A program made the translations under genes and the position numbers. A stretch of DNA of 64,000 bases from contig OX337238.1 of NCBI GenBank assembly GCA_946965045.2, forward strand, positions 992,001 through 1,056,000, in the 5' to 3' direction. Positions 1-64,000 of the stretch are shown here, piece by piece; positions within the stretch are counted from its first letter, which is position 1, and the number at the start of each line of letters is the position of its first letter. The DNA comes from Epithemia pelagica (Eukaryota; Protista; Bacillariophyta). Below the pieces are notes generated by a model that saw only the letters and a program-made list of their open reading frames with translations, was not told the DNA's origin and did not search any database.

Positions 1-348
1 AAGCAAACGTCAAGATCAGGTTCGGTCGAGTGCCAAGGAGAGATTTCGAACTGGCGTCCGCCGCAAAACACGCATGATCTTGCAACGACACAGGCAACGG
101 CAGCAACGAAAGCAGCCTCCTATTGCATCTTCTCAACCCACCAATGAGTAAAAAGACTCGAAATTTCTGTTCTTATAGCAATGTATGTAGTATCTTAACT
201 TAAGGTTTGGTGGATCGTTTCTTTTTTCTTGTTTTTTGGATTCACTTTGACTAATAATCTAAGTATAGCACAAGATGGATTCTAACCCGAACTGGGTATT
301 AGTTCGACGTGAATCTTTGCATGAGGAGGACTCGGACGTGCACATTCT

Positions 349-3300
349 TTACCGTCGCAACGACTGCAACAAGGAGAGTGCCGCAGAACTATTGCCTGCA
401 CGCAGATTACAGTACAAGAGTGCCCGACGAGACACGGACCGATTCGCCCACGGATCTTCCGCAACAACGGAGAAGTGATTCCCAACAGTGGTAGTTGCTG
501 CAGTTGTATTTTGCGATGGAAACACTCCTCCTCCTCCAGAGGAATTGCCGATACCGGTAGTTGTAGGTGTCGCCGCCACGGCACCACTAACGGTCAAGGC
601 ATCCTCCATGGCTTGGGCCGACATGGCCAACTGTTTAGCCACTGTCATATTCTGAGGCCCTCCCAAGGTCGCAGTTACAACACTGGTGGTTGCTCGTACC
701 AAGGTCTGAGCCCGCGCCAAACGCCGTTTGCCCAACCGGGACACCGCCGCTGTTTCAATCGTCACACCCGCCAGATCGGACGCCAATCGATCCAACCAGG
801 CATTATTGTTGCCATTGTTTTCCGATGGCATGACCTGAGACTGGACGTTGTTGTTGTTGTTGTTGTGGACCAAATACTTCATGGCTTGTGGAGCATCCCC
901 CAAACAACAGGCCGCTTCTGCTGCGTACATACGCGCTGTGGCATACCGACGCGAACGGAGACTTTCTCCCAAATTATTTGTGGTCGAAGACGTAGAAGGA
1001 GACGACGACAAAGTTTGACTGTCACTCCTCGGAGGAGATTCACCGTTTGGGAGAATAGATTGGGCAAGATCCAAGGCGCGGTCGTATTCTCGGTTCAGCA
1101 GGCATAGATAAGCCAAGGATAAGCGAGCTGCTTCTTGGACATTCTCCGACATGGCAGCATCGACATCCTTCTTCTCAGGGAACAATGACCCATCCACAAG
1201 GTGTTCCAAGGCCCAGCGGGCTCGTTTCAATGGGTGTCGCGAAAACCACTCCAAATCTTGGGCACTGGCCAACTCGGGCAACGCCTTGTCCTCAGCCGGA
1301 ACGTCGATGGAGATTTCACCGTCCAACGACGGACCAATCACCAACCCTCGAGGCTCTCTGTTCCCAAAGTAGAGGACCAACAAAACCATACATACATACG
1401 AACAGACAAGGGTGAGACACACTTTCGCAGGATACCATCGCTGAGAATGCCTGGAATAATACCTACCCTTCGACACGAATGGCCCTTGCATTGTAGGGAT
1501 CCGTCGCATCTCCCATGGATGTTTGTTGCTGCTGTTGTTGTTGATGGTAAATGCCCAAACACGCTTCGGCCAATCGCAACCACAGGAGCAGCGTCCGACC
1601 ATGGCCCAACGTACTCATGGTATTGTTGTTGTCACCTTGAGTCTGCTGTTTTTGTTCTTGCCGGAGGCAAATGGCAAAACACTGATAGGAGGCTTCAAAT
1701 TTGCGGGCTTGCATGGCACAAAGAGCAGCATTCCAAATGGTGGACAAGGTTTGGACCGGCGCCGCAGTTCCATCGGAGCCAAACAAGACGTGAGAAGGAG
1801 TTTGCTGTTGCTGCAACTTGGGTCGGACGAAAATGGTCTTGGCCAAGACATGCCAGGCCAAGTATTGTTTATGATGAGTCTGATAAATCAAGGCCAAATT
1901 ATTGGCATGAATGTCCTGATAATAATCGTCCTTGCCGTTGTTGTTGTTGTTGTTGCTTGTTTTGCCAGTGGCAACCACAGAAGTCGTGGTGGTAGTATCC
2001 AAGTGTGCCTCGTGGCACAAAATGAGGGATTTCTTAACATTGCCCTTGAGTTGTTCCAAATTGGCCTTGAGATTCAAGGCCGATTGATGCAGTTTTTGCA
2101 ACAGCGGCCATGAGAGGAGAGGACCATTCGTGTGTTTGCTGCCACTGTTCATTGTTCCTCTATTATTGGTGGATTCCTGCGTTAAATGCGAGGAGGAATC
2201 TCCAGTAGAAGCCGTGTTGTTGTCGACGACATCCAAGGACGAATTGGATTTGTGATTGTTGTTGTCCTTGGAGGAACCATCCACTGACGAGTTGACCGAA
2301 ACATTGTCGTGCTGTTGACTTGCTGCCATTGTGGTAGTGGTTTCCGTCGCCGTTGTGGAATTCGTCGTGTGAGAAGACATTGGCGGGTGACTGCCCATGA
2401 CTCGCAACTTGTGCTGAAAAATTTCCATGGCTGTTTTCAATTCCTTGCGTGCCGATCGCAACCGTACTTCCTCATCATGACCTGCCGTCGTCGTCGTGGA
2501 CGCCGTACGAGGACCATTGGCATCTCCCATGGAAGTTTGCGCCGCTGCGGCCAAATCCACACGTCCCTTGTACAGAGATACCAAAAATTTGAATTCGTCA
2601 TCTTGTTTCCACAAGGCCAAGCCTTCCAACCATTGCAACAAATCATGTGCCGCAGTGGTCCTTGTGACGTTGTTGATCGTAATGGTGCTCGTCATGCAAT
2701 GGGTTGCCAACATGGTTTCCAACCATACAAAAGCCAGTCGTGCCGCCACCTTGGCCAAGTCCAAGGGCAAGGAAGGAGAAGTAGTGGTTGTTGTTGCTGT
2801 TGACGGTACCGCTGCACGACGTGTCGAGCTACTACTCGAATCGTTGGATTTTTGAGCCACGGAGAGGAGGAGAGGATGCAAGACTGTGCCACAGACGGTG
2901 GCACTGCTTTCCCATTGTCCGTGGGCCCACAAAATCAAGGCACGATTGTACAAGAGGATCCATTCGTTGCGTTGTCGTTTGCGAGGAGACAATAGTACGG
3001 CCGGGGATTGGTTGGTGGTCGTAGGAGTAGCAGTTTCGGCAGTGGTCACGGCATCCAATTCCACCAACCAATCCTTGTAGGAGGACGGTGACTCGTGCGA
3101 AGGAGAAGTGGCCGATTTGGCGGAAGGATTCCGAACCAAGCGTTGCAGCAAAACTTGATTGTATCGATGTGCCATGGTAGGGGTCTTGCTGTTGCTGGGA
3201 CGTTTGGATGTGCTGTCGTTGGTTTGCGTGGGCGTTGGCTTGGAACTTGCTGCTGCTGATGCTGCGGAAGGACTGCTGGAATGATTCCCCTTGTCATACT

Positions 3301-3544
3301 CTGGATACAACACTTGATAGGCTATGGAGGCATTTCCTTGATAGTCGTACCACTCATGGCCCGAATACGAAGAAGGAGAAACTTGTTGTTGTTGTTGTTG
3401 CGGGTTGTTGTTGTTGTTGCTGCTCGAACTGTTGTTGCTATTGTTACTGTTGCTTCCACCTCCCGACGAATCACGACTTCGACGAAGTTGTTTGCGAGGC
3501 TGTGGCTGCGAGGATTGCGGTTGCAGGGATGGTGGTAAAAACAT
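349..3544 (-). CDS. CNOT10: CCR4-NOT complex subunit 10-like TPR protein; exons approx. 3544-1467 and 1357-349
   Basis: Motifs LKANLEQLKGNVKKSL, HANNLALI, LLLWLRLAEAC, LSLAYLCL and MYAAEA resemble CNOT10. A GT(aggt)...(gaac)AG intron at 1466-1358 joins the two track ORFs in frame (VEG|EPRG). The 5' end is uncertain. Confidence 0.75.
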
Positions 3545-3799
3545 TTTCAATTTTCAATAGCAAACCAATTCACACTCACCCGAACGAAACGACGGGAGAG
3601 GAACCGAAAGAGAGAGAGCAATCCAGTAGACAGCACAAGTTGCCGGTCACTCTAGAAGACAAGAACTGAAGCAAGGTCTTGCATGGATTGCGTCTTGCGC
3701 CGTTTCTGCCATTGTCGTCACAACTCACAACGCTGTTTCGTGATCGTCTGCTCGTCGTCCGACCAGGAGTCTATCGAGTGCTACCCATAGCCGTTGAGC

Positions 3800-4125
3800 T
3801 CCTAGAGGAGTGCTATGCTTATTCCCATTTCCCATACTCCTAGGAGTAGCTCTAGAAAAGATCTGGGGGTTTCCATGGATTGAAAGGAAGTTGAAAGGGT
3901 GCAGAAAGATACCTGTGGCTGGTGCTGGACTGGTGGTGGATGTGTAACAAATGGAGTTATGTATGTATGGACTAAGGATGGATGTTTTGTCTGTGGCAGG
4001 AGGATGAACTTGGATTTACGATCAGGCATCCTGACAATGGACTTGTTACTGTAGCTAGGCCAGTGACGGGACTTCATATGAGACGTTACACTTAGGATAA
4101 GTAGATGGTAATTGCTCATAAAAAG
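3800..4125. other. CpG-depleted intergenic tract, possible decayed transposon relic
   Basis: About 3 CpG in about 320 bp, whereas flanking genes are CpG-rich. Rich in CTAG, TG and CA. Confidence 0.35.
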
Positions 4126-4142
4126 ATGATCACGAAATGGAA

Positions 4143-5849
4143 CTAAGTCTCGTTCTTCCCGAGCACCGTATTCTCAAGCAAACGAACACGACCAGAAAGT
4201 TGGTCCGTCATGATCCTTTGTTCAACAATCATATCTTCCAGTTTGAATATTTGGTCTTGAGGGGCTTCGAAATCACCAGAGAGCTCCACCGTTGCGTGGC
4301 CAGACACTGACAGTGTTTCGTTTTCCATCACCCAACCAGATTCCGATTCATCCTCTGAATTCTGACCAGCATGATTCCTTTCATATTTGACTTTCTTATT
4401 CTTGGCAACAAACTCTTCTAATGCTTCAATCTTCCGAGCAATGGGAAGGCATCCCTCGAGAACGTCAATCTCCTGCAACTCTCCATCAAGTTGGTCAATG
4501 CTTTCTTCAAGCTCTTGCACAGAGCGGAACTTTTCGTCGTGATCACGAAGCCATTCCATAAGAGGAAGCAATGATTTTGCCTCGATGGCCTCTTCCAGTG
4601 CATTGACATTGCGACGTTCTTTATGCCCACGTTCAATCGCACAGGTGAGTGTTTGTATCTTTGCATCCAGCTCGGCACGACATGAATACATGCTCTGCAG
4701 AAAAGACAATCCCAATATCATGGTAAGAGACAACACGACAATGCACCAAGCCAATTTGTCCAATATGTAGCAATTCCAAACCAAACCACACTGCCACAAA
4801 CGTCGTACCTTGATGTGCTCCTTCATGTCAATCAATGGAAGCGTCTCACTGGAATCCAACTCGTGTCCACCAGTGACAACAATTCCGTCCGGCACGGACA
4901 CCATGCTTGGACCGTTCCGTGCAGTCGTCATATCAGGTAGGTTCCAATTAACATTGCGCTCCGTATCCAATATTTCTACGGACTTCAAACTATGACGGCT
5001 AAGACTCAGACCACCAGACACAATGACACAAGACCCCACTTGGAACACAGCATATTGGCGCCGCGGGACAGAAAGAACAAGATCCTTGTGAATCGTCCAT
5101 TCCGATGACGAAGGAAAGTTGAAACCTGCAGTCTCATTTTTCTCTAGAGAATCTTCGTTAAAATCCAAATATTCAACAGAGTTTAATGGACTTCCATTGC
5201 ATCCACCAATGACAAAGATGCGACGATCAACAACAGCCATTGAACAGGAATGTCGAGCGACTTTCATGGACGGTCCGGCAATGACAGTGTGTTGAGTTTT
5301 CACTACCGTATCAACGATTTCAGTCGATGACAAGGATCTTCCATTGTATCCACCGGCGACCACAATAAATCGATCGTGTACCACAGCAGCGGCACATTCA
5401 TTTCTTGTAGTAGACAAACGACAGTTCAATGTTGTCCATTGTTTCTTGTTGGTCGTACACGTTGTTTCCAGCAAATCATCAACATAAATTCGTTCGATTG
5501 AATCCAAACGTGAACTTCCATCGTATCCTCCCAACACATAGACAAAGCCATTACAAACGACTGCAGCATGTCCACTTCGTTTTTGATTCAGGTTTGGTGC
5601 TTCTTTCCACTGTTTCTTGTCCTTTCCCAAATTCATCGACAAAACCGAATTTGTTTGACCGCTTGATTTAGATCCTCCAATGACAACAACTATCTGTTGA
5701 TCGGTTTCCTTGTTCTTTACAACAACCGATGCATGATAAGAGCGCCATCCACCCAAAAGCGACGGCACCGAGTCGAACTTCCATTGTGGTTCTTCATCCT
5801 TGTCAGTGTCAAGAAAGACAAGCTTGGACAATCTCGCTTCTTCTTGCAT
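4143..5849 (-). CDS. Kelch-repeat beta-propeller protein with C-terminal coiled coil; probable in-frame intron 4808-4695
   Basis: Six GG-containing Kelch repeats (VVIGG, YVLGGY, VVAGGY, FVIGG, IVSGG, VVTGG) followed by an E/K-rich helical tail. An AAG|GTACG...TTTTCTGCAG segment of 114 nt is stop-free. Confidence 0.85.
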   Translation of the reverse strand: MQEEARLSKLVFLDTDKDEEPQWKFDSVPSLLGGWRSYHASVVVKNKETDQQIVVVIGGSKSSGQTNSVLSMNLGKDKKQWKEAPNLNQKRSGHAAVVCNGFVYVLGGYDGSSRLDSIERIYVDDLLETTCTTNKKQWTTLNCRLSTTRNECAAAVVHDRFIVVAGGYNGRSLSSTEIVDTVVKTQHTVIAGPSMKVARHSCSMAVVDRRIFVIGGCNGSPLNSVEYLDFNEDSLEKNETAGFNFPSSSEWTIHKDLVLSVPRRQYAVFQVGSCVIVSGGLSLSRHSLKSVEILDTERNVNWNLPDMTTARNGPSMVSVPDGIVVTGGHELDSSETLPLIDMKEHIKVRRLWQCGLVWNCYILDKLAWCIVVLSLTMILGLSFLQSMYSCRAELDAKIQTLTCAIERGHKERRNVNALEEAIEAKSLLPLMEWLRDHDEKFRSVQELEESIDQLDGELQEIDVLEGCLPIARKIEALEEFVAKNKKVKYERNHAGQNSEDESESGWVMENETLSVSGHATVELSGDFEAPQDQIFKLEDMIVEQRIMTDQLSGRVRLLENTVLGKNET

Positions 5850-6747
5850 GGCCTTTTGTCAATTTGGAGAGACAGTGTGTCAAGGAAAGTTTCGTTGAGA
5901 TTTCAACTTTTGATGCGAATCACGATCGAATGCCATTTGCTGGAAGGGTTGAAGTCCATCTTCGTTGTGGGTCCCACACGTTACCATTCATACGGCCCCT
6001 CGTTCTGAACTCCATACGAACTGGACTGTGCAACGGAGTCCAAAACCATCCTCGTCGTGGAGATCCCACATGTACTCATACGTTGATTCCTACATAGTCT
6101 GATGTGTCCTCTCATCTCCGATTTGTAAACTGGTAGGTAGTTCGTCGTGAAGTTCGATTCTTCTGTCCATTTTGCCTCCCAACTCCCAATTCCCGCCATT
6201 GCTTTTTTTGGGGACCCGGAATCCGTGTGCGCGCATGCGAATGCATCTGCGAGTGGAAACGTCACCTGCCCGGCGCCCAGGGGGCCCATGAGAGGCGCCC
6301 GTCGCCCTGCAACCACCACCTCATCCTCATCCTCATCGAAACATCGAACGAAGTAGTGTGCGCTGCTGCTGACCCATGACCGCAACATTACCTGTTCAGA
6401 ACATCATAACCTGTGATTGATTGGTAAGTTCAGATTTTTATGCGGTAGAGTGTCTCCCTGCTTTTTCGAATTCTTTTGATGAGGACCAGTGAAATGGATG
6501 AGAAGACTAGATGTTGTTCATTTCTGGAATCGCCGCTTTTGGTGCCATGGATTCCTCATGTTTGTGTTGTCTGCTCCTCGACGAATTATAGTATCGGTCG
6601 GTCTACCTTCTTAAGATCATTTCATTCCGTTTTGGATCGGTCGGTTTACCCTCCTAAGATCGTTCCATTCCGTTTGGGACTTGGTTTCGAAGAAGCAACT
6701 GTCTGAATTGATTTGAGCCGAAGCAAGCGATTGCCAGATCTCCGAAA

Positions 6748-8583
6748 ATGCCCGGTCCACGCATGGGACCTCGTCCCAAAGATTTTGACGAAGCCGTCAT
6801 CAAGCAAAGTCCAACCTACATGAAATGGCGGCAATTGCGGTTTGGTCAAAAATTGCGCTATGCTTGTCGTGAATTTATCAAAGGTCACGGAGAAGACGAT
6901 GAACGATTGATGCGGCGCATCATGATTGCAAGACGAAACAATATCCGCGATCATGAAACCTTGAAACGAGCCCGTAAAATGGTCCAAGAACAACATCCAC
7001 CACCACCACAAGAGCTGGAAGGAACACCAACCGTACAGGCCAACACGCCAACCAACACCACTGCCCTGTCCACGGCAGCAACTGGGCATGATGTGGCCAA
7101 TGGCAACACGGTGGGGACGAGTATTTCTGCAGCTTCGACCGTTGCGACACCCGATGCGCAGACCCCATTAGTGCTTCCTGCTCAGCCTTCGTCGTCACAT
7201 GCCCCGCTTGGAGCCCAAGTAGTGACCGAGGAGGACCAGAAATCGATTGTGGCCTTGGCAGCTGCGGCGGCTGCATCCTCGACTCTTCGAACAACGGCCA
7301 CAACGACAACCACAACCAATGGGGAAGCAGTGGTCGTCATGCCCTTGGACGATGCCATCTCCAAGGCTGCCACCGCGGCCGCGGTTGCCGTGGCTCCTGT
7401 GGATCCAACAGAAACCAGAGAAGCCATGCAAGTCTCTGAGCATGTGACAAACTTATTAGTTGTGGATGATGGTGCACCCGTGGGTGTCGTGGCTACTCCT
7501 GGAGCACCATCTGGTCTGACCAATTTGTCGGCATTGGATGGAGAACACGACGGAGCGAACGAATCCATGAACGATGAGCATGCTCGTGACGAAATGGATG
7601 TTCCGGCTGTGGAGGCAACTCGGAGCTATCGAGCTTGGAGTGAATTGGAAAATGGTATGGAATTTGTCTACAATCAACGATATACCAAAGGACAAGAGGG
7701 GCACGATTGGCTGTTGCGTAAGAATATTTGGAGGCGCATGCGTTATCGACGAGAAAATAAGCGGTTGGTGGCCAAGTACCAAAATTCCACCGCCAAGTCT
7801 GCTCCATTGGCCATTGATGGGAGTAAGAATGGTAGAAACTCGCACGGGATGGACAGTACTGCCACTGCAGGAACTTCACCACCACAACAGGGCGTAGGCG
7901 AACCCTCAAAGACTGCGGGCGCAAGCTCCAATCTTCCGTTCGCGGCACCAGCGGTTCCCGGGGGAACAACCGCCGCTGCAGCCACAACACTGCCTTCGGC
8001 ATGGCAACAGGCCGCTGCGGCAGCGGCCGCTACAACCAATGCGGACGAATCGGTGGCTGCCTTGACCATGATGGACGCGGCGGCGGTCGAAGCTGCGGTC
8101 GCGGCAGCCGAATCCTTTCGAAGGTCCTCTCAAGAAGCAGCACAGAGTACCAACAGCGCAGCGTTGGCCAAAACCACCACAGCTTTGACTGTTTCGGTAG
8201 GACTGGTACACAATCCTTTACCTACCACCACAGCAAAGACGGGACGCCTGTTGCACCCTTCAAAACCCCAGAATTCTACTATGGACAACGGATTGGACCA
8301 ACCGGGCAATTCAGAGTCTGCACCAAAGTCAGTCGAAACCTCAAGGGACGTGCCAAAGTCGACTTCCTTGACAACAGATGCCTCGTCACAATCCTTTCCT
8401 CAACCCACATCAGGCACTGTAGGTGCATCAACCTCGAGTAATATCACGGTAAGCGCCCCAGTGGTTCATAATCCCTTACAAGCTACTGAGTTGGCTGCAC
8501 AGTTGGCAGCCTCAGTTTCTCAACAAGAACATGCTTCTGAGGGTGGTGCGGCACCGAATATCATCGACGTGGTTACTATATAG
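6748..8583 (+). CDS. Hypothetical protein (611 aa) with two copies of an approx. 55-aa basic domain in low-complexity A/T/S-rich sequence
   Basis: Long ATG-initiated ORF with an internal repeat (Y..W..L..G...Y....KG....L.R.I..R..N). Confidence 0.8.
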   Translation: MPGPRMGPRPKDFDEAVIKQSPTYMKWRQLRFGQKLRYACREFIKGHGEDDERLMRRIMIARRNNIRDHETLKRARKMVQEQHPPPPQELEGTPTVQANTPTNTTALSTAATGHDVANGNTVGTSISAASTVATPDAQTPLVLPAQPSSSHAPLGAQVVTEEDQKSIVALAAAAAASSTLRTTATTTTTTNGEAVVVMPLDDAISKAATAAAVAVAPVDPTETREAMQVSEHVTNLLVVDDGAPVGVVATPGAPSGLTNLSALDGEHDGANESMNDEHARDEMDVPAVEATRSYRAWSELENGMEFVYNQRYTKGQEGHDWLLRKNIWRRMRYRRENKRLVAKYQNSTAKSAPLAIDGSKNGRNSHGMDSTATAGTSPPQQGVGEPSKTAGASSNLPFAAPAVPGGTTAAAATTLPSAWQQAAAAAAATTNADESVAALTMMDAAAVEAAVAAAESFRRSSQEAAQSTNSAALAKTTTALTVSVGLVHNPLPTTTAKTGRLLHPSKPQNSTMDNGLDQPGNSESAPKSVETSRDVPKSTSLTTDASSQSFPQPTSGTVGASTSSNITVSAPVVHNPLQATELAAQLAASVSQQEHASEGGAAPNIIDVVTI

Positions 8584-9800
8584 TCGGTTATCAAAGAAAA
8601 GTATGTGGATGATGGTGACTCGAACAGACAATTCATGGTCCATAAAGCGACCACCGGAAAAAAGATCATTGACTTTGGAGAATGGGGACCCATAATCAAA
8701 GCGAACACTTGACAAAGGAGCGATGTGTTTGTGGGAGTAAATTGAGTGTATTGGTCTCTATTCACGACCTGGTGGCATACTCATGCCTAGATACTACTTT
8801 CAAGCTAACATCTCCAAGGAGAACTGGCTTTCCCTGCTGCAAGTTGTCGGTCGGTTGATAATGCTTATTCTTTCATTCTTCTAGCAGCACATAAGTAATC
8901 TATCTATTGTTTCATGGTTCAAAAACTCGTACGATGGATGAGACCAGAGGTTCGACAGGTTGTTCAGAATGGCTGTTAAACTAGAAACTACCTCTAGAAG
9001 AAGTAAGAGTAGGTGACAAGAGGAGCAAAAGAGCGCTTGCCAACAGAATGGGCACAAACTGCATGCGAATGCGAGGGAGCGAAGACATTGGAGAGACAGA
9101 CACACTGATGATTCATAAACACCCATCAGCAAACAGCAAAACCAGAAATGCGTTACTGGAACTACGGAAAACAAGAAGAGGGAACAGAAAAACAGCTTTA
9201 GAACAAAGTCGCCATGGATCCATGGATACGGGACTTACTGTCACACCTATACACCAATACAGGTGTATTGTGGATTGCGGGTTGCGGGCAGTCATCTGGT
9301 GGAGGGTGGTCGATGTTGGCGCTTCTCGGATCTTGGCATCCGTGTTGTCGGTTCTGTCTTTTTGATTTTTGAAAGAAAGGAACGGATGCAAGTGTACCGA
9401 ACGAAGTTTGAGATGGATACCACGATCGACATGCGCGCTGATATGGTGCGCGCAAACCCACAAAAGCTAAAAAACCCTAGTGTGCGATCCTTTCAGTCAC
9501 GAAACAATGACATGCTCCGTGGCATCATGCCAAATAAGGGAAGCAATAATCCCAAATAGCTATGTTTAGCGGGAAGTTAAAACAGCCGTTACCATTTATA
9601 GCCAAGCGTGCGTTCCGCCTATCTAATTTTCATTTCGACAAAAGAACCTGGCGAAACGACTCGCCAACTTGACTTCACATGCAGCCGCCAAAATATCGAA
9701 AGGACATCAAAATCGCAAAGACACACAACACACACACACAACAAAGGCTCACTTTTCTTTTGGTTCAGCTTCGATAAACCAAAAACTAAACACATTTACC

Positions 9801-11423
9801 ATGAGTGACGAACCTGCAGTGAACGGATGCTATTTGGTCAAGGCGATCTACTCGATCGCCTTGTTGATCTTCTCCATCATTGTTGTGATGGCTTTGATCT
9901 TTGACGAACAGACCAGTCTTTCTGAAGATGTTCATCCGGCTTTGGCCTTTGTTTTGATCTGGGTTGCTTTGTTGTGGTTGTCTTTGGTCGAAGGTGGCCA
10001 AGCCTCCATGGTTGGTCTTCCTCCCATTGACCGTGAACTCTACCGTGAAAGTCACCCCATCTCTTTCCGCATCTGCGACCACGGACACAAGGGAGACAAC
10101 TTGGACCGTTACCTCATGGGCCGTCAATTCATGGTGTTGGCTTTGGTTTTCGTCATTAACAAGTCTGGTGCCCCTATTGAAGACGCTTCTGTGTTGAACC
10201 TTCCCGATCCTCTTGCCAACGCTTTCCTCAAGTCCGGTTTGGCGATGATCCTCATGACTTGTATGATTGGTCAATTGAACACTCAAGTGAATGCTTCGCA
10301 TTGTATGCTTGACTTTATCAATGACTGGGGTAACTGGTTCACTGTGAAGGTTGCCATGGCCATTGAAGCTTCTGGATTGTTGCACGCTTCTTACTTGATT
10401 CAGATGATTGTTGCTGGATTGGCCGGCAAGCCCATCGAGTCTAACGAAGAACCCCGTGATGCTTTCATGAACATTTTGTTCTGGGGCCGTGTTCTTTTGT
10501 CGGTTGGTATTTTGACGTTTGCCTTTGTTGCTACTTTTGCCGCTTTGTTCGATGGCAAGACTACGATGTGGGACGGTGTACCTGAAGTTGTTGCCGTTGT
10601 TTTGTTCTTCTTGTTGATGGCCGTTGTTGGTATGCTTGAGGGTATGCAAATTGCCTTTTTCGCTGTTGCCAAGTTGACGGATGAAGAACGTAACTCGTCT
10701 GTATGGGCGTCCCGTACATGCAACTTGTTGTTCCAAGGAGAAGGCCACAACTTGCCAGGATTCATGGTTGGTCGTCAATTGTGCGTCGTGTCTTGTTTCT
10801 TTGTGATTGCCCGTGTGACCTCCATGGATGTCGAAGATGGTGAATCGAATGTTTTGGGAGTGTCTGACGGTGCTCAAGAATTCTTCAACACTGGTTTGTT
10901 GGGAGCCTTGATTACGACGATTGTTGCCTCTATCGCCTGGCAATTGGTTGCTTCTGCCTTCCCTGTTGCTTTCTTGTCCACTCCCATTACCTACATCTTG
11001 CTCCGCATCTGTTTGTTTTTGGAGGCGACTGGTATCTGTACTGGTGCCTGGGTTTTGGCTTCTATCCACCGCAAGGTTGCTGGATTCCAACGTGATGAAG
11101 TGTACGTTGGTACTGCCGAAGAACGTGCTGCTATGGAACATGGTGACAAGCCTGCGCACACTTCTGAAGTTGGTCATTTGGGCGGCGGTGCTTTCCCTGC
11201 CAACCATGACTTGCCATATGCGTCCACCGGCACTACTCCCACCCAACGCCGGGACCGCATCAAGGAGAACATTGCCATTTTGGAGCACCAAATTGATGTT
11301 GCCTCTAACGACGACGAAGCCGCCATTTTCGAATCTGCTTTGCGCAAGGAGAAGAATGCTTTGCGTCAAATCAACCGTGAAATGGGCCTCAACGAGAAGG
11401 AAGTCGAGATGGAAGATGCCTAA
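9801..11423 (+). CDS. SIT: Silicon (silicic acid) transporter, copy 1, 540 aa, intronless
   Basis: Four GXQ motifs (EGGQ, MGRQ, EGMQ, VGRQ), CMLD motif, about 10 hydrophobic helices and a C-terminal coiled coil. ATG at 9801. Confidence 0.97.
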   Translation: MSDEPAVNGCYLVKAIYSIALLIFSIIVVMALIFDEQTSLSEDVHPALAFVLIWVALLWLSLVEGGQASMVGLPPIDRELYRESHPISFRICDHGHKGDNLDRYLMGRQFMVLALVFVINKSGAPIEDASVLNLPDPLANAFLKSGLAMILMTCMIGQLNTQVNASHCMLDFINDWGNWFTVKVAMAIEASGLLHASYLIQMIVAGLAGKPIESNEEPRDAFMNILFWGRVLLSVGILTFAFVATFAALFDGKTTMWDGVPEVVAVVLFFLLMAVVGMLEGMQIAFFAVAKLTDEERNSSVWASRTCNLLFQGEGHNLPGFMVGRQLCVVSCFFVIARVTSMDVEDGESNVLGVSDGAQEFFNTGLLGALITTIVASIAWQLVASAFPVAFLSTPITYILLRICLFLEATGICTGAWVLASIHRKVAGFQRDEVYVGTAEERAAMEHGDKPAHTSEVGHLGGGAFPANHDLPYASTGTTPTQRRDRIKENIAILEHQIDVASNDDEAAIFESALRKEKNALRQINREMGLNEKEVEMEDA

Positions 11424-11580
11424 ACGTTACATCTCCCGTTTTTGTTCTGCTCCGTTTATCTTATTTAGAACCACGAAATAGTATGTGCGTTCTTAACAAT
11501 TTCTTTGTCAGTTAGTTACCAGTTACATTTGTCTTCTCTTCATGTTTTATGGCATTTCGATACACGATGCTTTGCTTACG

Positions 11581-11825
11581 ATATATTGATGAAGGATTCC
11601 ATGTTCTTTGTTTCTGACTACGCAGGTACAGATGCAGTAGAAGGAATAGACCTTTTAAGACTGAAGACCTAACTGACTTCTAGCTTGAGGGCTCTAGCAT
11701 GTTTTACTAAACCGTCAGGATCTAAGACATTGAGGATGTCTTTGCTGGTGGTCTTGCCAGGTCAAGTCATGAAGTTGTGATATGTTGCACTGGATTGACT
11801 GTTGACCAGATACTGGCTGTGATTT
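11581..11825. other. CpG-depleted tract between the SIT copies, possible TE relic
   Basis: About 3 CpG in about 245 bp and no intact ORF. Confidence 0.3.
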
Positions 11826-12502
11826 GTGCGTGAGGTGGACAAGTCTTCTACTTTCTTAATTCATGCTTCCCAGAAACGGATAAAACAGTACAAGTTAGTT
11901 GCGCTGCACCTCTCTCTAGGCCTTATACCATGGTACGAAACCCTTCCCCTCTCGAACAAGAGAGAGAGACGCTTTTGCCATTTCTGCTACCTGCCTCTTT
12001 CTCTCTGACATCTTTCGCACGGCATAGAAACAAGTAGAATGACTGACATCCCAAAACTGACGCATAGACAGACACAACTGTCTGTGTAGGTTCTGCGACT
12101 TCTTTCCAAGGAATCCAGATTCCATCACCGTATTGTATGACGCAACAAGTACCAAAACGGACCATTGCGCAACTATGTTAACGTCTAAACAACGGTTACG
12201 CGGGAAAGAGGAAGCAAGAAGTCCGACAATCGCGCATGACCAATCTTGGAATCCGTTTCATTTAGACCTAAGCAGAGTTTACGATAAGTGTCTTCCAATA
12301 TCGATTACATAGGGAGGAGTCATGGAAAGCTGATCGTTGGATCTTAACAAAAATTTAGATTCGCCAACCAGTTCTGCGAAAGGAGATATTGCTACCTGTT
12401 TTCGATCCACCCCATCCTCACAATTTTAGGTTCTGGAACATCGAAACCTCGCCAGCCACAGAACAAATTCCGAAGCCGTCGAAATACTAAAAAACTTCGA
12501 CC

Positions 12503-14125
12503 ATGAGTGACGAACCTGCAGTGAACGGATGCTATTTGGTCAAGGCGATCTACTCGATCGCCTTGTTGATCTTCTCCATCATTGTTGTGATGGCTTTGAT
12601 CTTTGACGAACAGACCAGTCTTTCTGAAGATGTTCACCCGGCTTTGGCCTTTGTTTTGATCTGGGTTGCTTTGTTGTGGTTGTCTTTGGTCGAAGGTGGC
12701 CAAGCCTCCATGGTTGGTCTTCCTCCCATTGACCGTGAACTCTACCGTGAAAGTCACCCCATCTCTTTCCGCATCTGCGACCACGGACACAAGGGAGACA
12801 ACTTGGACCGTTACCTCATGGGCCGTCAATTCATGGTGTTGGCTTTGGTTTTCGTCATTAACAAGTCTGGTGCCCCTATTGAAGACGCTTCTGTGTTGAA
12901 CCTTCCCGATCCTCTTGCCAACGCTTTCCTCAAGTCCGGTTTGGCGATGATCCTCATGACTTGTATGATTGGTCAATTGAACACTCAAGTGAATGCTTCG
13001 CATTGTATGCTTGACTTTATCAATGACTGGGGTAACTGGTTCACTGTGAAGGTTGCCATGGCCATTGAAGCTTCTGGATTGTTGCACGCTTCTTACTTGA
13101 TTCAGATGATTGTTGCTGGATTGGCCGGCAAGCCCATCGAGTCTAACGAAGAACCCCGTGATGCTTTCATGAACATTTTGTTCTGGGGCCGTGTTCTTTT
13201 GTCGGTTGGTATTTTGACGTTTGCCTTTGTTGCTACTTTTGCCGCTTTGTTCGATGGCAAGACTACGATGTGGGACGGTGTACCTGAAGTTGTTGCCGTT
13301 GTTTTGTTCTTCTTGTTGATGGCCGTTGTTGGTATGCTTGAGGGTATGCAAATTGCCTTTTTCGCTGTTGCCAAGTTGACGGATGAAGAACGTAACTCGT
13401 CTGTATGGGCGTCCCGTACATGCAACTTGTTGTTCCAAGGAGAAGGCCACAACTTGCCAGGATTCATGGTTGGTCGTCAATTGTGCGTCGTGTCTTGTTT
13501 CTTTGTGATTGCCCGTGTGACCTCCATGGATGTCGAAGATGGTGAATCGAATGTTTTGGGAGTGTCTGACGGTGCTCAAGAATTCTTCAACACTGGTTTG
13601 TTGGGAGCCTTGATTACGACGATTGTTGCCTCTATCGCCTGGCAATTGGTTGCTTCTGCCTTCCCTGTTGCTTTCTTGTCCACTCCCATTACCTACATCT
13701 TGCTCCGCATCTGTTTGTTTTTGGAGGCGACTGGTATCTGTACTGGTGCCTGGGTTTTGGCTTCTATCCACCGCAAGGTTGCTGGATTCCAACGTGATGA
13801 AGTGTACGTTGGTACTGCCGAAGAACGTGCTGCTATGGAACATGGTGACAAGCCTGCGCACACTTCTGAAGTTGGTCATTTGGGCGGCGGTGCTTTCCCT
13901 GCCAACCATGACTTGCCATATGCGTCCACCGGCACTACTCCCACCCAACGCCGGGACCGCATCAAGGAGAACATTGCCATTTTGGAGCACCAAATTGATG
14001 TTGCCTCTAACGACGACGAAGCCGCCATTTTCGAATCTGCTTTGCGCAAGGAGAAGAATGCTTTGCGTCAAATCAACCGTGAAATGGGCCTCAACGAGAA
14101 GGAAGTCGAGATGGAAGACGCATAA
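12503..14125 (+). CDS. SIT: Silicon transporter, copy 2; protein identical to copy 1
   Basis: Same 540-aa sequence. The only nucleotide differences I found are synonymous (His CAT/CAC and the last two sense codons). Confidence 0.97.
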   Translation: MSDEPAVNGCYLVKAIYSIALLIFSIIVVMALIFDEQTSLSEDVHPALAFVLIWVALLWLSLVEGGQASMVGLPPIDRELYRESHPISFRICDHGHKGDNLDRYLMGRQFMVLALVFVINKSGAPIEDASVLNLPDPLANAFLKSGLAMILMTCMIGQLNTQVNASHCMLDFINDWGNWFTVKVAMAIEASGLLHASYLIQMIVAGLAGKPIESNEEPRDAFMNILFWGRVLLSVGILTFAFVATFAALFDGKTTMWDGVPEVVAVVLFFLLMAVVGMLEGMQIAFFAVAKLTDEERNSSVWASRTCNLLFQGEGHNLPGFMVGRQLCVVSCFFVIARVTSMDVEDGESNVLGVSDGAQEFFNTGLLGALITTIVASIAWQLVASAFPVAFLSTPITYILLRICLFLEATGICTGAWVLASIHRKVAGFQRDEVYVGTAEERAAMEHGDKPAHTSEVGHLGGGAFPANHDLPYASTGTTPTQRRDRIKENIAILEHQIDVASNDDEAAIFESALRKEKNALRQINREMGLNEKEVEMEDA

Positions 14126-14745
14126 GCTCCTTGATTGCATTCGAAAGGTTTGTGTGGACCTCTATGTGACTTGGGACGTTTGTGTCTGGCCTTGGCCATG
14201 CGAACGAATTGTCCATGGTCCTCAGGTGATGTTTTTTGTAGATAGACTCGAGTTTGATTGTGCTTGTTGGGACGAAGAAATGCTTGATCAGAGTTCAGTA
14301 ATCATTTCCTACCAGATATAATGATAGCACTTCATTTGATGAACACAGCATTGCGTACCTTAGATTTTGCAAATTGTCGTCCATGTCTAAGGGGAGATAG
14401 ACTTTTTCATGAGGAGAGGAGTAAACTTACAAACTAAAATAGTGCGATTGTGACTGGATTCCGGATCAACCTGCTGCATCTATCTGCGCGCGAGCAAAGG
14501 CAGTTCAACGCCGGCCCTGCCCAAAGTTCTGCCACGTCGCTCCATTCTCCATTCTTGTGAGGGAGATGTGGAATGAGAAAAATAAGTCCCGACTCCGATG
14601 ATTGTGGAATGAAAACACGAAACAAATCCACAACACAGAAAGGCCAAACCGAAACAACCGAAAAGAGAGATTGACCAAGACAACCGCCGGCCGACGCTCT
14701 TAGTAAGCCATCCCTACCGCGCCCACCCTCCCTAGGCCCTCCACA

Positions 14746-17132
14746 ATGGTGGAAAGCGGCGCGGACCCGCCGTGGACTATTCCGGTAAACCTGAATCCAC
14801 ACCGTCACACGGCGCGCACTCACCGGCCAGCCCATATCCGAGCACCCCCGCCGATTTGGGACGACCAACGACCGACACGCAAGGCGAACGATCTCATCGT
14901 CATGGAAAAACTTTCCGGTCTAAGATTTCGCACACAAACCAACGACAGAGACAAAGAAAAGCACCATGGTCGACTCCTCCACAGCACCACACCGTGCATC
15001 AACCGTATCGCCAAAACCCAGCCCCAAGAGGACCCTCGGCACACACCGCGGCAGCCACCCGTCCCTCGGCCAACCAAGTCCGCCCAAAAAAACCAACATC
15101 AACCAGCCATACAACAACACCCACTCCGTCCAGTCACTATCCTCCCTGCCACCCCAGCACCGAAGACACGTCGCATCATGAAGAACGTGGCCACACAAAC
15201 GGACACCCGGCACTCAGTCAAGACGCCACGTCGACAAGCAGCAGAAGTAGAAAAAACACACGTCGACAAAAACTATCGCCAGAACACAGAGGAAACACCA
15301 CCCCAAAATCGACAAACCACACTCACAATGCCGAAACAGTTTGACTCGTCATTGGGAAGCCTCCAGAACAAGCCTACTTCAGCAGCCGCCACTAGCCAAG
15401 CCACCATGCAAGCTTACTCCAAACTCGCTCCAGCCAAGAAGAAACCAGCCCCCAGGGAACGTCCCCAGGCCGGAATCATTACCCGCTCCAAGAAAGCCGA
15501 AGCCAACAAGGATCTAGACAACGACCACCAGCCCACTACAGCCGCCCGCCGCGGTACCACGTCCACCCCGCGCCGAGAACCCACCTACACCAACGCCATC
15601 ACCCCTGACCTGCACCAAATCAAAAATAACTACAAAAACATCCATCAGAAAAACCAGAAAAACAAAGAAACAAGCCACCACGACAAACACATCAACACGT
15701 CCTCTCCCACCGACGAAAACACCCGAGACATCGAAACACCAGGAACTGCACACTCCAACAACCACAACACGACTCAACATCAGATCCAAGGACACACGAC
15801 CCCAGGAACGGACAACGACACCACAGCAAACACCCAAGACGACATCAACCGCCAGGCACCAAACACGACACCCCCCCTCGCCACAAGGGCACGACAAACC
15901 TCATCTCCGGATACTGCCAACCCGTCACCAACACCCCAGAGAATCCCCACGAAGGAGACACCGCCACCGATCAAGACAACGAGCAAGACGTCGACGACAC
16001 AACAAACGCGACACCGTCCACGACCACACCCCTTCCGCCTCCCATTCGGAATCCGTACAAATCGCCAACCACCAAACCACTTCTCTCGGGAACCACAAAC
16101 AAAGATCCCCCGTGCTCGGTCCACCTCAACCTCGTGGTTCGCCACAAGGCCAACCACCAAGAAGAAGCATCACTCCCCCGCATCACAGAAACTGCACTCA
16201 AACAACTTTTCAACTCTGTATTCAAGCACCACGAATCGCGAGAGGACCCCATGTTCCTCGAGGTCCACCGTGTGGAGTTCCTCGAAACGAACCAACCAGC
16301 CCGCAAAGGCAACAACAACCGCGGACAGAAGGGACACAGCTGGTCCTTCCACATGACCATCCGACCCGCGCCAGCCAACGACGCGTTCGACACAGACAAC
16401 TACAAAGAACAGGCCATCCGCTTTGCCACACAAATGTGGCACAAGCACCACCAAGACGACTTCCGACACGACGAACACGGGGACCAATGGGTCCTCCGTC
16501 ACGGAGCGTAACAATCCAACCCAACTTCCAACCCACGGTTCAAGGATCTTGACATTTACATCCCGGCCTGCAACAACCGCACGGCCACAACCCAAGGCAT
16601 CATTGCCGGCATACCAGCGGCGGCGATCAAACACCGCAGAGGTTACATGGACATCGCAAGCACCTTGCACGACCACCTCATTGGCTACCTTCCAGGCCAA
16701 TTCCAACTCTTCGACGATTTCAGCTGCCATTTCGGTTGCCGCAACGGCACATTCAGCGGCGACCTACGAAACAAACAGCGAGGCCAAGTACCCGTCGTGT
16801 ACTTCTCAGCGTCCTCACGACACAACTTCGAACTCTTCTTGAGAGCATACAATGCTTTCCACCAAGCCGCCACAGAAAATGAAATTCGTTGGCGCGGAAA
16901 CGCAATCCAGGTACTGCCCATCCCCAAGAACCAACAAACCAGAACGACCACTCTCGAAGCATTAAAAGATCTCGATCAATACTTCGGGGCAAGCGTCAGG
17001 ATCCGCCTCCACCCGCTCAACGAGCTAGCTTCCTTGAGTGACTGGGACGACCTCCCGTCCATGCCGAACTATCAGGCAGTCTTTCCGGAGTTTTGCCACC
17101 ACCAACCCGAACCGGTAGTAAATCTACTTTAA
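14746..17132 (+). mobile_element. Interrupted ORF1/gag-like reading frame of an unclassified element (frame change near 15870, in-frame TAA at 16509-16511)
   Basis: Strongly A/C-rich sense strand like the neighbouring LINE. Frame 1 looks protein-like to about 15870; frame 3 then continues (IRNPYK...WVLRHGA*QSNPT...VVNLL). ATG context TCCACAATGG is the same as that of the LINE ORF1. Confidence 0.55.
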
Positions 17133-17336
17133 TAGCCAGGTTGGGACGAGGAGAAGCTAGGGTGTGAGGAGTGGCTTAACTCCGAGAAGGGCAATAGCGA
17201 CGAGGAGTGGACTGCCCCTGTGAGATCCGCGTAAGCGGATCGAGGGGGCAGTCCACGACGAGAAGCTATTGCCCGACGAGGAGTTAAGCCACGAGGAGCA
17301 CCCTGCGACGAGGAGTCCCCCGGGGCTATTAAAGTA
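17125..17336 (+). ncRNA. 212-nt rod-like fold-back structure: WC stems alternating with tandem G.A-pair blocks, GUAA tetraloop
   Basis: Stems: 17125-37/17324-36 (13 bp), 17143-47/17315-19, 17159-64/17299-304, 17171-82/17281-92, 17189-98/17265-74, 17207-18/17245-56 and 17224-30/17235-41. Loop GTAA at 17231-34. The intervening GACGAGGA-like segments face each other. Whether it acts as RNA or ssDNA is unknown. Confidence 0.85.
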
Positions 17337-17363
17337 TGTTAGCTTCCTTTGTCACGAGGAGTC

Positions 17364-17589
17364 GTGCCGGCGCACCCTAGGTAATTTTCGGTCTTCCTAA
17401 GTGATCGCTTATCTCTATCGATACTTAGTAATAGTTGGCCTATTTAGCTTTTTACATTCGCGCCGGCACAGTGTTAGTTAGGTATCTTGCTTGCGTGCTT
17501 GCGCACCTCATCCGATTGCTCGCGTTTCTCAATAAGCATCATACTGTCGTGCTTGCGCAACAAATCCGATGGCTCGCGTCTATCAAATA
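17364..17589. repeat. 10-bp inverted repeat (17364-73/17460-69) and approx. 41-bp imperfect direct repeat (17494-17534/17548-17589)
   Basis: GTGCCGGCGC / GCGCCGGCAC; CGTGCTTGCGCA....ATCCGAT.GCTCGCGT occurs twice. Confidence 0.8.
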
Positions 17590-17645
17590 GGTACATACGA
17601 CAAGTCGTGTTGTTTACATAGGCGTGACACAGGAATACATAGGTA

Positions 17646-18066
17646 ATGTCTATATATTACTTAGATCCCCCACCCCCCAACGGACATTCCCACGATAATC
17701 TCTCACAGACGACACATTTTGTGCAACAACAATGCAACAACATGATGAGAAAAGGAAGACAACCGACCATGGTGACTCCTCCTCCTTCTGTTGGAGTTGC
17801 TCATGCTTCCAAACAGGTTGATTGTGGAGTCATAGACCTTTGCACCCCTCCTGATGTAATAGATCTTTGTAGTTCGTCTTCGTCGTCTAGTTGCTAATCA
17901 GACTCTTCGGGCGAAACTCTCGTTTTTGTCACCAAGGACAATGCAACAGACGAATGGGATGGCAATCTCTTTCGCCGCTCGGAACTCTACTACGACTGCA
18001 CTGGCTCATCCGACGACTTCAGCGCCTGTAGTTCCGACCCTTGGGTCATGGAAATCCTACAGAGAC
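17646..18066 (+). pseudogene. Small ORF with two VIDLC (SUMO-interacting-like) motifs, continuing in frame past a TAA at 17895-97 to a GTAAG donor
   Basis: Track ORF of 83 aa. The same frame stays open after the stop (SDSSGETLVFVTKD...WVMEILQR). Confidence 0.3.
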
Positions 18067-18302
18067 GGTAAGTTTTCGCCGCGTTTCCCACCATTGTCGT
18101 GTGTTTTCGTTCCAGACGTCTTCCCAAAATTTCAAACCACCTGCCGTGCGCGCGCGCATGGTCGAGTCGCTGTTCTGTTTCCTACTGATTCCTACGTGTA
18201 ACCTACGTATCCGCACTTTCTCGCAAGTGTCACCGTCTTCACTTTCCTCACCCTCATTTTTCATTGTGCATCGTTTTTTCATCGTCGTTTCACAGCCTGA
18301 CC

Positions 18303-21300
18303 ATGGCGATTCGACAATCTCGCCGCCAAATGGAGCGGGCGGCCGCAAGAAACAATGTGGACGCCACAAACTCAACCAATAACGTGAACCCGTACCGAAA
18401 TCCCGGCCGCCCACCCAACAACCGTGCCAATCGTCCGCCATTAACGGAAGTGAACCTTCCTCCTTCCCGAAATCCTCGTCGACAACCACAACAACAAGAC
18501 AACATCCAAGCTACAGAGCAATCAAAGTAAGTGACAGTATGTTCTGTTTCTATTCTTATCTGTCTCATTCTAACCACCATGTTTCCTTTTTCCCTTCAGC
18601 AATGTTGCGAGGCCTGATCCTTCTTCCCGTCGTCACCAGATCGAAGGTCTCGATCTTCCCAATGGCGCCAACGACGCCCTTCTCAACGCCGCAACGGTTG
18701 TAGAATCATGCAAAGTGGATACCAAGCTTGTATCCCAAGCTTTGGTCAAACGGAAGCATCTGACATGGGATGCCGAAAAGGGCTCCATGCGGATTGGTGA
18801 GGTCACCTTCAACCCGCCCACCATGAACTCTTCTCGTGCACGTTCGTTGGCCGCCTGGAGTCAATATTGTCGTCTGTCTCCAACCATATACGGCAACAAC
18901 ACCTTCACCATCCGTGACCTCACTGGATGCAAGGCGTCATACGACAAAGAAAAGGCCGCTTCCGTCAACAAATTTTTGGAGTGTCTTCAAAAGCATCACG
19001 AGATGCACTTTCTTCTTGAAATCGTCGAAGATATCGATGAACTGTCGGGTGGAGATACACCAACGCCACTCCTCTTTCTTGCTCTCCGCGGAGTGAAGAC
19101 TCCATCGAAATTGACATTGTTGAATAGTTGCGTAATGGTTTTTGTCGTGAACCATCGAATGCGGGGTTTCAATATGGAAACGGATTCGGTGGAGGACCCC
19201 AAGTTTTTCTTCCAGCCCAACACAACAATGAAGATGCTGAACCATCTCTTCGCTCTTCTTAAAACACACGGGATCGTGATCGCTCAAAGTGATCTCAAAC
19301 ATGGGCTTGGCAATTACCATGCCTACCTTGCCGACATTTGGAACAAGGCAGCCCTCGTCCGACCCGAATTTGGCCGCCTACCCAATCGTGCACCAACGGC
19401 ATTCGACGACGAAGAAAAGATGCGGACATGCGAGCCGGAGCTTCGGCCGTTCGAAGACGGCGAGTATTCCACGGCTTTGAGCATGGGAGTCTACAAGACT
19501 TCCCGAGACTTCGGTCTCCGCGGCCCAGAAGTAAGTTGTTGTTTGTTGTTGTTGTATTTGTTGATTGTCGCCGTTGTTGTTGCTGCTGTTGTCTAACAGT
19601 TTGGTTGTTGCATGTTGTCTCCAGATAAGACTACTTAAAGTATCCGATTTAATTTTCAAGGCGTGTCTTGACAAATCATACGGAATGTTGGCTGGGCTTC
19701 CCGCGATTATTCTCAAAGAATCTGTGCTTGAGAAATCGTCGCACCTCGCGACGAACAATCTCGCCTTTGATCGAGTCGCCAACGATACACAAGACTCGTC
19801 GCACATGATCTTCGACAACCCAGATGATAAGTTTGCGACGTACAAGATCCTCTTGCACATCATGAAAGTGGCGCACCCGCCAGGATGGCAGGGTCTGCTG
19901 TTTCTAGAGCAGATACCCGCGAAACACCTCAAGGCCCGCAAGGATGGTGCGAAGCACCTCGGTTGGACTGAGCTCGTCCCCGAGACTTCACAGAATGACG
20001 CGGATGGATCTGGCTTCAAGTGTGCGGGTAGATTGGGCGTGAACTGGCCGTTGAGGAATGCCCGTCAACTTGCCATTCGTTGCAAGTTTGACAACGCCGA
20101 GAAGGTGACGTTCCGGACCGGCCGACGCACCGGAATCTCGAACGTTGCCAACTGTGGAGTACCACAGAAGTCGTCGAACTCCTTCGCCCGTCACAAGTCA
20201 AGTGAGGTCAACGTACTGTACCAGGACGTCTCGAAAGAAAATCATGTTCGGACCGTCACGGCCAACTGGTACCGTCCACCCGAAAAGAGCGACGAGGCCG
20301 ACAAAGAAAACACGAAGAATGGTACGTACACTCATTGCATGAATCACTCTTTCTACTTTGTTACTAACTACTCTGCTATTATGTTTAGATGAGAAGGGAT
20401 CCAAGAAGAAAGAGTCAAAAACCGCTTCATCCCCCTCGTCCTCGTCGTCGTCCTCCACCGACATTGAGGCCTTTATGAAAAAGGCCAAGAAGAAGATTCG
20501 CCGTCGCAAGGCGTTGCAGCAGCTCAAGGCTGCCAAGAAACAGAACGACGATTCGTCCATCGAAGACGAGGATTCATTGGCGCGAATCCTTCGTCTCTTG
20601 GACGACAAACCATCCAAGTCGTCCAAGTCGCAAACCCATGGTAAGTTGATTGTTGCTTTGTTGTTTTCTTGGTTGCATCGATCTCATTCCGTCTTCTCTT
20701 GACCACAGACACCAAATCCAAGAAAAAACGCAAGAAGAAGAAGAAGAAGAGTAAGTCGATCGCGGACTCATCATCATCGTCATCTTCATCGGATGGCATG
20801 CTTGAAGTTCTTTCCCGATGTCAAAAGAAAAAGAAAACTTCTCCGCCCTCTACCATCGTTGGTGCGTAGATTGTTTTGTTTTGTTTGATTGTTGCTTTAT
20901 ATGTTCTCACTGCCATTCCCTGTTTCATCACCTTCGTCCACTCCAGTGGCTTCTTCAAAGCCTCCTCCACCACCTCCAGTCGAGCATGAAGCGCCACAAC
21001 CGCCACCACCAGTCGTTGTACCACCACCACCAACAACAACAACAACCACGGTGGCCGTGCAACCACCACCAGCTACGTCAACAATGGACCAACATGCACC
21101 ACCTCCAAACAGTGCAACAGTCCAAGCACCAACAACAACCACCGTAACAGCCATGAAACAACCTCCACTGCCATCTACTGTTACGGCCACGCATCCACAC
21201 CCAACAGCAACGACTGAGCAACAGCCACCACCACCACCACCACCAACCATTGCGACCACGGAACCAACGGTATCCGCTGCAGCTCCACCAGCCATTGCGA

Positions 21301-21813
21301 CCACATCAACGTCGCAACCACCTCCACCACCACCAACCATTGCGACCACGGAACTGCCACCACCACCCACAAATGTGCCATCGTCAACGGCCCTTGTTCC
21401 GACGGAACTCCACACCAGCCACCACAATCTCTCTCAGAATCATCACGGTGGATATCATCGCAATGACGGTAGTCGAGACCGCGGGGTTGATTGTCGTGTG
21501 GAGGAGCACCATCGTGTTGCTTATCATCGCAACAACTGGTACTCCCCACCTCCACCACCATCCGACTCGCCGCCATATCATCCTCATCATCATTCCCACC
21601 ACCATTCTTCCCGAGGATACCACCACCGCCCGTACACTCCATCGCCACCACCCCCACCGTACTACCGTGACCACATCCACCACCGTGGTGGTGGATACAC
21701 TCCACCACCGTGGTGGTGGATACACTCCACCACCTCCAGATCATCATCATCATCACCATCATCGTGGTTCGCGTTACCATGGCGGTAGCCATGGATACGG
21801 CTACCACTATTGA
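18303..21813 (+). mobile_element. Crypton-like tyrosine recombinase gene, 6 exons (18303-18526, 18600-19530, 19625-20321, 20389-20640, 20709-20861, 20947-3' end)
   Basis: All five introns are GT-AG and preserve frame. The spliced protein has FQPNT, G..PNRA...DEEK, FGLRGPE (Arg at 19519), EKS, LGVN, TFRTGRRTGIS, ARHKS and LYQ (Tyr at 20219) in Crypton/DUF3504 order. A K/S-, P/T- and H/Y-rich tail follows. Confidence 0.8.
21678..21727 (+). repeat. 25-bp tandem duplication shifting the frame of the recombinase C-terminal tail
   Basis: CACCACCGTGGTGGTGGATACACTC occurs twice. Removing one copy joins HHRGGGYTPPP to PDHHHHHHHRGSRY...HY* (stop 21811-13). Confidence 0.8.
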
Positions 21814-22314
21814 AGTACCATAGTATTCGGTACGTTTGCTGTTGTTGTTGCATTCTTGTTGATTGCTGTATCATTGTTCTTACCCCTTTATTCACTCTTT
21901 TTGACAGATTGAAGTCGCTATTGCTCTTTGCATGACCATTTGGGTGGTGGTCTCTAGCTTGACGTCTCGAAAGGTACGTGAGAATTAGATGATGACACTT
22001 GTTCCGCGTTCCACTCCACGTTACGTACCAGTTTCTCACACGTTCACGATTTTTGTAATTCTGTCTTGGCATGAAATTTCGTGGTGCATCTCTTTGCTAC
22101 TGAATTTTCCGTGTCGTGTGAAAACTCGTCTGTGTCGCGTTTCAATTATTGCCTACATTTTGATTATTGTTTTTTGGTCTCTGTGTTTCCGTTGCTGTTG
22201 CTGGTGCTTGCTGCTTGATTCGTGTGGTGTTTGTTTGTTGTGCTCTTCTTTTTTCCGTTGGTGCACCTCTTGTTCGCTTTGTGCTCTTTCCCGTATTCTC
22301 TCCCTGTGGATTTC

Positions 22315-22365
22315 CTGGGTGTACTACTTTTCTGGGTGTACTACTTTCCTGGGTGTACTACTTTT
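22315..22365 (+). repeat. Three tandem 17-bp units CTGGGTGTACTACTTT(T/C)
   Basis: Read directly from the sequence; lies about 25 bp upstream of the LINE target-site duplication. Confidence 0.9.
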
Positions 22366-22585
22366 TCATTTTGGGCTATTCTAATTTTATACACTAAAAT
22401 AAAAATCCAAGTACAGTAATTTTTAGGGCTTATGTAGTGTGGGTAGCGTTTTGGGAAAGGTACGACGACGAGTGGTGAAGGTAGCATTCCACCTACACCT
22501 GCTCCGTACACCGGACACACACCACATCAACTCGACGACAATCCGAAACTACCCCGGCTTCCCATCGAACATCCTCCGTTCCACA

Positions 22586-23425
22586 ATGGCGGCGGCGGCG
22601 GCGGCACCGGCTAGCCAACAAAACAACAACGAGCAGGCGGGCCAACCCACCACCCACACGGCAAGACTCCTCGACCTCACCCGTCGAATTACTCAGCGCA
22701 ACCAAGAAACAAACGAAAACAACTCGGACACCACAACGACCCCAACAACAAGAGCACGATCGACCACACCGACAACACAACCACCACGAAAAAGGGCCGC
22801 CCCTTCCGACGACACAAACGGAAACCAGGAACAAGAGGCCCCAACAGACAACGATAGCGATCCATACGACGACCGATACAACTGGACCGCAGTCGCAGAG
22901 ACGGTCGCCCGACAAGCAGAAACACATCACCACAAAGGATTGGACATCCAAACGGACAGCCGAAACACCTTCTCCACTCTGTCCTCGATCAATCGATACT
23001 CCGTCTTAGGCGAACACCCAGAGAACGATTACAACGAAGAAACAGACCGCTACCACGACGGGAACCCAAATGACGTGGAAATGGAGGAAGAAGAATTAGA
23101 CGAGTGGGACAACATGTCGGATTCGGAACGCTCCAGAGCCTTACTTCAACCAAACGACACTTCCCACAACAACCCCTCACAGAACACGATGAGCGAGATT
23201 CAACAAATCACCGCATTCGTTCAACAAAACAACAGCTCCCAACTCCCAGCCCTGGAGAAATACATCGGCACCATCACCTCCTTCACCACGGAAACAGATG
23301 CGCAAGACGCCTGGGAATTTGCGGAGAGGCTTGTCCAGCAGAAACGGCCCTCAAATTCCCCCGTCGCCGGCCCCCGCCCCGGCCATGTGGACCCGCATGA
23401 CAATATGGGCCAAAGGGCCGAATGA
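22586..23425 (+). CDS. LINE ORF1, 279 aa, low-complexity and acidic
   Basis: ATG at 22586. Its TGA (23423-25) overlaps the ORF2 ATG (23422-24). Confidence 0.6.
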   Translation: MAAAAAAPASQQNNNEQAGQPTTHTARLLDLTRRITQRNQETNENNSDTTTTPTTRARSTTPTTQPPRKRAAPSDDTNGNQEQEAPTDNDSDPYDDRYNWTAVAETVARQAETHHHKGLDIQTDSRNTFSTLSSINRYSVLGEHPENDYNEETDRYHDGNPNDVEMEEEELDEWDNMSDSERSRALLQPNDTSHNNPSQNTMSEIQQITAFVQQNNSSQLPALEKYIGTITSFTTETDAQDAWEFAERLVQQKRPSNSPVAGPRPGHVDPHDNMGQRAE

Positions 23426-26400
23426 GCAACACAACACACCCCATCCGATGCTGCCCAGTGCCAAACTGCAGCTGGAAACCGACCAATCCACCAACACAGA
23501 AACAAAACAAAAAAGAAACCATCCTCCAACTGAAACAACACCTAATCCAAGCCCACAACGACACTCCCCTGTCGGACCACATCGACGAAACATACTGCAA
23601 ACGGCACGGCTTCCACGCGTGTCTCCAATGCAACAAGCCCACAACGATCTTCACAACTCCCGGCCACCTGAGAAACCATCAAGAGAATAAGCATACTAGA
23701 ACAACAACCAATTTACAGATAGTATTAAATACTTACAGGCACGCAGACAACCAGACGGCACACAATTGGAAGGCCGCCATCGATTTTCTCCACCACCTGG
23801 AGATTACACCCCCTCCCTTCCGAAGAACGATTTGGCACAAGCTCAAACACCCACTACGCAAAGAATACTTCGTGGCATATCACAACGTCGTACGTTGGAT
23901 CCTCGAAGCAACACCTCCGCTCCGAAACGACACGAAGAGAGACACAAGACCAAGCGCAGCACAAACAGACTCCAGCCCCTTCTGGAAGCTCCTGCTTCTG
24001 ATGGAACCCCTCTTTTTGGCACCTCCAGCCGCCACCGAACACAAACGACCTTCAGAAGCAATACGAGCATGCCACCAATTGTTCAAAGAAGGCAAAATCC
24101 AAGAACTCTACGATGCCATCTGGCAGCCCCCAGCAAACCGACAGCCAGGACAACAACCAACACCAAACCAGGGACAAGAACACCAACACGCCCCCCCCCC
24201 CCCCTCCTTCCCGAGTCGCGGCGGCACAGAGAGCGGCAGACGCAGGAAACTATTCAACCGCCTTCACGAGACTCACAACACACATGCCAACAGCAACTCT
24301 AACGCCACCACGGGTGGAAACCATCCGAAAAGAACTTTTCCCCCCAAGACGAGACCCACCACCGACAACGAGACAAAAGGGACACCTCCAACACCCTCCG
24401 TCCCCAGACCAATACCTCCACCTCGAGAGCAGATTGTTCGAATTGGCAATCCGTCAGATGAAACCCGGCACAGCCTCGGGCCCATTTGCGTCGTGCACAG
24501 ACGCTCTCACCTCCATGGCACTTCACCGAACGACCAAAGCACCGAACGCAACAAGGCCATACTTCCAGAGCCTACAAGAGCTCTTCCAGTTGATTGTTAC
24601 AGCACAACTCCCACCACCAATCCACGCAATCTTGGGCAGCAACTATTTTTTGGCCCTACACAAAGATCCAGCCCGGCCAGAACGCCTCCGACCCATCGGC
24701 ATCGGAACCGCACTGAGACGCCTGGCCGCCAAAATAGCACTCGTCCATGTATCAGATGCAGTCCAGCCCCTATTCGTCAAAGGGGGACAGTACGGAATAC
24801 AAGTCCCTGGCGGCATTGATTTTGTGGCCCACACAACGATGGTCGCCGTCCAAAGCAATATAATCCAACCAACGACACCCACCCGTGCCCTCCTACTCCT
24901 TGACCTCAGAAATATGTTCAACAACACGTCGAGGACAGAGGCGCGTAAGATCCTGCTGCAACACAAAGCAACCTCGACGCTCGTCCCACTCTTCGACCTA
25001 CTTACACAAACGGCCACCCCCTCTTGGTACTTCAACGAACAACAAACAGCCGACAAGTTCATGCAAACAGAAGGATTCCCGCAAGGATGCCCGCTAAGCC
25101 CGCTCTTCTCGTGTCTAGTCCTTCTGGCTCTCACCACCCAAATCAACACCGAACAATGGGCAAGAGCCCTGGCCCGCCAACAAGCAGGAGACCTTCACGA
25201 CGACGGTAAGGGTGGACAAGCGCACACCGCGTCGATTATGGACGATACGTCCATCAGCCTCCCACACGAGGACCTCCCTTGGTTCCTACGACGTTTCGAG
25301 GAGTTAGGGAAACCGCTCGGAGTGGAACTAAACAAACAGAAAACGTACATCCTCACCACCACCACCGGCACATCCCCGGCAACCTCTCTCTCCAACAACA
25401 AAAAGCAGAGCCTCATCACCGCGCTCCGTTTCCTCAACCCCTCCAATCCAGACCAACACGAAATCACCGGCGGCACCAGATTCCTTGGCCAACCAATTGG
25501 ATCCGCCGCCTTCGCCAGACACTTCATTGCACTTCGTCTTGAATCAATGGCGGCAAAAATCAACATGTTAGAGAACCTTCCTGACCTACAAACCAGAAGC
25601 CACCTTTTTCGCTACTCACTCGTTTCCTCCGTCCTCCACCTACTCCCAGTCGACTTGGTCCTGGCCCACCCCGACCCCCAAGCCACAACCACGGTTTGGG
25701 ACAGCCCAGTGACCCAATCCACCCACAAACTCGTCAAAAAGTTCCTCGCACAACTGACCTCCGTCCCTCACGACCAGATCACGGAAACGGCTACTCTGAT
25801 CGCGTCCGTCCCCAACCGCCTCGGCGGACTTGGCTACCACAATGCCTCCTCCGCTGCTCGACCAAGACTCATCACCCAAACCGCCCGTACACTCCAACTC
25901 GCGGCATCCACAGACACACCGGTCCCCGGACCACACAAAACCTTCTGGAACGACTGGAAACACAGCGAGATCCCCTGGCTGACAACGTTCCGACGTTCTT
26001 TGGCCCTGTACGCAAAAGAACTAGCCGGCGACAACATGACCGACCCACGTCGCTTTGATAGAACCACCCACCGTGGATTGTTGCATCATACCATCGTGGA
26101 ACACACCATCCCACAGCTGATCGACTCCTCCCCCGCCCATCTACGTCCCTCGCTCCCATCCGCCCTTTCACCTCTCACCAGTCTGGCATTCCACCTGCCC
26201 AGGACAGCTGAAGCCTTCCGACTGGACAACGAAACTTTCTCCACGGCAGTCAAACGAAAACTCAGACTCCCAATCCTGCCCGACTCTCTGTGCCAAAAGT
26301 GCATATGCAACGCAGGCCCACCAATTGACCCAGAAGGGGACCATCTGTTCTCGTGTGCTGCAGCGTCCAAGACTGCCCTCTCCAACACACTGCGTGATTC

Positions 26401-27253
26401 CCTCTTTGACATCCTCCAACACCTCGCCCCACGAGCAGGCTTGGTGGCGGACTTTAGAGATGTGCACGTTGAGCCTCCTGGTCTGGCTCCACAACATTCG
26501 CGAAACATCCGTCCTGCGGACGTGGGTCTGCTCTTGCAGCAACCACACAAAAACGACCCTTTTCATTATATCGCACTCGATATCACCATTCCCCCGCCAC
26601 CAGCCCGATCGCCCATTCCTGCCCCGGCCGACCCTCTTGCCCTTGCCTCCGCTGCTTCGAGGCCGCATCAGGAATCCGCTAGATCGAAATACTGCCGTGA
26701 CGACGACACAGCCAAGCACCTCTTCCGCAACGGAGTTTACCTCCTGCCAATCACCATCGACCATCTTGGCTCTTTGGGATCCTTTGCCCAATCCTTCCTC
26801 TTCCACAGCGACGATCTGCCACACCAATTCTCCTCAGCCGTCCCACCGGAATGGCAAGATGCCCATTTCGGAAAATCTCCGACCCGAAGCAAACCCCACC
26901 CAGCAGCCTATGCCCTTTACGAACAACTCCAAGAACTACCGCAGAATATCGCGTCCAAAGCCACTTCTCGTACTCCAGGTTTTTCATTCCCGGAAGCACA
27001 CATAAACTCGATCGGATACTTTGCCAAAGCATCCCTCTCTCATGCCATTGTCTCTTCTCTGGCGACACACCTCAACAGACAGATATCAGCAATACGCGCA
27101 CAAGAATTCAAAAGCCGGATCCTAAAAACTCAGCGCGCCAGATTGGAACAACGAGGCTTCGCCCCACAGATGCCACTACACACGCCATTCTCTTTAGCAC
27201 AATTCTTCCCGGCAGAACACCAGCCCCACCTGCTTTGCGGTACAGCCGCTTAG
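23422..27253 (+). CDS. LINE ORF2: two C2H2-like zinc fingers, reverse transcriptase, CCHC and PD-(D/E)xK endonuclease; frameshift at the C14 run 24191-24204
   Basis: C..C...HLIQAH and C..C...HQENKH; LRPIGIGTALRRLAAK, QYG, LLDLRNMFN, GFPQGCPLSP, IMDD, GGLG; C.C...DPEGDHLFSC, RPAD, ALDITI. Frames 1 and 2 join at the poly-C run. Confidence 0.88.
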
Positions 27254-27433
27254 CAACACCTGCACATCATAGACCACTAAAATAAAGAAAAACACAACAA
27301 AACCAAACGGCTGTATTCCATTGCAGGAGAAGGCAACAGACGACGCGGTCATATTTCCATACACATACACGTCGGTGAGGTCGGAAGCGGTCGACAGTGT
27401 TTCGAACTCAGCAGCAAAGGAGGAGATTGAAAC

Positions 27434-28540
27434 ATGGTTGGCAAAAAGAAGGCTTCCAAAGCGGATGCGAGTGATCCGATAGAACATGAATTGACCATGG
27501 TTGAGACTGGTTTAGAAGTGAGTTCGACAAAGAAGGAAGCAACGAAACAAGCCGTGTCGGCGTCGTCGTCCAAAAGTCTTCGAGCCAGTAGCAGGCAGAG
27601 CAGCAAGAAACTTCAAGCGGATGGTGCGGCTGGAGACGCAACCTCTCAAGATCGCTCTCTCGTGGGAAAGGCACCACGCACCTTTTGTCGGTTGATTGTG
27701 TGTTGTCTTTGCTTGGGTTTAATTGCGGGTATTGTTATTTTGGTCTGGTTTGTGATTGACGAAGGAGACGATGATCCACAACCAGTCGCATCCTGTGGTG
27801 ATTGTCACTGTATTTTGGACGGTGATGTACCCACCTGTCCGTCTCCGGCTCCGATCAGCAATTATTCCAAGGACTTTTTGCAAGCCCTGCGTGAACAAGA
27901 AGCCACCAATGCGTTCCCCTTGCTGAATTGCGACCCCTATGTGGACAGTCCGTGCGAATACGATCCTCCGAATAATGCCCTAGGAGACGACGCAGTTTGT
28001 GGCTTGCATTATGACGATGACGTCAACTGTACGACTTACAAGTTGCAAAGTTACGCCAGTCGAACGGTGGCCGAAGAGGCCGGAGCCTTTGTCACTCATT
28101 TGGGAGAATGCGGTGCCTGTAGTACGACGTTTGATTTGGCCGTGTATTTGGAGTACATTGACTTGACCACTTTCGGAACACGGTGCGGGGCACGTGCCTT
28201 GGCCAGTTACGACGAAGGTGTCAAGTGTTTTATGGATTTGGGATTTTCCGAGCCCTGTGCCGATATACGGACGGATAATGCCCGCAATACTGGTCGTGAA
28301 TGCACCTTGACCTGCGCCCTCAACGATTTGCGAGACAAACCCAACAATGGTGCACCACCGTTCTGTCCTCTCAATGATTGCCTCACGTGTGACGAAGAAG
28401 AAAGTGGACCCCTTTTCAAACAGCATGCGGGTCGTACACGAAGACGGTCCGGGTTGCTCTCGGCCATTGCTCGAAAATGTTCCTCGATTGCCGATATCAC
28501 ACACCAAGTCTGTCCTCTAACGACACCCTTGGCAGGATAA
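27434..28540 (+). CDS. Single-pass membrane protein with Cys-rich luminal/extracellular domain
   Basis: 368-aa ORF with one hydrophobic helix (LIVCCLCLGLIAGIVILVWFVI) followed by about 20 Cys (CGDCHC, CGACS, CLTCDE). Function unknown. Confidence 0.85.
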   Translation: MVGKKKASKADASDPIEHELTMVETGLEVSSTKKEATKQAVSASSSKSLRASSRQSSKKLQADGAAGDATSQDRSLVGKAPRTFCRLIVCCLCLGLIAGIVILVWFVIDEGDDDPQPVASCGDCHCILDGDVPTCPSPAPISNYSKDFLQALREQEATNAFPLLNCDPYVDSPCEYDPPNNALGDDAVCGLHYDDDVNCTTYKLQSYASRTVAEEAGAFVTHLGECGACSTTFDLAVYLEYIDLTTFGTRCGARALASYDEGVKCFMDLGFSEPCADIRTDNARNTGRECTLTCALNDLRDKPNNGAPPFCPLNDCLTCDEEESGPLFKQHAGRTRRRSGLLSAIARKCSSIADITHQVCPLTTPLAG

Positions 28541-30279
28541 AATGTGACAGACCATACAACAACACAATGTCGCTGGTTGTAATCATGTTTGTTTTCTTGA
28601 ACAATCCGTTGTGGGTCTTGTGTGAGGCTCTGCGCCATGGAGCGAGTGCTTTTGTCCATTTGATTTGGACCTGTCCACTTTTTTAATTTTCTGCTCGTTA
28701 CGATTGACGATGTCCTCGTGTGTCACCAATGCATTCCATTCAAATCATCGCGATTCTTTAGTATTTAGCAATTCAATTATTTGTCTTATATCCTCAATGG
28801 ATGATTGTGTAGACGACATCGGGAACCCTGATTGGTACGTTCCAGCTCCTCTCCAGATACGCGGACCCGAATCTGTAAGCAGCCAGCAGATCTCGTGAAA
28901 GCCACGGCCTGCGTTGATCCACATCAATGTCTTGTCAGTGCCGTCAAAGATGCCACGAAAAACGTTTCGTCGAGGTGTTACCGAAACCTTCAATTCAACT
29001 TGACGTAAACTATGGAGATTTGAACCATAATCGGACTTGGCAACATCAACGTCACTCTGACTCTTGCACGAGACCACCATCCAATGACACGAGCAACAAA
29101 GACTCCTTCGATAAATCAGACTTATAAATCATGGAGCCATGTCCTCCAATGTCATCACGGTGCAAGGCTAGGCGATGGAGGAAGCAACCGAACATGACCC
29201 TACTGAAAGGAACAGGCTCCGACAATTATGATTTTACAAAGCATTTCCTCCAAGGAAAGCCGTGACAATAGCGCTTCGCCTAATACAAGGATCTGTCCAT
29301 GACAGGACGAGAATCAACACGAGGTTGTTCGAAACAAACAAAGAAAAACGTTTTGCAAGATGTACGAAGTAGAATCATAATGCGTACGAATGGAGAAGCG
29401 GAATCCTGTCATGAAATATCTTTGCACTTTGCTCCCTTGTCTTTTTTCTATTTGTGAAGTTCACCGAGCCTGAACATGCTGTGCTTTGTTTGTCAATTCG
29501 ACATGCCATGAGCTTCCTAGGACCATTTGACCATGCATATGCCTTTAGGCTTGTGCTTCTTCCAGTTTGTGGTTGTCGACAGTTCATTCCTGCCAAGGAA
29601 CATTCCGAATCACGAATATGGAAGTTGAAGATATCTCGTGGCTTCGAAAACATAACATCCTCTTTATTCTTGTTTAGTTGGAGGAGAGTTCTTTTCGACA
29701 CGCGGAGAAGAACCGAATGGAGTAGGGCTTGGACCCTTGATCATTCTAAACGATCAACAGAGCACAGAAAAATGGAGACGACAACGAGCAGTCCGAATGC
29801 ATCTGTGCGTGCGTTTTGGGGGAGCAATGGGGGAGATACGTGACATTTTGACATACGATTGAATGGATGTGCTGCCAATCCGGCCATGCTGCAGTCCGAG
29901 ACAGAAAAGGGCGGCATTCATTATCCAATGGATTTGTTCCGAGATGGGCAATGCCCAGCACGTGTATCATCTCTATCAGAGAGAAGGTCGACCCCGAGCA
30001 TGGCGACCATTCCTTTAAACGCACAAGAAAATTCAAGAACGTCGTCAGGTCGGATCCAATTTGAAACTTGGCTTCACGTCGGAGTGCTCATGGGAATAGG
30101 CACTTCTCGGACAACAAACACGGAAGCAGAACATTATCCCGCCACTGGATTCATAGGAGAGGGATGATGAGATCATCAGTGAGCAAACTCATCTTGGTCT
30201 CATAATTCTGAGTTTGGATCAGATCCAATCTCGTCTTCGAAGGTCGAGAACCAACAAGCAAGTACACAACCCAGTAACT

Positions 30280-31609
30280 ATGAAGGTCTTGTACGCAATC
30301 ATTCTGGCCATGTTGGCCCTTTCTGTCCAGACAGAATCCCAACCGATTCGATCCTTGGAAGAAGAAGTAAGTCATTACTATGTTATCTTTTTGTGATCCG
30401 TGATATGTTGTTGTACTTGAGCTGACGAATCAATGTTTTAATCAGCCTTCGAAAGGAAAGGGCAAGGGTAAAGGAGAGGGTGACAGCGATTACTCCAAGG
30501 GCAAAGGAAAAGGAAAAGGCAAAGGTGGTGACGATGACTACTCTAAAGGCAAAGGAAAAGGAAAAGGCAAGGGTAAAGGTGAAGATGATTCTCCCAAGAG
30601 CAAAGGCATGGGCAAGAAGGAAAAAGGCGAAGATGATACTTCGAAAGGAAAAGGCAAGGGCAAGGGCAAAGGTGAAGATGATTATTCGAAAGGAAAAGGA
30701 AAGGGCAAGGGCAAAGGAAAGGGTGAGGAGTATTCGAAGGGCAAAGGAAAAGGTAAGGGATATGAACCTGCACCCTATTACTCGAAAGGTAAGGGTGTTG
30801 AGCCCACACCCAAGCCGACTCCCAAACCAACACCAAAGCCAACACCAAAGGCGACTCCCAAACCAACACCAAAGCCGACTCCCAAACCGACTCCCAAGCC
30901 TACACCAAAGCCTACGCCGAAGCCGACTCCCAAGCCAACCCCCAAGCCGACCGATAAGCCTACGCCGAAGCCCACCCCCAAACCGACTCCCAAGCCAACC
31001 GATAAGCCTACTGTGAAACCTACTGCTGCTCCACCAGCCAAGGGCAAAGGAAAGGGATATGAAGAACCATCCAAGGGCAAGGGTAAAGGAAAGGGATATG
31101 AGGAACCATCCAAGGGCGAGGGTAAAGGAAAGGGATATGAGGAACCATCCAAGGGCAAGGGTAAAGGAAAGGGTAAGGGATCTTCCGACTATGATCTTCC
31201 GAGATGCCGCAAGAGTGAATTTGTCGTGTCGCAGGAATGGAACGGCCCTGTTCTTCTCCCTGATGGAACCATTGTAGAGCTCACGGAAGAGAACCCGTTT
31301 GCTCCTCCTGGTCTTGGAGTTCAAGTGGCATTTGTTGGAGAGGTTTTTAATATGGGTCACAAGTATGTTGTTGGTAACAGTATTGAGTCCTGTACACGAC
31401 TTGATAAGGCCAATGTGTGGCACTGTGAAGGTACCCTTGTGGATTTGTATGGCTGCAAGGGTCAATTGTCGTTTTCGGGTGTGTTTAAAGACGAGACGTG
31501 GACTGGCGAGTTTGTAATCACTGGCGGAACAGGTGACTTTGCTGGTGCAACTGGTATTATTACAGACGAGGTTGAGTTGTATTCTATTCGAACAATCACG
31601 ATTGAATAA
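30280..31609 (+). CDS. Secreted Lys/Gly-rich, PKPT-repeat protein with dirigent/AOC-like C-terminal domain, paralog A (exons 30280-30366, 30446-31609; 416 aa)
   Basis: Signal peptide [24 protein letters not shown] (RXL), phase-0 GTAAGT...AATCAG intron, (SKGKGKGK) repeats, PKPT tract, [15 protein letters not shown]. Confidence 0.85.
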
Positions 31610-31880
31610 GCACATCTTTGACCAGGTCAATGTGACAATTGTATCCTGTTCTTTTGATTATCAACCCATTTGCGAATTCCAATGTATGAAGTGGATTCTG
31701 TCGTTGGTCGGTGCTGACTGTTGGTTTCTGGGTCATGGAATCTTGTGTAAGGGCACTTTGCTTGGCCCTGGATTTATGCGCCTTTTCGAGGAATCAAGAG
31801 CGACAGTGACAACTGCAAACCTAAGCAAATAATAAAGGACTGTTTATATTCCATGAACTAAATCTGTTGATCGATGCAAA

Positions 31881-33094
31881 CTACCACAAAACGTTCCTCG
31901 ACAAACGTAGTCCAGCACCCATCAAGAGCATTTGATCCACAGTTCCATGTTCAGTAAAAGGATTGGAATGACTGGAGATGCTCCCCCATGTCCCCACGAG
32001 ATGCGCGGTCGGAAGCACCGGTAACTGTTGCGGTACGTTCATCAGTTTTATTTCTCGTCGACAAGTTTCTACCACTGAAACCAACTGAACATCGTATTGA
32101 TAGGGATGCCGTCCATAGACATATTCAAATTGCATGCTTTGTAAAGACCAAGTTCCATTGCGAATGGTACTATGTACTGTGCGACGAAACGCTGCCGCGA
32201 TCTGCGCTTCCTGTGCCTGCTGTCGGCTCGCTCGTTCATCTTGTTCCTCGCCCTCTTGGCCTTGTTCTTCCTCCTCCTCTTCGTCGATATCGTCATTGTT
32301 GTGTCCTTGCTGCGGTCCTTCGTGTTCTTGTTCAAAGGCATATCCGGTACACGTTCCATTCGGCCACAATGTGATGCTCCCGTGTGCAACATACGAAAAG
32401 AGTTGTCGTCCATCGCGGACAAAGTTGTACAAGGCGTACGTACCAGGAACAAGAAATCCAGATTGTTCCAGCGGTCGTAGATCAGCTATCCATTGGACTG
32501 AGAGATTGGGAACCAAGAAGGACCGACCGCAACGAGGTATCCCAAGAAGGCGTTGGCGTTCGGCCAAGGCGCATTCTACCAAACTTGTGCGAGTAGCAGT
32601 ATCTGATATGCACGTGATGACGATATTTTGGTGGTTGTACTACCGTAGGCAAAAGCTCTGCAAACACAACGTAGTCGCAAAAAATCCGACAGGTCAGGAA
32701 GCATGGAAATAATTCGAATGAGCACTTCGTGAGGCAAATCCATGAAACAAAGAACGGAAGTGGACGAATCCGAAAGGGTGCCCTGGAAGCCGTCAGAGTC
32801 CCTATTGGAGGGTTCAATCAGTCGAAGTCTTTTGTTGTCATCTTTTGAAGAATTCAGGATCATTTGATCTGTTTGGAGATGATTTGGTTCTTCATCATCT
32901 TGTTTCACCAACGTTGCTTCCAACGTTGCTTCAATCTCAAATTGCGATTCTTGTTTTTGCTGCTGTTCTTCCGTCATGGCTTGCTCTGCCAGGAGACGTA
33001 TCTCCTCCGACAACTTGATGCGCCGTTCCAGAGACAACACTTCCATAGCTCTCGATAATGTCTCCATCGTCTCGTGGTCCATGATTCTGGACAT
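31881..33094 (-). CDS. F-box protein; intron 32643-32576
   Basis: F-box-like LPHEVLIRIISMLPDLSDFLRLRCVCRAF. The GTAG...TTTGGTAG intron joins the two track ORFs (AY|ECAL). Start codon uncertain. Confidence 0.7.
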
Positions 33095-33410
33095 CGGTCT
33101 CGGTCTGACTTGTTGGTTGACAATCTCAAAGCGACGTAATCTTGGAGGGATTTGGGGGCGTTGCACAATCCCGATCCAGTTTTCACTATAAAAGGGGGTG
33201 GTAGTAGTGACAGCCCCCAAAGAAAGCTCGGAAGTTCGCTGCGCGCGTACACGCGCAAGCGCCAGGGATTGTTTATTGTTTCACATCTCGCACCAAAAAG
33301 AAGCCGCGCAAATATATAGGGAGTGATGGCTGGGCCCGCGCGTCTTTCTCGCAGGCCGAGGTCACTCTTTACTCCGGGTCCCTTTTCATCTTGGCTCATT
33401 TCGTGGATTG

Positions 33411-33597
33411 TGTTAAAATATTGGACATATCGCCTCGCGTGCTCAACGGTCACAACGTATGCGCTACACAATTTTGGGGAACGTACACACGATTCCTACG
33501 GGATCACTCCATTCCATTCCACCCCTGATTTAACCTTATAATCTCTTTTGCCACCTGAGTCCAACTCATCTACTTGGGCCGTAGGAGAGTTTTCACA
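33411..33597 (+). repeat. 5' LTR
   Basis: TGTTAAAAT...TTTTCACA; one difference from the 3' LTR (CGCGT vs CGCAT). Confidence 0.95.
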
Positions 33598-33619
33598 CGC
33601 TTCCTCTGCGCTAAAGTGC
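33598..33619 (+). promoter_or_regulatory. Primer-binding site complementary to the 5' end/D-arm of a tRNA-iMet-type sequence
   Basis: Reverse complement GCACTT-TA-GCGC-AGAGGAA-GCG matches the tRNA acceptor 5' strand, U8-R9, D-stem and 7-nt D-loop pattern of eukaryotic tRNA-iMet. Confidence 0.75.
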
Positions 33620-33671
33620 AGTTCACTCGACAGTCTCGATCAATCGCCTTCGAACCTTCGCAAGCACTACA

Positions 33672-35258
33672 ATGGCACGTCGTACTCGCGGCGAAGATCC
33701 ACGACGCGGCGTCGGAGCGCCGGAAGACGAAGAAGAAGCAGTTGCGGGCAATCAAGGAAACCCCAACGAGCAAGAAGAGGAGGAAGAGGAAGACGATTAC
33801 CTCGAGGCACGTCAAGTGATGAATCAAGACCTTGTCGACGCGCTAGGTAGCGCCACACAACGAATCGTGATGGCGATCGACCGCGCAGTCGCAGCCATGG
33901 GAGCTCCTGGAGGTGCAGTTCCACCAGGAGGAAATCCGTTCATCCGCACTCCATTGCAAGCACGAACGGATCAGACACTCGACTTCCATCAAAAGGAAGG
34001 TCGCAAGTACTACGAGAACGCGACGCGCTCGCTGTTCTCAAGCAGTGAAGACAAGTTCGATGTGGAACCGAGCAAGTTCCAACTGTTCATCACACTGTTG
34101 TTGAATCGCGCCAAGGATTTGGGAATGCTCGATTCACCTGCAACCCATGGGAATGCGATGCTACCCAAAGACCCCAAGAATCCAGTAGCAGACGGTGCTA
34201 TCAACATCATCAAGGACTACGGACGGGCCCACTTGGAAGACATCAGAAAGTGGGAGCGAGAGATCCTCAACAACGAAAGCAGGATCAGCCAGAACTCGAA
34301 GATTCTGTTTGACCTGTTGATGAACTCCCTAACGGCGAAGGGAGCACAGCGAATCCAGATATGGCGTTCACAGTATACGGTGGACGGCATGGACGCTGGA
34401 GCCTGTTTGTTCAAAATAATTGTCCGCGAGAGTTATCTTGACTCGAACGCGACAGTTTCAACAATCAGACTCAACCTGACTAATCTGGATGAATACATCC
34501 GAACAAACGGCAGCGACCTAGTCGCATTCAATGCCTACGTCCAAAGTCAAGTCGACGGATTGAAAGCACGAGGCCACACAACAAGCGACCTCGTGGTTAA
34601 CCTATTCAAAGGATACAAGGCCGTGGAAGATGACAAATTTAAAGTGTACTTACAAGGCATCGAGAACGGCCATGAAGACGGGTCAGCAGAAGTCAACGCA
34701 CCAACCCTTATGCTTCGTGCCGTCAACTTTTACAAGACCAGGCTCACCCGAAACGAATGGGAACAACCGACGGAGCAACAGAGGGAAGTGCTTGCCTTGC
34801 AAACTCAAGTTGAATCACTGAAGAAGCAACAAAAGAGGACCAAGAACAAGGACAATCCCGATGGGAAACGCCAAGCAAAACAAGAAGGAGGATCGGCAAG
34901 CAAACCACCCAAGCCAAACTGGCTCCGAAACAACGTACCACCAAAGGAAGGGGCCGAGCGCCGATTCCGAGTATGGAACAACGCAAAGTGGTGGTGGTGT
35001 GGTCCAAACACAGGAGGCAACTGTGGCGGCGGGTGGAGGACCCATCAACCGTCCGAATGCCGGACCAAGAAGCGAGAAGCGAATCCATCCGCAAGTAAGA
35101 AAAAGGAAGAAGGAAGTGGGCGAAACAAGTCGTCCAACTTCTCGGGAAAGAAACGCAAACAAGACGCAATCAAGTTGGCGGTTGCCAACGAGGCGATCAT
35201 GTCCGATGAGGAAGACAAGAACCACTCGGACGCGGAGGACTCGGAATACAGTACCTGA
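33672..35258 (+). CDS. gag: Copia Gag (528 aa)
   Basis: Long ORF following the PBS; C-terminal WWWC...C...WRTH..SEC zinc-knuckle-like motif. Confidence 0.85.
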   Translation: MARRTRGEDPRRGVGAPEDEEEAVAGNQGNPNEQEEEEEEDDYLEARQVMNQDLVDALGSATQRIVMAIDRAVAAMGAPGGAVPPGGNPFIRTPLQARTDQTLDFHQKEGRKYYENATRSLFSSSEDKFDVEPSKFQLFITLLLNRAKDLGMLDSPATHGNAMLPKDPKNPVADGAINIIKDYGRAHLEDIRKWEREILNNESRISQNSKILFDLLMNSLTAKGAQRIQIWRSQYTVDGMDAGACLFKIIVRESYLDSNATVSTIRLNLTNLDEYIRTNGSDLVAFNAYVQSQVDGLKARGHTTSDLVVNLFKGYKAVEDDKFKVYLQGIENGHEDGSAEVNAPTLMLRAVNFYKTRLTRNEWEQPTEQQREVLALQTQVESLKKQQKRTKNKDNPDGKRQAKQEGGSASKPPKPNWLRNNVPPKEGAERRFRVWNNAKWWWCGPNTGGNCGGGWRTHQPSECRTKKREANPSASKKKEEGSGRNKSSNFSGKKRKQDAIKLAVANEAIMSDEEDKNHSDAEDSEYST

Positions 35259-38200
35259 CGGACCTGGGGAAAGTGGAAGATAAGCATACTAACCATGATG
35301 GTATATATGTTCACCACTTTCTTCCTTAGGCACGCCATAGACTGGTTGATTGTTGGTATCGCATACCAAGCAGTAATGGGGATCCTGATAATGACGGAAC
35401 TCGTCACGTATATCGTGGACGACGATCCCGAAGAGGAACAGGACCCACAAGATTGGTTATCGCGGGCTCTCCACGCCACCAACAAAGGTATAGAGAGAGT
35501 AGCTGGCAGATTGCACGCCCGAATCAAGTCGAACCGGAACGGACGAATGCGCAGCATCCAGCACCAACTCAACACAAGACGAAGGCACAAAGTGAGTTTC
35601 AGAGTCCTTGCAGCCGTCATCGCCATGTCAGCAGGAATGTCCAACGGAGCACGACAGGTCGGAACCTTCGACACTGACTCACGCTTGGTTGGCATCGACA
35701 ATCGATGCTCAGGATGCATCAGTCACAGGAGGGAAGATTTCCCAGGAGAACTGACAGAATGCAAACGAGCAATCAAGGGATTCGGAGGGGCCAGAACATA
35801 CAATGTTTGGCAAGGTACCCTCCAATGGGACTGGGACGACGACCAGGGAATCCCCCACAGGATGACAATCCCACGATCGTATTACGTACCCGAAGGATAC
35901 GTCAGGCTGCTGAGCCCACAGCACTGGGCCCAAACGCGAAAGAACCAAGACAAACGAGGTGGAGCAGGTACAACAACAACTGCCCAGCACGTCACCCTGT
36001 TTTGGAACAAGAGGGAGAACAGGAAGACTGTTCCCATCGACAGCGAACATACCAATGTCGCAACATTCGCCCTGTCAGGGGGATACGAATCGTATCACCG
36101 ATACTGCAGGGAAACCAACACCGGAACCAAGGATGACGACCGGGATCCAATCACCATCGATGAACTCCGAGTCGATGCAACCGTAGTGTCCGACGACGAG
36201 GAGGCATCCGATGACGATAACGGTGAATCAACACAGGAGCAACAGGATCCAAGTGATTGGCCAATGGAGGACGAACAAAACGACAACAACAAACCACGTG
36301 AGTTCGACATAAACGGTAAACAGGCCACCACATTGGACGAGCCAGCTCCAAACATCATCATAGATGAGGAAGAAAGGCTCCCAACACCAACCGCAGAGTT
36401 GCTCCAATGTCATTACGACTTCGGACACTTACCGTTCACGAAACTTCAAAGAATGGCAAGGGACGGAACCCTTCCATCACGACTCTCAAAATGCAAGGTG
36501 CCAGTCTGCTCTGCGTGTCAGTATGGAAAAGCGACCAAGCGCCCATGGAGATCGCGAAACGGACGCGACCGAGAGGCGGAGCGACCACCGAGCAAACCAG
36601 GAGAGGTAGTGTCAGTAGATCAAATGGAGTCACCAACTCCAGGACTGATCGCACAAATGACCGGTTTTCTAACGAAGAAGCGGTATAAGTACACTACAGT
36701 CTATGTCGACCAAGCGACGGGACTGGGATTTGTCTACCTCCAAAAGTCATCAGGCGCCGAAGAGACGCTAGAAGGAAAACTAGCCTTCGAACGGTACGCT
36801 ATGGCTAGAGGAGTAAAGATAGCTGCATACCACGCCGACAATGGCATCTTCAAGGCCAAGGCGTGGGTCGACGCATGCAATCGACAAAACCAACCACTGA
36901 CTTTTGCCGTGTGGGAGCTCATCACACCAACGGCAAGGCCGAAAGGCGGATCAGAGAGTTGCAAGACATGGCCAGAACCATGTTGATCCACGCCAACAGG
37001 CGATGGAAGAATGCAATAACCGCGAACCTATGGCCCTACGCCATAAGACACGCAAACGACTGCCTAAATGCTGCACCAAACATGCAACAACCAAGCAAGC
37101 GCTCACCGCTACAGCTATTTAGCAATACACCGGTGAACGTGAATCGAAAGCACTGGAAGCCGTTCGGTTGTCCAGTGTATGTCCTGGACGAAGCTCTCCA
37201 GGGAAACAAGCCCTACCATAAGTGGAAGCAAAGGGCAAGAGTGGGGATCTACTTGGGACAGTCCCCAATCCACAATAGGAACGTGGCAACGGTCCTGAAC
37301 CGATTCACGGGACATGTTAGCCCGCAATTTCACGTCAAGTTCGACAAGAGCTTCGACGCTCCAAGACAAGGATTCCTGGAGTCACACTGGCAGTACAAGA
37401 CACATTTCAGCGCAACACCAGAGCGCGCAAATGTACACCGAACGCCGGAGCCAGAGGGAGGCCAAACGCCACCAAAAACTGGCAACAAAAGGGCGAGAAT
37501 CCAGGATCCAACTGAAACTCCAGCCAGCGAACCAACCCAACAACAGAATGATAATGCGCAACCACGAAACGAAAGTCCGCCAACGATCCCAACTGAGGAT
37601 GGCCAAGACCCCAGTGAGACAACCGGGACGCCGAACACAACGGGGGAGGGCTCGACTAGTCGACAACAGAGAAGACGAACAACAAGTGATCGGCGAGGAC
37701 AGAGGGAGCAGGGCGGTAGCACTCCCACTGAACCATCACCATCACAAAAGACACGGTTCGGCAGGACAATAAGACCTGTACAGCGGCTGATTGAAATAAT
37801 GACGACTGAAATAGTCGCGAACACAACATAAAGCGAGCAGGCTGTAGAAGGTGAATTGTTTTGTCTCGAGACCATGTTCCCACATGATCCACCAGCATCA
37901 CCCAACGAATCATTGCTCGCATACAAAGCAGCGGCATCGGATCCAGATACTATGTATCACCATCAAGCGATGAAGGAACCGGACGCAGAGCAATTCATGA
38001 ACGGGATGCAACAGGAAATGGACAGACAATTCACGGATGGAAACTTCTCAATCATCCACCGAAGCCAAATCCCAAAAGGGGAAAAGATTTTCCCAGGGGT
38101 ATGGCAGATGAGGAGAAAAAGGGACATCAAAACCCGAGAAATAAAGAAACACAAAGCACGACTCAACTTTGATGGGTCGCGCATGGAAAAGGGAATCCAT

Positions 38201-39570
38201 TACGACCAGACCTATGCACCCGTTGCCTCATGGGCATCAATAAGGCTCATCCTTGCCTTGGTCGCCGCAAACAAATGGCACACCACGCAAATCGACTACG
38301 TACTCGCTTACCCGCAGGCACCAGTTGAACGCGAGGTCTATATGGAGATTCCTCGCGGGTACGAACTCGCGGACGGAAAGAACAAGCAGGACTACGCATT
38401 CAAACTCCATGCAAACTTATACGGGCAGAAACAGGCGGGTCGAGTATGGTACCAGTACCTCTCGAAGCGACTGGTCGAGGACGTGGGATTCACTAAGTCC
38501 AAAATCGATGAGTGTGTGTTTTATAAAGGGAGCACAGTGTACGTGTTGTATACAGATGACTCCATAATAGCAGGGCCAGATCAAGAGGAGATCGATCAAG
38601 TCATACAGGAGATACAAGACGCAGGGCTAAATATCACGGTGGAGGGTGACATAAAAGACTTCCTGGGGGTAAACATCGAACAGCAACAAGATGGGACAAT
38701 ACTGTTCACCCAACCACACCTGATTGACAAGATCCTGTCAGCCCTTAGACTGGACGGCAAGGAGGCAAAACCCAAGGACGCCCCAGCCGCATCATCCAGG
38801 ATCCTCAAGCGTCACGATGATTCATCACCTTTTGATAACCACTTCAATTACCGATCGGTCATCGGAATGATGAATTTCCTCGAAGCCGGATCGAGGAGTG
38901 ATATATCATACGCAACACACCAATGTGCTCGATTTTGTTCCAACCCACGCAAGGAACACGGTGACGCAGTGAAATGGCTAGGTCGGTATCTGCTGGGAAC
39001 AAGAGACAAAGGAATGACCTTCCAACCAGACCAAGACGCAGGATTGGACGTGTACGTGGATGCCGATTTCGCAGGCAACTGGGACCCAAAGCAACCCGAG
39101 ACCGATGCGGATACGGCACGGTCGCGACACGGATACATCATCCGCTACAAGGGATGCCCCGTCGTGTGGAAATCACAGTTACAGACAGAGATCGCCCTGA
39201 GCTCGACGGAGAGCGAATACACGGGGTTGTCATACGCTTTGAGAGAAGCCATCCCATTGATGGAGATACTGAAGGAGCTGAAGGGACATGGCATCGATAT
39301 CGCCGACACCAGGGCCAAACTACACTGTAAGGTCTTCGAGGACAACAGTGGGGCGCTGGAGATGGCAAAGGTCCATAAATTTCGACCACGAACCAAGCAC
39401 CTGAACGTAAAACTCCATCACTTTAGGGGCTACGTGGAACGAGGGGATATCACGATCCACGCTATTCCTACCACGGAACAACTGAGTGATTACCATTGGC
39501 ACAAAATGTTTTGGCACCACTGCGAAAGATGGTGATGGGATGGACGACTACAATTGTGCGCGAGAGGGAG
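35259..39570 (+). pseudogene. pol: Copia Pol, in frame with gag after TGA; lesions: 1-nt deletion near 36909, TAA at 37829-31, small deletion near 39493
   Basis: IDNRCSG protease-like site, H..FGH/C..C, SVDQ, ADNG, GAHHTNGKAE, KARLNFDGS, YTDD, YVDADFAG, SSTESEY, FEDNSGA. Confidence 0.9.
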
Positions 39571-39757
39571 TGTTAAAATATTGGACATATCGCCTCGCAT
39601 GCTCAACGGTCACAACGTATGCGCTACACAATTTTGGGGAACGTACACACGATTCCTACGGGATCACTCCATTCCATTCCACCCCTGATTTAACCTTATA
39701 ATCTCTTTTGCCACCTGAGTCCAACTCATCTACTTGGGCCGTAGGAGAGTTTTCACA
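39571..39757 (+). repeat. 3' LTR
   Basis: Near-identical to the 5' LTR and preceded by the PPT. Confidence 0.95.
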
Positions 39758-39785
39758 GGATTGATCGACATTCTCGAGATTCGAG

Positions 39786-41057
39786 ATGATTCAAACCATG
39801 GTGGTCACTTCTTTCCTTCCAATAAAGACCCATTCCCTAGCCAGTCGGCCCAAAGAACGCTTCATGTTCAGCTTTTTGGCAGTAGCGTTGTTGTTTCTGA
39901 TAGTTTCTTGCTGTCAGTGGCCAACCTTAACAAGACTCACGTCGGGTTCATCCTCGTTGAACGACGTAGATCGAGTCACTACAGACACGGGTATCTCAGG
40001 CATACATGAGCCACTTCCAGAGATTGCGTGGCTTTTATCCTTCCCCAACTCAGGAACATCCTATACGTTGGCGTTGATCGAATCCGCATCGAACCGTTCC
40101 ATTGCCAGCAACTACGGCATGGAGTTCTCCAACAAACATTATCCAGAACCCTTGCCCGTATATCCACAGTATCCTCAAGGCCCTTTCTGGGAAGGCCTCG
40201 AGTCCGATGTTCGATTTTCCACCACCGTTCGATCATTACCGGATCACTATATCCTGACCAAGACGCATTGCGGGGGTCGATGCATCAAGTGCACTGCGTC
40301 GAGTTATCTTCAAAATGCCACCACATTTCTGGATGCCTGTAAGCGAACGACCTTTCGTCAAAAATCGGACGATTCGTCCGAACAAGCACAGAATCAAGAA
40401 GGTACCATCGATGAAACACGAGTGGCGCGTGCCGTCCACTTGATTCGCAACCCTCTGCACAATGTCGTTTCTCGCTTTCACCTCGAAGCCAAACACTGGA
40501 ATAAAAAGAAACAAGGCTTGACCGATTATCACAAGTTGATGATTCCGATCAATGCGACTGGTTTCCGACAGTATTGCTCTCGTTTAGACAAGAGTTCATC
40601 GTTGGATGCAGAATTTGACTATATTTGGAGTACGATTGCCAAGGAATGGCCTGCCTCCAAGTACCGACCGGCTGATAGCAAGAAAGTGAAAGGCTGGTTT
40701 CGATTGATTCCTTGTCGAGCAGAGTTTGTCAAGTATGTCAAGTGGCATGATCATATCCTTCACAGTGTCTTGCCAGCGCTGGGACCCAACCCGTTTTCCA
40801 AGCCTGTCCCTGCCTATACGCTCTACTACGAAGACTATGGTCATGACCTTCCCTATATCACGAGGCGTGTTTTGGAATTTTTGCAATTGCCCAATGTTAT
40901 CAAGAATGAATCCAACTACCGTCCATTTCGAATCTCGAACTACGACGATCACTATGAAAAGCATGAAAAACAGGCCATTGCCTTGTTGTTGCGTGCCATG
41001 GCAACACCTGAAACGTGGAGAAGGATCCGCCATTATGTTCGAGACTGGTTTGTGTAG
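39786..41057 (+). CDS. Type II membrane sulfotransferase-like protein
   Basis: N-terminal membrane anchor; LLSFPNSGTSYT (5'-PSB-like), LTKTH, VHLIRNPLHNVVSRF (3'-PB-like) and LYYED. Confidence 0.7.
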   Translation: MIQTMVVTSFLPIKTHSLASRPKERFMFSFLAVALLFLIVSCCQWPTLTRLTSGSSSLNDVDRVTTDTGISGIHEPLPEIAWLLSFPNSGTSYTLALIESASNRSIASNYGMEFSNKHYPEPLPVYPQYPQGPFWEGLESDVRFSTTVRSLPDHYILTKTHCGGRCIKCTASSYLQNATTFLDACKRTTFRQKSDDSSEQAQNQEGTIDETRVARAVHLIRNPLHNVVSRFHLEAKHWNKKKQGLTDYHKLMIPINATGFRQYCSRLDKSSSLDAEFDYIWSTIAKEWPASKYRPADSKKVKGWFRLIPCRAEFVKYVKWHDHILHSVLPALGPNPFSKPVPAYTLYYEDYGHDLPYITRRVLEFLQLPNVIKNESNYRPFRISNYDDHYEKHEKQAIALLLRAMATPETWRRIRHYVRDWFV

Positions 41058-41885
41058 TAGGAGGCGAATGATCAAGTTCTTGAGGTAATTGGTATTTCCC
41101 CACTTTTGGACGAAGGCAACTCACCCGGCTCGTCCTTCGCGTTTGTTCATCCTTCTCTACGTGTTGTACGAGTACAAAGGAAGAGTTTGGAAGGTTCACA
41201 ACGGGACGGAAACAGATGGATGTAATACTCTTTGAGAAGAATTTGATGAGTTTCAGGCTCCTACACCACCCCCGATTGTCGAACTACCCTTTGGTCATCA
41301 TGCCGCTCTTTGCTTCCCTTGTACCTTATGAGGAGTATCTGCATTCCCTGGTCCAAGAGTGTCGTCATCTTCAACAACACTATCATATACTACGACCCAC
41401 CACACAGCAACCAAGAACATCAACGATGATCACGGTGGAGCAACGGGCGAAATCCTCCACTTATTTTCTTTATAATGTGATCGAGTAGGAGCAGCAACAA
41501 GCTCAGCAGGCAGTTTCGGCACCTCTACAGCCACAGGCAGCCCGATGGGATCCGGGGAAATTTTGGTCGTTCGGGACGCATCAAGGGCTCGGTTTGTTGC
41601 TGCAGCCACTGCCGTTCTCACGGAGTATAGAATCAATCGACAGACCATAAATACTTGTACTCAAGAAATAATAGTTTCGTTGTTTATAATCACATCACGA
41701 TTTGGACGTCGTTTATTCTACATGGACTGAACATTGCGACGACTGGTGAATGGATTGGCGAGTTCTTTAGGAATTTTACTTCTTACCTGGACGGAGCCCA
41801 TTTTCTTTTCGCCAATATTGCTCGCATTCTCTGCTATATGCCGAATGCCGACTATCCCCCGGGAACTTAGCCTTCGTAAGGTACC

Positions 41886-42030
41886 TTAGGCTATCTCCAC
41901 CCGAGCGCCGCTATGCTGACGTATTGGGGCTTTCTGATTGGCCTCGCTATCCGGATAGCGGAATAGCGGAGCCTAACGGAAATAAACTCCACGATCTCCG
42001 TTAAAAGAACGCCGCTATCTCGCGTTGCGC
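41886..42030. repeat. Palindrome cluster, possible solo Harbinger/Tourist-like terminus
   Basis: TTA|GGCTATCTCCAC, perfect 16-bp palindrome CGCTATCCGGATAGCG (41945-60) and repeated CGCTAT/ATAGCG. No matching opposite end found. Confidence 0.35.
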
Positions 42031-42744
42031 GTACGCCCTCTCTTGTTTCGGTTAAAAAGGGGTCTGCGGCTTGCGGAATTCAAACAAGACAATCAACGAG
42101 AGCACAAAGCATAAACCAAAGATGGAGGACTCGTTGTTCTCCCTCTTCATTGTTGACTGTCATGGTGAATCGCCTTATCCAGTGAGAGAAAGTCATGTCC
42201 CCCGGCTCGGCTCCAACTGCTGTGCCTCCTCGCTCCTTGTTTTGGGGCCAGTGGGGGACATCGGACTCGGAACAATTCAAGATATGGATAAAATTCCCGA
42301 ATAAAACTCATCACCAATCACCAAGCATGAGAGCGCGGTAAGAGGACTGCCTATCATACATGCCGAGCGAAGCATTCCAAAGCACGTGTGACCTTTAAAT
42401 TCATTATTCAATAAGGACCGACAAAACATGCGTTCTCGTTAGCAAGCTCGATCACACAAAATCATTCAGAGAAACAAAAAATTATGGCTCAAGTTGTTCA
42501 AACGAGAGGTTCCCGGGATGACACATGTCATGTGCTTCTGAGAATCGGATTTCTGATGACCGAACACACAAGTGAGAGAGCCGGCCGTATCATCCCACCG
42601 TTGACGTATCACGGAATGGGATGACGAAGTTCCTCTGTGAGGGGTGATGGAGCTCAATTTTGTCTCACAATTCTGGGTTTGGATCAGATCCAATCTCATC
42701 TTCGAAGGTCGAGAACCAACAAGCAAGTACACAACCCAGTAACT

Positions 42745-44090
42745 ATGAAGGTCTTGTACGCAATCATTCTGGCCATTTTGGCCCTTTCTGTCCAGACAGA
42801 ATCCCGAACGATTCGATCCTTGGAAGAAGAAGTAAGTCATTACTGTTATCGATTTATGGACCGTCATATGTTGTTGTTCTCGAGCTGACCAATCGATGTT
42901 TCAATCAGCCATCGAAAGGAAAGGGCAAGGGTAAAGGAGAGGGTGACAGTGATTACTCTAAGGGCAAAGGAAAAGGCAAAGGTGGTGACGATGACTACTC
43001 TAAAGGCAAAGGAAAAGGAAAAGGCAAGGGTAAAGGTGAAGATGATTCTCCCAAGAGCAAAGGCATGGGCAAGAAGGAAAAAGGCGAAGATGATACTTCG
43101 AAAGGAAAAGGCAAGGGCAAGGGCAAAGGTGAAGATGATTCTTCGAAAGGAAAAGGAAAGGGCAAGGGCAAAGGAAAGGGTGATGAGTATTCGAAGGGCA
43201 AAGGAAAAGGCAAGGGATATGAACCTGCACCCTATTACTCGAAAGGCAAGGGCGTTGAGCCCACACCCAAACCAACAACAAAGCCGACTCCCAATCCCAC
43301 TCCCCAACCCACTCCCAAACCCACTCCCAAGCCGACTCCCAAACCAACACCAAAGCCGACTCCCAAACCGACTCCTAAGCCTACGCCTAAGCCCACCCCC
43401 AAGCCGACTCCTAAGCCAACCCCCAAGCCGACCGATAAGCCTACGCCGAAGCCCACCCCCAAACCGACTCCCAAGCCAACCGACAAGCCTACTGTGAAAC
43501 CTACTGCTGCTCCACCAGCCAAGGGCAAAGGAAAGGGATATGAAGAACCATCCAAGGGCAAGGGTAAAGGAAAGGGATATGAGGAACCATCCAAGGGCGA
43601 GGGTAAAGGAAAGGGATATGAGGAACCATCCAAGGGCAAGGGTAAAGGAAAGGGTAAGGGATCTTCCGACTATGATCTTCCGAGATGCCGCAAGAGTGAA
43701 TTTGTCGTGTCGCAGGCATGGAACGGCCCAGTTCTTCTCCCTGATGGAACCATTGTGGAGCTCACGGAAGAGAACCCGTATGCCCCTCCTGGTCTTGGAG
43801 TTCAAGTGGCATTTGTTGGAGAGGTTTTCAATATGGGTCACAAGTATGTTGTGGGTAACAGTATTGAGTCCTGTACACGACTTGATAAGGCCAATGTGTG
43901 GCACTGTGAAGGTACCCTTGTGGATTTGTATGGCTGCAAGGGTCAATTGTCCTTTTCGGGTGTGTTTAAAGACGAGACGTGGACTGGCGAGTTTGTAATC
44001 ACTGGCGGAACAGGTGACTTTGCTGGTGCAACTGGTATTATTACAGACGAGGTTGATGATTATTCTATTCGAACAATCAATATTGACTAA
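42745..44090 (+). CDS. Secreted Lys/Gly-rich, PKPT-repeat, dirigent-like protein, paralog B (exons 42745-42831, 42909-44090; 422 aa)
   Basis: Same architecture and intron position as paralog A; differs mainly in repeat-unit number. Confidence 0.85.
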
Positions 44091-44884
44091 GCAAAGGCTG
44101 GTCGAAACAACCAAACAATGTGACACTTGCATCCTTTACTTATTTGATTGAGACTGTCTATGGATGGAATACGTACTTCCCACGTTGCAACTCCTTTATC
44201 GCGGCTTGCAACTGATAACGTTCTCGTCGATGAGGTTGGCTTATGAATTTTTGTGTCTGGGCATTTTGATTGGCCCTGCAGTTCATAATCTAATAATCTC
44301 ATTCTTTGTCGTGTACATGGAGTTCTTTAGTGGGAAAGCGATTTCGCACACAGGTTTCTCGTAGTCTCCCTTTGTGTAATCCGACGGAACCATACAAGCA
44401 TGTTGAGCCACATAATGATGGGAGACACCAAACAGTTCTCCACTTTCATTGTTCCTCTCCTGATCTTATCTCTCTATTCTCAACCTCATGCATCGTTTTC
44501 GAAGTACAGTAGATGGAACAACAAGGAAAGGCAGCTTCATGAGTCTTCATCGCCGTGATCTGTTCCTAGGGATTCACAGGAAAACTCGAGTTCCGTTTTG
44601 GTCGCGTATGCAGATTAGAAGACGCTTGTGGGTCGCTCAAGTTCATTCCGATCGCGTCAGAGAAGACTGCGCGTACGTACTTTTCTTTACTGAGTGGAAC
44701 GTTGAAAGGGATCTGAATCATAACCATGTTGTGAATACATGAAAGAAAGGCTTCGCTTTTCTCTCGCCTTGTTCCATATATTCAATCCAAAAGGAGGGAG
44801 AGGAAAGATATTGTATGAGAATTTGAAAAGATGGTTTCGATGGGAAAGTATTTTGGAGGCAAAACCTCATGGACGAGCGAATTG

Positions 44885-46720
44885 ATGCTGTTGTCGCTGA
44901 TGATGTGCGAAGCTTTTTCCCAGGGAGCAATGGCGTTTGTCCTTTCCACCGCTTCACATCGACACTATCATTCGGCCCCGTGTGAAAGACATCCAGGCGC
45001 CTTGCAATGGAACGTCAGGCCATCCGCAACAGCACGAAGTCTAGTCGTTTCGGCCCCTGATGTGTTCAATGTTCCCTCCTACATCGAATCGGCCCAAATG
45101 GTGGAATATCTAAAGGGCCTACCTCGTCCGTCGTCGCGTCCGGCAAAGGTCATTGTCATGGGTGGTGGTTTGGCGGGTTTAAGTACCGCCAAACATTTGG
45201 TGGATGCGGGTCATGTACCCATTGTCGTGGAAGCCCGGAATGTGCTTGGTGGCAAAGTTGCCGCGTGGCGAGATAAAGACGGGGATGTGTCAGAAACAGG
45301 GTTGCATGTGTTCTTTGGTGCCTATCCCAATGCCTTGCAATTGTTTGATGATTTGAAAATTTCCGATCGGCTACAGTGGAAGGCGCACCAAATGTATTTT
45401 GCGAAACCAGGAAGACCCACACGAGAATTTTCCGTCTTTGATTTCCCCTCCGGCTTGCCCGCACCACTCAATGCGGCATGGGCAATTCTAACTTGTACCG
45501 ATATGCTCACATGGCCAGAAAAACTACGGCTGGGATTTGGATTACTCCCGGCCTATATCTTTGGACAGTCTTACGTTGAAGAACAGGAAAGTATTACAGT
45601 GCAAGAATGGTTGGATGAACGAGGGATTCCGCAGTCAGTATCCGATCAAATATTTTTGGCCTTGTCCAAAGCCTTGGGATTCATTGGTCCCGAGCGCTTG
45701 AGTATGCAGTGTGTTTTAATCGCGTTGAATCGATTCTTGCAAGAAACTTCAGGATCTCGGATCGCCTTCTTGGATGGAAGCCCTTCTGAACGATTGTGTG
45801 AACCACTTCAAGACTACATTGAAGGTAAAGGTGGTGGGGTCGTCCGTCTCAATTCTCCTGTAAAACGTATTCTCGTGAACAACGACGAGGAACGTTCTGT
45901 TGCAGGCTTGTTGTTGGACGGTAATGAAGTTATTTCTGGTGACTTTTATGTCAATGCCATGCCGGTGGATGCGCTGAAAACCTTGATTCCGGAGGAGTGG
46001 CGCAACACAATGCCGTACTTTGACAACTTGCAAAGTTTGCGTGGCGTACCCGTCATGAATATTCACTTGTGGTTTGATCGCAAACTGTCCACAGTGGACA
46101 ATTTGATTTTTAGTCGATCGCCCTTGTTAAGCGTTTATGCCGACATGAGTGAAACCTGTGCCGACTATGCGTCCCGCAACGCCAGTATGTTGGAATTGGT
46201 GTTGGCACCCGCCGCACCGTACATGCAACAATCGGACGATGCCATTCTTAATATTACGTTACAAGAATTGGAACGCTTGTTTCCTCAAGAAATTCAAGCA
46301 GATCAGTCAGCACCGTCATCATCATCTTCGTCACAGTTTGCCAAGGTGACCAAGTTTACCTTGGTTCGCACGCCCACATCAGTCTTTACCACGGTTCCTG
46401 GGATGGAAGAAGCCAGGCCGACACAAGCTTCTCCCATTTCCAATTTTGTTTGTGCTGGAGATTTTAGCAAGCAAAGGTATTTGGCTTCCATGGAAGGAGC
46501 CATTCTCTCTGGGAAGTTGGCCGCAACAGTTGTGGCCGACAAATGGATTGGAATGGAAACGGTGGATACTAATACGAGACCCCGCCAATTGACGGAACGA
46601 CCGCGTGATATTGATGCGGAAAATGTCATTACACCAGATCGCACCATGTACATCACACAGAGATCGACGGGAATCCCATCTGATGTCCAACAAGAGCTGG
46701 CATCCGTCCCAACGCCATAG
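44885..46720 (+). CDS. PDS: 15-cis-phytoene desaturase, plastid-targeted
   Basis: GGGLAGLSTAK FAD motif, GGKVAAW.D.DGD..ETGLHVFFGAYPN, LNRFLQE and YLASMEGAILSGK. N-terminal signal peptide ending AMA-F (ASAFAP-like). Confidence 0.93.
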   Translation: MLLSLMMCEAFSQGAMAFVLSTASHRHYHSAPCERHPGALQWNVRPSATARSLVVSAPDVFNVPSYIESAQMVEYLKGLPRPSSRPAKVIVMGGGLAGLSTAKHLVDAGHVPIVVEARNVLGGKVAAWRDKDGDVSETGLHVFFGAYPNALQLFDDLKISDRLQWKAHQMYFAKPGRPTREFSVFDFPSGLPAPLNAAWAILTCTDMLTWPEKLRLGFGLLPAYIFGQSYVEEQESITVQEWLDERGIPQSVSDQIFLALSKALGFIGPERLSMQCVLIALNRFLQETSGSRIAFLDGSPSERLCEPLQDYIEGKGGGVVRLNSPVKRILVNNDEERSVAGLLLDGNEVISGDFYVNAMPVDALKTLIPEEWRNTMPYFDNLQSLRGVPVMNIHLWFDRKLSTVDNLIFSRSPLLSVYADMSETCADYASRNASMLELVLAPAAPYMQQSDDAILNITLQELERLFPQEIQADQSAPSSSSSSQFAKVTKFTLVRTPTSVFTTVPGMEEARPTQASPISNFVCAGDFSKQRYLASMEGAILSGKLAATVVADKWIGMETVDTNTRPRQLTERPRDIDAENVITPDRTMYITQRSTGIPSDVQQELASVPTP

Positions 46721-47297
46721 CTACTTCTAGTGACTTTTTTACCATGCTGTGGTATTCCCATGCTCAGAATGCTACATTAGCTACTGCTGTGATCTACGAG
46801 ATATGATCTACTGCCTCACCTCCCGTAGAAAAAGGAGGTCACTCCATGAAAGAAAGGCATCAATTAAGCCTCGAACAACTTGTAAAATAGACGTGAACTG
46901 AAGGATACGACTGGGGTAGAAATTTATGTAGCACAATTCTATCCATGAGCTCGATATCAATACCGATCCAAGTTGCGAAAGTCTCTCATATACGAGTACA
47001 TACTCCTTAGCGTTACGATGTTGGCAGGGTCCCGATGACCTACTCTAAGGGCTTATTCATCAGATGTCACGGAGTCTTCCCCAACCAGCAACCAGCTACC
47101 ACAGGACTGGAGAAGCGGATTGGTATTGAAATAAATAAAACTTTTGACCTTTCCGGACGGTGATTTTCAGGCTCGATGAGAAATCCACAGATAGACTGCA
47201 ATATATAGAAACAGCAAATGATGGAAAGAGCACCAAGAGACAAAGTAGTATATTGTCAGACATCATCATCATCACTGCGATTCTGTATATCAGGACC

Positions 47298-47630
47298 ATG
47301 TCTTCTCTACCATCCTCCAAGTCCTCCCAGCTGCAGCAGCGCTTGTCCCAAGCACTGAATCCAAGTAGTACTCCTAGCACACAGCAAACACTGCGACGAA
47401 TCAAACTACCGGTAAAGAAATCGTCAGTGGTAGTGTTGTTGGTGGCGATGGTAATACTGTTGGAGTGCGGCGCGATGGTTCGACTAAAGCGCTTTTCCAG
47501 AAACTACATGTGGATGTTTGCGCCACAAATAACTGAGGAACAAAACCAGGAACAACAACCATATCATCCTTTGGTTCGTCCAAACAACAAAGAAGAAAGA
47601 GACACAGTGGCCGCCGCCGCCAGTGTCTAG
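47298..47630 (+). CDS. Short ORF with one hydrophobic helix; possibly a gene fragment
   Basis: 110 aa including VVVLLVAMVILLECGAM; no recognisable domain. Confidence 0.3.
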   Translation: MSSLPSSKSSQLQQRLSQALNPSSTPSTQQTLRRIKLPVKKSSVVVLLVAMVILLECGAMVRLKRFSRNYMWMFAPQITEEQNQEQQPYHPLVRPNNKEERDTVAAAASV

Positions 47631-47923
47631 AGCCTACAACAAGTGAGATAAGAAAGATGGCATATACTAGGTATCCACAGACAATTTATCTCGATGATTG
47701 GGACTACCCTTCATTTCGTGAGATGGAACGAGATGACATGAGCTAGCAGGGTTTTCCATGATTTCTTCAATGGAGTGCTCTCAACTTTCGAATATAGAGG
47801 AATCGAAATAGTGTCGATTTGTGCAGAGAGCGTTACCAAACTTTGAGCGAATCCTTGACCGCAGGGCTGTAGTTACAACAACAGACTAGTTGATGCAGTG
47901 AACGGACCATCCGATTTAATGTG

Positions 47924-48700
47924 TTATACTCGTTCCATTCGTTGGACCGTACGTTCGACTTGATATTCAATTCTCCGAGCAATTTCTTGTCCATGGTTTT
48001 GTGGCAAGACGAGAATCCGTTCGCTGGCTCCCGCACCACAAGTACTGGAAGTTTCACTCTCTCGTGTGTACACATGGACTTGCTCGTAGGTTTGCGCGCA
48101 GCAACACAGGGCAGCGCAACAACTGGGTGGGACACCTTGCACATGCACTTGCACCACTTGCCACAACTCAATCGTATCAATTTCATAACTTGGTTCACAC
48201 AACCGACAACAACAACAACAATGACAACCAGTGCAACAGAGAACCGGTCCACATTGATTGGGAAGGACTGTCTTGATTTCCAAACTGTTACTGCGAAGTG
48301 TGTACGAATCAGGTTCGCTGGAACAACATCCGCAGAGCATCGCCCGATAGAGGCAACACGAACCATGCAAGACTTGTTGTTGTTGTTGTCCTTGCCATAA
48401 AATCGCTTCGTGCTGTTGCATGTCTTGACAGAACCGGAGTGTTTGCAAGGCTTGTAACAATCGAATCCGATCCCCCAAAATGGCAATCCCCATGTCTTTT
48501 AAATTGTCCTCCCTCAAATTGGGTGCCACAAGACCCGTAATGTGATTGTGGGCAAAGACCTCGGAATAGTCATCCATGCCATATTGGATTCTTAAATATT
48601 CGGCCAATTCTACCGCTGTCCAATTCCTCCAGTCTCCAATCAAGGGTGTTGTGAGATCATCGTCACTGGAACTTGCCGAAGAGCGGCTTGATTTCAACAT
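47924..48700 (-). CDS. SAM-domain protein with Cys-rich C-terminal region
   Basis: WTAVELAEYL...Y...F..NHITG...NL..DNLKDMGI..LGDRIRLL matches the SAM consensus. Confidence 0.8.
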   Translation of the reverse strand: MLKSSRSSASSSDDDLTTPLIGDWRNWTAVELAEYLRIQYGMDDYSEVFAHNHITGLVAPNLREDNLKDMGIAILGDRIRLLQALQTLRFCQDMQQHEAILWQGQQQQQVLHGSCCLYRAMLCGCCSSEPDSYTLRSNSLEIKTVLPNQCGPVLCCTGCHCCCCCRLCEPSYEIDTIELWQVVQVHVQGVPPSCCAALCCCAQTYEQVHVYTRESETSSTCGAGASERILVLPQNHGQEIARRIEYQVERTVQRMERV

Positions 48701-49192
48701 GGTGTGTGTTCTGGATCTTTTTGGTTTGAGTGTTGAGTGCGTGGGGAGTGGGGAGTCGTGGGGAGGGCTGTAGATTGGGGGAGCCGTGTGGGGGGCTGTC
48801 GCTACCCTTTATATAGATGGGCACCCCGGGAAAATCAAGGGACGCCCCGAAACTTAGAATGGTAACGGGTAACGTGTCCGGTGTCCAGCAGTGACGGCAT
48901 CCAACGAAGACACCATCATCGTGTGTCGCAGGTTCTCTATTGGGTCCATGGATCGATGCGATTGGTCGAAACCGTTGACGACCACGGCTTGCAAAGACAC
49001 GCAAGCGCACTGCGCAACCATCAACCATCTTTGTTGTGCGCTCTTTTGTTTGTGGGTTGTGGGTTGTGGGATCAATCTCTCCTCTTTTTTTGGTATCAAC
49101 AATCATCTCTTCGTTGTAGAGGGAAGGTGTCACCATTCTCTCTATTGGCATTTCCGAAAAAGAGATCAAGCCGACAGCATCTCACAGTCGTC

Positions 49193-52100
49193 ATGTTGGA
49201 TTATTCCGAGCTGGACCGCTCGTTGGTAATTGCCGCCCTTATCACGGCTCTGACATGGATCTTGTTGAATGGTATTGTCTACACATGCTTTCTTGACCAG
49301 CAACACTGGCAAGTGCTGGAGGGCTGGGAGCGTCAAGCGCCCTTGTTTGCCAGTGTTATTTTGATGACATCCTTGACGCTCTTGTACATGCCCTTTGTGT
49401 TGGTTCTTAAAACGGGTCAAAAACCCTCTCGTCCCAGTGGCATTATTTTTGCCGCTGTCATTGTCATGGTCATGACGATTGTCACCAATCTTCAACTGGC
49501 CTTGACACCGACATTGGTGTTGGACGATCCAGTGACGAACCAACGAGTCTTTTTGATCCGATGGTGCAGTTGGACGCCCATGGTCGGACTCATGACCTTC
49601 ATGTCGGATGTGTTGGATGCCGACCGGACAAACGGAGGGTTCCAGGCGCCCATCCTACATGCTGTGAAACAAACGATTGGGACCTTGGGTGGTGCTCTGT
49701 TGGCGCTGTGTCCCAACGTGACTGTCTGGTGCTTGGTCCAAGTGTTTGCCTTTAGCCTCTTTGTCAGTATTTTTCCTCGCGTACAAGCCAAACACAAACG
49801 GTATCTGGCACAAAGCACGGGGGTATTCATGGATGATATGGATCAGCATCATCGACGGTATTATTCGTATCGTTTGCTGAAGCACTGTGCGTGGGTTTGG
49901 ACACTCTTGGTTGCAACGTACTACATTCATTCGTTTCTCCATTATTATCTTCCCAGCACCCATCCATTGGTACATCGATCTTCGGAAATGGTGATTGACA
50001 CAATATTTGACGTGGTTGCCAAGGGCGTCTATCTCAAGGTCATTTTGGCCATTCACCATGAAGTCTTTGATTCGGATGCCCGAGCACGAGCGCAACTAGG
50101 AGAATTGCGTCGACTCATGCAACTGCTGTGGGATTCCACGACGGATATGATCATGATTTCGGTTGCGGGAGAAGAAACTTCCTCCACATTTTTGTCACCG
50201 TCCTTTCAAGGATTTGTGGCCAAGGACCAAACAACAACAACAACAGACTCTCCTGCGCAGCCCCCACCCAAGAGCAACACCAAAGCACCGGGAGTTTTGC
50301 TCAAGACAAAAGGGAAAGAAGAAGGTGAAACACATTCATTGCATGTCATGGATGCTCGATACATTGAGTCAAGTCATTTCTCGTCAACCGCTGCTCTTGA
50401 CAAACTGACCATCAATTCCATAGATCCAAAGTCGGAGGAAATACGACTTGCGACAGAAATGATTCAGTCCTGTTGGGGCGTTTTGAACAAGGACTCAAAG
50501 GACGAATCGGTAGTATTGCTCAAAGAGTTTGAACGACCCAATGGTGAAACGATTCACTGTGAGCTCAAAGTGTCGCAAAAAGTACCAGGTTCGTTTGTGG
50601 CTATTGTGTGTGACATTACGGATCGGCAGAAATTGGTGGAAGCCGAAAAACGAGCCCATGCCGAAACCATGGCCCGACAAAAAGATGCCCAGAATGCCAA
50701 CCGATTTACACGTCATGAAATCAAGAATGGGTTGTTGTCGGGCATTGAACTGTGCGGTGACTTGCAACGAGCTTTGGACGACTTGACGAATGGCGATGAT
50801 TTCGCTTCCAATGTGTCGTCCGTCGTGGGCAAAGTGTCTCAAGTGGATGGCCTTTTTCACGAGATTCTGGATACGGTGCTGGCCGAAGGTAGGTTCGACA
50901 AGGAAAAGGATGGAACCGGTGTCGTTTTTTGTTTGTCTCTTACCTTTATTGGCAATGTACAGCTATGGCTAGGGATGTTATTCACCAATGTTACAAGCCA
51001 AATCCAAAGGCGACTGATCTTGTGACAGCGTTGAGGTCGTCCTGTTCAGGTATTGGTATTGAACCCCGTTTACCTCTGTGCACTCTACCGTCGGAAGATA
51101 TTCCCAAACTTTTGATTGACACTCAGTTGCTGAAGTTTATTCACCGAAACGCTGTCTCCAATGCCAGCAAATACGGCAAAAAGGGAGGCGTGGTTGCTAC
51201 AAATATTCATTATCAGGTGGAGCATAAGCAACTGACCCTGGAAATTGTTAATGAACCTGGACCGGGACATATCAAATTGCTTGAGATGGGGGAAGGGGCT
51301 AGTCGAAAAGTGTTTGAGGCCGGAACTCGACTTCACAAAGGCATGAAAGAAATCCCCGAAGAAGTGAACTCTCTGTCATCAGGTGATGGAGCATGGATTA
51401 TGCAGAGATGCGCCGAAACCATGGAAGGCGTTTGTTCGATTAGTTTTGAGATTGATCGGACCGTATTCCGATTGAAATGCCCTGTCAGTCCGGTCATGAA
51501 GAACAAAGATGTTAATGCGAGAACCTTTAGTCTTCCTTTGAATACCTTTGGGGTGGGCATTGATGATTCCTGGATTCAGCGGAAGCAGCTAGTGCGAATC
51601 TTTGCCAATGCTGGAGTGCCCGAAAGCAAGACACGAGTAATCGGGAAAACCATTGAGGATCTGAATTCTACGTATGACCTGATATCGCAATTTCTAGACG
51701 AAGATCCGTCAGCGAAAGGTTTGATTCTTGTTGACGACAACTTGGATTACGTAGATGAATTTGAGGCTCGTATTGTTCGTTCAGGCTCAAAAATGATGGC
51801 GCACATTCTGGACCAAATGCCAACGAGCAAACGAGATCGTATCCTTGTGCTGGTACGGTCAGCTAATGACTCTGCAGCTGATTTGGAACTCTACTCCCAA
51901 CGGACCCATGGCTTCTTCCCCAAAACAGCAAACAGAAAAGAAGACGTATTGGATTCCATTGAAAAGGCTTGGGAAGGACGTTTCGGGACGCAACAACCAG
52001 CACGACCAGCGAGGCAACAGTTTCAAGATTCTGAGCAATCAAGCTCGTTCGGGTTGAAGGAATGTCTCCTGGAAGTGGTAAGTTCAGTAGACAAGCTTTT

Positions 52101-52326
52101 GGAAGGCAGGTCCAGCCAAGATATTCCTTGGCCAACCCTATGGAGTGCTCTCCATTCTTTGAAGGGAGATATCATGATTTGTGATGATCCGCAACTGAAC
52201 ATGGCTGCCAAGTCCATTAGCGACATGAGAGGACCTGAAATGCCCCATGATTTTGACCAACAGTGGGCTACCATCAGAACTACCGTAGTGGAAGGTATTC
52301 AAGCTATGGGCAATGTGGAATTGTAG
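49193..52326 (+). CDS. Rhodopsin-like hybrid histidine kinase: 8 TM, PAS-like, HisKA, HATPase, REC, HPt (intron 50889-50962)
   Basis: Helix C-like RWCSWTP, helix G-like DVVAK, RHEIKNG H-box, NAVSNASKY N-box, GDGAWI, IDDS/LVDDN/VRSAN/FPK receiver, LHSLKG HPt. The intron joins the ORFs in frame (LAE|AMARDV). Confidence 0.85.
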
Positions 52327-52729
52327 TCTGAATATTCTCCTCGATGACGTTCTGCTCTCGTCCAGAAACCTGACGGACGCCAATGCTGTGTGTTTGCCTG
52401 TATACCCGACTGGGTACGCCAAGGTGTTCTATTTCATGGAACGCGGTGAACGTAACCGTCTTGCGGGCTCAATGAGATAATCGGGTGGTGCTGTTGAATG
52501 ACATCTACCTCGGTAGACATTTTGTATTTAGTTCAACGGCGTTGACAAGCATCTCATCAACAGCGGCAAACAAAATGGACAACAAGCAACCAGACTCCAG
52601 TTTCTTTGATGGCTCACTTAATATGAAACTATTATGAATATGAAGTCTCCCTATTTCTACAGTTAGGTGTACCGCTTTCGATAAACAGACTTTCTGGCAA
52701 AATGTATTGGTGTCAAAATGTCCAGATCA

Positions 52730-55700
52730 TCAATGATGATGCTTCTGTTGGAGCGGAAACACGAAGCAGCACAGCAGGCCCATCCTTCTCCTGGCTCTCG
52801 GCACGTCCAAATCCATCTCACTTGGGTCAATGTAGGCTTCTGGGGATTCTCCGGTGTTGAAGGATTGCGCATCCTTCTTGCTGTTTCCATTTCTATTGTT
52901 CCTTCCATGCTTCTTCCCTCCTCTTCCTCGTTGTTCCTTTGCTGGGGAGCTTGCTCTTGATTTCTTTCCGTTCTTTTCGGTTCCCTTTGTTTTCTCCTTT
53001 TCCGCTACTCCGGTGCTTGTTTCCTTCTTCAGGTCCCTACTTTCGACCTTGGCGTCGTCTTTCTCCCCATCCACTCCAATGTATTTTCCCTGACCCTCCT
53101 CCGTACTTTCGGTGGTATTATCTTTGCTACTTGGTTCTTTCTCGACCAAGGTTGTTTCCTGTTTTTCTGTTTCCTTTCCCTCATTTCCGATCAAAAGATC
53201 TTCCCCGTCGTGGTTGTACACACCCGGTACTTTCACCGCGTCGTGTTGTAAGGCCTCTGCCAAGGTGTTATCATAGGGCTTGTCCTTCAAGTGAACGTGG
53301 TCGTCAAAAGTTTTGGCACTTCCAGTGTTGTCGATTTCATCATTTTTAGCGTTTTCTACGACCAGTTCGTCATTCGAACCCGTTGTTCCGTTCTTCATCT
53401 TGTCGTTTGCGACTTTCCCTTCTTGATCGCGCTTCAAAATGGTAGCAGCAACTTGCTCCTTGTCACTACTCATGGCCATCAACAAGGCATCTGAGCACTT
53501 TCCTCCACTGTGATGACGGAGCATTTCGGCAGCGCGTGCAGGTTCAGACACAAATGTGAAGCCTGAATGTTCATTCGACAATTTCAACTTGAGATGAGAT
53601 CCCTCCGGACTCTGGGGTGCCGTTCCACTGCCATCGATGCATTCAGGAAAATCAGGATCAGTGACTTGCAAAAAGAAGAACAAACGGTTCTTCAGTTCGT
53701 TCACAGCTTGTTTTTCGTCAACTTGTTCCAACGAGCGGAGTTGTGCTGGTTCCAAACGATCCAATGTGGAGCGACAGTCCATTCCGGTCTCTTCGAACAA
53801 TTCTCGTGCTGCACCAGCTTTGCATGCCAAGAGCAATTGCGTCTGGCGATCCTCGCTGAGTTTGGCTATGGGCGATCACGAATACAAAAGGGTAAAAGAA
53901 ACAAGACAATTTATCGTGAGCACGACATGGGCGCATTATTAACAGCAATCACAGGTTATTCTGAAGAGAACGACCCATTCACGTACCGGCTTCGATAAAT
54001 TCTGGTTCATCGACATGTCCTCCTGGCACTTGCCAATGGATTGGCTTATTCTTCTTGCGCGAACATTCAAGAAGGACCAAACCATGATCATTGTGCACCA
54101 AAAAGATGAATCCACGGTAATCGTGGTTCTTGTAGTCCACCAGCACGTGAGGTGCCGTACTGTTCGATGCGGATGGCAAACCTTTCTGCGGGGCGACAGT
54201 GTCACCCCCACCGGTTTCCTCGGATGCCTGAAACACTGTGGCATGTGCAGACGGTTGCTTCAAGAGAGAAACGACCACGTCTTCTTCCTTGTCGCAATGA
54301 TATCGAATCCAAGTTTCTTTGAGCTTTTGACGTTCCTGGAATTTTTGGAATTGTTGCTGACGATAAAACCCTTCCATGCCACCCGCAAAGTACTCTCCAG
54401 CTCCACTCATTTCGGACACGGAATCGTCCGTACCAAATCGGCGACCAAAGAAATGGGAAGACGAATTACTACGGCTAATTTCTCCGTAGGAATCTTCTTC
54501 GGATCGTTCTGATCGCGCCGAGAGAGGAACAAGGGAAGGGTCGAGGGTGATGGATCCACCGGCGACCTCAAGCACCGAAATAGGCATGGACTTTCTCTCG
54601 AACTTCATACGTAAATTTTGGACACTCATGGGGCTCTCCGAATCTTGTTCTTGTGCCGCCAAGTTACCAACAGTGTTAACAAGGGGCGGTCTGGAGCTAA
54701 CGGCAACGTTTTCATCCTTCTTTGTTTCAGCATCATCTGCCGGTTCCTTTTGTTCTTGTTCGTCATTGTCGCCATCACACTCGCTCTCAAAGGTAGGAAG
54801 CGTCGTGTATGTAGGTTGCGTTTGCACTTCGACAGGTGACTTGTAACCATCCTCCATGGATGTATTTTCGTTGTGGTTGTTCACAGTGGTCGAGAGAAGA
54901 AGGGCTTTATCCTCTTCTTCCTCCTCATCTTCATTCGTTGTTTCGTTTGTGGATCCCAGGAGTCCCTGAATTGGTTTGACCGGTTCGCCAGTCGCATCTT
55001 CCACCACCTCGATCGTCTCGTCCAGTTCATGTTCTTCTTCTTCCACAATTCGAGATAGATCGACCGCTGGAGGCATCATATTTTGAAGAGCTTCAACTCG
55101 AGCCGCTGGCCATTCCTCCTCATCTTCTTCGGTTTCGGCGAATGCTGACAAGACGGAAGGTGACAAGGTGGTAATGCGACCATTGTCCAAAGGGCCATGT
55201 TTGTCATTGTCCACTACATTCGTTGACGCCGTGTCTTCTAGTAATTCTGCACTTGTTTCAGGTTCGTCTTGTTCCTGTTTATCTTCCGATTGTTGCTTAT
55301 CTTCTTGTGGAAGTTCTTGTGACGCCAACACAGGTTCCGCATCTTGTTGTTCTTCGTCGTCTTCCTCTGATGCATCGGTATCCTTTTGATCCACGGCACC
55401 GGTGGAAACTTGACCTTCGTCGACTTCTATCGAAGTCGATGGTTCGCCGACTGTTGCTGGTTGTGGATTCGTTGACGCGACATCTTCTTCTTCCTTGACC
55501 ACAGTTGGCACAGCGACATCCTCCGCTTGTATAACCGTTGCGTTGGACAAGACAAGGGTCGACTCTGGTCTATGCGGTTGGTTTTCTTCTTCATCGGAGA
55601 CATGCTCCGTTAAGGTGACATCTTCTTCGGTTGCTTCTGTCATATCCTTGTTGTTGTGGTTGCTCTGTGAATGCAAGAGTTTGTGGCCGTCTGCTTCGTC

Positions 55701-56513
55701 TCGAACAGACTTGTATTCATCGACTGAGGCATCCAGCGACTCGGTTTGGTTCACGTCACTATCGGCTGCATTTGACGTCTCGGGCACAGAGTCGCACTGA
55801 ACGACAGGGTCGTTATCTTTGCTACTCTCACTTTCCTCTTGGGCTTGCACATCCTGCGTTGGTTCGTTAACGTCGACATTCTTGTTGCTGTTAATTTCCT
55901 CGTTCTCTTCGTCGTTCTCTCTCTCCTCTGGAAGGACATTCTCGTCTTCTGCTGTGGTGGATGCTGGAGGAGTCGAGAGAGGAACGACAGGAGGGTTCAA
56001 CTTGGTTTCTTCCTGGTCCATGTTTTTGTCCTCGTCGTCTTGGCCGTCCATTTGCACAACTACTGCTATTTCTTCTTCCTCCTCCTCAAATGTGTTGGTA
56101 GAACCAGTGGGTGTCGCCGTCACGGTGCTGCTGGGTGGCACTCGTGGTGGTTCTCGTTCTCCAGTGGTGGATGATTCTTCCTGATGATTGCTTTGGGTGG
56201 CAATCAAGTTGTTGCGCGACGGTGAATCTTGTTGCCAGGGTTTGTGTTTTTTGGGACGCAACAAATTTTTGTAATGATTGGTTTTGGGTTTGGGTGGTTT
56301 GGCCGAGTCCACCAGCAACACGGGAGGATCCTCCGGTTCCTCCTGGTTGTTGTTGTTGGAAGAGGAAACAGACGTTGTGGCGACAATGGTTGTGGGAATG
56401 GGAGAGACAGTTGCGTGGGCCCGTGCCTGGGAGGACAGGGCTGCCGCAACAGGAGACGACGATCGTAAGGAAGACGAAGGAGACGAAATGTGTTCGAGGG
56501 CCGAGCGTTCCAT
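52730..56513 (-). CDS. Nudix hydrolase-domain protein with long acidic disordered N-terminus (intron 53986-53866)
   Basis: WQVPGGHVDEPEF...AARELFEETG Nudix box after splicing at GTACG...CATAG. The 3' end is uncertain. Confidence 0.75.
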
Positions 56514-57675
56514 GGTGTCGTAAAGGCTCTATTGAAGTTTTGCAATCGTGGTTGTCACGTCTTGTGTTGAGTTATCTTGCAGTGTTGATGGGTTTACAAC
56601 AAATCAACTGGAAATTTGTTTCCCTCTAGCCGACCACTCGACTTCTAATGTTCGAGCGTCAAGATTCGAGAAAAAATAAATTTTGGAAATCTTGCTTGTC
56701 GTCTCTTCTACCAGGCAAAGGCGATTACGACGATTTTATTCCAACGAGAACCTATTGAGTGGTTTCAGAGCTCGTAGATGCTGGATCGGACGAAACGTCC
56801 ATGTACTTGTTTGTACGAGTGCAAGACTTGATGAACACAGAGAGCGGTGACGAGACCAAGGAGCAAGTTGTTGGTTGTCACTCCAAGTGGGATTGTTTCT
56901 GTTGCTGCGGATCGTTTAGAATTTTTGTGCGGTTGAAGAGCGGAGGCGACGATTTTTGTCAAAGAGGAGATGCCCGAGAAAGAAAGAGTGTACCTGCATA
57001 CAGGTTTTACGCAGAATACTTAGTCTCCGCATGCGTGGCTTTGGTCTTGATCAGGTCACGCTGTCACAGATGAGAACATTAAATCACGCCTGCCTCGTGT
57101 ATTGACGGCGTGTTAAGTCGGACATTCATTCAATTATACATTTTAACCGTCATTCAACCTCCATGAAGTGTGGTGCGACGAGCACGACTGAACGTTCATC
57201 GGGACCGGGAGAACCCTCGGTATCAGTGTCCACTGCTTAGCTGTTTTTTGTCTGTGCCACCTTCATAGGTTCCCAAGTGGACACAGACAGGAAATTTCCT
57301 TTTTGACTCAATGGAAATGGCTAAAAAGCAAATTGGCGCGCATACCCAGCTGGAGTTTTCACAGTTCATGAAGCAGACGCAAGCCCAGCAAGCGGCCCTG
57401 CGTGGATGACGGTTGGTTGGTCTTCGCAGAATGCGCCATCCAAATCCGCCATAAAATCAGGGTTGGTCTTATCTTGTGTGAACATTCACAAAGTTCACAC
57501 AAAAACAGCTTCGGCATGTCACAGTTTTTAGGCGTGAAAATCGAGGGTCCAATCCTGAAGTTCACGTGTGAACTTTTTTCACATCCCCCGCCCGTCTGTC
57601 TTCATCCCCCGTCTACAAACATGCCTCATCCATGTGCACCAAGAGACCAACAATCAAACAGCAAAAGTCAACCCC

Positions 57676-58989
57676 ATGACGTCAAAGTCTAATTACGAAA
57701 AATTGGAGGAGATGGAAACCACGGAAATGGAGTCTCAACACCAAAATGTAGAAAAGATTGCTAGACTTACTGAAATCATAATGTTACTCAAGAAAAACAA
57801 GAAATCAACCAGGCGACGCAGATCAAGGATTCCACTCAAACGTGTGGACTGGAAGACGTTCTCGGAAGCCCACATGAAAAATAACGAGAAGGACTTCATC
57901 AAGTGTTTGAGGATGCCCCTGAAGGCCTTTGAAAAACTGCACGAGATTCTCAAGGATGATCTTCATAAGAATAGAAGAATGGGTGCTAAGCGAGGTGGAG
58001 TGATAGCCAGTGAGATTCGTCTCTACATCACGCTCCGGTACCTTGGGGGTGGGAGTATGCACGACATCCGAAGGACCTTTGGCTGTGGGAAGTCAACAGC
58101 ATACCACATTATCCACGAAGTTTGCCATGAAATTTGTCAGAATAGCAAATTTGAGATGGCATTTCCCAAGTCCGAAAGTGAATGTGCTACAGCCGCGTTA
58201 GGCTTTAGATCCATATCGTACGACGACGCAATAGTCAATTGCGTTGCAGTACTAGATGGATACCTTCTCCATGTGGAGCAACCTCGCAAGAAACTGGTAG
58301 GCAACCAACGCGTGTTCTATTCTGGGCACTACAAGAAATTTGGAATAAATATCCAAGCGGCCTGTGATCTTAACTCCCGGTTCATTTATTTTGCGCTAGC
58401 TGGACCTGGCAGTCAGAATGACAAAGTTGCGATCGAGCAGTGCACCCTTGGAAGTCTTATTGACAATTTACCCAATGGGTACGTTGCTATTGGGGATGCG
58501 GCTTATCACCCAACAGAGCGTCTAGCACCGATATTTTATGGTGTTAATAGAGATGAGCCTCTATACGATAATTTTAATTTCTTCGCATCGCAACTCCGGA
58601 TCCGCATCGAAATGGCATTTGGGCTTATGCAGATGAAGTGGCGTTTCTTGCAACAGCCAAGACAGGTAACGAGGAATCTTCCAAACATTGTGATGGCAAT
58701 TGCAAGGTTGCATAATTACGTGGTAAAATTCCGACTCGATCAGGGTGCGTCTGTGGAGGACATGGTACAGGAGGTGCAAGAAGCAGGTGACATTAGCTAC
58801 GCACCATCCCAGCCATCTGATGAACGTGGAAATCCCATGCTATACAATGAGGATGGAACTCCAAGAAGAAGGCCTCTACCGAAAGGGCATTCTGCCACTC
58901 GCCATCAAATGGCAGAACGCATCCGTGACAGAAACTTGGTACGACCACTTTCCAACAAGAAAAGGAACGAAGAGGATAATAATACATGA
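57676..58989 (+). CDS. Harbinger DDE transposase
   Basis: HTH (LRYLGGGSMHDIRRTFGCGKSTAY), LDG, YSGHYKK, GDAAY and IEMAFG.MQMKWRFL. Confidence 0.9.
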   Translation: MTSKSNYEKLEEMETTEMESQHQNVEKIARLTEIIMLLKKNKKSTRRRRSRIPLKRVDWKTFSEAHMKNNEKDFIKCLRMPLKAFEKLHEILKDDLHKNRRMGAKRGGVIASEIRLYITLRYLGGGSMHDIRRTFGCGKSTAYHIIHEVCHEICQNSKFEMAFPKSESECATAALGFRSISYDDAIVNCVAVLDGYLLHVEQPRKKLVGNQRVFYSGHYKKFGINIQAACDLNSRFIYFALAGPGSQNDKVAIEQCTLGSLIDNLPNGYVAIGDAAYHPTERLAPIFYGVNRDEPLYDNFNFFASQLRIRIEMAFGLMQMKWRFLQQPRQVTRNLPNIVMAIARLHNYVVKFRLDQGASVEDMVQEVQEAGDISYAPSQPSDERGNPMLYNEDGTPRRRPLPKGHSATRHQMAERIRDRNLVRPLSNKKRNEEDNNT

Positions 58990-59009
58990 AGCTATAAGCA
59001 AATCATAAT

Positions 59010-60338
59010 CTAATAACCTAGAACCTTTGCAAGTTCAGCAATCTTCTTTTTCATTCCATTCTTCATGTCCTCGTCTTCTTCTTCCTTGACCATCTGTCTC
59101 AAGGACTGGAACTCATTGAGTGTGTGCGCTCGTTCCATTCGTTCATCACGTTTCTTGTTGTCTTCTAACATGGCATCTTTCACTCCTTCAAGAGCCTCGA
59201 CCAAATGGTCGTTTGAATTTGTTGTGCCAATGGATGTTGGCGTTGTTGCTCGTGATGGGCCCTTTTTGTTTGATTTCGCAGAGATTGGGATACTGTCCAC
59301 GGCCAAAAAAGAAGGAAGGACAGAAGTGAAGGTATCCCCAAAGTTTGCGATTGTTTTGCTTTTGGAATAAAAATAGTAAGCCGTGAACTTTGTAATTTGG
59401 CTAGTGCCTGCCTTGGAGATCGCTTGTTTTGTGTACTGCATTGCGTCGCTATCGTGACTGCCACTTGCAGTCATTGCGGTTTCCATGAACTTCCGTACTT
59501 TGACCAATATTTTCAATAACGATTCGACTTCTTTTTCTGTGACAGAAAGCGTATTTTTAATGGAGGGATTGACTCCGGAAGAAATGGCATCTTCCACATG
59601 GTCGTTGTACACTTCATTCTTTTCGTCATCTTCTCGTTTTTCAAGTTTGCCATACGGATCTTGTTGAACTGCAACCTCGACCTCTACATCGCTGGCGTCG
59701 TCTTCTTGGTCTTTCTCGGCCGGGAATAGCATCTGTGGGGAGGGTTCCTTGTCCTTCATTGTCTCTGGGATGTCCTTGTGTTTGATAGGAGTACACTCCG
59801 ATCCATTCACTTCATCCGTAACAGTCTTCCAAAATCGTTGGAAATGTGATCCGTTCCCTGTTTCTTGTACTGTCCTTGGCCTGGCATCATTAATTGTCAT
59901 GAAATCATCAATGTGATCACGATGAAAGATTACATTGATAATGCGACAGTGAGTTGACGGCACTTATTCAAGGCGACGGTTGATCGTACCAATTTCTTGT
60001 TTCGTTCGTAGTAAGTGGTATCGCAATTCTGTCTTGTTGAGATTTCCCCTTGTTATACCAATCTTTCTCACCAGCTTTCTCAATAGATGGACTGACAGGT
60101 CCTTATCCAGGTGGGCTGTCTGGTTGTCTCTTGAGATAGTACAGGCAACTTCGACCAGTTCCTCTTCTCCGAGCTGGTTTTTAATCATCTTAAATTCTGT
60201 GGACAACTGGAAGTCATTTAGAGTTGATGTATCCAACGCATTCAAAAAGTCAGGCATGGGCTTCTCCACACGCTTTGGTTTTTTCTTGGATGGACCATCT
60301 TCATGAGGTGCAGGGGTTGGCTGTGGAGGCTCCGCCAT
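59010..60338 (-). CDS. Harbinger second (DNA-binding partner) ORF, interrupted by in-frame TAA at 59966-59964
   Basis: Two abutting same-frame track ORFs, convergent with the transposase and inside the TIRs. Confidence 0.6.
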
Positions 60339-62018
60339 GGTGGATGATGTCGCAGTTGGATTCGTTGTTCCGGTGGTTCCGGAGGGGCTAGAGGCGTAGG
60401 GGCTAAAAGATTACACCTAGACATAATAGACACTGTGTGAACTTTTTGTGACAAGTGAACAAGCGTTTCAAATCCGATTTTGTGAATTCACGAATTTTTC
60501 ACGGCCACATCAGGCCACATGTGCAAAATTGTGAACTTTTGTGAACTTTGTGAATGTTCACGAAAGATAAGACCAACCCTCACACAGAGGCCATCACAGA
60601 CAGTTCACAATGGCATGGCATGAATTGTCGCCTTTCATGCAATTGAGGTAAGTTTGAACGCACAAAATGTTTCCATGACAACAGCTCTTGTACTGTCATT
60701 CTAACTTCTCCCTCACTCTTGTATTCGTTTTTCTCTTCTGATATTCTCCATTCGCCAACTGTCTCTCTCCACTTCTTTGAGAGCGAAAGTTTTGTGCCTA
60801 TGGAATGCCTATTCTCCATTCGAGCCTCGGCTTAAAATTGGAAACCACAACATAAAGCTTCTTTTCTTTGAATTTTGGAGGAGTTTTTTATCTGTAGTTT
60901 AGTTCTCATCTTTCATAGGTTTTGTAAGATCGTTGCAGCGTGTTATTTCCTTGTTTTCAACAACCATGACACTCTGAAGCAGGTAAGAAGCCATCTTCCA
61001 GCATATCCGATAGACTCTATGATCCATGACGACTACTCCTCTAGTTATAGTAGGACTAGTGACAACAAGATGCTGCAGTTGTCGTCATCTAGATCTACCA
61101 CTCAACGAAAGGTTCTGTGGTCGACACGGATGATGGATGGGCGAAACACAATGATGAGTGTAAAAAAACATGCTACAAAGATATGAAGACAACCAACCAA
61201 CAATCAAACAGCACTACAAATAAAGCAAAGGAAAAGTTGTGGCAAATGGCCTACAATGACTTGTCCTCCGTTTCATTGCGACGAAATCAAAGGACAACAA
61301 ACCATCAACTTTAACATGGACAAAGATAAATGAGATAACGTGTGAGAAAACTATGCAGGGCATGAAAGAAGCTAAGAGACAAACAACAAGTAACAAGAGA
61401 GAAAACCAACCAAAATACTGCTTCAGGTCACAAGGATTCGTAAAGAGCTCGCTTCATGGTCAATATCGATGTTTTTGACACCGCGTGAAATATGAAAGGA
61501 TTCCAAATTTGAATCGTGGTCACGGTCACAGGAAGGTGCCAACTGCCAACCGCCAACGGCTACTTGCACGCCGGCATTTCCACCAACACGAGGAATCATA
61601 TTGGTGAAAAGGACAGACGAAAAGTGAAATTTCCTGTCTGTGTCCACTTGGGAACCTATGAAGGTGGCACAGACAAAAAACAGCTAAGCAGTGGACACTG
61701 ATACCGAGGGTTCCGAACAGAAGAATACTCCGGAATCTATATGTGCTCAAGCTAATCCGGTGGCAACAACAGACGAAGTCAGTCATCGAGCTCACGGACA
61801 TTTACCTACAAGAGAAGAATCAGACGATTGAACAAGATCCAAGTGCGTATGAGAAATCTCTGTAAGAGTTTGGAACCACGGATTTTGGACAATCGTCTTG
61901 GTCACACTGTCTTCAGATTGATCTAGTCGATAAGGTGCTTTTCCCTGCAGGTTCAGCATCTATTGAGGTTGTATTGCTCTGAGTTAAAGTTTTTGTAGTC
62001 GTTCCTTACCTAGCTCCC

Positions 62019-64000
62019 ATGTCGTCGTCTGGCTTCTCGTCGCGTTTTTCGTCTGCTCCTCGCGAGCGTGTGTCTCTGGGCCCTCGCCCTCCCGCTGCGT
62101 CTTCGCGTCCTCCTTCGGAGGCCACGTTGCCATCTCTGTCGGGCCTCGGTGTGGGAGTTGGAACGACTACTTTGCGGGTCCCTGTTTCGACGTTGTCGGG
62201 TCTTGCACCTGCTTTGTCGGACACGGGGGGGGGGGGGGATAACGAAGGAGTGAGTGGTGATGTGGCTGGTTTGACTGGTTCGGATCGTGGTGGCACGGAA
62301 GCATCTCTTGCATCGGCTGGGGGAGGTGCATTTGCACCCCCCTCCCCGCCGCTTTTCTTCTCCCGTGACCGTGCGGGGAGTTTTGCTGCGGGCGTGAACT
62401 CTTCGAGTTCTCGTGCGTCGGAAGTTGGATGGTACGCTGGCTTAACTGGTGGCCGTGAAGATGCTGACGCTTCCAGCGGCGGGCCGCCTCCTACTTCTCA
62501 AGAGCGGCTTGCTTCTGCATGGGCTAAGTCTGATCGGGAAAGCGAATCTTGGTTCTTGAAGTCGCGTGGTGGGATTTCTGAGAAAGATTCTCTCGAATCC
62601 GGAACACCGATGGATGAAGACACCAAGCAAGCTGGGCGAAAACCTTCTGCAGTCGCTTCGATTGCAGAAACTTTTGGTTCTGATCGGTTCCCTGGGGGAT
62701 TCCCTTCAAAGTCGGAGATCCATCATGGTGAGCACCCAATCTCTAACAATTTTGTGTCTGTGCGTTGCGTCGATGTGAGTGAGCATGATTTGTGTGGCAG
62801 CGCTGTTGGTGCGTCGGGAAAGTTTTGTACGCTCCGCAAGATCTATTGTAAAACCAAGTCCCATCACAAAAGGGGACCCACCTTTCTCGACACCCTGAAG
62901 AACAAGGGCCTCGGGAAAGTGCTCTTCATCAACGCTCCAATGAGTAGAGCACAGAAAGGGAAAGAAGATGCCCCTCTGCAAGCCTTCCAAGATCCGTACT
63001 TGGATGCGGCGGCGCTGGATTCGTCTAAGGTCGAAGAACTGATGGCGGCCAAAATTCAGCCGGTCTTAGTCTGGACATCGCTATTCTCGTTGATCAAGAG
63101 CGAAATGCAATCGGATTTGGAACCTACCAAGAAAAATATCGGAGCGGCCTTGGAAGCCATTGGCGAATTGGACGGAGCCGAAACGGATTCATGGTCCATC
63201 GCTGAAGACGATGAATTGGGCTTCGCTACTATGTCGGCATTAAAGAACAAGGCGGTCCACGTCGCTCACACTCCAGCGAAGGGCCTACGTTTGGAAGATG
63301 TGGAACTCCCTCCGCCGATGGAGCCACTTGATTTGCGACCTTTGTCCGCGGAGTCGGCGAACGTAAAGGAAGCTTTGGTTCACAACACTGTTGTGCTGGG
63401 CCAAGCCACTCAAGCATCATCTAATCAACTCGTGGCTTTACGAGCAAGGCAGCTAGAGCAAAACCGGCTGTTGAACATTTTGGTCAACAAAGTGAACGTC
63501 ATGAACGGTCTGCTGGGAGCTCCCCCGTCTGGAGCTGAAACGGTGTCTGTTTGGCAAGCTGTATCGGAGCTACAAGACAAAGAGACGAAACAAGAGGATG
63601 TTTCAGAGGAGTCGAAAGAATGGCGGATCGGAATGATGGATCTCCATCAGAAGATGCATTCGCTCTCCTCCGATCTTGAAGAGGCTAAGCGAAAATCGGA
63701 CGGGTACGAAAAGGACCGCCAGATGCTCAAGCTCCTGCCCGAAGAAGTCAAGAGAATGATTTGGCAGGAATTGAAGAAGGTGGAAAACACAATCATCGAC
63801 GCAAACGAGTATTTCCAAGGAGGAGGTCGCGTCGAGCTAGAGAACCATATTCGATATTTGACCGACACCTTGCATTCGGTGCTACAACAAAGGACGGCAA
63901 GTTCATCCAACTTAGCAAGCGCCGGAATTGATCCCCAGGAGATAGTGGAAATAAAGCGACTTCTGAGCAAGATGGAGGAACAGGAACGAACACAACAATT
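62019..64000 (+). CDS. Long ORF (>=660 aa, 3'-partial) with Cys/His cluster and coiled coils; probable gag/ORF1-like protein of a retroelement
   Basis: Translated by hand: open from ATG 62019 through the G14 run to the window end. Contains LCGSAVGASGKFCTLRKIYCKTKSH. Absent from the supplied ORF track. Confidence 0.7.
   Translation, partial: MSSSGFSSRFSSAPRERVSLGPRPPAASSRPPSEATLPSLSGLGVGVGTTTLRVPVSTLSGLAPALSDTGGGGDNEGVSGDVAGLTGSDRGGTEASLASAGGGAFAPPSPPLFFSRDRAGSFAAGVNSSSSRASEVGWYAGLTGGREDADASSGGPPPTSQERLASAWAKSDRESESWFLKSRGGISEKDSLESGTPMDEDTKQAGRKPSAVASIAETFGSDRFPGGFPSKSEIHHGEHPISNNFVSVRCVDVSEHDLCGSAVGASGKFCTLRKIYCKTKSHHKRGPTFLDTLKNKGLGKVLFINAPMSRAQKGKEDAPLQAFQDPYLDAAALDSSKVEELMAAKIQPVLVWTSLFSLIKSEMQSDLEPTKKNIGAALEAIGELDGAETDSWSIAEDDELGFATMSALKNKAVHVAHTPAKGLRLEDVELPPPMEPLDLRPLSAESANVKEALVHNTVVLGQATQASSNQLVALRARQLEQNRLLNILVNKVNVMNGLLGAPPSGAETVSVWQAVSELQDKETKQEDVSEESKEWRIGMMDLHQKMHSLSSDLEEAKRKSDGYEKDRQMLKLLPEEVKRMIWQELKKVENTIIDANEYFQGGGRVELENHIRYLTDTLHSVLQQRTASSSNLASAGIDPQEIVEIKRLLSKMEEQERTQQ

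Follow-up and report, generated by a model that had tools for sequence, protein, structure and literature searches.

The 212-nt hairpin rod that stands near 17 kb in the window (the whole 64-kb stretch of DNA analysed here) is the left terminus of a Crypton-like element and not a free-standing RNA gene. Our best reading, to which we assign a probability of roughly 0.55, is that the rod is a cis-acting, strand-specific folded recombination site of this transposon, analogous to the attC sites of integrons. Among eukaryotic DNA transposons, Cryptons, which encode a tyrosine recombinase and nothing else, form the class that is least understood, and their transposition chemistry has never been studied (PMC3212892); the elements described here give them a large, conserved and clearly bounded cis site, with covarying stems, constant G.A loops and a crossover that would fall within the fold.

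Boundaries of the element and its insertion into a host ORF

The element was delimited by comparison with a second copy, L001, whose positions 3421–8753 match 17106–22486 of the window at 97.6% identity over ~5.38 kb, with unrelated flanks. We rejected the possibility that the two copies represent one duplicated insertion, since their flanks have no detectable protein similarity. The ORF upstream of the rod (16647–17132) is the 5′ piece of a retroelement ORF whose remaining part begins at 22485 in the same frame and runs on for 312 codons, and an RVT_1 ORF lies downstream of this split host ORF at 24113–27253. The coincidence of the ORF stop with the start of the hairpin is thus an accident of insertion, and the functional coupling between the two that a first-pass annotation of this DNA had suggested was rejected, because the ORF continues in frame beyond the element. 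Among the functions listed in that annotation, an ssDNA end structure comes closest, and recoding or reverse transcriptase recruitment on behalf of the upstream ORF is unlikely. It had also considered a match to a described TE terminus: the rod is indeed a TE terminus, but our literature search returned no description of such a GA-rod transposon end.

Judged from the boundaries of the copies, the crossover point would lie directly 5′ of the TAAATC hexamer (17119). The right end of the element invariably reads GTAG (families A–C) or TTAG (family D), and the left flank ends in a GTAG-like tetranucleotide in all seven copies: GTAG in the window and L003, GTCG in L001 and L002, GTTG in L004, and GTAG/CTAG in L005 and L008. 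Flank and element tetranucleotides are identical in the window and L003 and differ at one position in L001, L002, L004, L005 and L008. A variable left and a constant right tetranucleotide would be expected from a precise one-strand exchange 3′ of the tetranucleotide.

The sequencing runs consulted were three runs of assembled contigs, from one organism and one metagenome, and they contained no 22484-to-17119 circle joint, empty-site allele or spliced form, assembly being a step that drops such rare forms. In the left-end bins, summed contig depth is roughly 5–10x that found over the body of the element, and the contigs part from one another after about 17407–17430 and before about 22401. Both observations would be expected if the ends were shared by further elements.

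Table 1. Features of the Crypton-like element and its insertion site (positions in the window).
Feature	Position	Strand	Basis
5′ part of split host retroelement ORF, outside element	16647–17118	+	ORF
Left flank GGTAG, target tetra/pentanucleotide resembling the element right end	17114–17118	+	Flank comparison
Crypton-like element, family A, 5,366 bp	17119–22484	+	97.6% match to L001, split ORF
Left terminal hexamer TAAATC	17119–17124	+	L001 homology begins here
212-nt rod hairpin with GA/GA loops	17125–17336	+	Sequence, fold, covariation
Segment R′ after the rod, complement of the right terminus, with one further CGAGGAG loop	17337–17368	+	Junction fold
Short conserved coding-like segment, possibly an upstream recombinase exon	17898–18068	+	tblastn
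Recombinase N-terminal exon, 272 codons	18715–19530	+	ORF, ends at GTAAGT
Intron GTAAGT...CAG, 94 nt	19531–19624	+	Predicted from sequence; frame restored across it
Recombinase catalytic exon, 255 codons plus stop	19625–20392	+	Catalytic residues, structure, cluster matches
Right-subterminal block kept between families A and B	22390–22418	+	blastn, ~90% over 29 nt
Right-terminal segment R, contains GACGACGAG, pairs with 17337–17368 once the ends are joined	22459–22484	+	Junction fold
3′ continuation of split host ORF, outside element	22485–23425	+	Same frame, 312 codons open

A hairpin rod interrupted by tandem G.A loops

Folded as RNA, the + strand of 17125–17336 yields a single rod closed by GTAA, with a minimum free energy (MFE) of −138.8 kcal/mol compared with −67.2 ± 4.3 for shuffled sequences (z −16.7; none of 200 shuffles folds as well). 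Most interruptions of the MFE structure take the form of 2x2 loops (GA/GA or GA/AA) or 5x5 loops (GAGGA/GAGGA), parted by single C-G or G-C pairs. Allowing up to one mismatch, the motif GACGAGGAG has seven copies on the + strand between 17145 and 17361, with no other such cluster in the window, where 46 matches at this threshold occur overall against 12.9 ± 3.3 expected. Left-arm copies start at 17145, 17163, 17181 and 17199, an exact 18-nt period, and GACGAGGAG-type motifs are oriented alike on both arms, where opposed motifs meet in exact register as symmetric loops, one module reading stem–GACGAGGAG/GACGAGAAG–stem. The tandem G.A arrangement reported in the first pass is real by these measures, and so is the statement that the rod is no simple inverted duplication. 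Its extent was given too narrowly: 17125–17336 stands, but the full structure also takes in 17119–17124, 17337–17368 and, across the joint, 22459–22484. Likewise, a GNRA-type loop (GTAA) does close the window rod, but the apex is not kept in the other families, which have ATA, GTCA or GCAT.

The two strands are not equivalent. Stacking of tandem GA-AG steps is unusually strong in DNA (PMC8163305). Because the motif has the same orientation on both arms, only the + strand closes its gaps with stacked tandem G.A pairs, and the − strand has pyrimidine-pyrimidine loops at these positions and folds worse (−118.3 kcal/mol, z −15.1). Over the six unflipped rods, the + strand is the more stable by 10–23 kcal/mol with RNA parameters and by only 1.8–4.5 kcal/mol with DNA parameters, a set that probably gives too low a value for the asymmetry.

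The large difference obtained with RNA parameters would suit a rod that works as RNA, be it a structured leader or regulatory element (perhaps read through the joint of the circle), a signal for protein binding or packaging, or a precursor of silencing small RNAs. Tandem GA pairs are frequent protein-binding motifs in RNA, and the purine strand is the recombinase coding strand at all seven loci. We nevertheless regard an RNA role as improbable. The rod occupies the very first bases of the element, so that an internal promoter cannot include it, and the conserved coding-like segment begins only at ~17898; the outer part of the fold forms only with the right end, at a distance of 5.4 kb; the GNRA type of apical loop is not kept in other families; and the inversion found in L001 (see below) is a DNA-level event. 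Moreover, cmscan of 16000–18500 on both strands against Rfam 15 gave no match at E up to 1, in keeping with the first impression that the rod belongs to no recognised RNA family.

Conservation and covariation among related elements

We found GA rods in seven elements of four families, all from one diatom assembly (ERZ21939226), on the recombinase-coding strand and ~2.0–2.5 kb upstream of the catalytic exon. The loci of L004, L005 and L008 were scanned, and in each the rod is the strongest fold. It is also the best-conserved DNA between families: rods of families A and B are 79% identical where the rest barely aligns, the matches outside the rod amounting to two stretches of 57 and 134 nt (67–77%) in L002 and none in L003. 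Within family D, the rod is 90.5% identical versus 68–76% elsewhere. In the alignment of A, B and C rods, 94.2% of cells are paired and both sides have changed in 21 of 70 pairs, a result matched by none of 500 shuffles and compared with 3–5 in slid controls, while the purine motif is kept as (G/C)(A/C)CGAG(G/A)AG in the four families with differing stems. The selection on structure proposed at the outset is borne out by this combination of covarying stems and a constant motif.

How much of the covariation reflects selection has to be judged with L001 in mind, where 17190–17292 is replaced by the reverse complement of 17171–17273. The inner hairpin is thereby flipped, one purine loop having become a perfect duplex and the inner loops pyrimidine. 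This looks like the signature of a DNA template switch at a quasi-palindrome, which suggests that the arms pair as DNA in vivo. Template switching can also keep arms alike without selection, so that covariation alone overstates selection; the non-complementary purine loops, which persist at 8–13 positions per rod in four diverged families, make the stronger argument. They also weigh against the idea of a selfish or neutral quasi-palindrome that plays no part in transposition and whose complementarity is maintained by arm-to-arm template switching or gene conversion. L001 shows that such copying occurs, yet copying should erase precisely those loops, and the rod is, in addition, the best-conserved DNA of the element, constant in terminus and strand and matched by the right end. 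We consider this explanation very improbable.

Beyond these families, distant recombinase relatives from other samples (L009, L129–L132) have no GA rod in the 0.8–2.7 kb of upstream flank covered, and L129 has, instead, arrays of another repeat (GGGAAATACT), in direct and inverted copies. A metagenome scan for three spaced GACGAGRAG motifs gave at least 119 loci, and the 123 motif sites that were folded included no rod architecture among the matches listed; the best rod-like one among these, L068, was rejected because it is an inverted tandem repeat of the ordinary kind, with the pyrimidine complement as its second arm. A blastn search of ~150 kb of same-genome sequence found no further rods or ends beyond the seven elements.

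Pairing of the two ends across the joint

The right end of the element is complementary to the segment that follows the rod. In the element of the window, R′ and the right end form a duplex of −39.1 kcal/mol, where the null gives −22.0 ± 4.9, and none of 679 other segments does as well. The same holds in all seven elements: no other 45-nt segment of the same element pairs with the stretch after the rod as well as the right-terminal 45 nt do (−39 to −55 kcal/mol versus about −20 ± 5; none of 489–679 segments as good), the pairing right-terminal stretch being 26–45 nt long. Families B, C and D form the same R/R′ pairing with different sequences, and the outer stems differ between families. Since the right end pairs with the post-rod segment, the rod would span the joint in an excised circle, with the crossover inside it. 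Joined R, rod and R′ are predicted to form one imperfect palindrome of ~276 nt, and in the junction fold the TAAATC hexamer falls in a partly paired 9x9 segment.

The tyrosine recombinase gene

The only conserved gene of the element is a two-exon tyrosine recombinase, and besides both exons a single short segment is conserved between families (17898–18068; 36–40% identity over 45–48 aa to L002 and L005 in tblastn). The N-terminal exon is matched in all families at 30–47% identity (tblastn). In the catalytic exon, RR at 167/168, RH at 189/190 and Y199 are nearly invariant among 30 homologues, and we propose R50 as the first catalytic Arg. Structural alignment with VIA-align gave Z scores of 6.4 for Cre, 5.7 for QRICH1 (DUF3504) and 4.3 for Tn1549 Int, and the top Atlas clusters for the recombinase carry DUF3504 and Phage_integrase (score 0.97, 170 shared features). 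Foldseek matches in the PDB were non-significant (E above 0.8), all top ones having the YR/topoisomerase IB fold, and no PDB sequence was matched when the recombinase alignment was used for a profile search. The Pfam family Phage_integrase was matched by 3 of the 30 homologues (best E 0.002), and the window recombinase matched no Pfam family even at E 10. Middling structural scores, together with motif and language-model evidence, thus point to a probable tyrosine recombinase. The recombinase gene that had been noticed near the rod belongs with it, both being parts of the same element.

Among the ten scanned ORFs that lie between 9.7 and 24.8 kb, the sole Pfam match is a silicon transporter; ORFs 20889–21788, 17926–18198 and 21989–22381, like both recombinase ORFs, match no Pfam family, and there is no reverse transcriptase among the scanned ORFs of 17119–22484.

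The N-terminal half of the recombinase, or a host protein, would be the reader if the motif copies were instead an array of double-stranded binding sites on which a recombination complex is built, comparable to the arm-type sites of the lambda family or to plasmid iterons, with folding secondary or irrelevant. We think this unlikely, even though several observations suit it: motif sequence is kept in four families despite their differing stems, every copy points the same way and those on the left arm recur regularly at 18 nt, the 272-aa N-terminal exon, to which no fold is assigned, might bind DNA, and L129 has its GGGAAATACT repeat arrays where the rod would be. Such an array leaves unexplained the complementarity of mirror spacers with compensatory changes, the exact register of facing motifs as symmetric loops and, in all four families, the complementarity across the joint into the right end. 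Sequence-specific protein binding may all the same take place, the motif being conserved in sequence as well as in purine content.

A proposed folded recombination site

For the preferred reading of the rod as a folded recombination site, the following course can be proposed. In the integrated copy, the left end (17119–17368) would consist of the terminal hexamer, the 212-nt rod and the 32-nt R′. Excision as a circle would join R, rod and R′ into the ~276-nt imperfect palindrome and place the crossover (...GGTAG / TAAATC...) inside it, where a partly paired stretch separates a 10-bp stem from one of 13 bp. The recombinase would then act on the folded site, whether as a single-stranded hairpin or as the purine arm of a cruciform, and the duplex that it binds and cuts would arise from intrastrand pairing. 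Strand specificity of the fold would come from the GA zipper, in analogy to integron attC and CTX-phage attP. The analysis establishes the anatomy and boundaries of the element, covarying conservation, pairing across the joint and a strand asymmetry in predicted stability; circular excision, in vivo folding, the choice of cleaved strand and any contact between protein and motif are steps that we infer.

A more specific version can be put forward only tentatively, as possible but on the doubtful side: that a eukaryotic nuclear transposon recombines through a folded ssDNA hairpin in the manner of attC or CTX, with a sheared G.A zipper that lets only the purine strand fold continuously and an interrupted symmetry that keeps the double-stranded palindrome stable in the genome. 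If the folded purine strand is used, hairpin-substrate tyrosine recombination, a feature of bacterial integrons and CTX phage, would extend to eukaryotes, and tandem G.A pairs would have a new use as a strand-specific structural code in DNA; the pairing of a compact recombinase with a hairpin site might also interest genome engineers. Should the motif prove to be a double-stranded binding array, the elements would still provide the first defined Crypton end architecture.

Comparison with known systems

Cryptons were described in 2011 as having neither terminal inverted repeats nor conserved non-coding sequence (Kojima & Jurka, PMC3212892); their termini are short (4–6 bp) direct repeats, taken as recombination substrates, and mostly TATGG in CryptonS of oomycetes and Phaeodactylum (PMC3212892). 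The present elements are like Cryptons in that no gene is conserved other than that of a tyrosine recombinase, which has features of the DUF3504/Phage_integrase type, in lacking a reverse transcriptase, and in their short direct-repeat-like tetranucleotide ends, low copy number and stramenopile host. They differ in having as left end a 150–212-nt GA-interrupted hairpin conserved across families, in a right end complementary to the left subterminal segment and, relative to CryptonS, in termini that are GTAG or TTAG and not TATGG.

DIRS1-type retroelements have inverted terminal repeats and an internal complementary region, and share with the elements studied here a tyrosine recombinase, an internal segment complementary to a terminus and ends that are matched only when circular or joined. 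However, DIRS elements transpose via RNA and have genes for reverse transcriptase and RNase H, and no reverse transcriptase was found in 17119–22484. An analogy with k-turns and SECIS, drawn in the first-pass annotation, does not carry over: tandem sheared G.A/A.G pairs beside Watson-Crick stems are common to both, but the loop of a k-turn has to be asymmetric, with a 3-nt bulge, and the rod has no such bulge, its loops being symmetric (2x2 or 5x5) and repeated 8–13 times.

The closest parallel is with integron attC, folded hairpin sites for a tyrosine recombinase (PMC5027507, PMC3053210). Like attC and CTX-phage attP, the joined ends would form an imperfect palindrome in which structure is conserved over sequence and the inferred crossover lies within a stem; as with attC, unpaired features would choose the substrate strand, and the product pattern, as we read it here, fits single-strand exchange. 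Recombination as one folded strand would have indirect support in the greater stability of the + strand and in the tetranucleotides at the junctions. Sites of the attC type are bacterial, 57–141 nt long, and have a few extrahelical bases and an unpaired central spacer, whereas the fold described here is eukaryotic, reaches ~276 nt, is divided between both ends of the element upon integration, and has as its strand-specific feature a periodic series of tandem G.A pairs.

Boundaries, insertion site and gene content of the element

The hairpin forms part of the left end of a Crypton-like tyrosine-recombinase element, whose limits were set by comparison with a second copy, L001. Across window positions 17106-22486 the two copies are 97.6% identical, with homology ending sharply on both sides, which delimits an element of 5,366 bp; since no protein similarity was detectable between their flanks, the two are independent insertions. 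The insertion leaves 157 codons and one further base of an upstream ORF on its left side; when the element is removed in silico, this ORF resumes in frame for 312 further codons, which agrees with and independently supports these boundaries. The split ORF totals about 470 codons and is followed by an RVT_1 ORF, and the element sits inside a retroelement gene. Because it landed there, the coincidence of an ORF stop with the hairpin start, noted in the first-pass annotation, is an accident of insertion. Shortly downstream of L001 begins a large ORF that weakly matches Exo_endo_phos, but the flanks of L001 are unrelated to those in the window. Upstream in the window are two tandem silicon-transporter genes 2.7 kb apart (the first matching Pfam Silic_transp, E 2.5e-227), which share a 300-nt stretch of 98% identity and are a recent tandem duplication; their presence marks the window as diatom DNA.

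Features in the window and summed k-mer depths, which are not copy numbers
Feature	Position	Strand	Depth or basis
Element	17119-22484		
Rod	17125-17336	+	
GACGAGGAG copies (seven)	17145-17361	+	
Post-rod segment	17337-17368		
Right-terminal segment	22459-22484		
Upstream ORF	16647-17132		
Split host ORF	16647-17118 and 22485-23425		
RVT_1 ORF	24113-27253		
Recombinase ORFs	18715-19596 and 19565-20392		
Recombinase intron, GTAAGT...CAG, 94 nt	19531-19624	+	sequence
54-nt tandem unit	17479-17586		
Right-half repeats and ORF	20889-21788 and 21014-21367		
Silicon-transporter genes	9669-11423 and 12503-14125		
Flanks			about 70-140
Element body			about 500-1,200 in X1 and X2; X3 higher, uneven
Left-end bin	17094-17287		about 7,000-10,600
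Left-end bin	17288-17481		about 3,300-6,500

Two ORFs downstream of the rod join into a 527-codon gene for which Pfam returned no family. Its second exon resembles a tyrosine-recombinase catalytic domain: 30 homologues keep its RR, RH and Y residues almost without change, and an AlphaFold model (pLDDT 76.5) has structural neighbours led by Cre (Z 6.4) and the DUF3504 domain of QRICH1 (Z 5.7), the latter being Crypton-derived, with Tn1549 integrase and topoisomerase IB among the other best; its nearest ESM-Atlas clusters carry DUF3504 and Phage_integrase (score 0.97, 170 shared features). None of these lines of evidence is more than moderate by itself; with that reservation we accept the product as a Crypton-type tyrosine recombinase. 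The catalytic exon, used as query in an exhaustive HMMER search, gathered 82 relatives, and all those looked up on long contigs came from one ENA assembly, ERZ21939226. P0014, from an Entomoneis paludosa transcript (MMETSP1065), is a 1,027-aa protein with the same recombinase domain (34% identity, residues 507-729) fused to a long N-terminal region; being transcript-derived, it indicates that recombinase relatives are expressed in another diatom. Between rod and recombinase gene, close to the left end, two tandem copies of a 54-nt unit (78% identity) could be a promoter or binding region. Low-complexity repeats of the CCACCACC type occupy part of the element's right half, together with an ORF without family.

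Fold and GA loops of the rod

In the MFE fold the + strand forms a single unbranched rod closed by a GTAA loop, at -138.8 kcal/mol (z -16.7); dinucleotide shuffles gave -67.2 ± 4.3, and none of 200 was as good. The - strand folds more weakly (-118.3 kcal/mol, z -15.1). Over the six unflipped rods the advantage of the + strand is 10-23 kcal/mol when RNA parameters are used and 1.8-4.5 under DNA parameters. Interruptions in the parsed structure are almost all symmetric, being 2x2 GA/GA or GA/AA, or 5x5 GAGGA/GAGGA loops, and are divided by single C-G or G-C pairs; the series is a run of tandem 5'-GA-3'/3'-AG-5' mismatches, which stack unusually strongly in DNA and RNA alike (PMC8163305). The first-pass annotation had thus described the sequence, the rod and its G.A blocks (mostly symmetric 2x2 GA/GA loops) correctly, and its failure to recognise an RNA family agrees with the lack of any Rfam 15 match on either strand. 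GACGAGGAG, allowing at most one mismatch, occurs seven times, its left-arm starts (17145, 17163, 17181, 17199) keeping an exact 18-nt period, and no second such cluster was found within the 64-kb window. One contig of sequencing run X3 skips 58 nt (17197-17256) between the GACGAG motifs flanking the apical hairpin; this is an apex-less variant copy, which probably arose by deletion between direct motif copies.

Conservation of the rod in four families

Seven elements were recovered: the window copy and L001 (family A), L002 and L003 (B), L004 (C), and L005 and L008 (D), with recombinase identity to the window down to about 36-39% in family D. All seven carry a GA-motif rod on the recombinase-coding strand; it occupies the element's first bases, and the catalytic exon follows about 2.0-2.5 kb downstream. 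In the A-B comparison the rod (79% identical) is by far the best-aligned DNA, with at most two short stretches outside it (57 and 134 nt, 67-77%), and within D it is 90.5% identical versus 68-76% for the remainder. Protein comparison between families shows conservation only in the exons of the recombinase and in a short stretch near 17900.

In the A/B/C rod alignment 94.2% of cells pair and 21/70 pairs are changed on both sides, a level of covariation matched in 0/500 column shuffles; sliding the partner columns by 1-3 leaves only 3-5 such pairs. Covariation had been named in the first-pass annotation as a check on the rod, and in families A-C of this one assembly the compensatory changes are there. 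In family D the stems are entirely different and the loops are the same GACGAGGAG/GACGAGAAG. Because the apical loop varies among rods (GTAA, ATA, GTCA, GCAT), the earlier GNRA reading holds for the GTAA of the window and is not conserved across families. The recurring motif copies might be read as a double-stranded array of protein-binding motifs; this we consider unlikely, as it leaves the mirrored, covarying spacers unexplained.

No GA rod was found outside ERZ21939226: a metagenome motif scan (at least 119 loci) gave the rod architecture in none of the folded sites among the matches listed, and the rod was absent from the short flanks of five contigs with distant recombinase relatives. One of these, L129 from another sample, has several direct and inverted GGGAAATACT copies downstream of its gene (its positions 3340-3607) in place of a GA rod, a more conventional repeat-array end.

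The rod of L001 bears a rearrangement: positions 3506-3608, equivalent to window 17190-17292, are the reverse complement of window 17171-17273, the copy otherwise equalling the window. The inner hairpin is flipped, so that the + strand now has pyrimidines at its apex and two loops; a further purine loop has turned into perfect duplex. Template switching at a quasi-palindrome classically leaves such an asymmetric inversion plus conversion (Ripley model); the flip looks like such a switch, and it is a DNA-level event. Arm-to-arm copying of this kind can keep stems complementary without selection, as in a neutral quasi-palindrome. The strongest functional argument is therefore that all four families keep the non-complementary purine loops, along with a constant position and strand and a right end that matches, and we regard neutrality as very improbable.

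Pairing across the joined ends

When the right end was joined to the left in silico and folded, the rod lengthened through pairing of the right-terminal with the post-rod segment, which in the window adds two stems and one CGAG-type purine loop. Of all 45-nt stretches in a given element, the right-terminal one paired best with the post-rod segment in 7/7 elements (489-679 candidates; -39 to -55 kcal/mol versus about -20 ± 5). The outer stem is GGTACGAC/GTCGTGCC in family A, TACATCCC/GGGATGTA in B and TACCTAGGCAA/TTGCCTAGGTA in C; in D it is a 40-nt repeat whose differences between L005 and L008 are compensatory. With this pairing the full site is an imperfect palindrome of about 276 nt, split by integration, and the inferred crossover (...GGTAG/TAAATC...) falls in a partly paired 9x9 stretch between 10-bp and 13-bp stems. 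That the rod is an RNA element is quite improbable, given that it lies at the element's first base, needs the far end for the outer part of its fold and has a variable apex.

Left flanks end in GTAG, GTCG or GTTG (families A-C) or GTAG or CTAG (D), and element right ends invariably in GTAG (A-C) or TTAG (D). Where the tetranucleotides differ, the left is flank sequence varying by insertion and the right always the element's own, the pattern expected if strands are exchanged precisely on the 3' side of the tetranucleotide.

The region was found in only three assembled-contig runs of one organism (X1-X3), which behave as genomic DNA (contigs up to 500 kb, intron retained). Depth over the left end (17094-17481) exceeds that of the element body roughly 5-10 times. 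Contigs part from one another past about 17407-17430 and, near the right end (22332-22525), ahead of about 22401; the ends seem to be common to many more sequences than the body, as sibling or non-autonomous elements. The right half of the element reaches about 10,000x depth in X3 at 21556-22137, so part of it is a high-copy repeat. The assembled contigs of these runs showed neither a circle joint nor an empty site, nor any spliced form.

A candidate folded recombination site and its relation to known systems

We propose, with a probability of roughly 0.55, that the right terminus, rod and post-rod segment constitute the element's recombination site, used in folded form. Beyond the anatomy we infer that intrastrand pairing would form the recombinase-bound duplex around the crossover, and that the tandem G.A series would restrict folding into a continuous helix to the + strand and would also break the symmetry of the double-stranded palindrome. 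What is new is the folded end of this Crypton-like element, no description of such a GA-rod end having been found in the literature searched; the window contributes boundaries from an in-frame host ORF, joint-pairing statistics in four families, the flipped L001 and the depth excess at the ends.

The junction tetranucleotides fit the short terminal repeats described for Cryptons, as does protein conservation limited to the recombinase and one short segment with no reverse transcriptase in the element; the Crypton survey describes these transposons as without terminal inverted repeats or conserved non-coding sequence (PMC3212892). CryptonS termini are mostly TATGG, unlike the GTAG/TTAG found here. 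The proposed folded-strand site has its nearest precedent in integron attC, a single folded strand of which, picked by unpaired features, is the substrate of a tyrosine recombinase (PMC5027507, PMC3053210).

Follow-up and report, generated by a model that had tools for sequence, protein, structure and literature searches.

A likely light-regulated hybrid histidine kinase with a predicted eight-helix rhodopsin domain in the diatom Epithemia pelagica

Rhodopsin, histidine kinase and receiver are joined in one chain in the histidine-kinase rhodopsins (HKRs) of green algae, such as Chlamydomonas HKR1, Ostreococcus Ot-HKR and the two-component cyclase opsins (PMC12558739). In the choanoflagellate Salpingoeca rosetta, the rhodopsin of Rh-PDE (7cj3/7d7q) is coupled to a phosphodiesterase, and in the haloarchaeal SRII-HtrII-CheA system a rhodopsin controls a histidine-kinase pathway. 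Diatoms perform a large share of ocean photosynthesis, and the colour of light steers the gliding and the sexual cycle of the raphid species. The photoreceptor inventories consulted for them name cryptochromes, aureochromes, phytochromes, heliorhodopsins, GPCR-like proteins and proton-pump rhodopsins, with no sensory enzyme rhodopsin among them (PMC8413402; PMC12558739). Here we describe a gene within a 64,000-nucleotide stretch of the Epithemia pelagica genome (hereafter the window) that likely encodes a light-regulated hybrid histidine kinase with an eight-helix, enzyme-type type 1 rhodopsin; we infer that it binds retinal and transfers phosphate, and the direction of its light regulation is likewise an inference. 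The predicted protein meets the module criterion of an HKR (rhodopsin, DHp with a phospho-His, CA and receiver in one chain), which refers to architecture only and does not imply common descent with the green-algal proteins.

The gene model and its splicing are established. The reading frame opens with an ATG at 49193, its stop codon ends at 52326, and the two exons give a product of 1019 amino acids (Table 1). The intron was first predicted from a frame shift in the sequence and is confirmed by the Epithemia orthologue (60% identity), which is continuous across the exon joint (LAEAMARDV), and by a spliced contig. This contig, of run X4, skips exactly the 74 intron nucleotides, which runs X1-X3 retain; its coverage of exon 1 begins at 49219, and the start codon agrees with orthologue P0002. 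The gene call of the relative P0003 is broken at the same position as the intron. No run on record as RNA contains the stretch, and the spliced X4 contig, whose RNA status is unrecorded, is the sole evidence of transcript type. Eleven of the 14 coding differences among the runs are synonymous, including all five within the rhodopsin domain. One assembly of run X3 has a 4-nt insertion behind 51453. Comparison of the window with the P0003 locus revealed no synteny outside the gene itself.

Table 1. Coordinates of the gene and of its predicted domains and motifs in the window
Feature	Position	Strand	Details
Exon 1	49193..50888	+	Codons 1-565 and base 1 of codon 566; encodes the rhodopsin and PAS-like domains, the linker between them and DHp helix 1
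Intron	50889..50962	+	74 nt, GT..AG, phase 1, inside DHp
Exon 2	50963..52326	+	Encodes DHp helix 2, the catalytic ATP-binding domain, the receiver and the HPt-like bundle; contains the stop codon
8-TM microbial-rhodopsin domain (predicted)	49193..50068	+	Residues 1-292; AF2, VIA, profile search
TM0	49220-49291	+	Extra N-terminal helix of rhodopsin domain
Helices A-G	49325-49414, 49439-49504, 49553-49612, 49643-49708, 49718-49810, 49829-49948, 49982-50068	+	Rhodopsin domain
Helix C motif RWCSW	49559..49573	+	Residues 123-127: R123 (BR R82), S126 (BR D85 position), W127 (BR W86)
Helix G motif DVVAK	50009..50023	+	Residues 273-277: D273 (BR D212 position), K277 (BR K216 equivalent)
Conserved helical linker extending helix G	50069..50140	+	Residues 293-316; 82% identity to Epithemia; helix 4-25 in tail model
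PAS-like alpha/beta domain with low-complexity insert	50141..50626	+	Residues 317-478; fold tentative; strands and helices in model
Histidine-kinase core (predicted)	50627..51501	+	DHp hairpin carrying H508 (50714-50716) and interrupted by the intron; CA domain with N632, N662 (G1 position), G706 (G2)
Receiver (CheY-like) domain (predicted)	51514..51981	+	D766, D767, D823 (phospho-acceptor position), S865, K886
C-terminal HPt-like four-helix bundle (less firm)	52054..52323	+	H963 in LHSLKGD (52153-52155); four helices in model, His on second

The N-terminal domain is predicted to be a microbial rhodopsin of eight helices, in a very divergent form. The AlphaFold (AF2) model has a pLDDT of 95.2 and a pTM of 0.92, with helices at residues 4-32, 45-74, 83-104, 121-140, 151-172, 176-206, 213-252 and 264-300 and a beta hairpin between B and C. 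A profile built from 83 family sequences, searched against the PDB, matches Salpingoeca Rh-PDE (7cj3/7d7q) from TM0 to helix E with an E-value of 1.1e-5, placing the family RWcEW on RYAEW of Rh-PDE, and all seven PDB matches at E<=10 are rhodopsins. ChRmine is aligned over helices F-G (E 0.08), the family Lys falling on the Lys of its DIVAK. No rhodopsin was found in the PDB with a profile of three sequences, and the 83-sequence profile was needed. The structural comparison points the same way: the Foldseek top 50 for the model are microbial rhodopsins without exception, and the VIA superposition on Rh-PDE 7cj3 gives a Z of 21.6 for 255 aligned residues, covering all eight helices. Z is 20.8 for bestrhodopsin and about 19, at an rmsd of 2.8, for bacteriorhodopsin (BR) and sensory rhodopsin II (SRII), the rmsd over all these matches (Z 19-21.6) being 2.8-3.2. 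In eight-TM enzyme rhodopsins (HKR, Rh-GC, Rh-PDE) an additional N-terminal helix, TM0, puts the N-terminus on the cytoplasmic side; here TM0 aligns with that of Rh-PDE in the profile search, from profile position 17 onward, as well as in the superposition, which covers model residues 8..293. Identity to the solved rhodopsins is merely 11-13%. Given the E-value of the profile match, the restriction of the PDB matches to rhodopsins and the Z of the Rh-PDE superposition, the pattern is far beyond chance. Language-model (ESM) features of the domain also lead to Bac_rhodopsin clusters. The Pfam model Bac_rhodopsin (PF01036) has no match in the window protein at E<=10 and weakly matches two of the 83 relatives (best E 0.00039); we regard this failure as a limit of the model and not as a defining biological feature.

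Across the 83 domains, which have a mean identity of 28%, R123 and K277 (codon AAG, 50021-50023) are the sole invariant columns, and position 273, four residues before the Lys, is Asp or Glu in 81. K277 is presumed to be the Schiff-base Lys and is assumed to point into the pocket; this is an inference without retinal-binding data. The residues E126, W124, W179 and W236 are each at least 90% conserved. At position 126, 75 of the 83 relatives have Glu (consensus RWCEW), and the Epithemia pelagica copy has Ser (codon AGT, 49568-49570). With the helix-C counterion lost in this way, D273 is the only nearby carboxylate. Several working rhodopsins, halorhodopsin for example, also lack this helix-C carboxylate. 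We infer, without a spectrum, that Ser126 should shift the colour or the Schiff-base pKa relative to other family members. In the HMMER alignment to ChRmine (E 0.08), the helix-F residue W236 lies one turn off the BR W182 position and no Pro is present at the P186 position, so we read the retinal pocket as atypical. A mapping of helix F onto W182/Y185/P186 of bacteriorhodopsin was dropped, this ChRmine alignment being the only one at residue level.

An initial annotation, made from the sequence alone, had listed the motifs DVVAK (Lys codon at 50021), RWCSW and NEPGPG, and all of them are found at the places given. Its eight helices with one extra at the N-terminus are reproduced by the AF2 model. 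The absence of a rhodopsin fold had been named beforehand as an outcome that would refute the proposal, and that test was passed, with Rh-PDE as the best match in sequence and structure. The proposed equivalents of BR D212/K216 and R82/W86 held as well, K277 and R123 being invariant. The Ser at the D85 counterion position was correctly noted for the Epithemia pelagica copy; it is peculiar to this copy, the family consensus being Glu.

The tail was analysed mainly on a model of the orthologue tail (pLDDT 84), in which a linker helix, a PAS-like domain, DHp, a catalytic (CA) domain, a CheY-like receiver and a four-helix bundle follow each other. Helix G (264-300) runs into helix 4-25 of the tail model, by which the cytoplasmic enzyme is joined through a helical extension. 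Support for the PAS-like domain comes from TIGR00229 (E 0.047) and from whole-module alignments to YF1 (4gcz) and VicK (4i5s). The folds of the kinase and the receiver are predicted with more confidence. In VIA comparisons, the kinase core of the orthologue model matches ShkA with Z 17.2 and HK853 with Z 16, and its CA domain matches that of ThkA with Z 16.0 at an rmsd of 2.9. The phospho-His of the H-box is kept in 40 of 41 family members, the N-box Asn in all 41, and the G2 glycines (G-D-G; GDGAW in the window protein) in 40-41. The G1 box reads N-x-P-G (NEPGPG here), with Asn in place of Asp in 40/41 members, and the same Asn is seen in bacteriophytochrome 9eut and 9m08, both of them solved kinases that the profile aligned. 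The cut-off of HATPase_c is 26.4 bits, and the model scores 20.1 bits in the window protein and 28.5 in the orthologue piece; it is matched in 37 of the 41 family tails. The receiver superposes on CheY 1e6l with Z 14.7 and an rmsd of 2.0 over 126 residues, and each of D766, D767, D823, S865 and K886 is kept in at least 40 of the 41 members.

The assignment of the C-terminal bundle as an HPt domain is less firm and rests on weaker evidence. The four helices are modelled with a pLDDT of 85-94, and their language-model features resemble Hpt clusters (0.91; 23 of 30 matches). Pfam Hpt matches weakly in the orthologue (E 0.015-0.018) and in the tails of 4 of 32 relatives (best E 0.0065), and not in the window piece. 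The His itself is present in 26 of 33 sequences, being Gln or absent in some relatives. Short sub-threshold matches to the Pfam family DUF7032 cover the His-bearing helix in 10 of 32 C-terminal tails; they are left uninterpreted and were not used. A scan of the window protein with Pfam and NCBIfam returned just the sub-threshold HATPase_c and the weak PAS match, without any match to Pfam HisKA, Response_reg or Hpt, and the family scan gave a weak match to the ArcB model. Profile searches of the PDB with the whole tail, the receiver alone or the HPt alone found nothing significant; the basis of these assignments is therefore the predicted structure together with the conserved residues.

The initial annotation had proposed the same order of modules. 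Its HisKA/HATPase and REC assignments held, on the predicted structure of the orthologue tail; its PAS-like domain held tentatively and its C-terminal HPt on weaker evidence. Its description of the HATPase as degenerate needs correcting, given that the G1 Asn is a conserved residue also found in two solved kinases and no sign of decay. It made no mention of the intron that interrupts the frame. Its proposal of an HK-REC-HPt version in a diatom is supported, all named relatives being diatoms, and retinal competence is still inferred. The survey of diatom relatives that it had called for gave a family of at least 359 sequence clusters, every named member of which is a diatom. We take the gene to be one representative of a family that spans the diatoms and shares this architecture.

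We propose the following mechanism, all steps of which are inferred. Retinal would form a Schiff base with K277, the presumed attachment site, and its photoisomerisation would move helices F and G. This movement would travel down the helix that continues helix G and through the PAS-like domain into the DHp hairpin, where it would alter the autophosphorylation that the catalytic domain carries out on H508. The phosphate might then be passed from H508 to D823 of the receiver in the same chain, and from D823 to H963 of the HPt-like bundle and on to a separate response regulator.

Does the protein really use retinal, and is its kinase alive? One alternative is a sensor kinase with an opsin fold that has given up retinal. 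Its eight-helix domain would respond to a small molecule, a lipid, an ion or voltage, and the buried Lys and Arg would have been retained for some purpose other than photochemistry; such non-photochemical use is known for some opsin-related proteins of fungi. In favour of this, the domain escapes Pfam Bac_rhodopsin, helix F as aligned to ChRmine does not show its usual W..YP..W pattern, and the Epithemia pelagica copy lacks the counterion Glu. However, opsin relatives that work without retinal typically lose the Lys, whereas here the Lys is invariant in 83 divergent domains, as no other residue is except the R82-type Arg, and an acidic residue stands four before it in all but two. Moreover, the nearest relative of solved structure is a functional enzyme rhodopsin that is activated by light. 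We consider this alternative unlikely. Less likely still is a rhodopsin photoreceptor whose kinase is catalytically dead and only has the role of a scaffold or a phosphatase, with the output taking a different path. The Asn at the G1-box Asp position speaks for it, as do the HATPase_c score under the Pfam cut-off in the window protein and the missing HisKA match; the G1-box Asp is the residue that contacts adenine, and the N-box Asn binds Mg. Against it, the G1 Asn is steady rather than drifting and also occurs in 9eut and 9m08, the N-box Asn, the G2 glycines, the phospho-His and the catalytic residues of the receiver are kept in at least 40 of the 41 members, and the CA fold is matched with Z 16 at an rmsd of 2.9.

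A pseudogene, or a chance open reading frame with rhodopsin-like motifs, can be all but ruled out. The insertion in the X3 assembly and the unrecorded RNA status of X4 might be taken in its favour, but all 1019 codons are intact, a public contig is spliced at the canonical intron, identity to the Epithemia orthologue is 60%, at least 359 clusters are related, and 11 of the 14 differences are synonymous. The light-regulated hybrid kinase remains the reading we prefer.

No member of the family is annotated as a rhodopsin, and no paper describing it was found in the literature searched. Some relatives are extended by a long stretch at the N-terminus, and in nine of these a Pfam scan found no domain. 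A bolder reading, towards which we incline with some reserve, is that an unrecognised clade of eight-helix enzyme rhodopsins with a complete His-Asp-His relay extends across the diatoms as a group, radial centrics and raphid pennates included, as a retinal-based two-component photoreceptor beside cryptochromes, aureochromes and phytochromes; in it, the repeated loss of the helix-C counterion, seen also in the Epithemia pelagica copy, would represent spectral tuning between paralogues. Such a clade would have escaped notice since the standard family models recognise neither its rhodopsin nor its two-component domains. In a published census of histidine kinases in eukaryotes, for instance, a protein had to contain two out of three two-component domains of Pfam (PMC6324907), a filter that the diatom proteins would fail. 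If this holds true, a rhodopsin-driven phosphorelay would be a new light-input channel of diatoms and histidine-kinase rhodopsins would not be confined to green algae. The family also illustrates that whole receptor classes can be overlooked by screens with domain models. Enzyme rhodopsins are sought as optogenetic tools, and a light-switched kinase with natural counterion variants would make a useful starting set.

Among the known systems, Rh-PDE is the top match by sequence and by structure. Both proteins are predicted or known to have eight transmembrane helices including TM0, Rh-PDE shares R-aromatic-x-E-W in helix C with the diatom family, and in both proteins helix G extends into a cytoplasmic helical linker to the enzyme. 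Different from Rh-PDE, with which it shares only 12% identity, the protein described here belongs to a diatom instead of a choanoflagellate, has a histidine-kinase phosphorelay instead of a phosphodiesterase as its presumed output, and carries Ser in place of the Glu. The SRII-HtrII-CheA system resembles it in the rhodopsin fold (Z about 19, rmsd 2.8) and in the control of a histidine-kinase pathway by a rhodopsin, which for the diatom protein is inferred. The haloarchaeal system, however, divides rhodopsin, transducer and kinase among separate proteins, whereas they are fused in the diatom protein.

With the unorthodox hybrid kinases of the ArcB, BarA and EvgS type, the diatom protein shares the predicted His-Asp-His relay of DHp/CA, REC and, less firmly, HPt in one polypeptide, and the best structural match of its kinase core is ShkA (6qrj; Z 17.2). 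Unlike the bacterial hybrid kinases, it has a rhodopsin as its predicted sensor, Asn in the G1 box, a eukaryotic host and a spliceosomal intron inside the DHp. Compared with the green-algal HKRs, with which it shares the three modules in one chain, the rhodopsin, DHp and receiver of the diatom protein are too divergent for Pfam, a PAS-like domain is placed between rhodopsin and DHp, and the chain ends in an HPt-like bundle, whereas the HKRs end in a cyclase or in nothing.

The initial annotation had placed a single gene at 49193-52326, and this interval held, with an intron added to it. It contains two long plus-strand ORFs in different frames, which overlap near 50930-51025 and are joined into one frame upon splicing. 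The exon joint reads LAE-A-MARDV, and the same sequence is read without a break in P0002, the 1006-aa orthologue from Epithemia clementina. In P0003, a second relative, the gene call breaks at this very point and the remainder is called as the next gene. The stretch is present in four public sequencing runs of one study, three of which keep the intron, while the contig of the fourth run (X4) omits exactly 74 bases with GT..AG ends. We infer that the X4 contig is a transcript assembly, the library type of this run not being on record. Among the runs there are 14 coding differences. Eleven of these are silent, among them each of the five located in the membrane domain; the other three, which replace an amino acid, fall in inter-domain or low-complexity stretches, and the codons of S126 and K277 are untouched.

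Coordinates of the gene and of the neighbouring ORFs in the window
Feature	Position	Strand	Remark
Upstream neighbour, 258-aa ORF	47924..48700	-	translation read only
Spliced coding frame	49193..50888 + 50963..52326	+	uninterrupted, 1019 codons
Intron	50889..50962		GT at first position, AG at end
Downstream neighbour, 368-aa ORF	52730..53836	-	translation

In the contig of run X3, four extra nucleotides (GATC) follow 51453 and would cause a frameshift where the catalytic domain ends. The contig has two further indels ahead of the ATG, an insertion of 10 nt and a deletion of 7 nt (48979, 49053). All three indels are absent from X2, the run sharing the sample of X3, and could represent either a broken allele or an assembly error. 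As judged from its translation only, the upstream neighbour has an N-terminal part that looks SAM-type and a Cys- and Gln-rich C-terminal part. The downstream neighbour, across which the X4 contig continues for ~4 kb, contains the sequence RELFEETG, which resembles a Nudix box, and has a long tail rich in acidic residues and lysine.

Residues 1-565 of the window protein gave no Pfam or NCBIfam match except a weak PAS signal, and a three-sequence profile matched no solved rhodopsin in the PDB. An exhaustive profile search returned 359 clusters at E<=1e-3, 129 of them at E<=1e-30, and 83 complete membrane domains were aligned, with a mean column identity of 28%. R123 and K277, which occupy the positions of R82 and K216 in bacteriorhodopsin (BR), are the only columns without any variation. 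The W124, E126, W179, W236, D112 and G167 columns are conserved to at least 90%; position 273 is Asp or Glu in 81/83 domains, and W127 is kept in 74/83, the remainder having Phe. Searched against the PDB, the 83-sequence profile found as its best match the transmembrane domain of the Salpingoeca rosetta rhodopsin phosphodiesterase, Rh-PDE (7cj3, 7d7q; E 1.1e-5). This alignment begins in the extra N-terminal helix, reaches helix E and sets the family RWcEW on the enzyme's RYAEW. For ChRmine the match covers helices F-G and places the family Lys on the Lys of DIVAK, and the only further matches at E<=10 were cruxrhodopsin-3 and a bacteriorhodopsin-like protein.

An AlphaFold2 model built from the same alignment (pLDDT 95.2, pTM 0.92) is made up of eight helices, with a beta hairpin between helices B and C. 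The first 50 Foldseek matches in the PDB are microbial rhodopsins throughout, with Rh-PDE on top. By VIA-align, residues 8-293 of the model superimpose on Rh-PDE with Z 21.6 (255 residues, 3.2 Å), followed by bestrhodopsin (Z 20.8) and by bacteriorhodopsin and sensory rhodopsin II (both Z ~19 at 2.8 Å). The ESM Atlas shape search and a language-model search both indicated Bac_rhodopsin clusters. A membrane domain without a rhodopsin fold would have refuted the initial annotation; this was checked and is not the case, because profile, AlphaFold2, Foldseek and VIA-align all give microbial rhodopsins. The eighth helix it had proposed also held, being homologous to TM0, the extra N-terminal helix, of an enzyme rhodopsin.

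The presumed retinal pocket has several peculiarities. The family consensus of helix C is R-W-C-E-W-x-P-L-A-F-L-M-T-F-L. Mapped by motif, the positions of BR D85/T89/D96 are E/L/L in the family and S/M/M in the window protein, and the helix C Pro lies three residues earlier than that of bacteriorhodopsin. Reaching a Glu codon from the AGT of Ser126 takes two base changes. Glu is found at this position in each of the nearest relatives (at 49%, 45% and 42% identity), and its loss is therefore confined to the lineage of the window protein. Ser, Ala, Gly or Thr occurs there in 8/83 domains, spread over several branches. In helix F, the near-invariant W236 lies one turn before the W182 position, without a Pro at the P186 position; this placement rests on the sole residue-level alignment, that with ChRmine (E 0.08), and not on model coordinates.

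For the kinase relay, 41 complete tails were aligned, and the fold was modelled on residues 290-1006 of the E. clementina orthologue, whose tail is 60% identical to that of the window protein overall and 73% in the phospho-His hairpin (DHp) and the catalytic ATP-binding domain (CA). The model (pLDDT 84.1) runs from a helix continuing helix G through an alpha/beta domain, a two-helix hairpin, an alpha/beta sandwich and a five-stranded alpha/beta domain to a four-helix bundle. By VIA-align, hairpin and sandwich together match the histidine kinases ShkA (Z 17.2) and HK853 (Z 16), and the isolated catalytic domains of ThkA and ETR1 give Z 16 at 2.8-2.9 Å. The five-stranded domain matches CheY (Z 14.7, 2.0 Å, 126/127 residues), and whole-module matches to YF1 and VicK take in the first alpha/beta domain as PAS. 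The H-box His is conserved in 40/41 tails, the N-box Asn in 41/41 and the G2 glycines in 40-41 of 41; in the receiver, the acidic pair is kept in 40/41 and 41/41, the phospho-Asp in 40/41, and the Ser and Lys each in 41/41. The G1 position, read as degenerate in the initial annotation, is N-x-P-G. Its Asn, which HMMER aligns with the G1 Asp of WalK, is present in 40/41 tails and falls on Asn in a bacteriophytochrome kinase and another solved kinase; we therefore interpret it as a family trait, not decay.

The C-terminal HPt is the weakest assignment of the tail, and its presence is probable. The His of L-H-x-L-K-G-D is found in 26/33 tails having the region. Pfam Hpt matched 4/32 tails, with E 0.015-0.018 in the Epithemia orthologue; it did not match the piece from the window protein, and a PDB profile search with the region was blank. 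Language-model features gave 0.91 to Hpt clusters, with 23/30 neighbours in that set. Short sub-threshold matches to Pfam DUF7032 (profile positions 2-47) occur in 10/32 C-terminal tails (e.g. P0086:1033-1135, P0089:1033-1140) and fall on the helix carrying the HPt-type His.

Every family member with an organism name is a diatom, the rest being metagenome or run assemblies without one. The family occurs in the raphid pennates Epithemia, Entomoneis/Amphiprora, Cylindrotheca, Seminavis, Fistulifera and Mayamaea, and in the centrics Odontella (polar) and Corethron (radial). Several members come from transcriptomes (MMETSP). They are annotated as 'hypothetical', 'expressed unknown protein' or 'signal transduction histidine kinase', rhodopsin being named in none. 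Tails of >= 600 residues are present in 43/131 relatives having the end of the membrane domain; many others are fragments. The family is multi-copy within one species, as two further paralogues of E. clementina (P0007 / P0161, 1553 aa) show. The family's membrane-domain profile matches them in three separated stretches, probably owing to unspliced introns within the gene models.

In seven relatives (P0099, P0101, P0106, P0109, P0130, P0014 and P0118) the membrane domain is preceded by 300-650 residues and the tail is shorter. Pfam found no domain in any of them, and they therefore represent further, uncharacterised architectures around the same rhodopsin. In P0200, a 666-aa JGI/ENA metagenome protein from outside the window, the last part of a nucleotide cyclase domain (1-50) and PDEase_I (194-342) precede a family membrane domain (379-658), which is cut just past D-x-x-x-K by the contig or gene end. 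P0200 might be a fusion in reverse order to Rh-PDE, or two adjacent genes merged.

No description of a diatom histidine-kinase rhodopsin (HKR), or of any diatom enzyme rhodopsin, was found in the open-access literature searched; subscription journals were outside its scope, and a prior description is possible. Reviews assign HKRs to green algae (PMC12558739), rhodopsin-histidine kinase transcripts were not detected in an ocean metatranscriptome survey (PMC8017926), and the 'rhodopsin-like' genes of the Seminavis genome paper are GPCR-type (PMC7335047). For inclusion in a census of eukaryotic histidine kinases (PMC6324907), a protein needed two of the three Pfam two-component domains, a filter that the diatom family would fail.

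Taken together, the initial annotation's observation held, apart from the added intron, and its interpretation is supported within the reach of computation. On computational evidence only, the window protein is an eight-helix enzyme-type rhodopsin with a Schiff-base Lys, and a PAS-like domain joins it to DHp/CA, followed by a receiver and a probable HPt. That it is a retinal-binding, light-regulated kinase is likely, both retinal binding and light regulation being inferred. The main rival, a sensor that has the opsin fold and carries no retinal, appears unlikely.

The retinal-binding kinase would share its way of working with HKRs, which does not imply common descent with the green-algal HKR clade. 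It differs from them in its host lineage, its extreme sequence divergence, the PAS-like insert, the probable terminal HPt and, in the window copy, the missing counterion.
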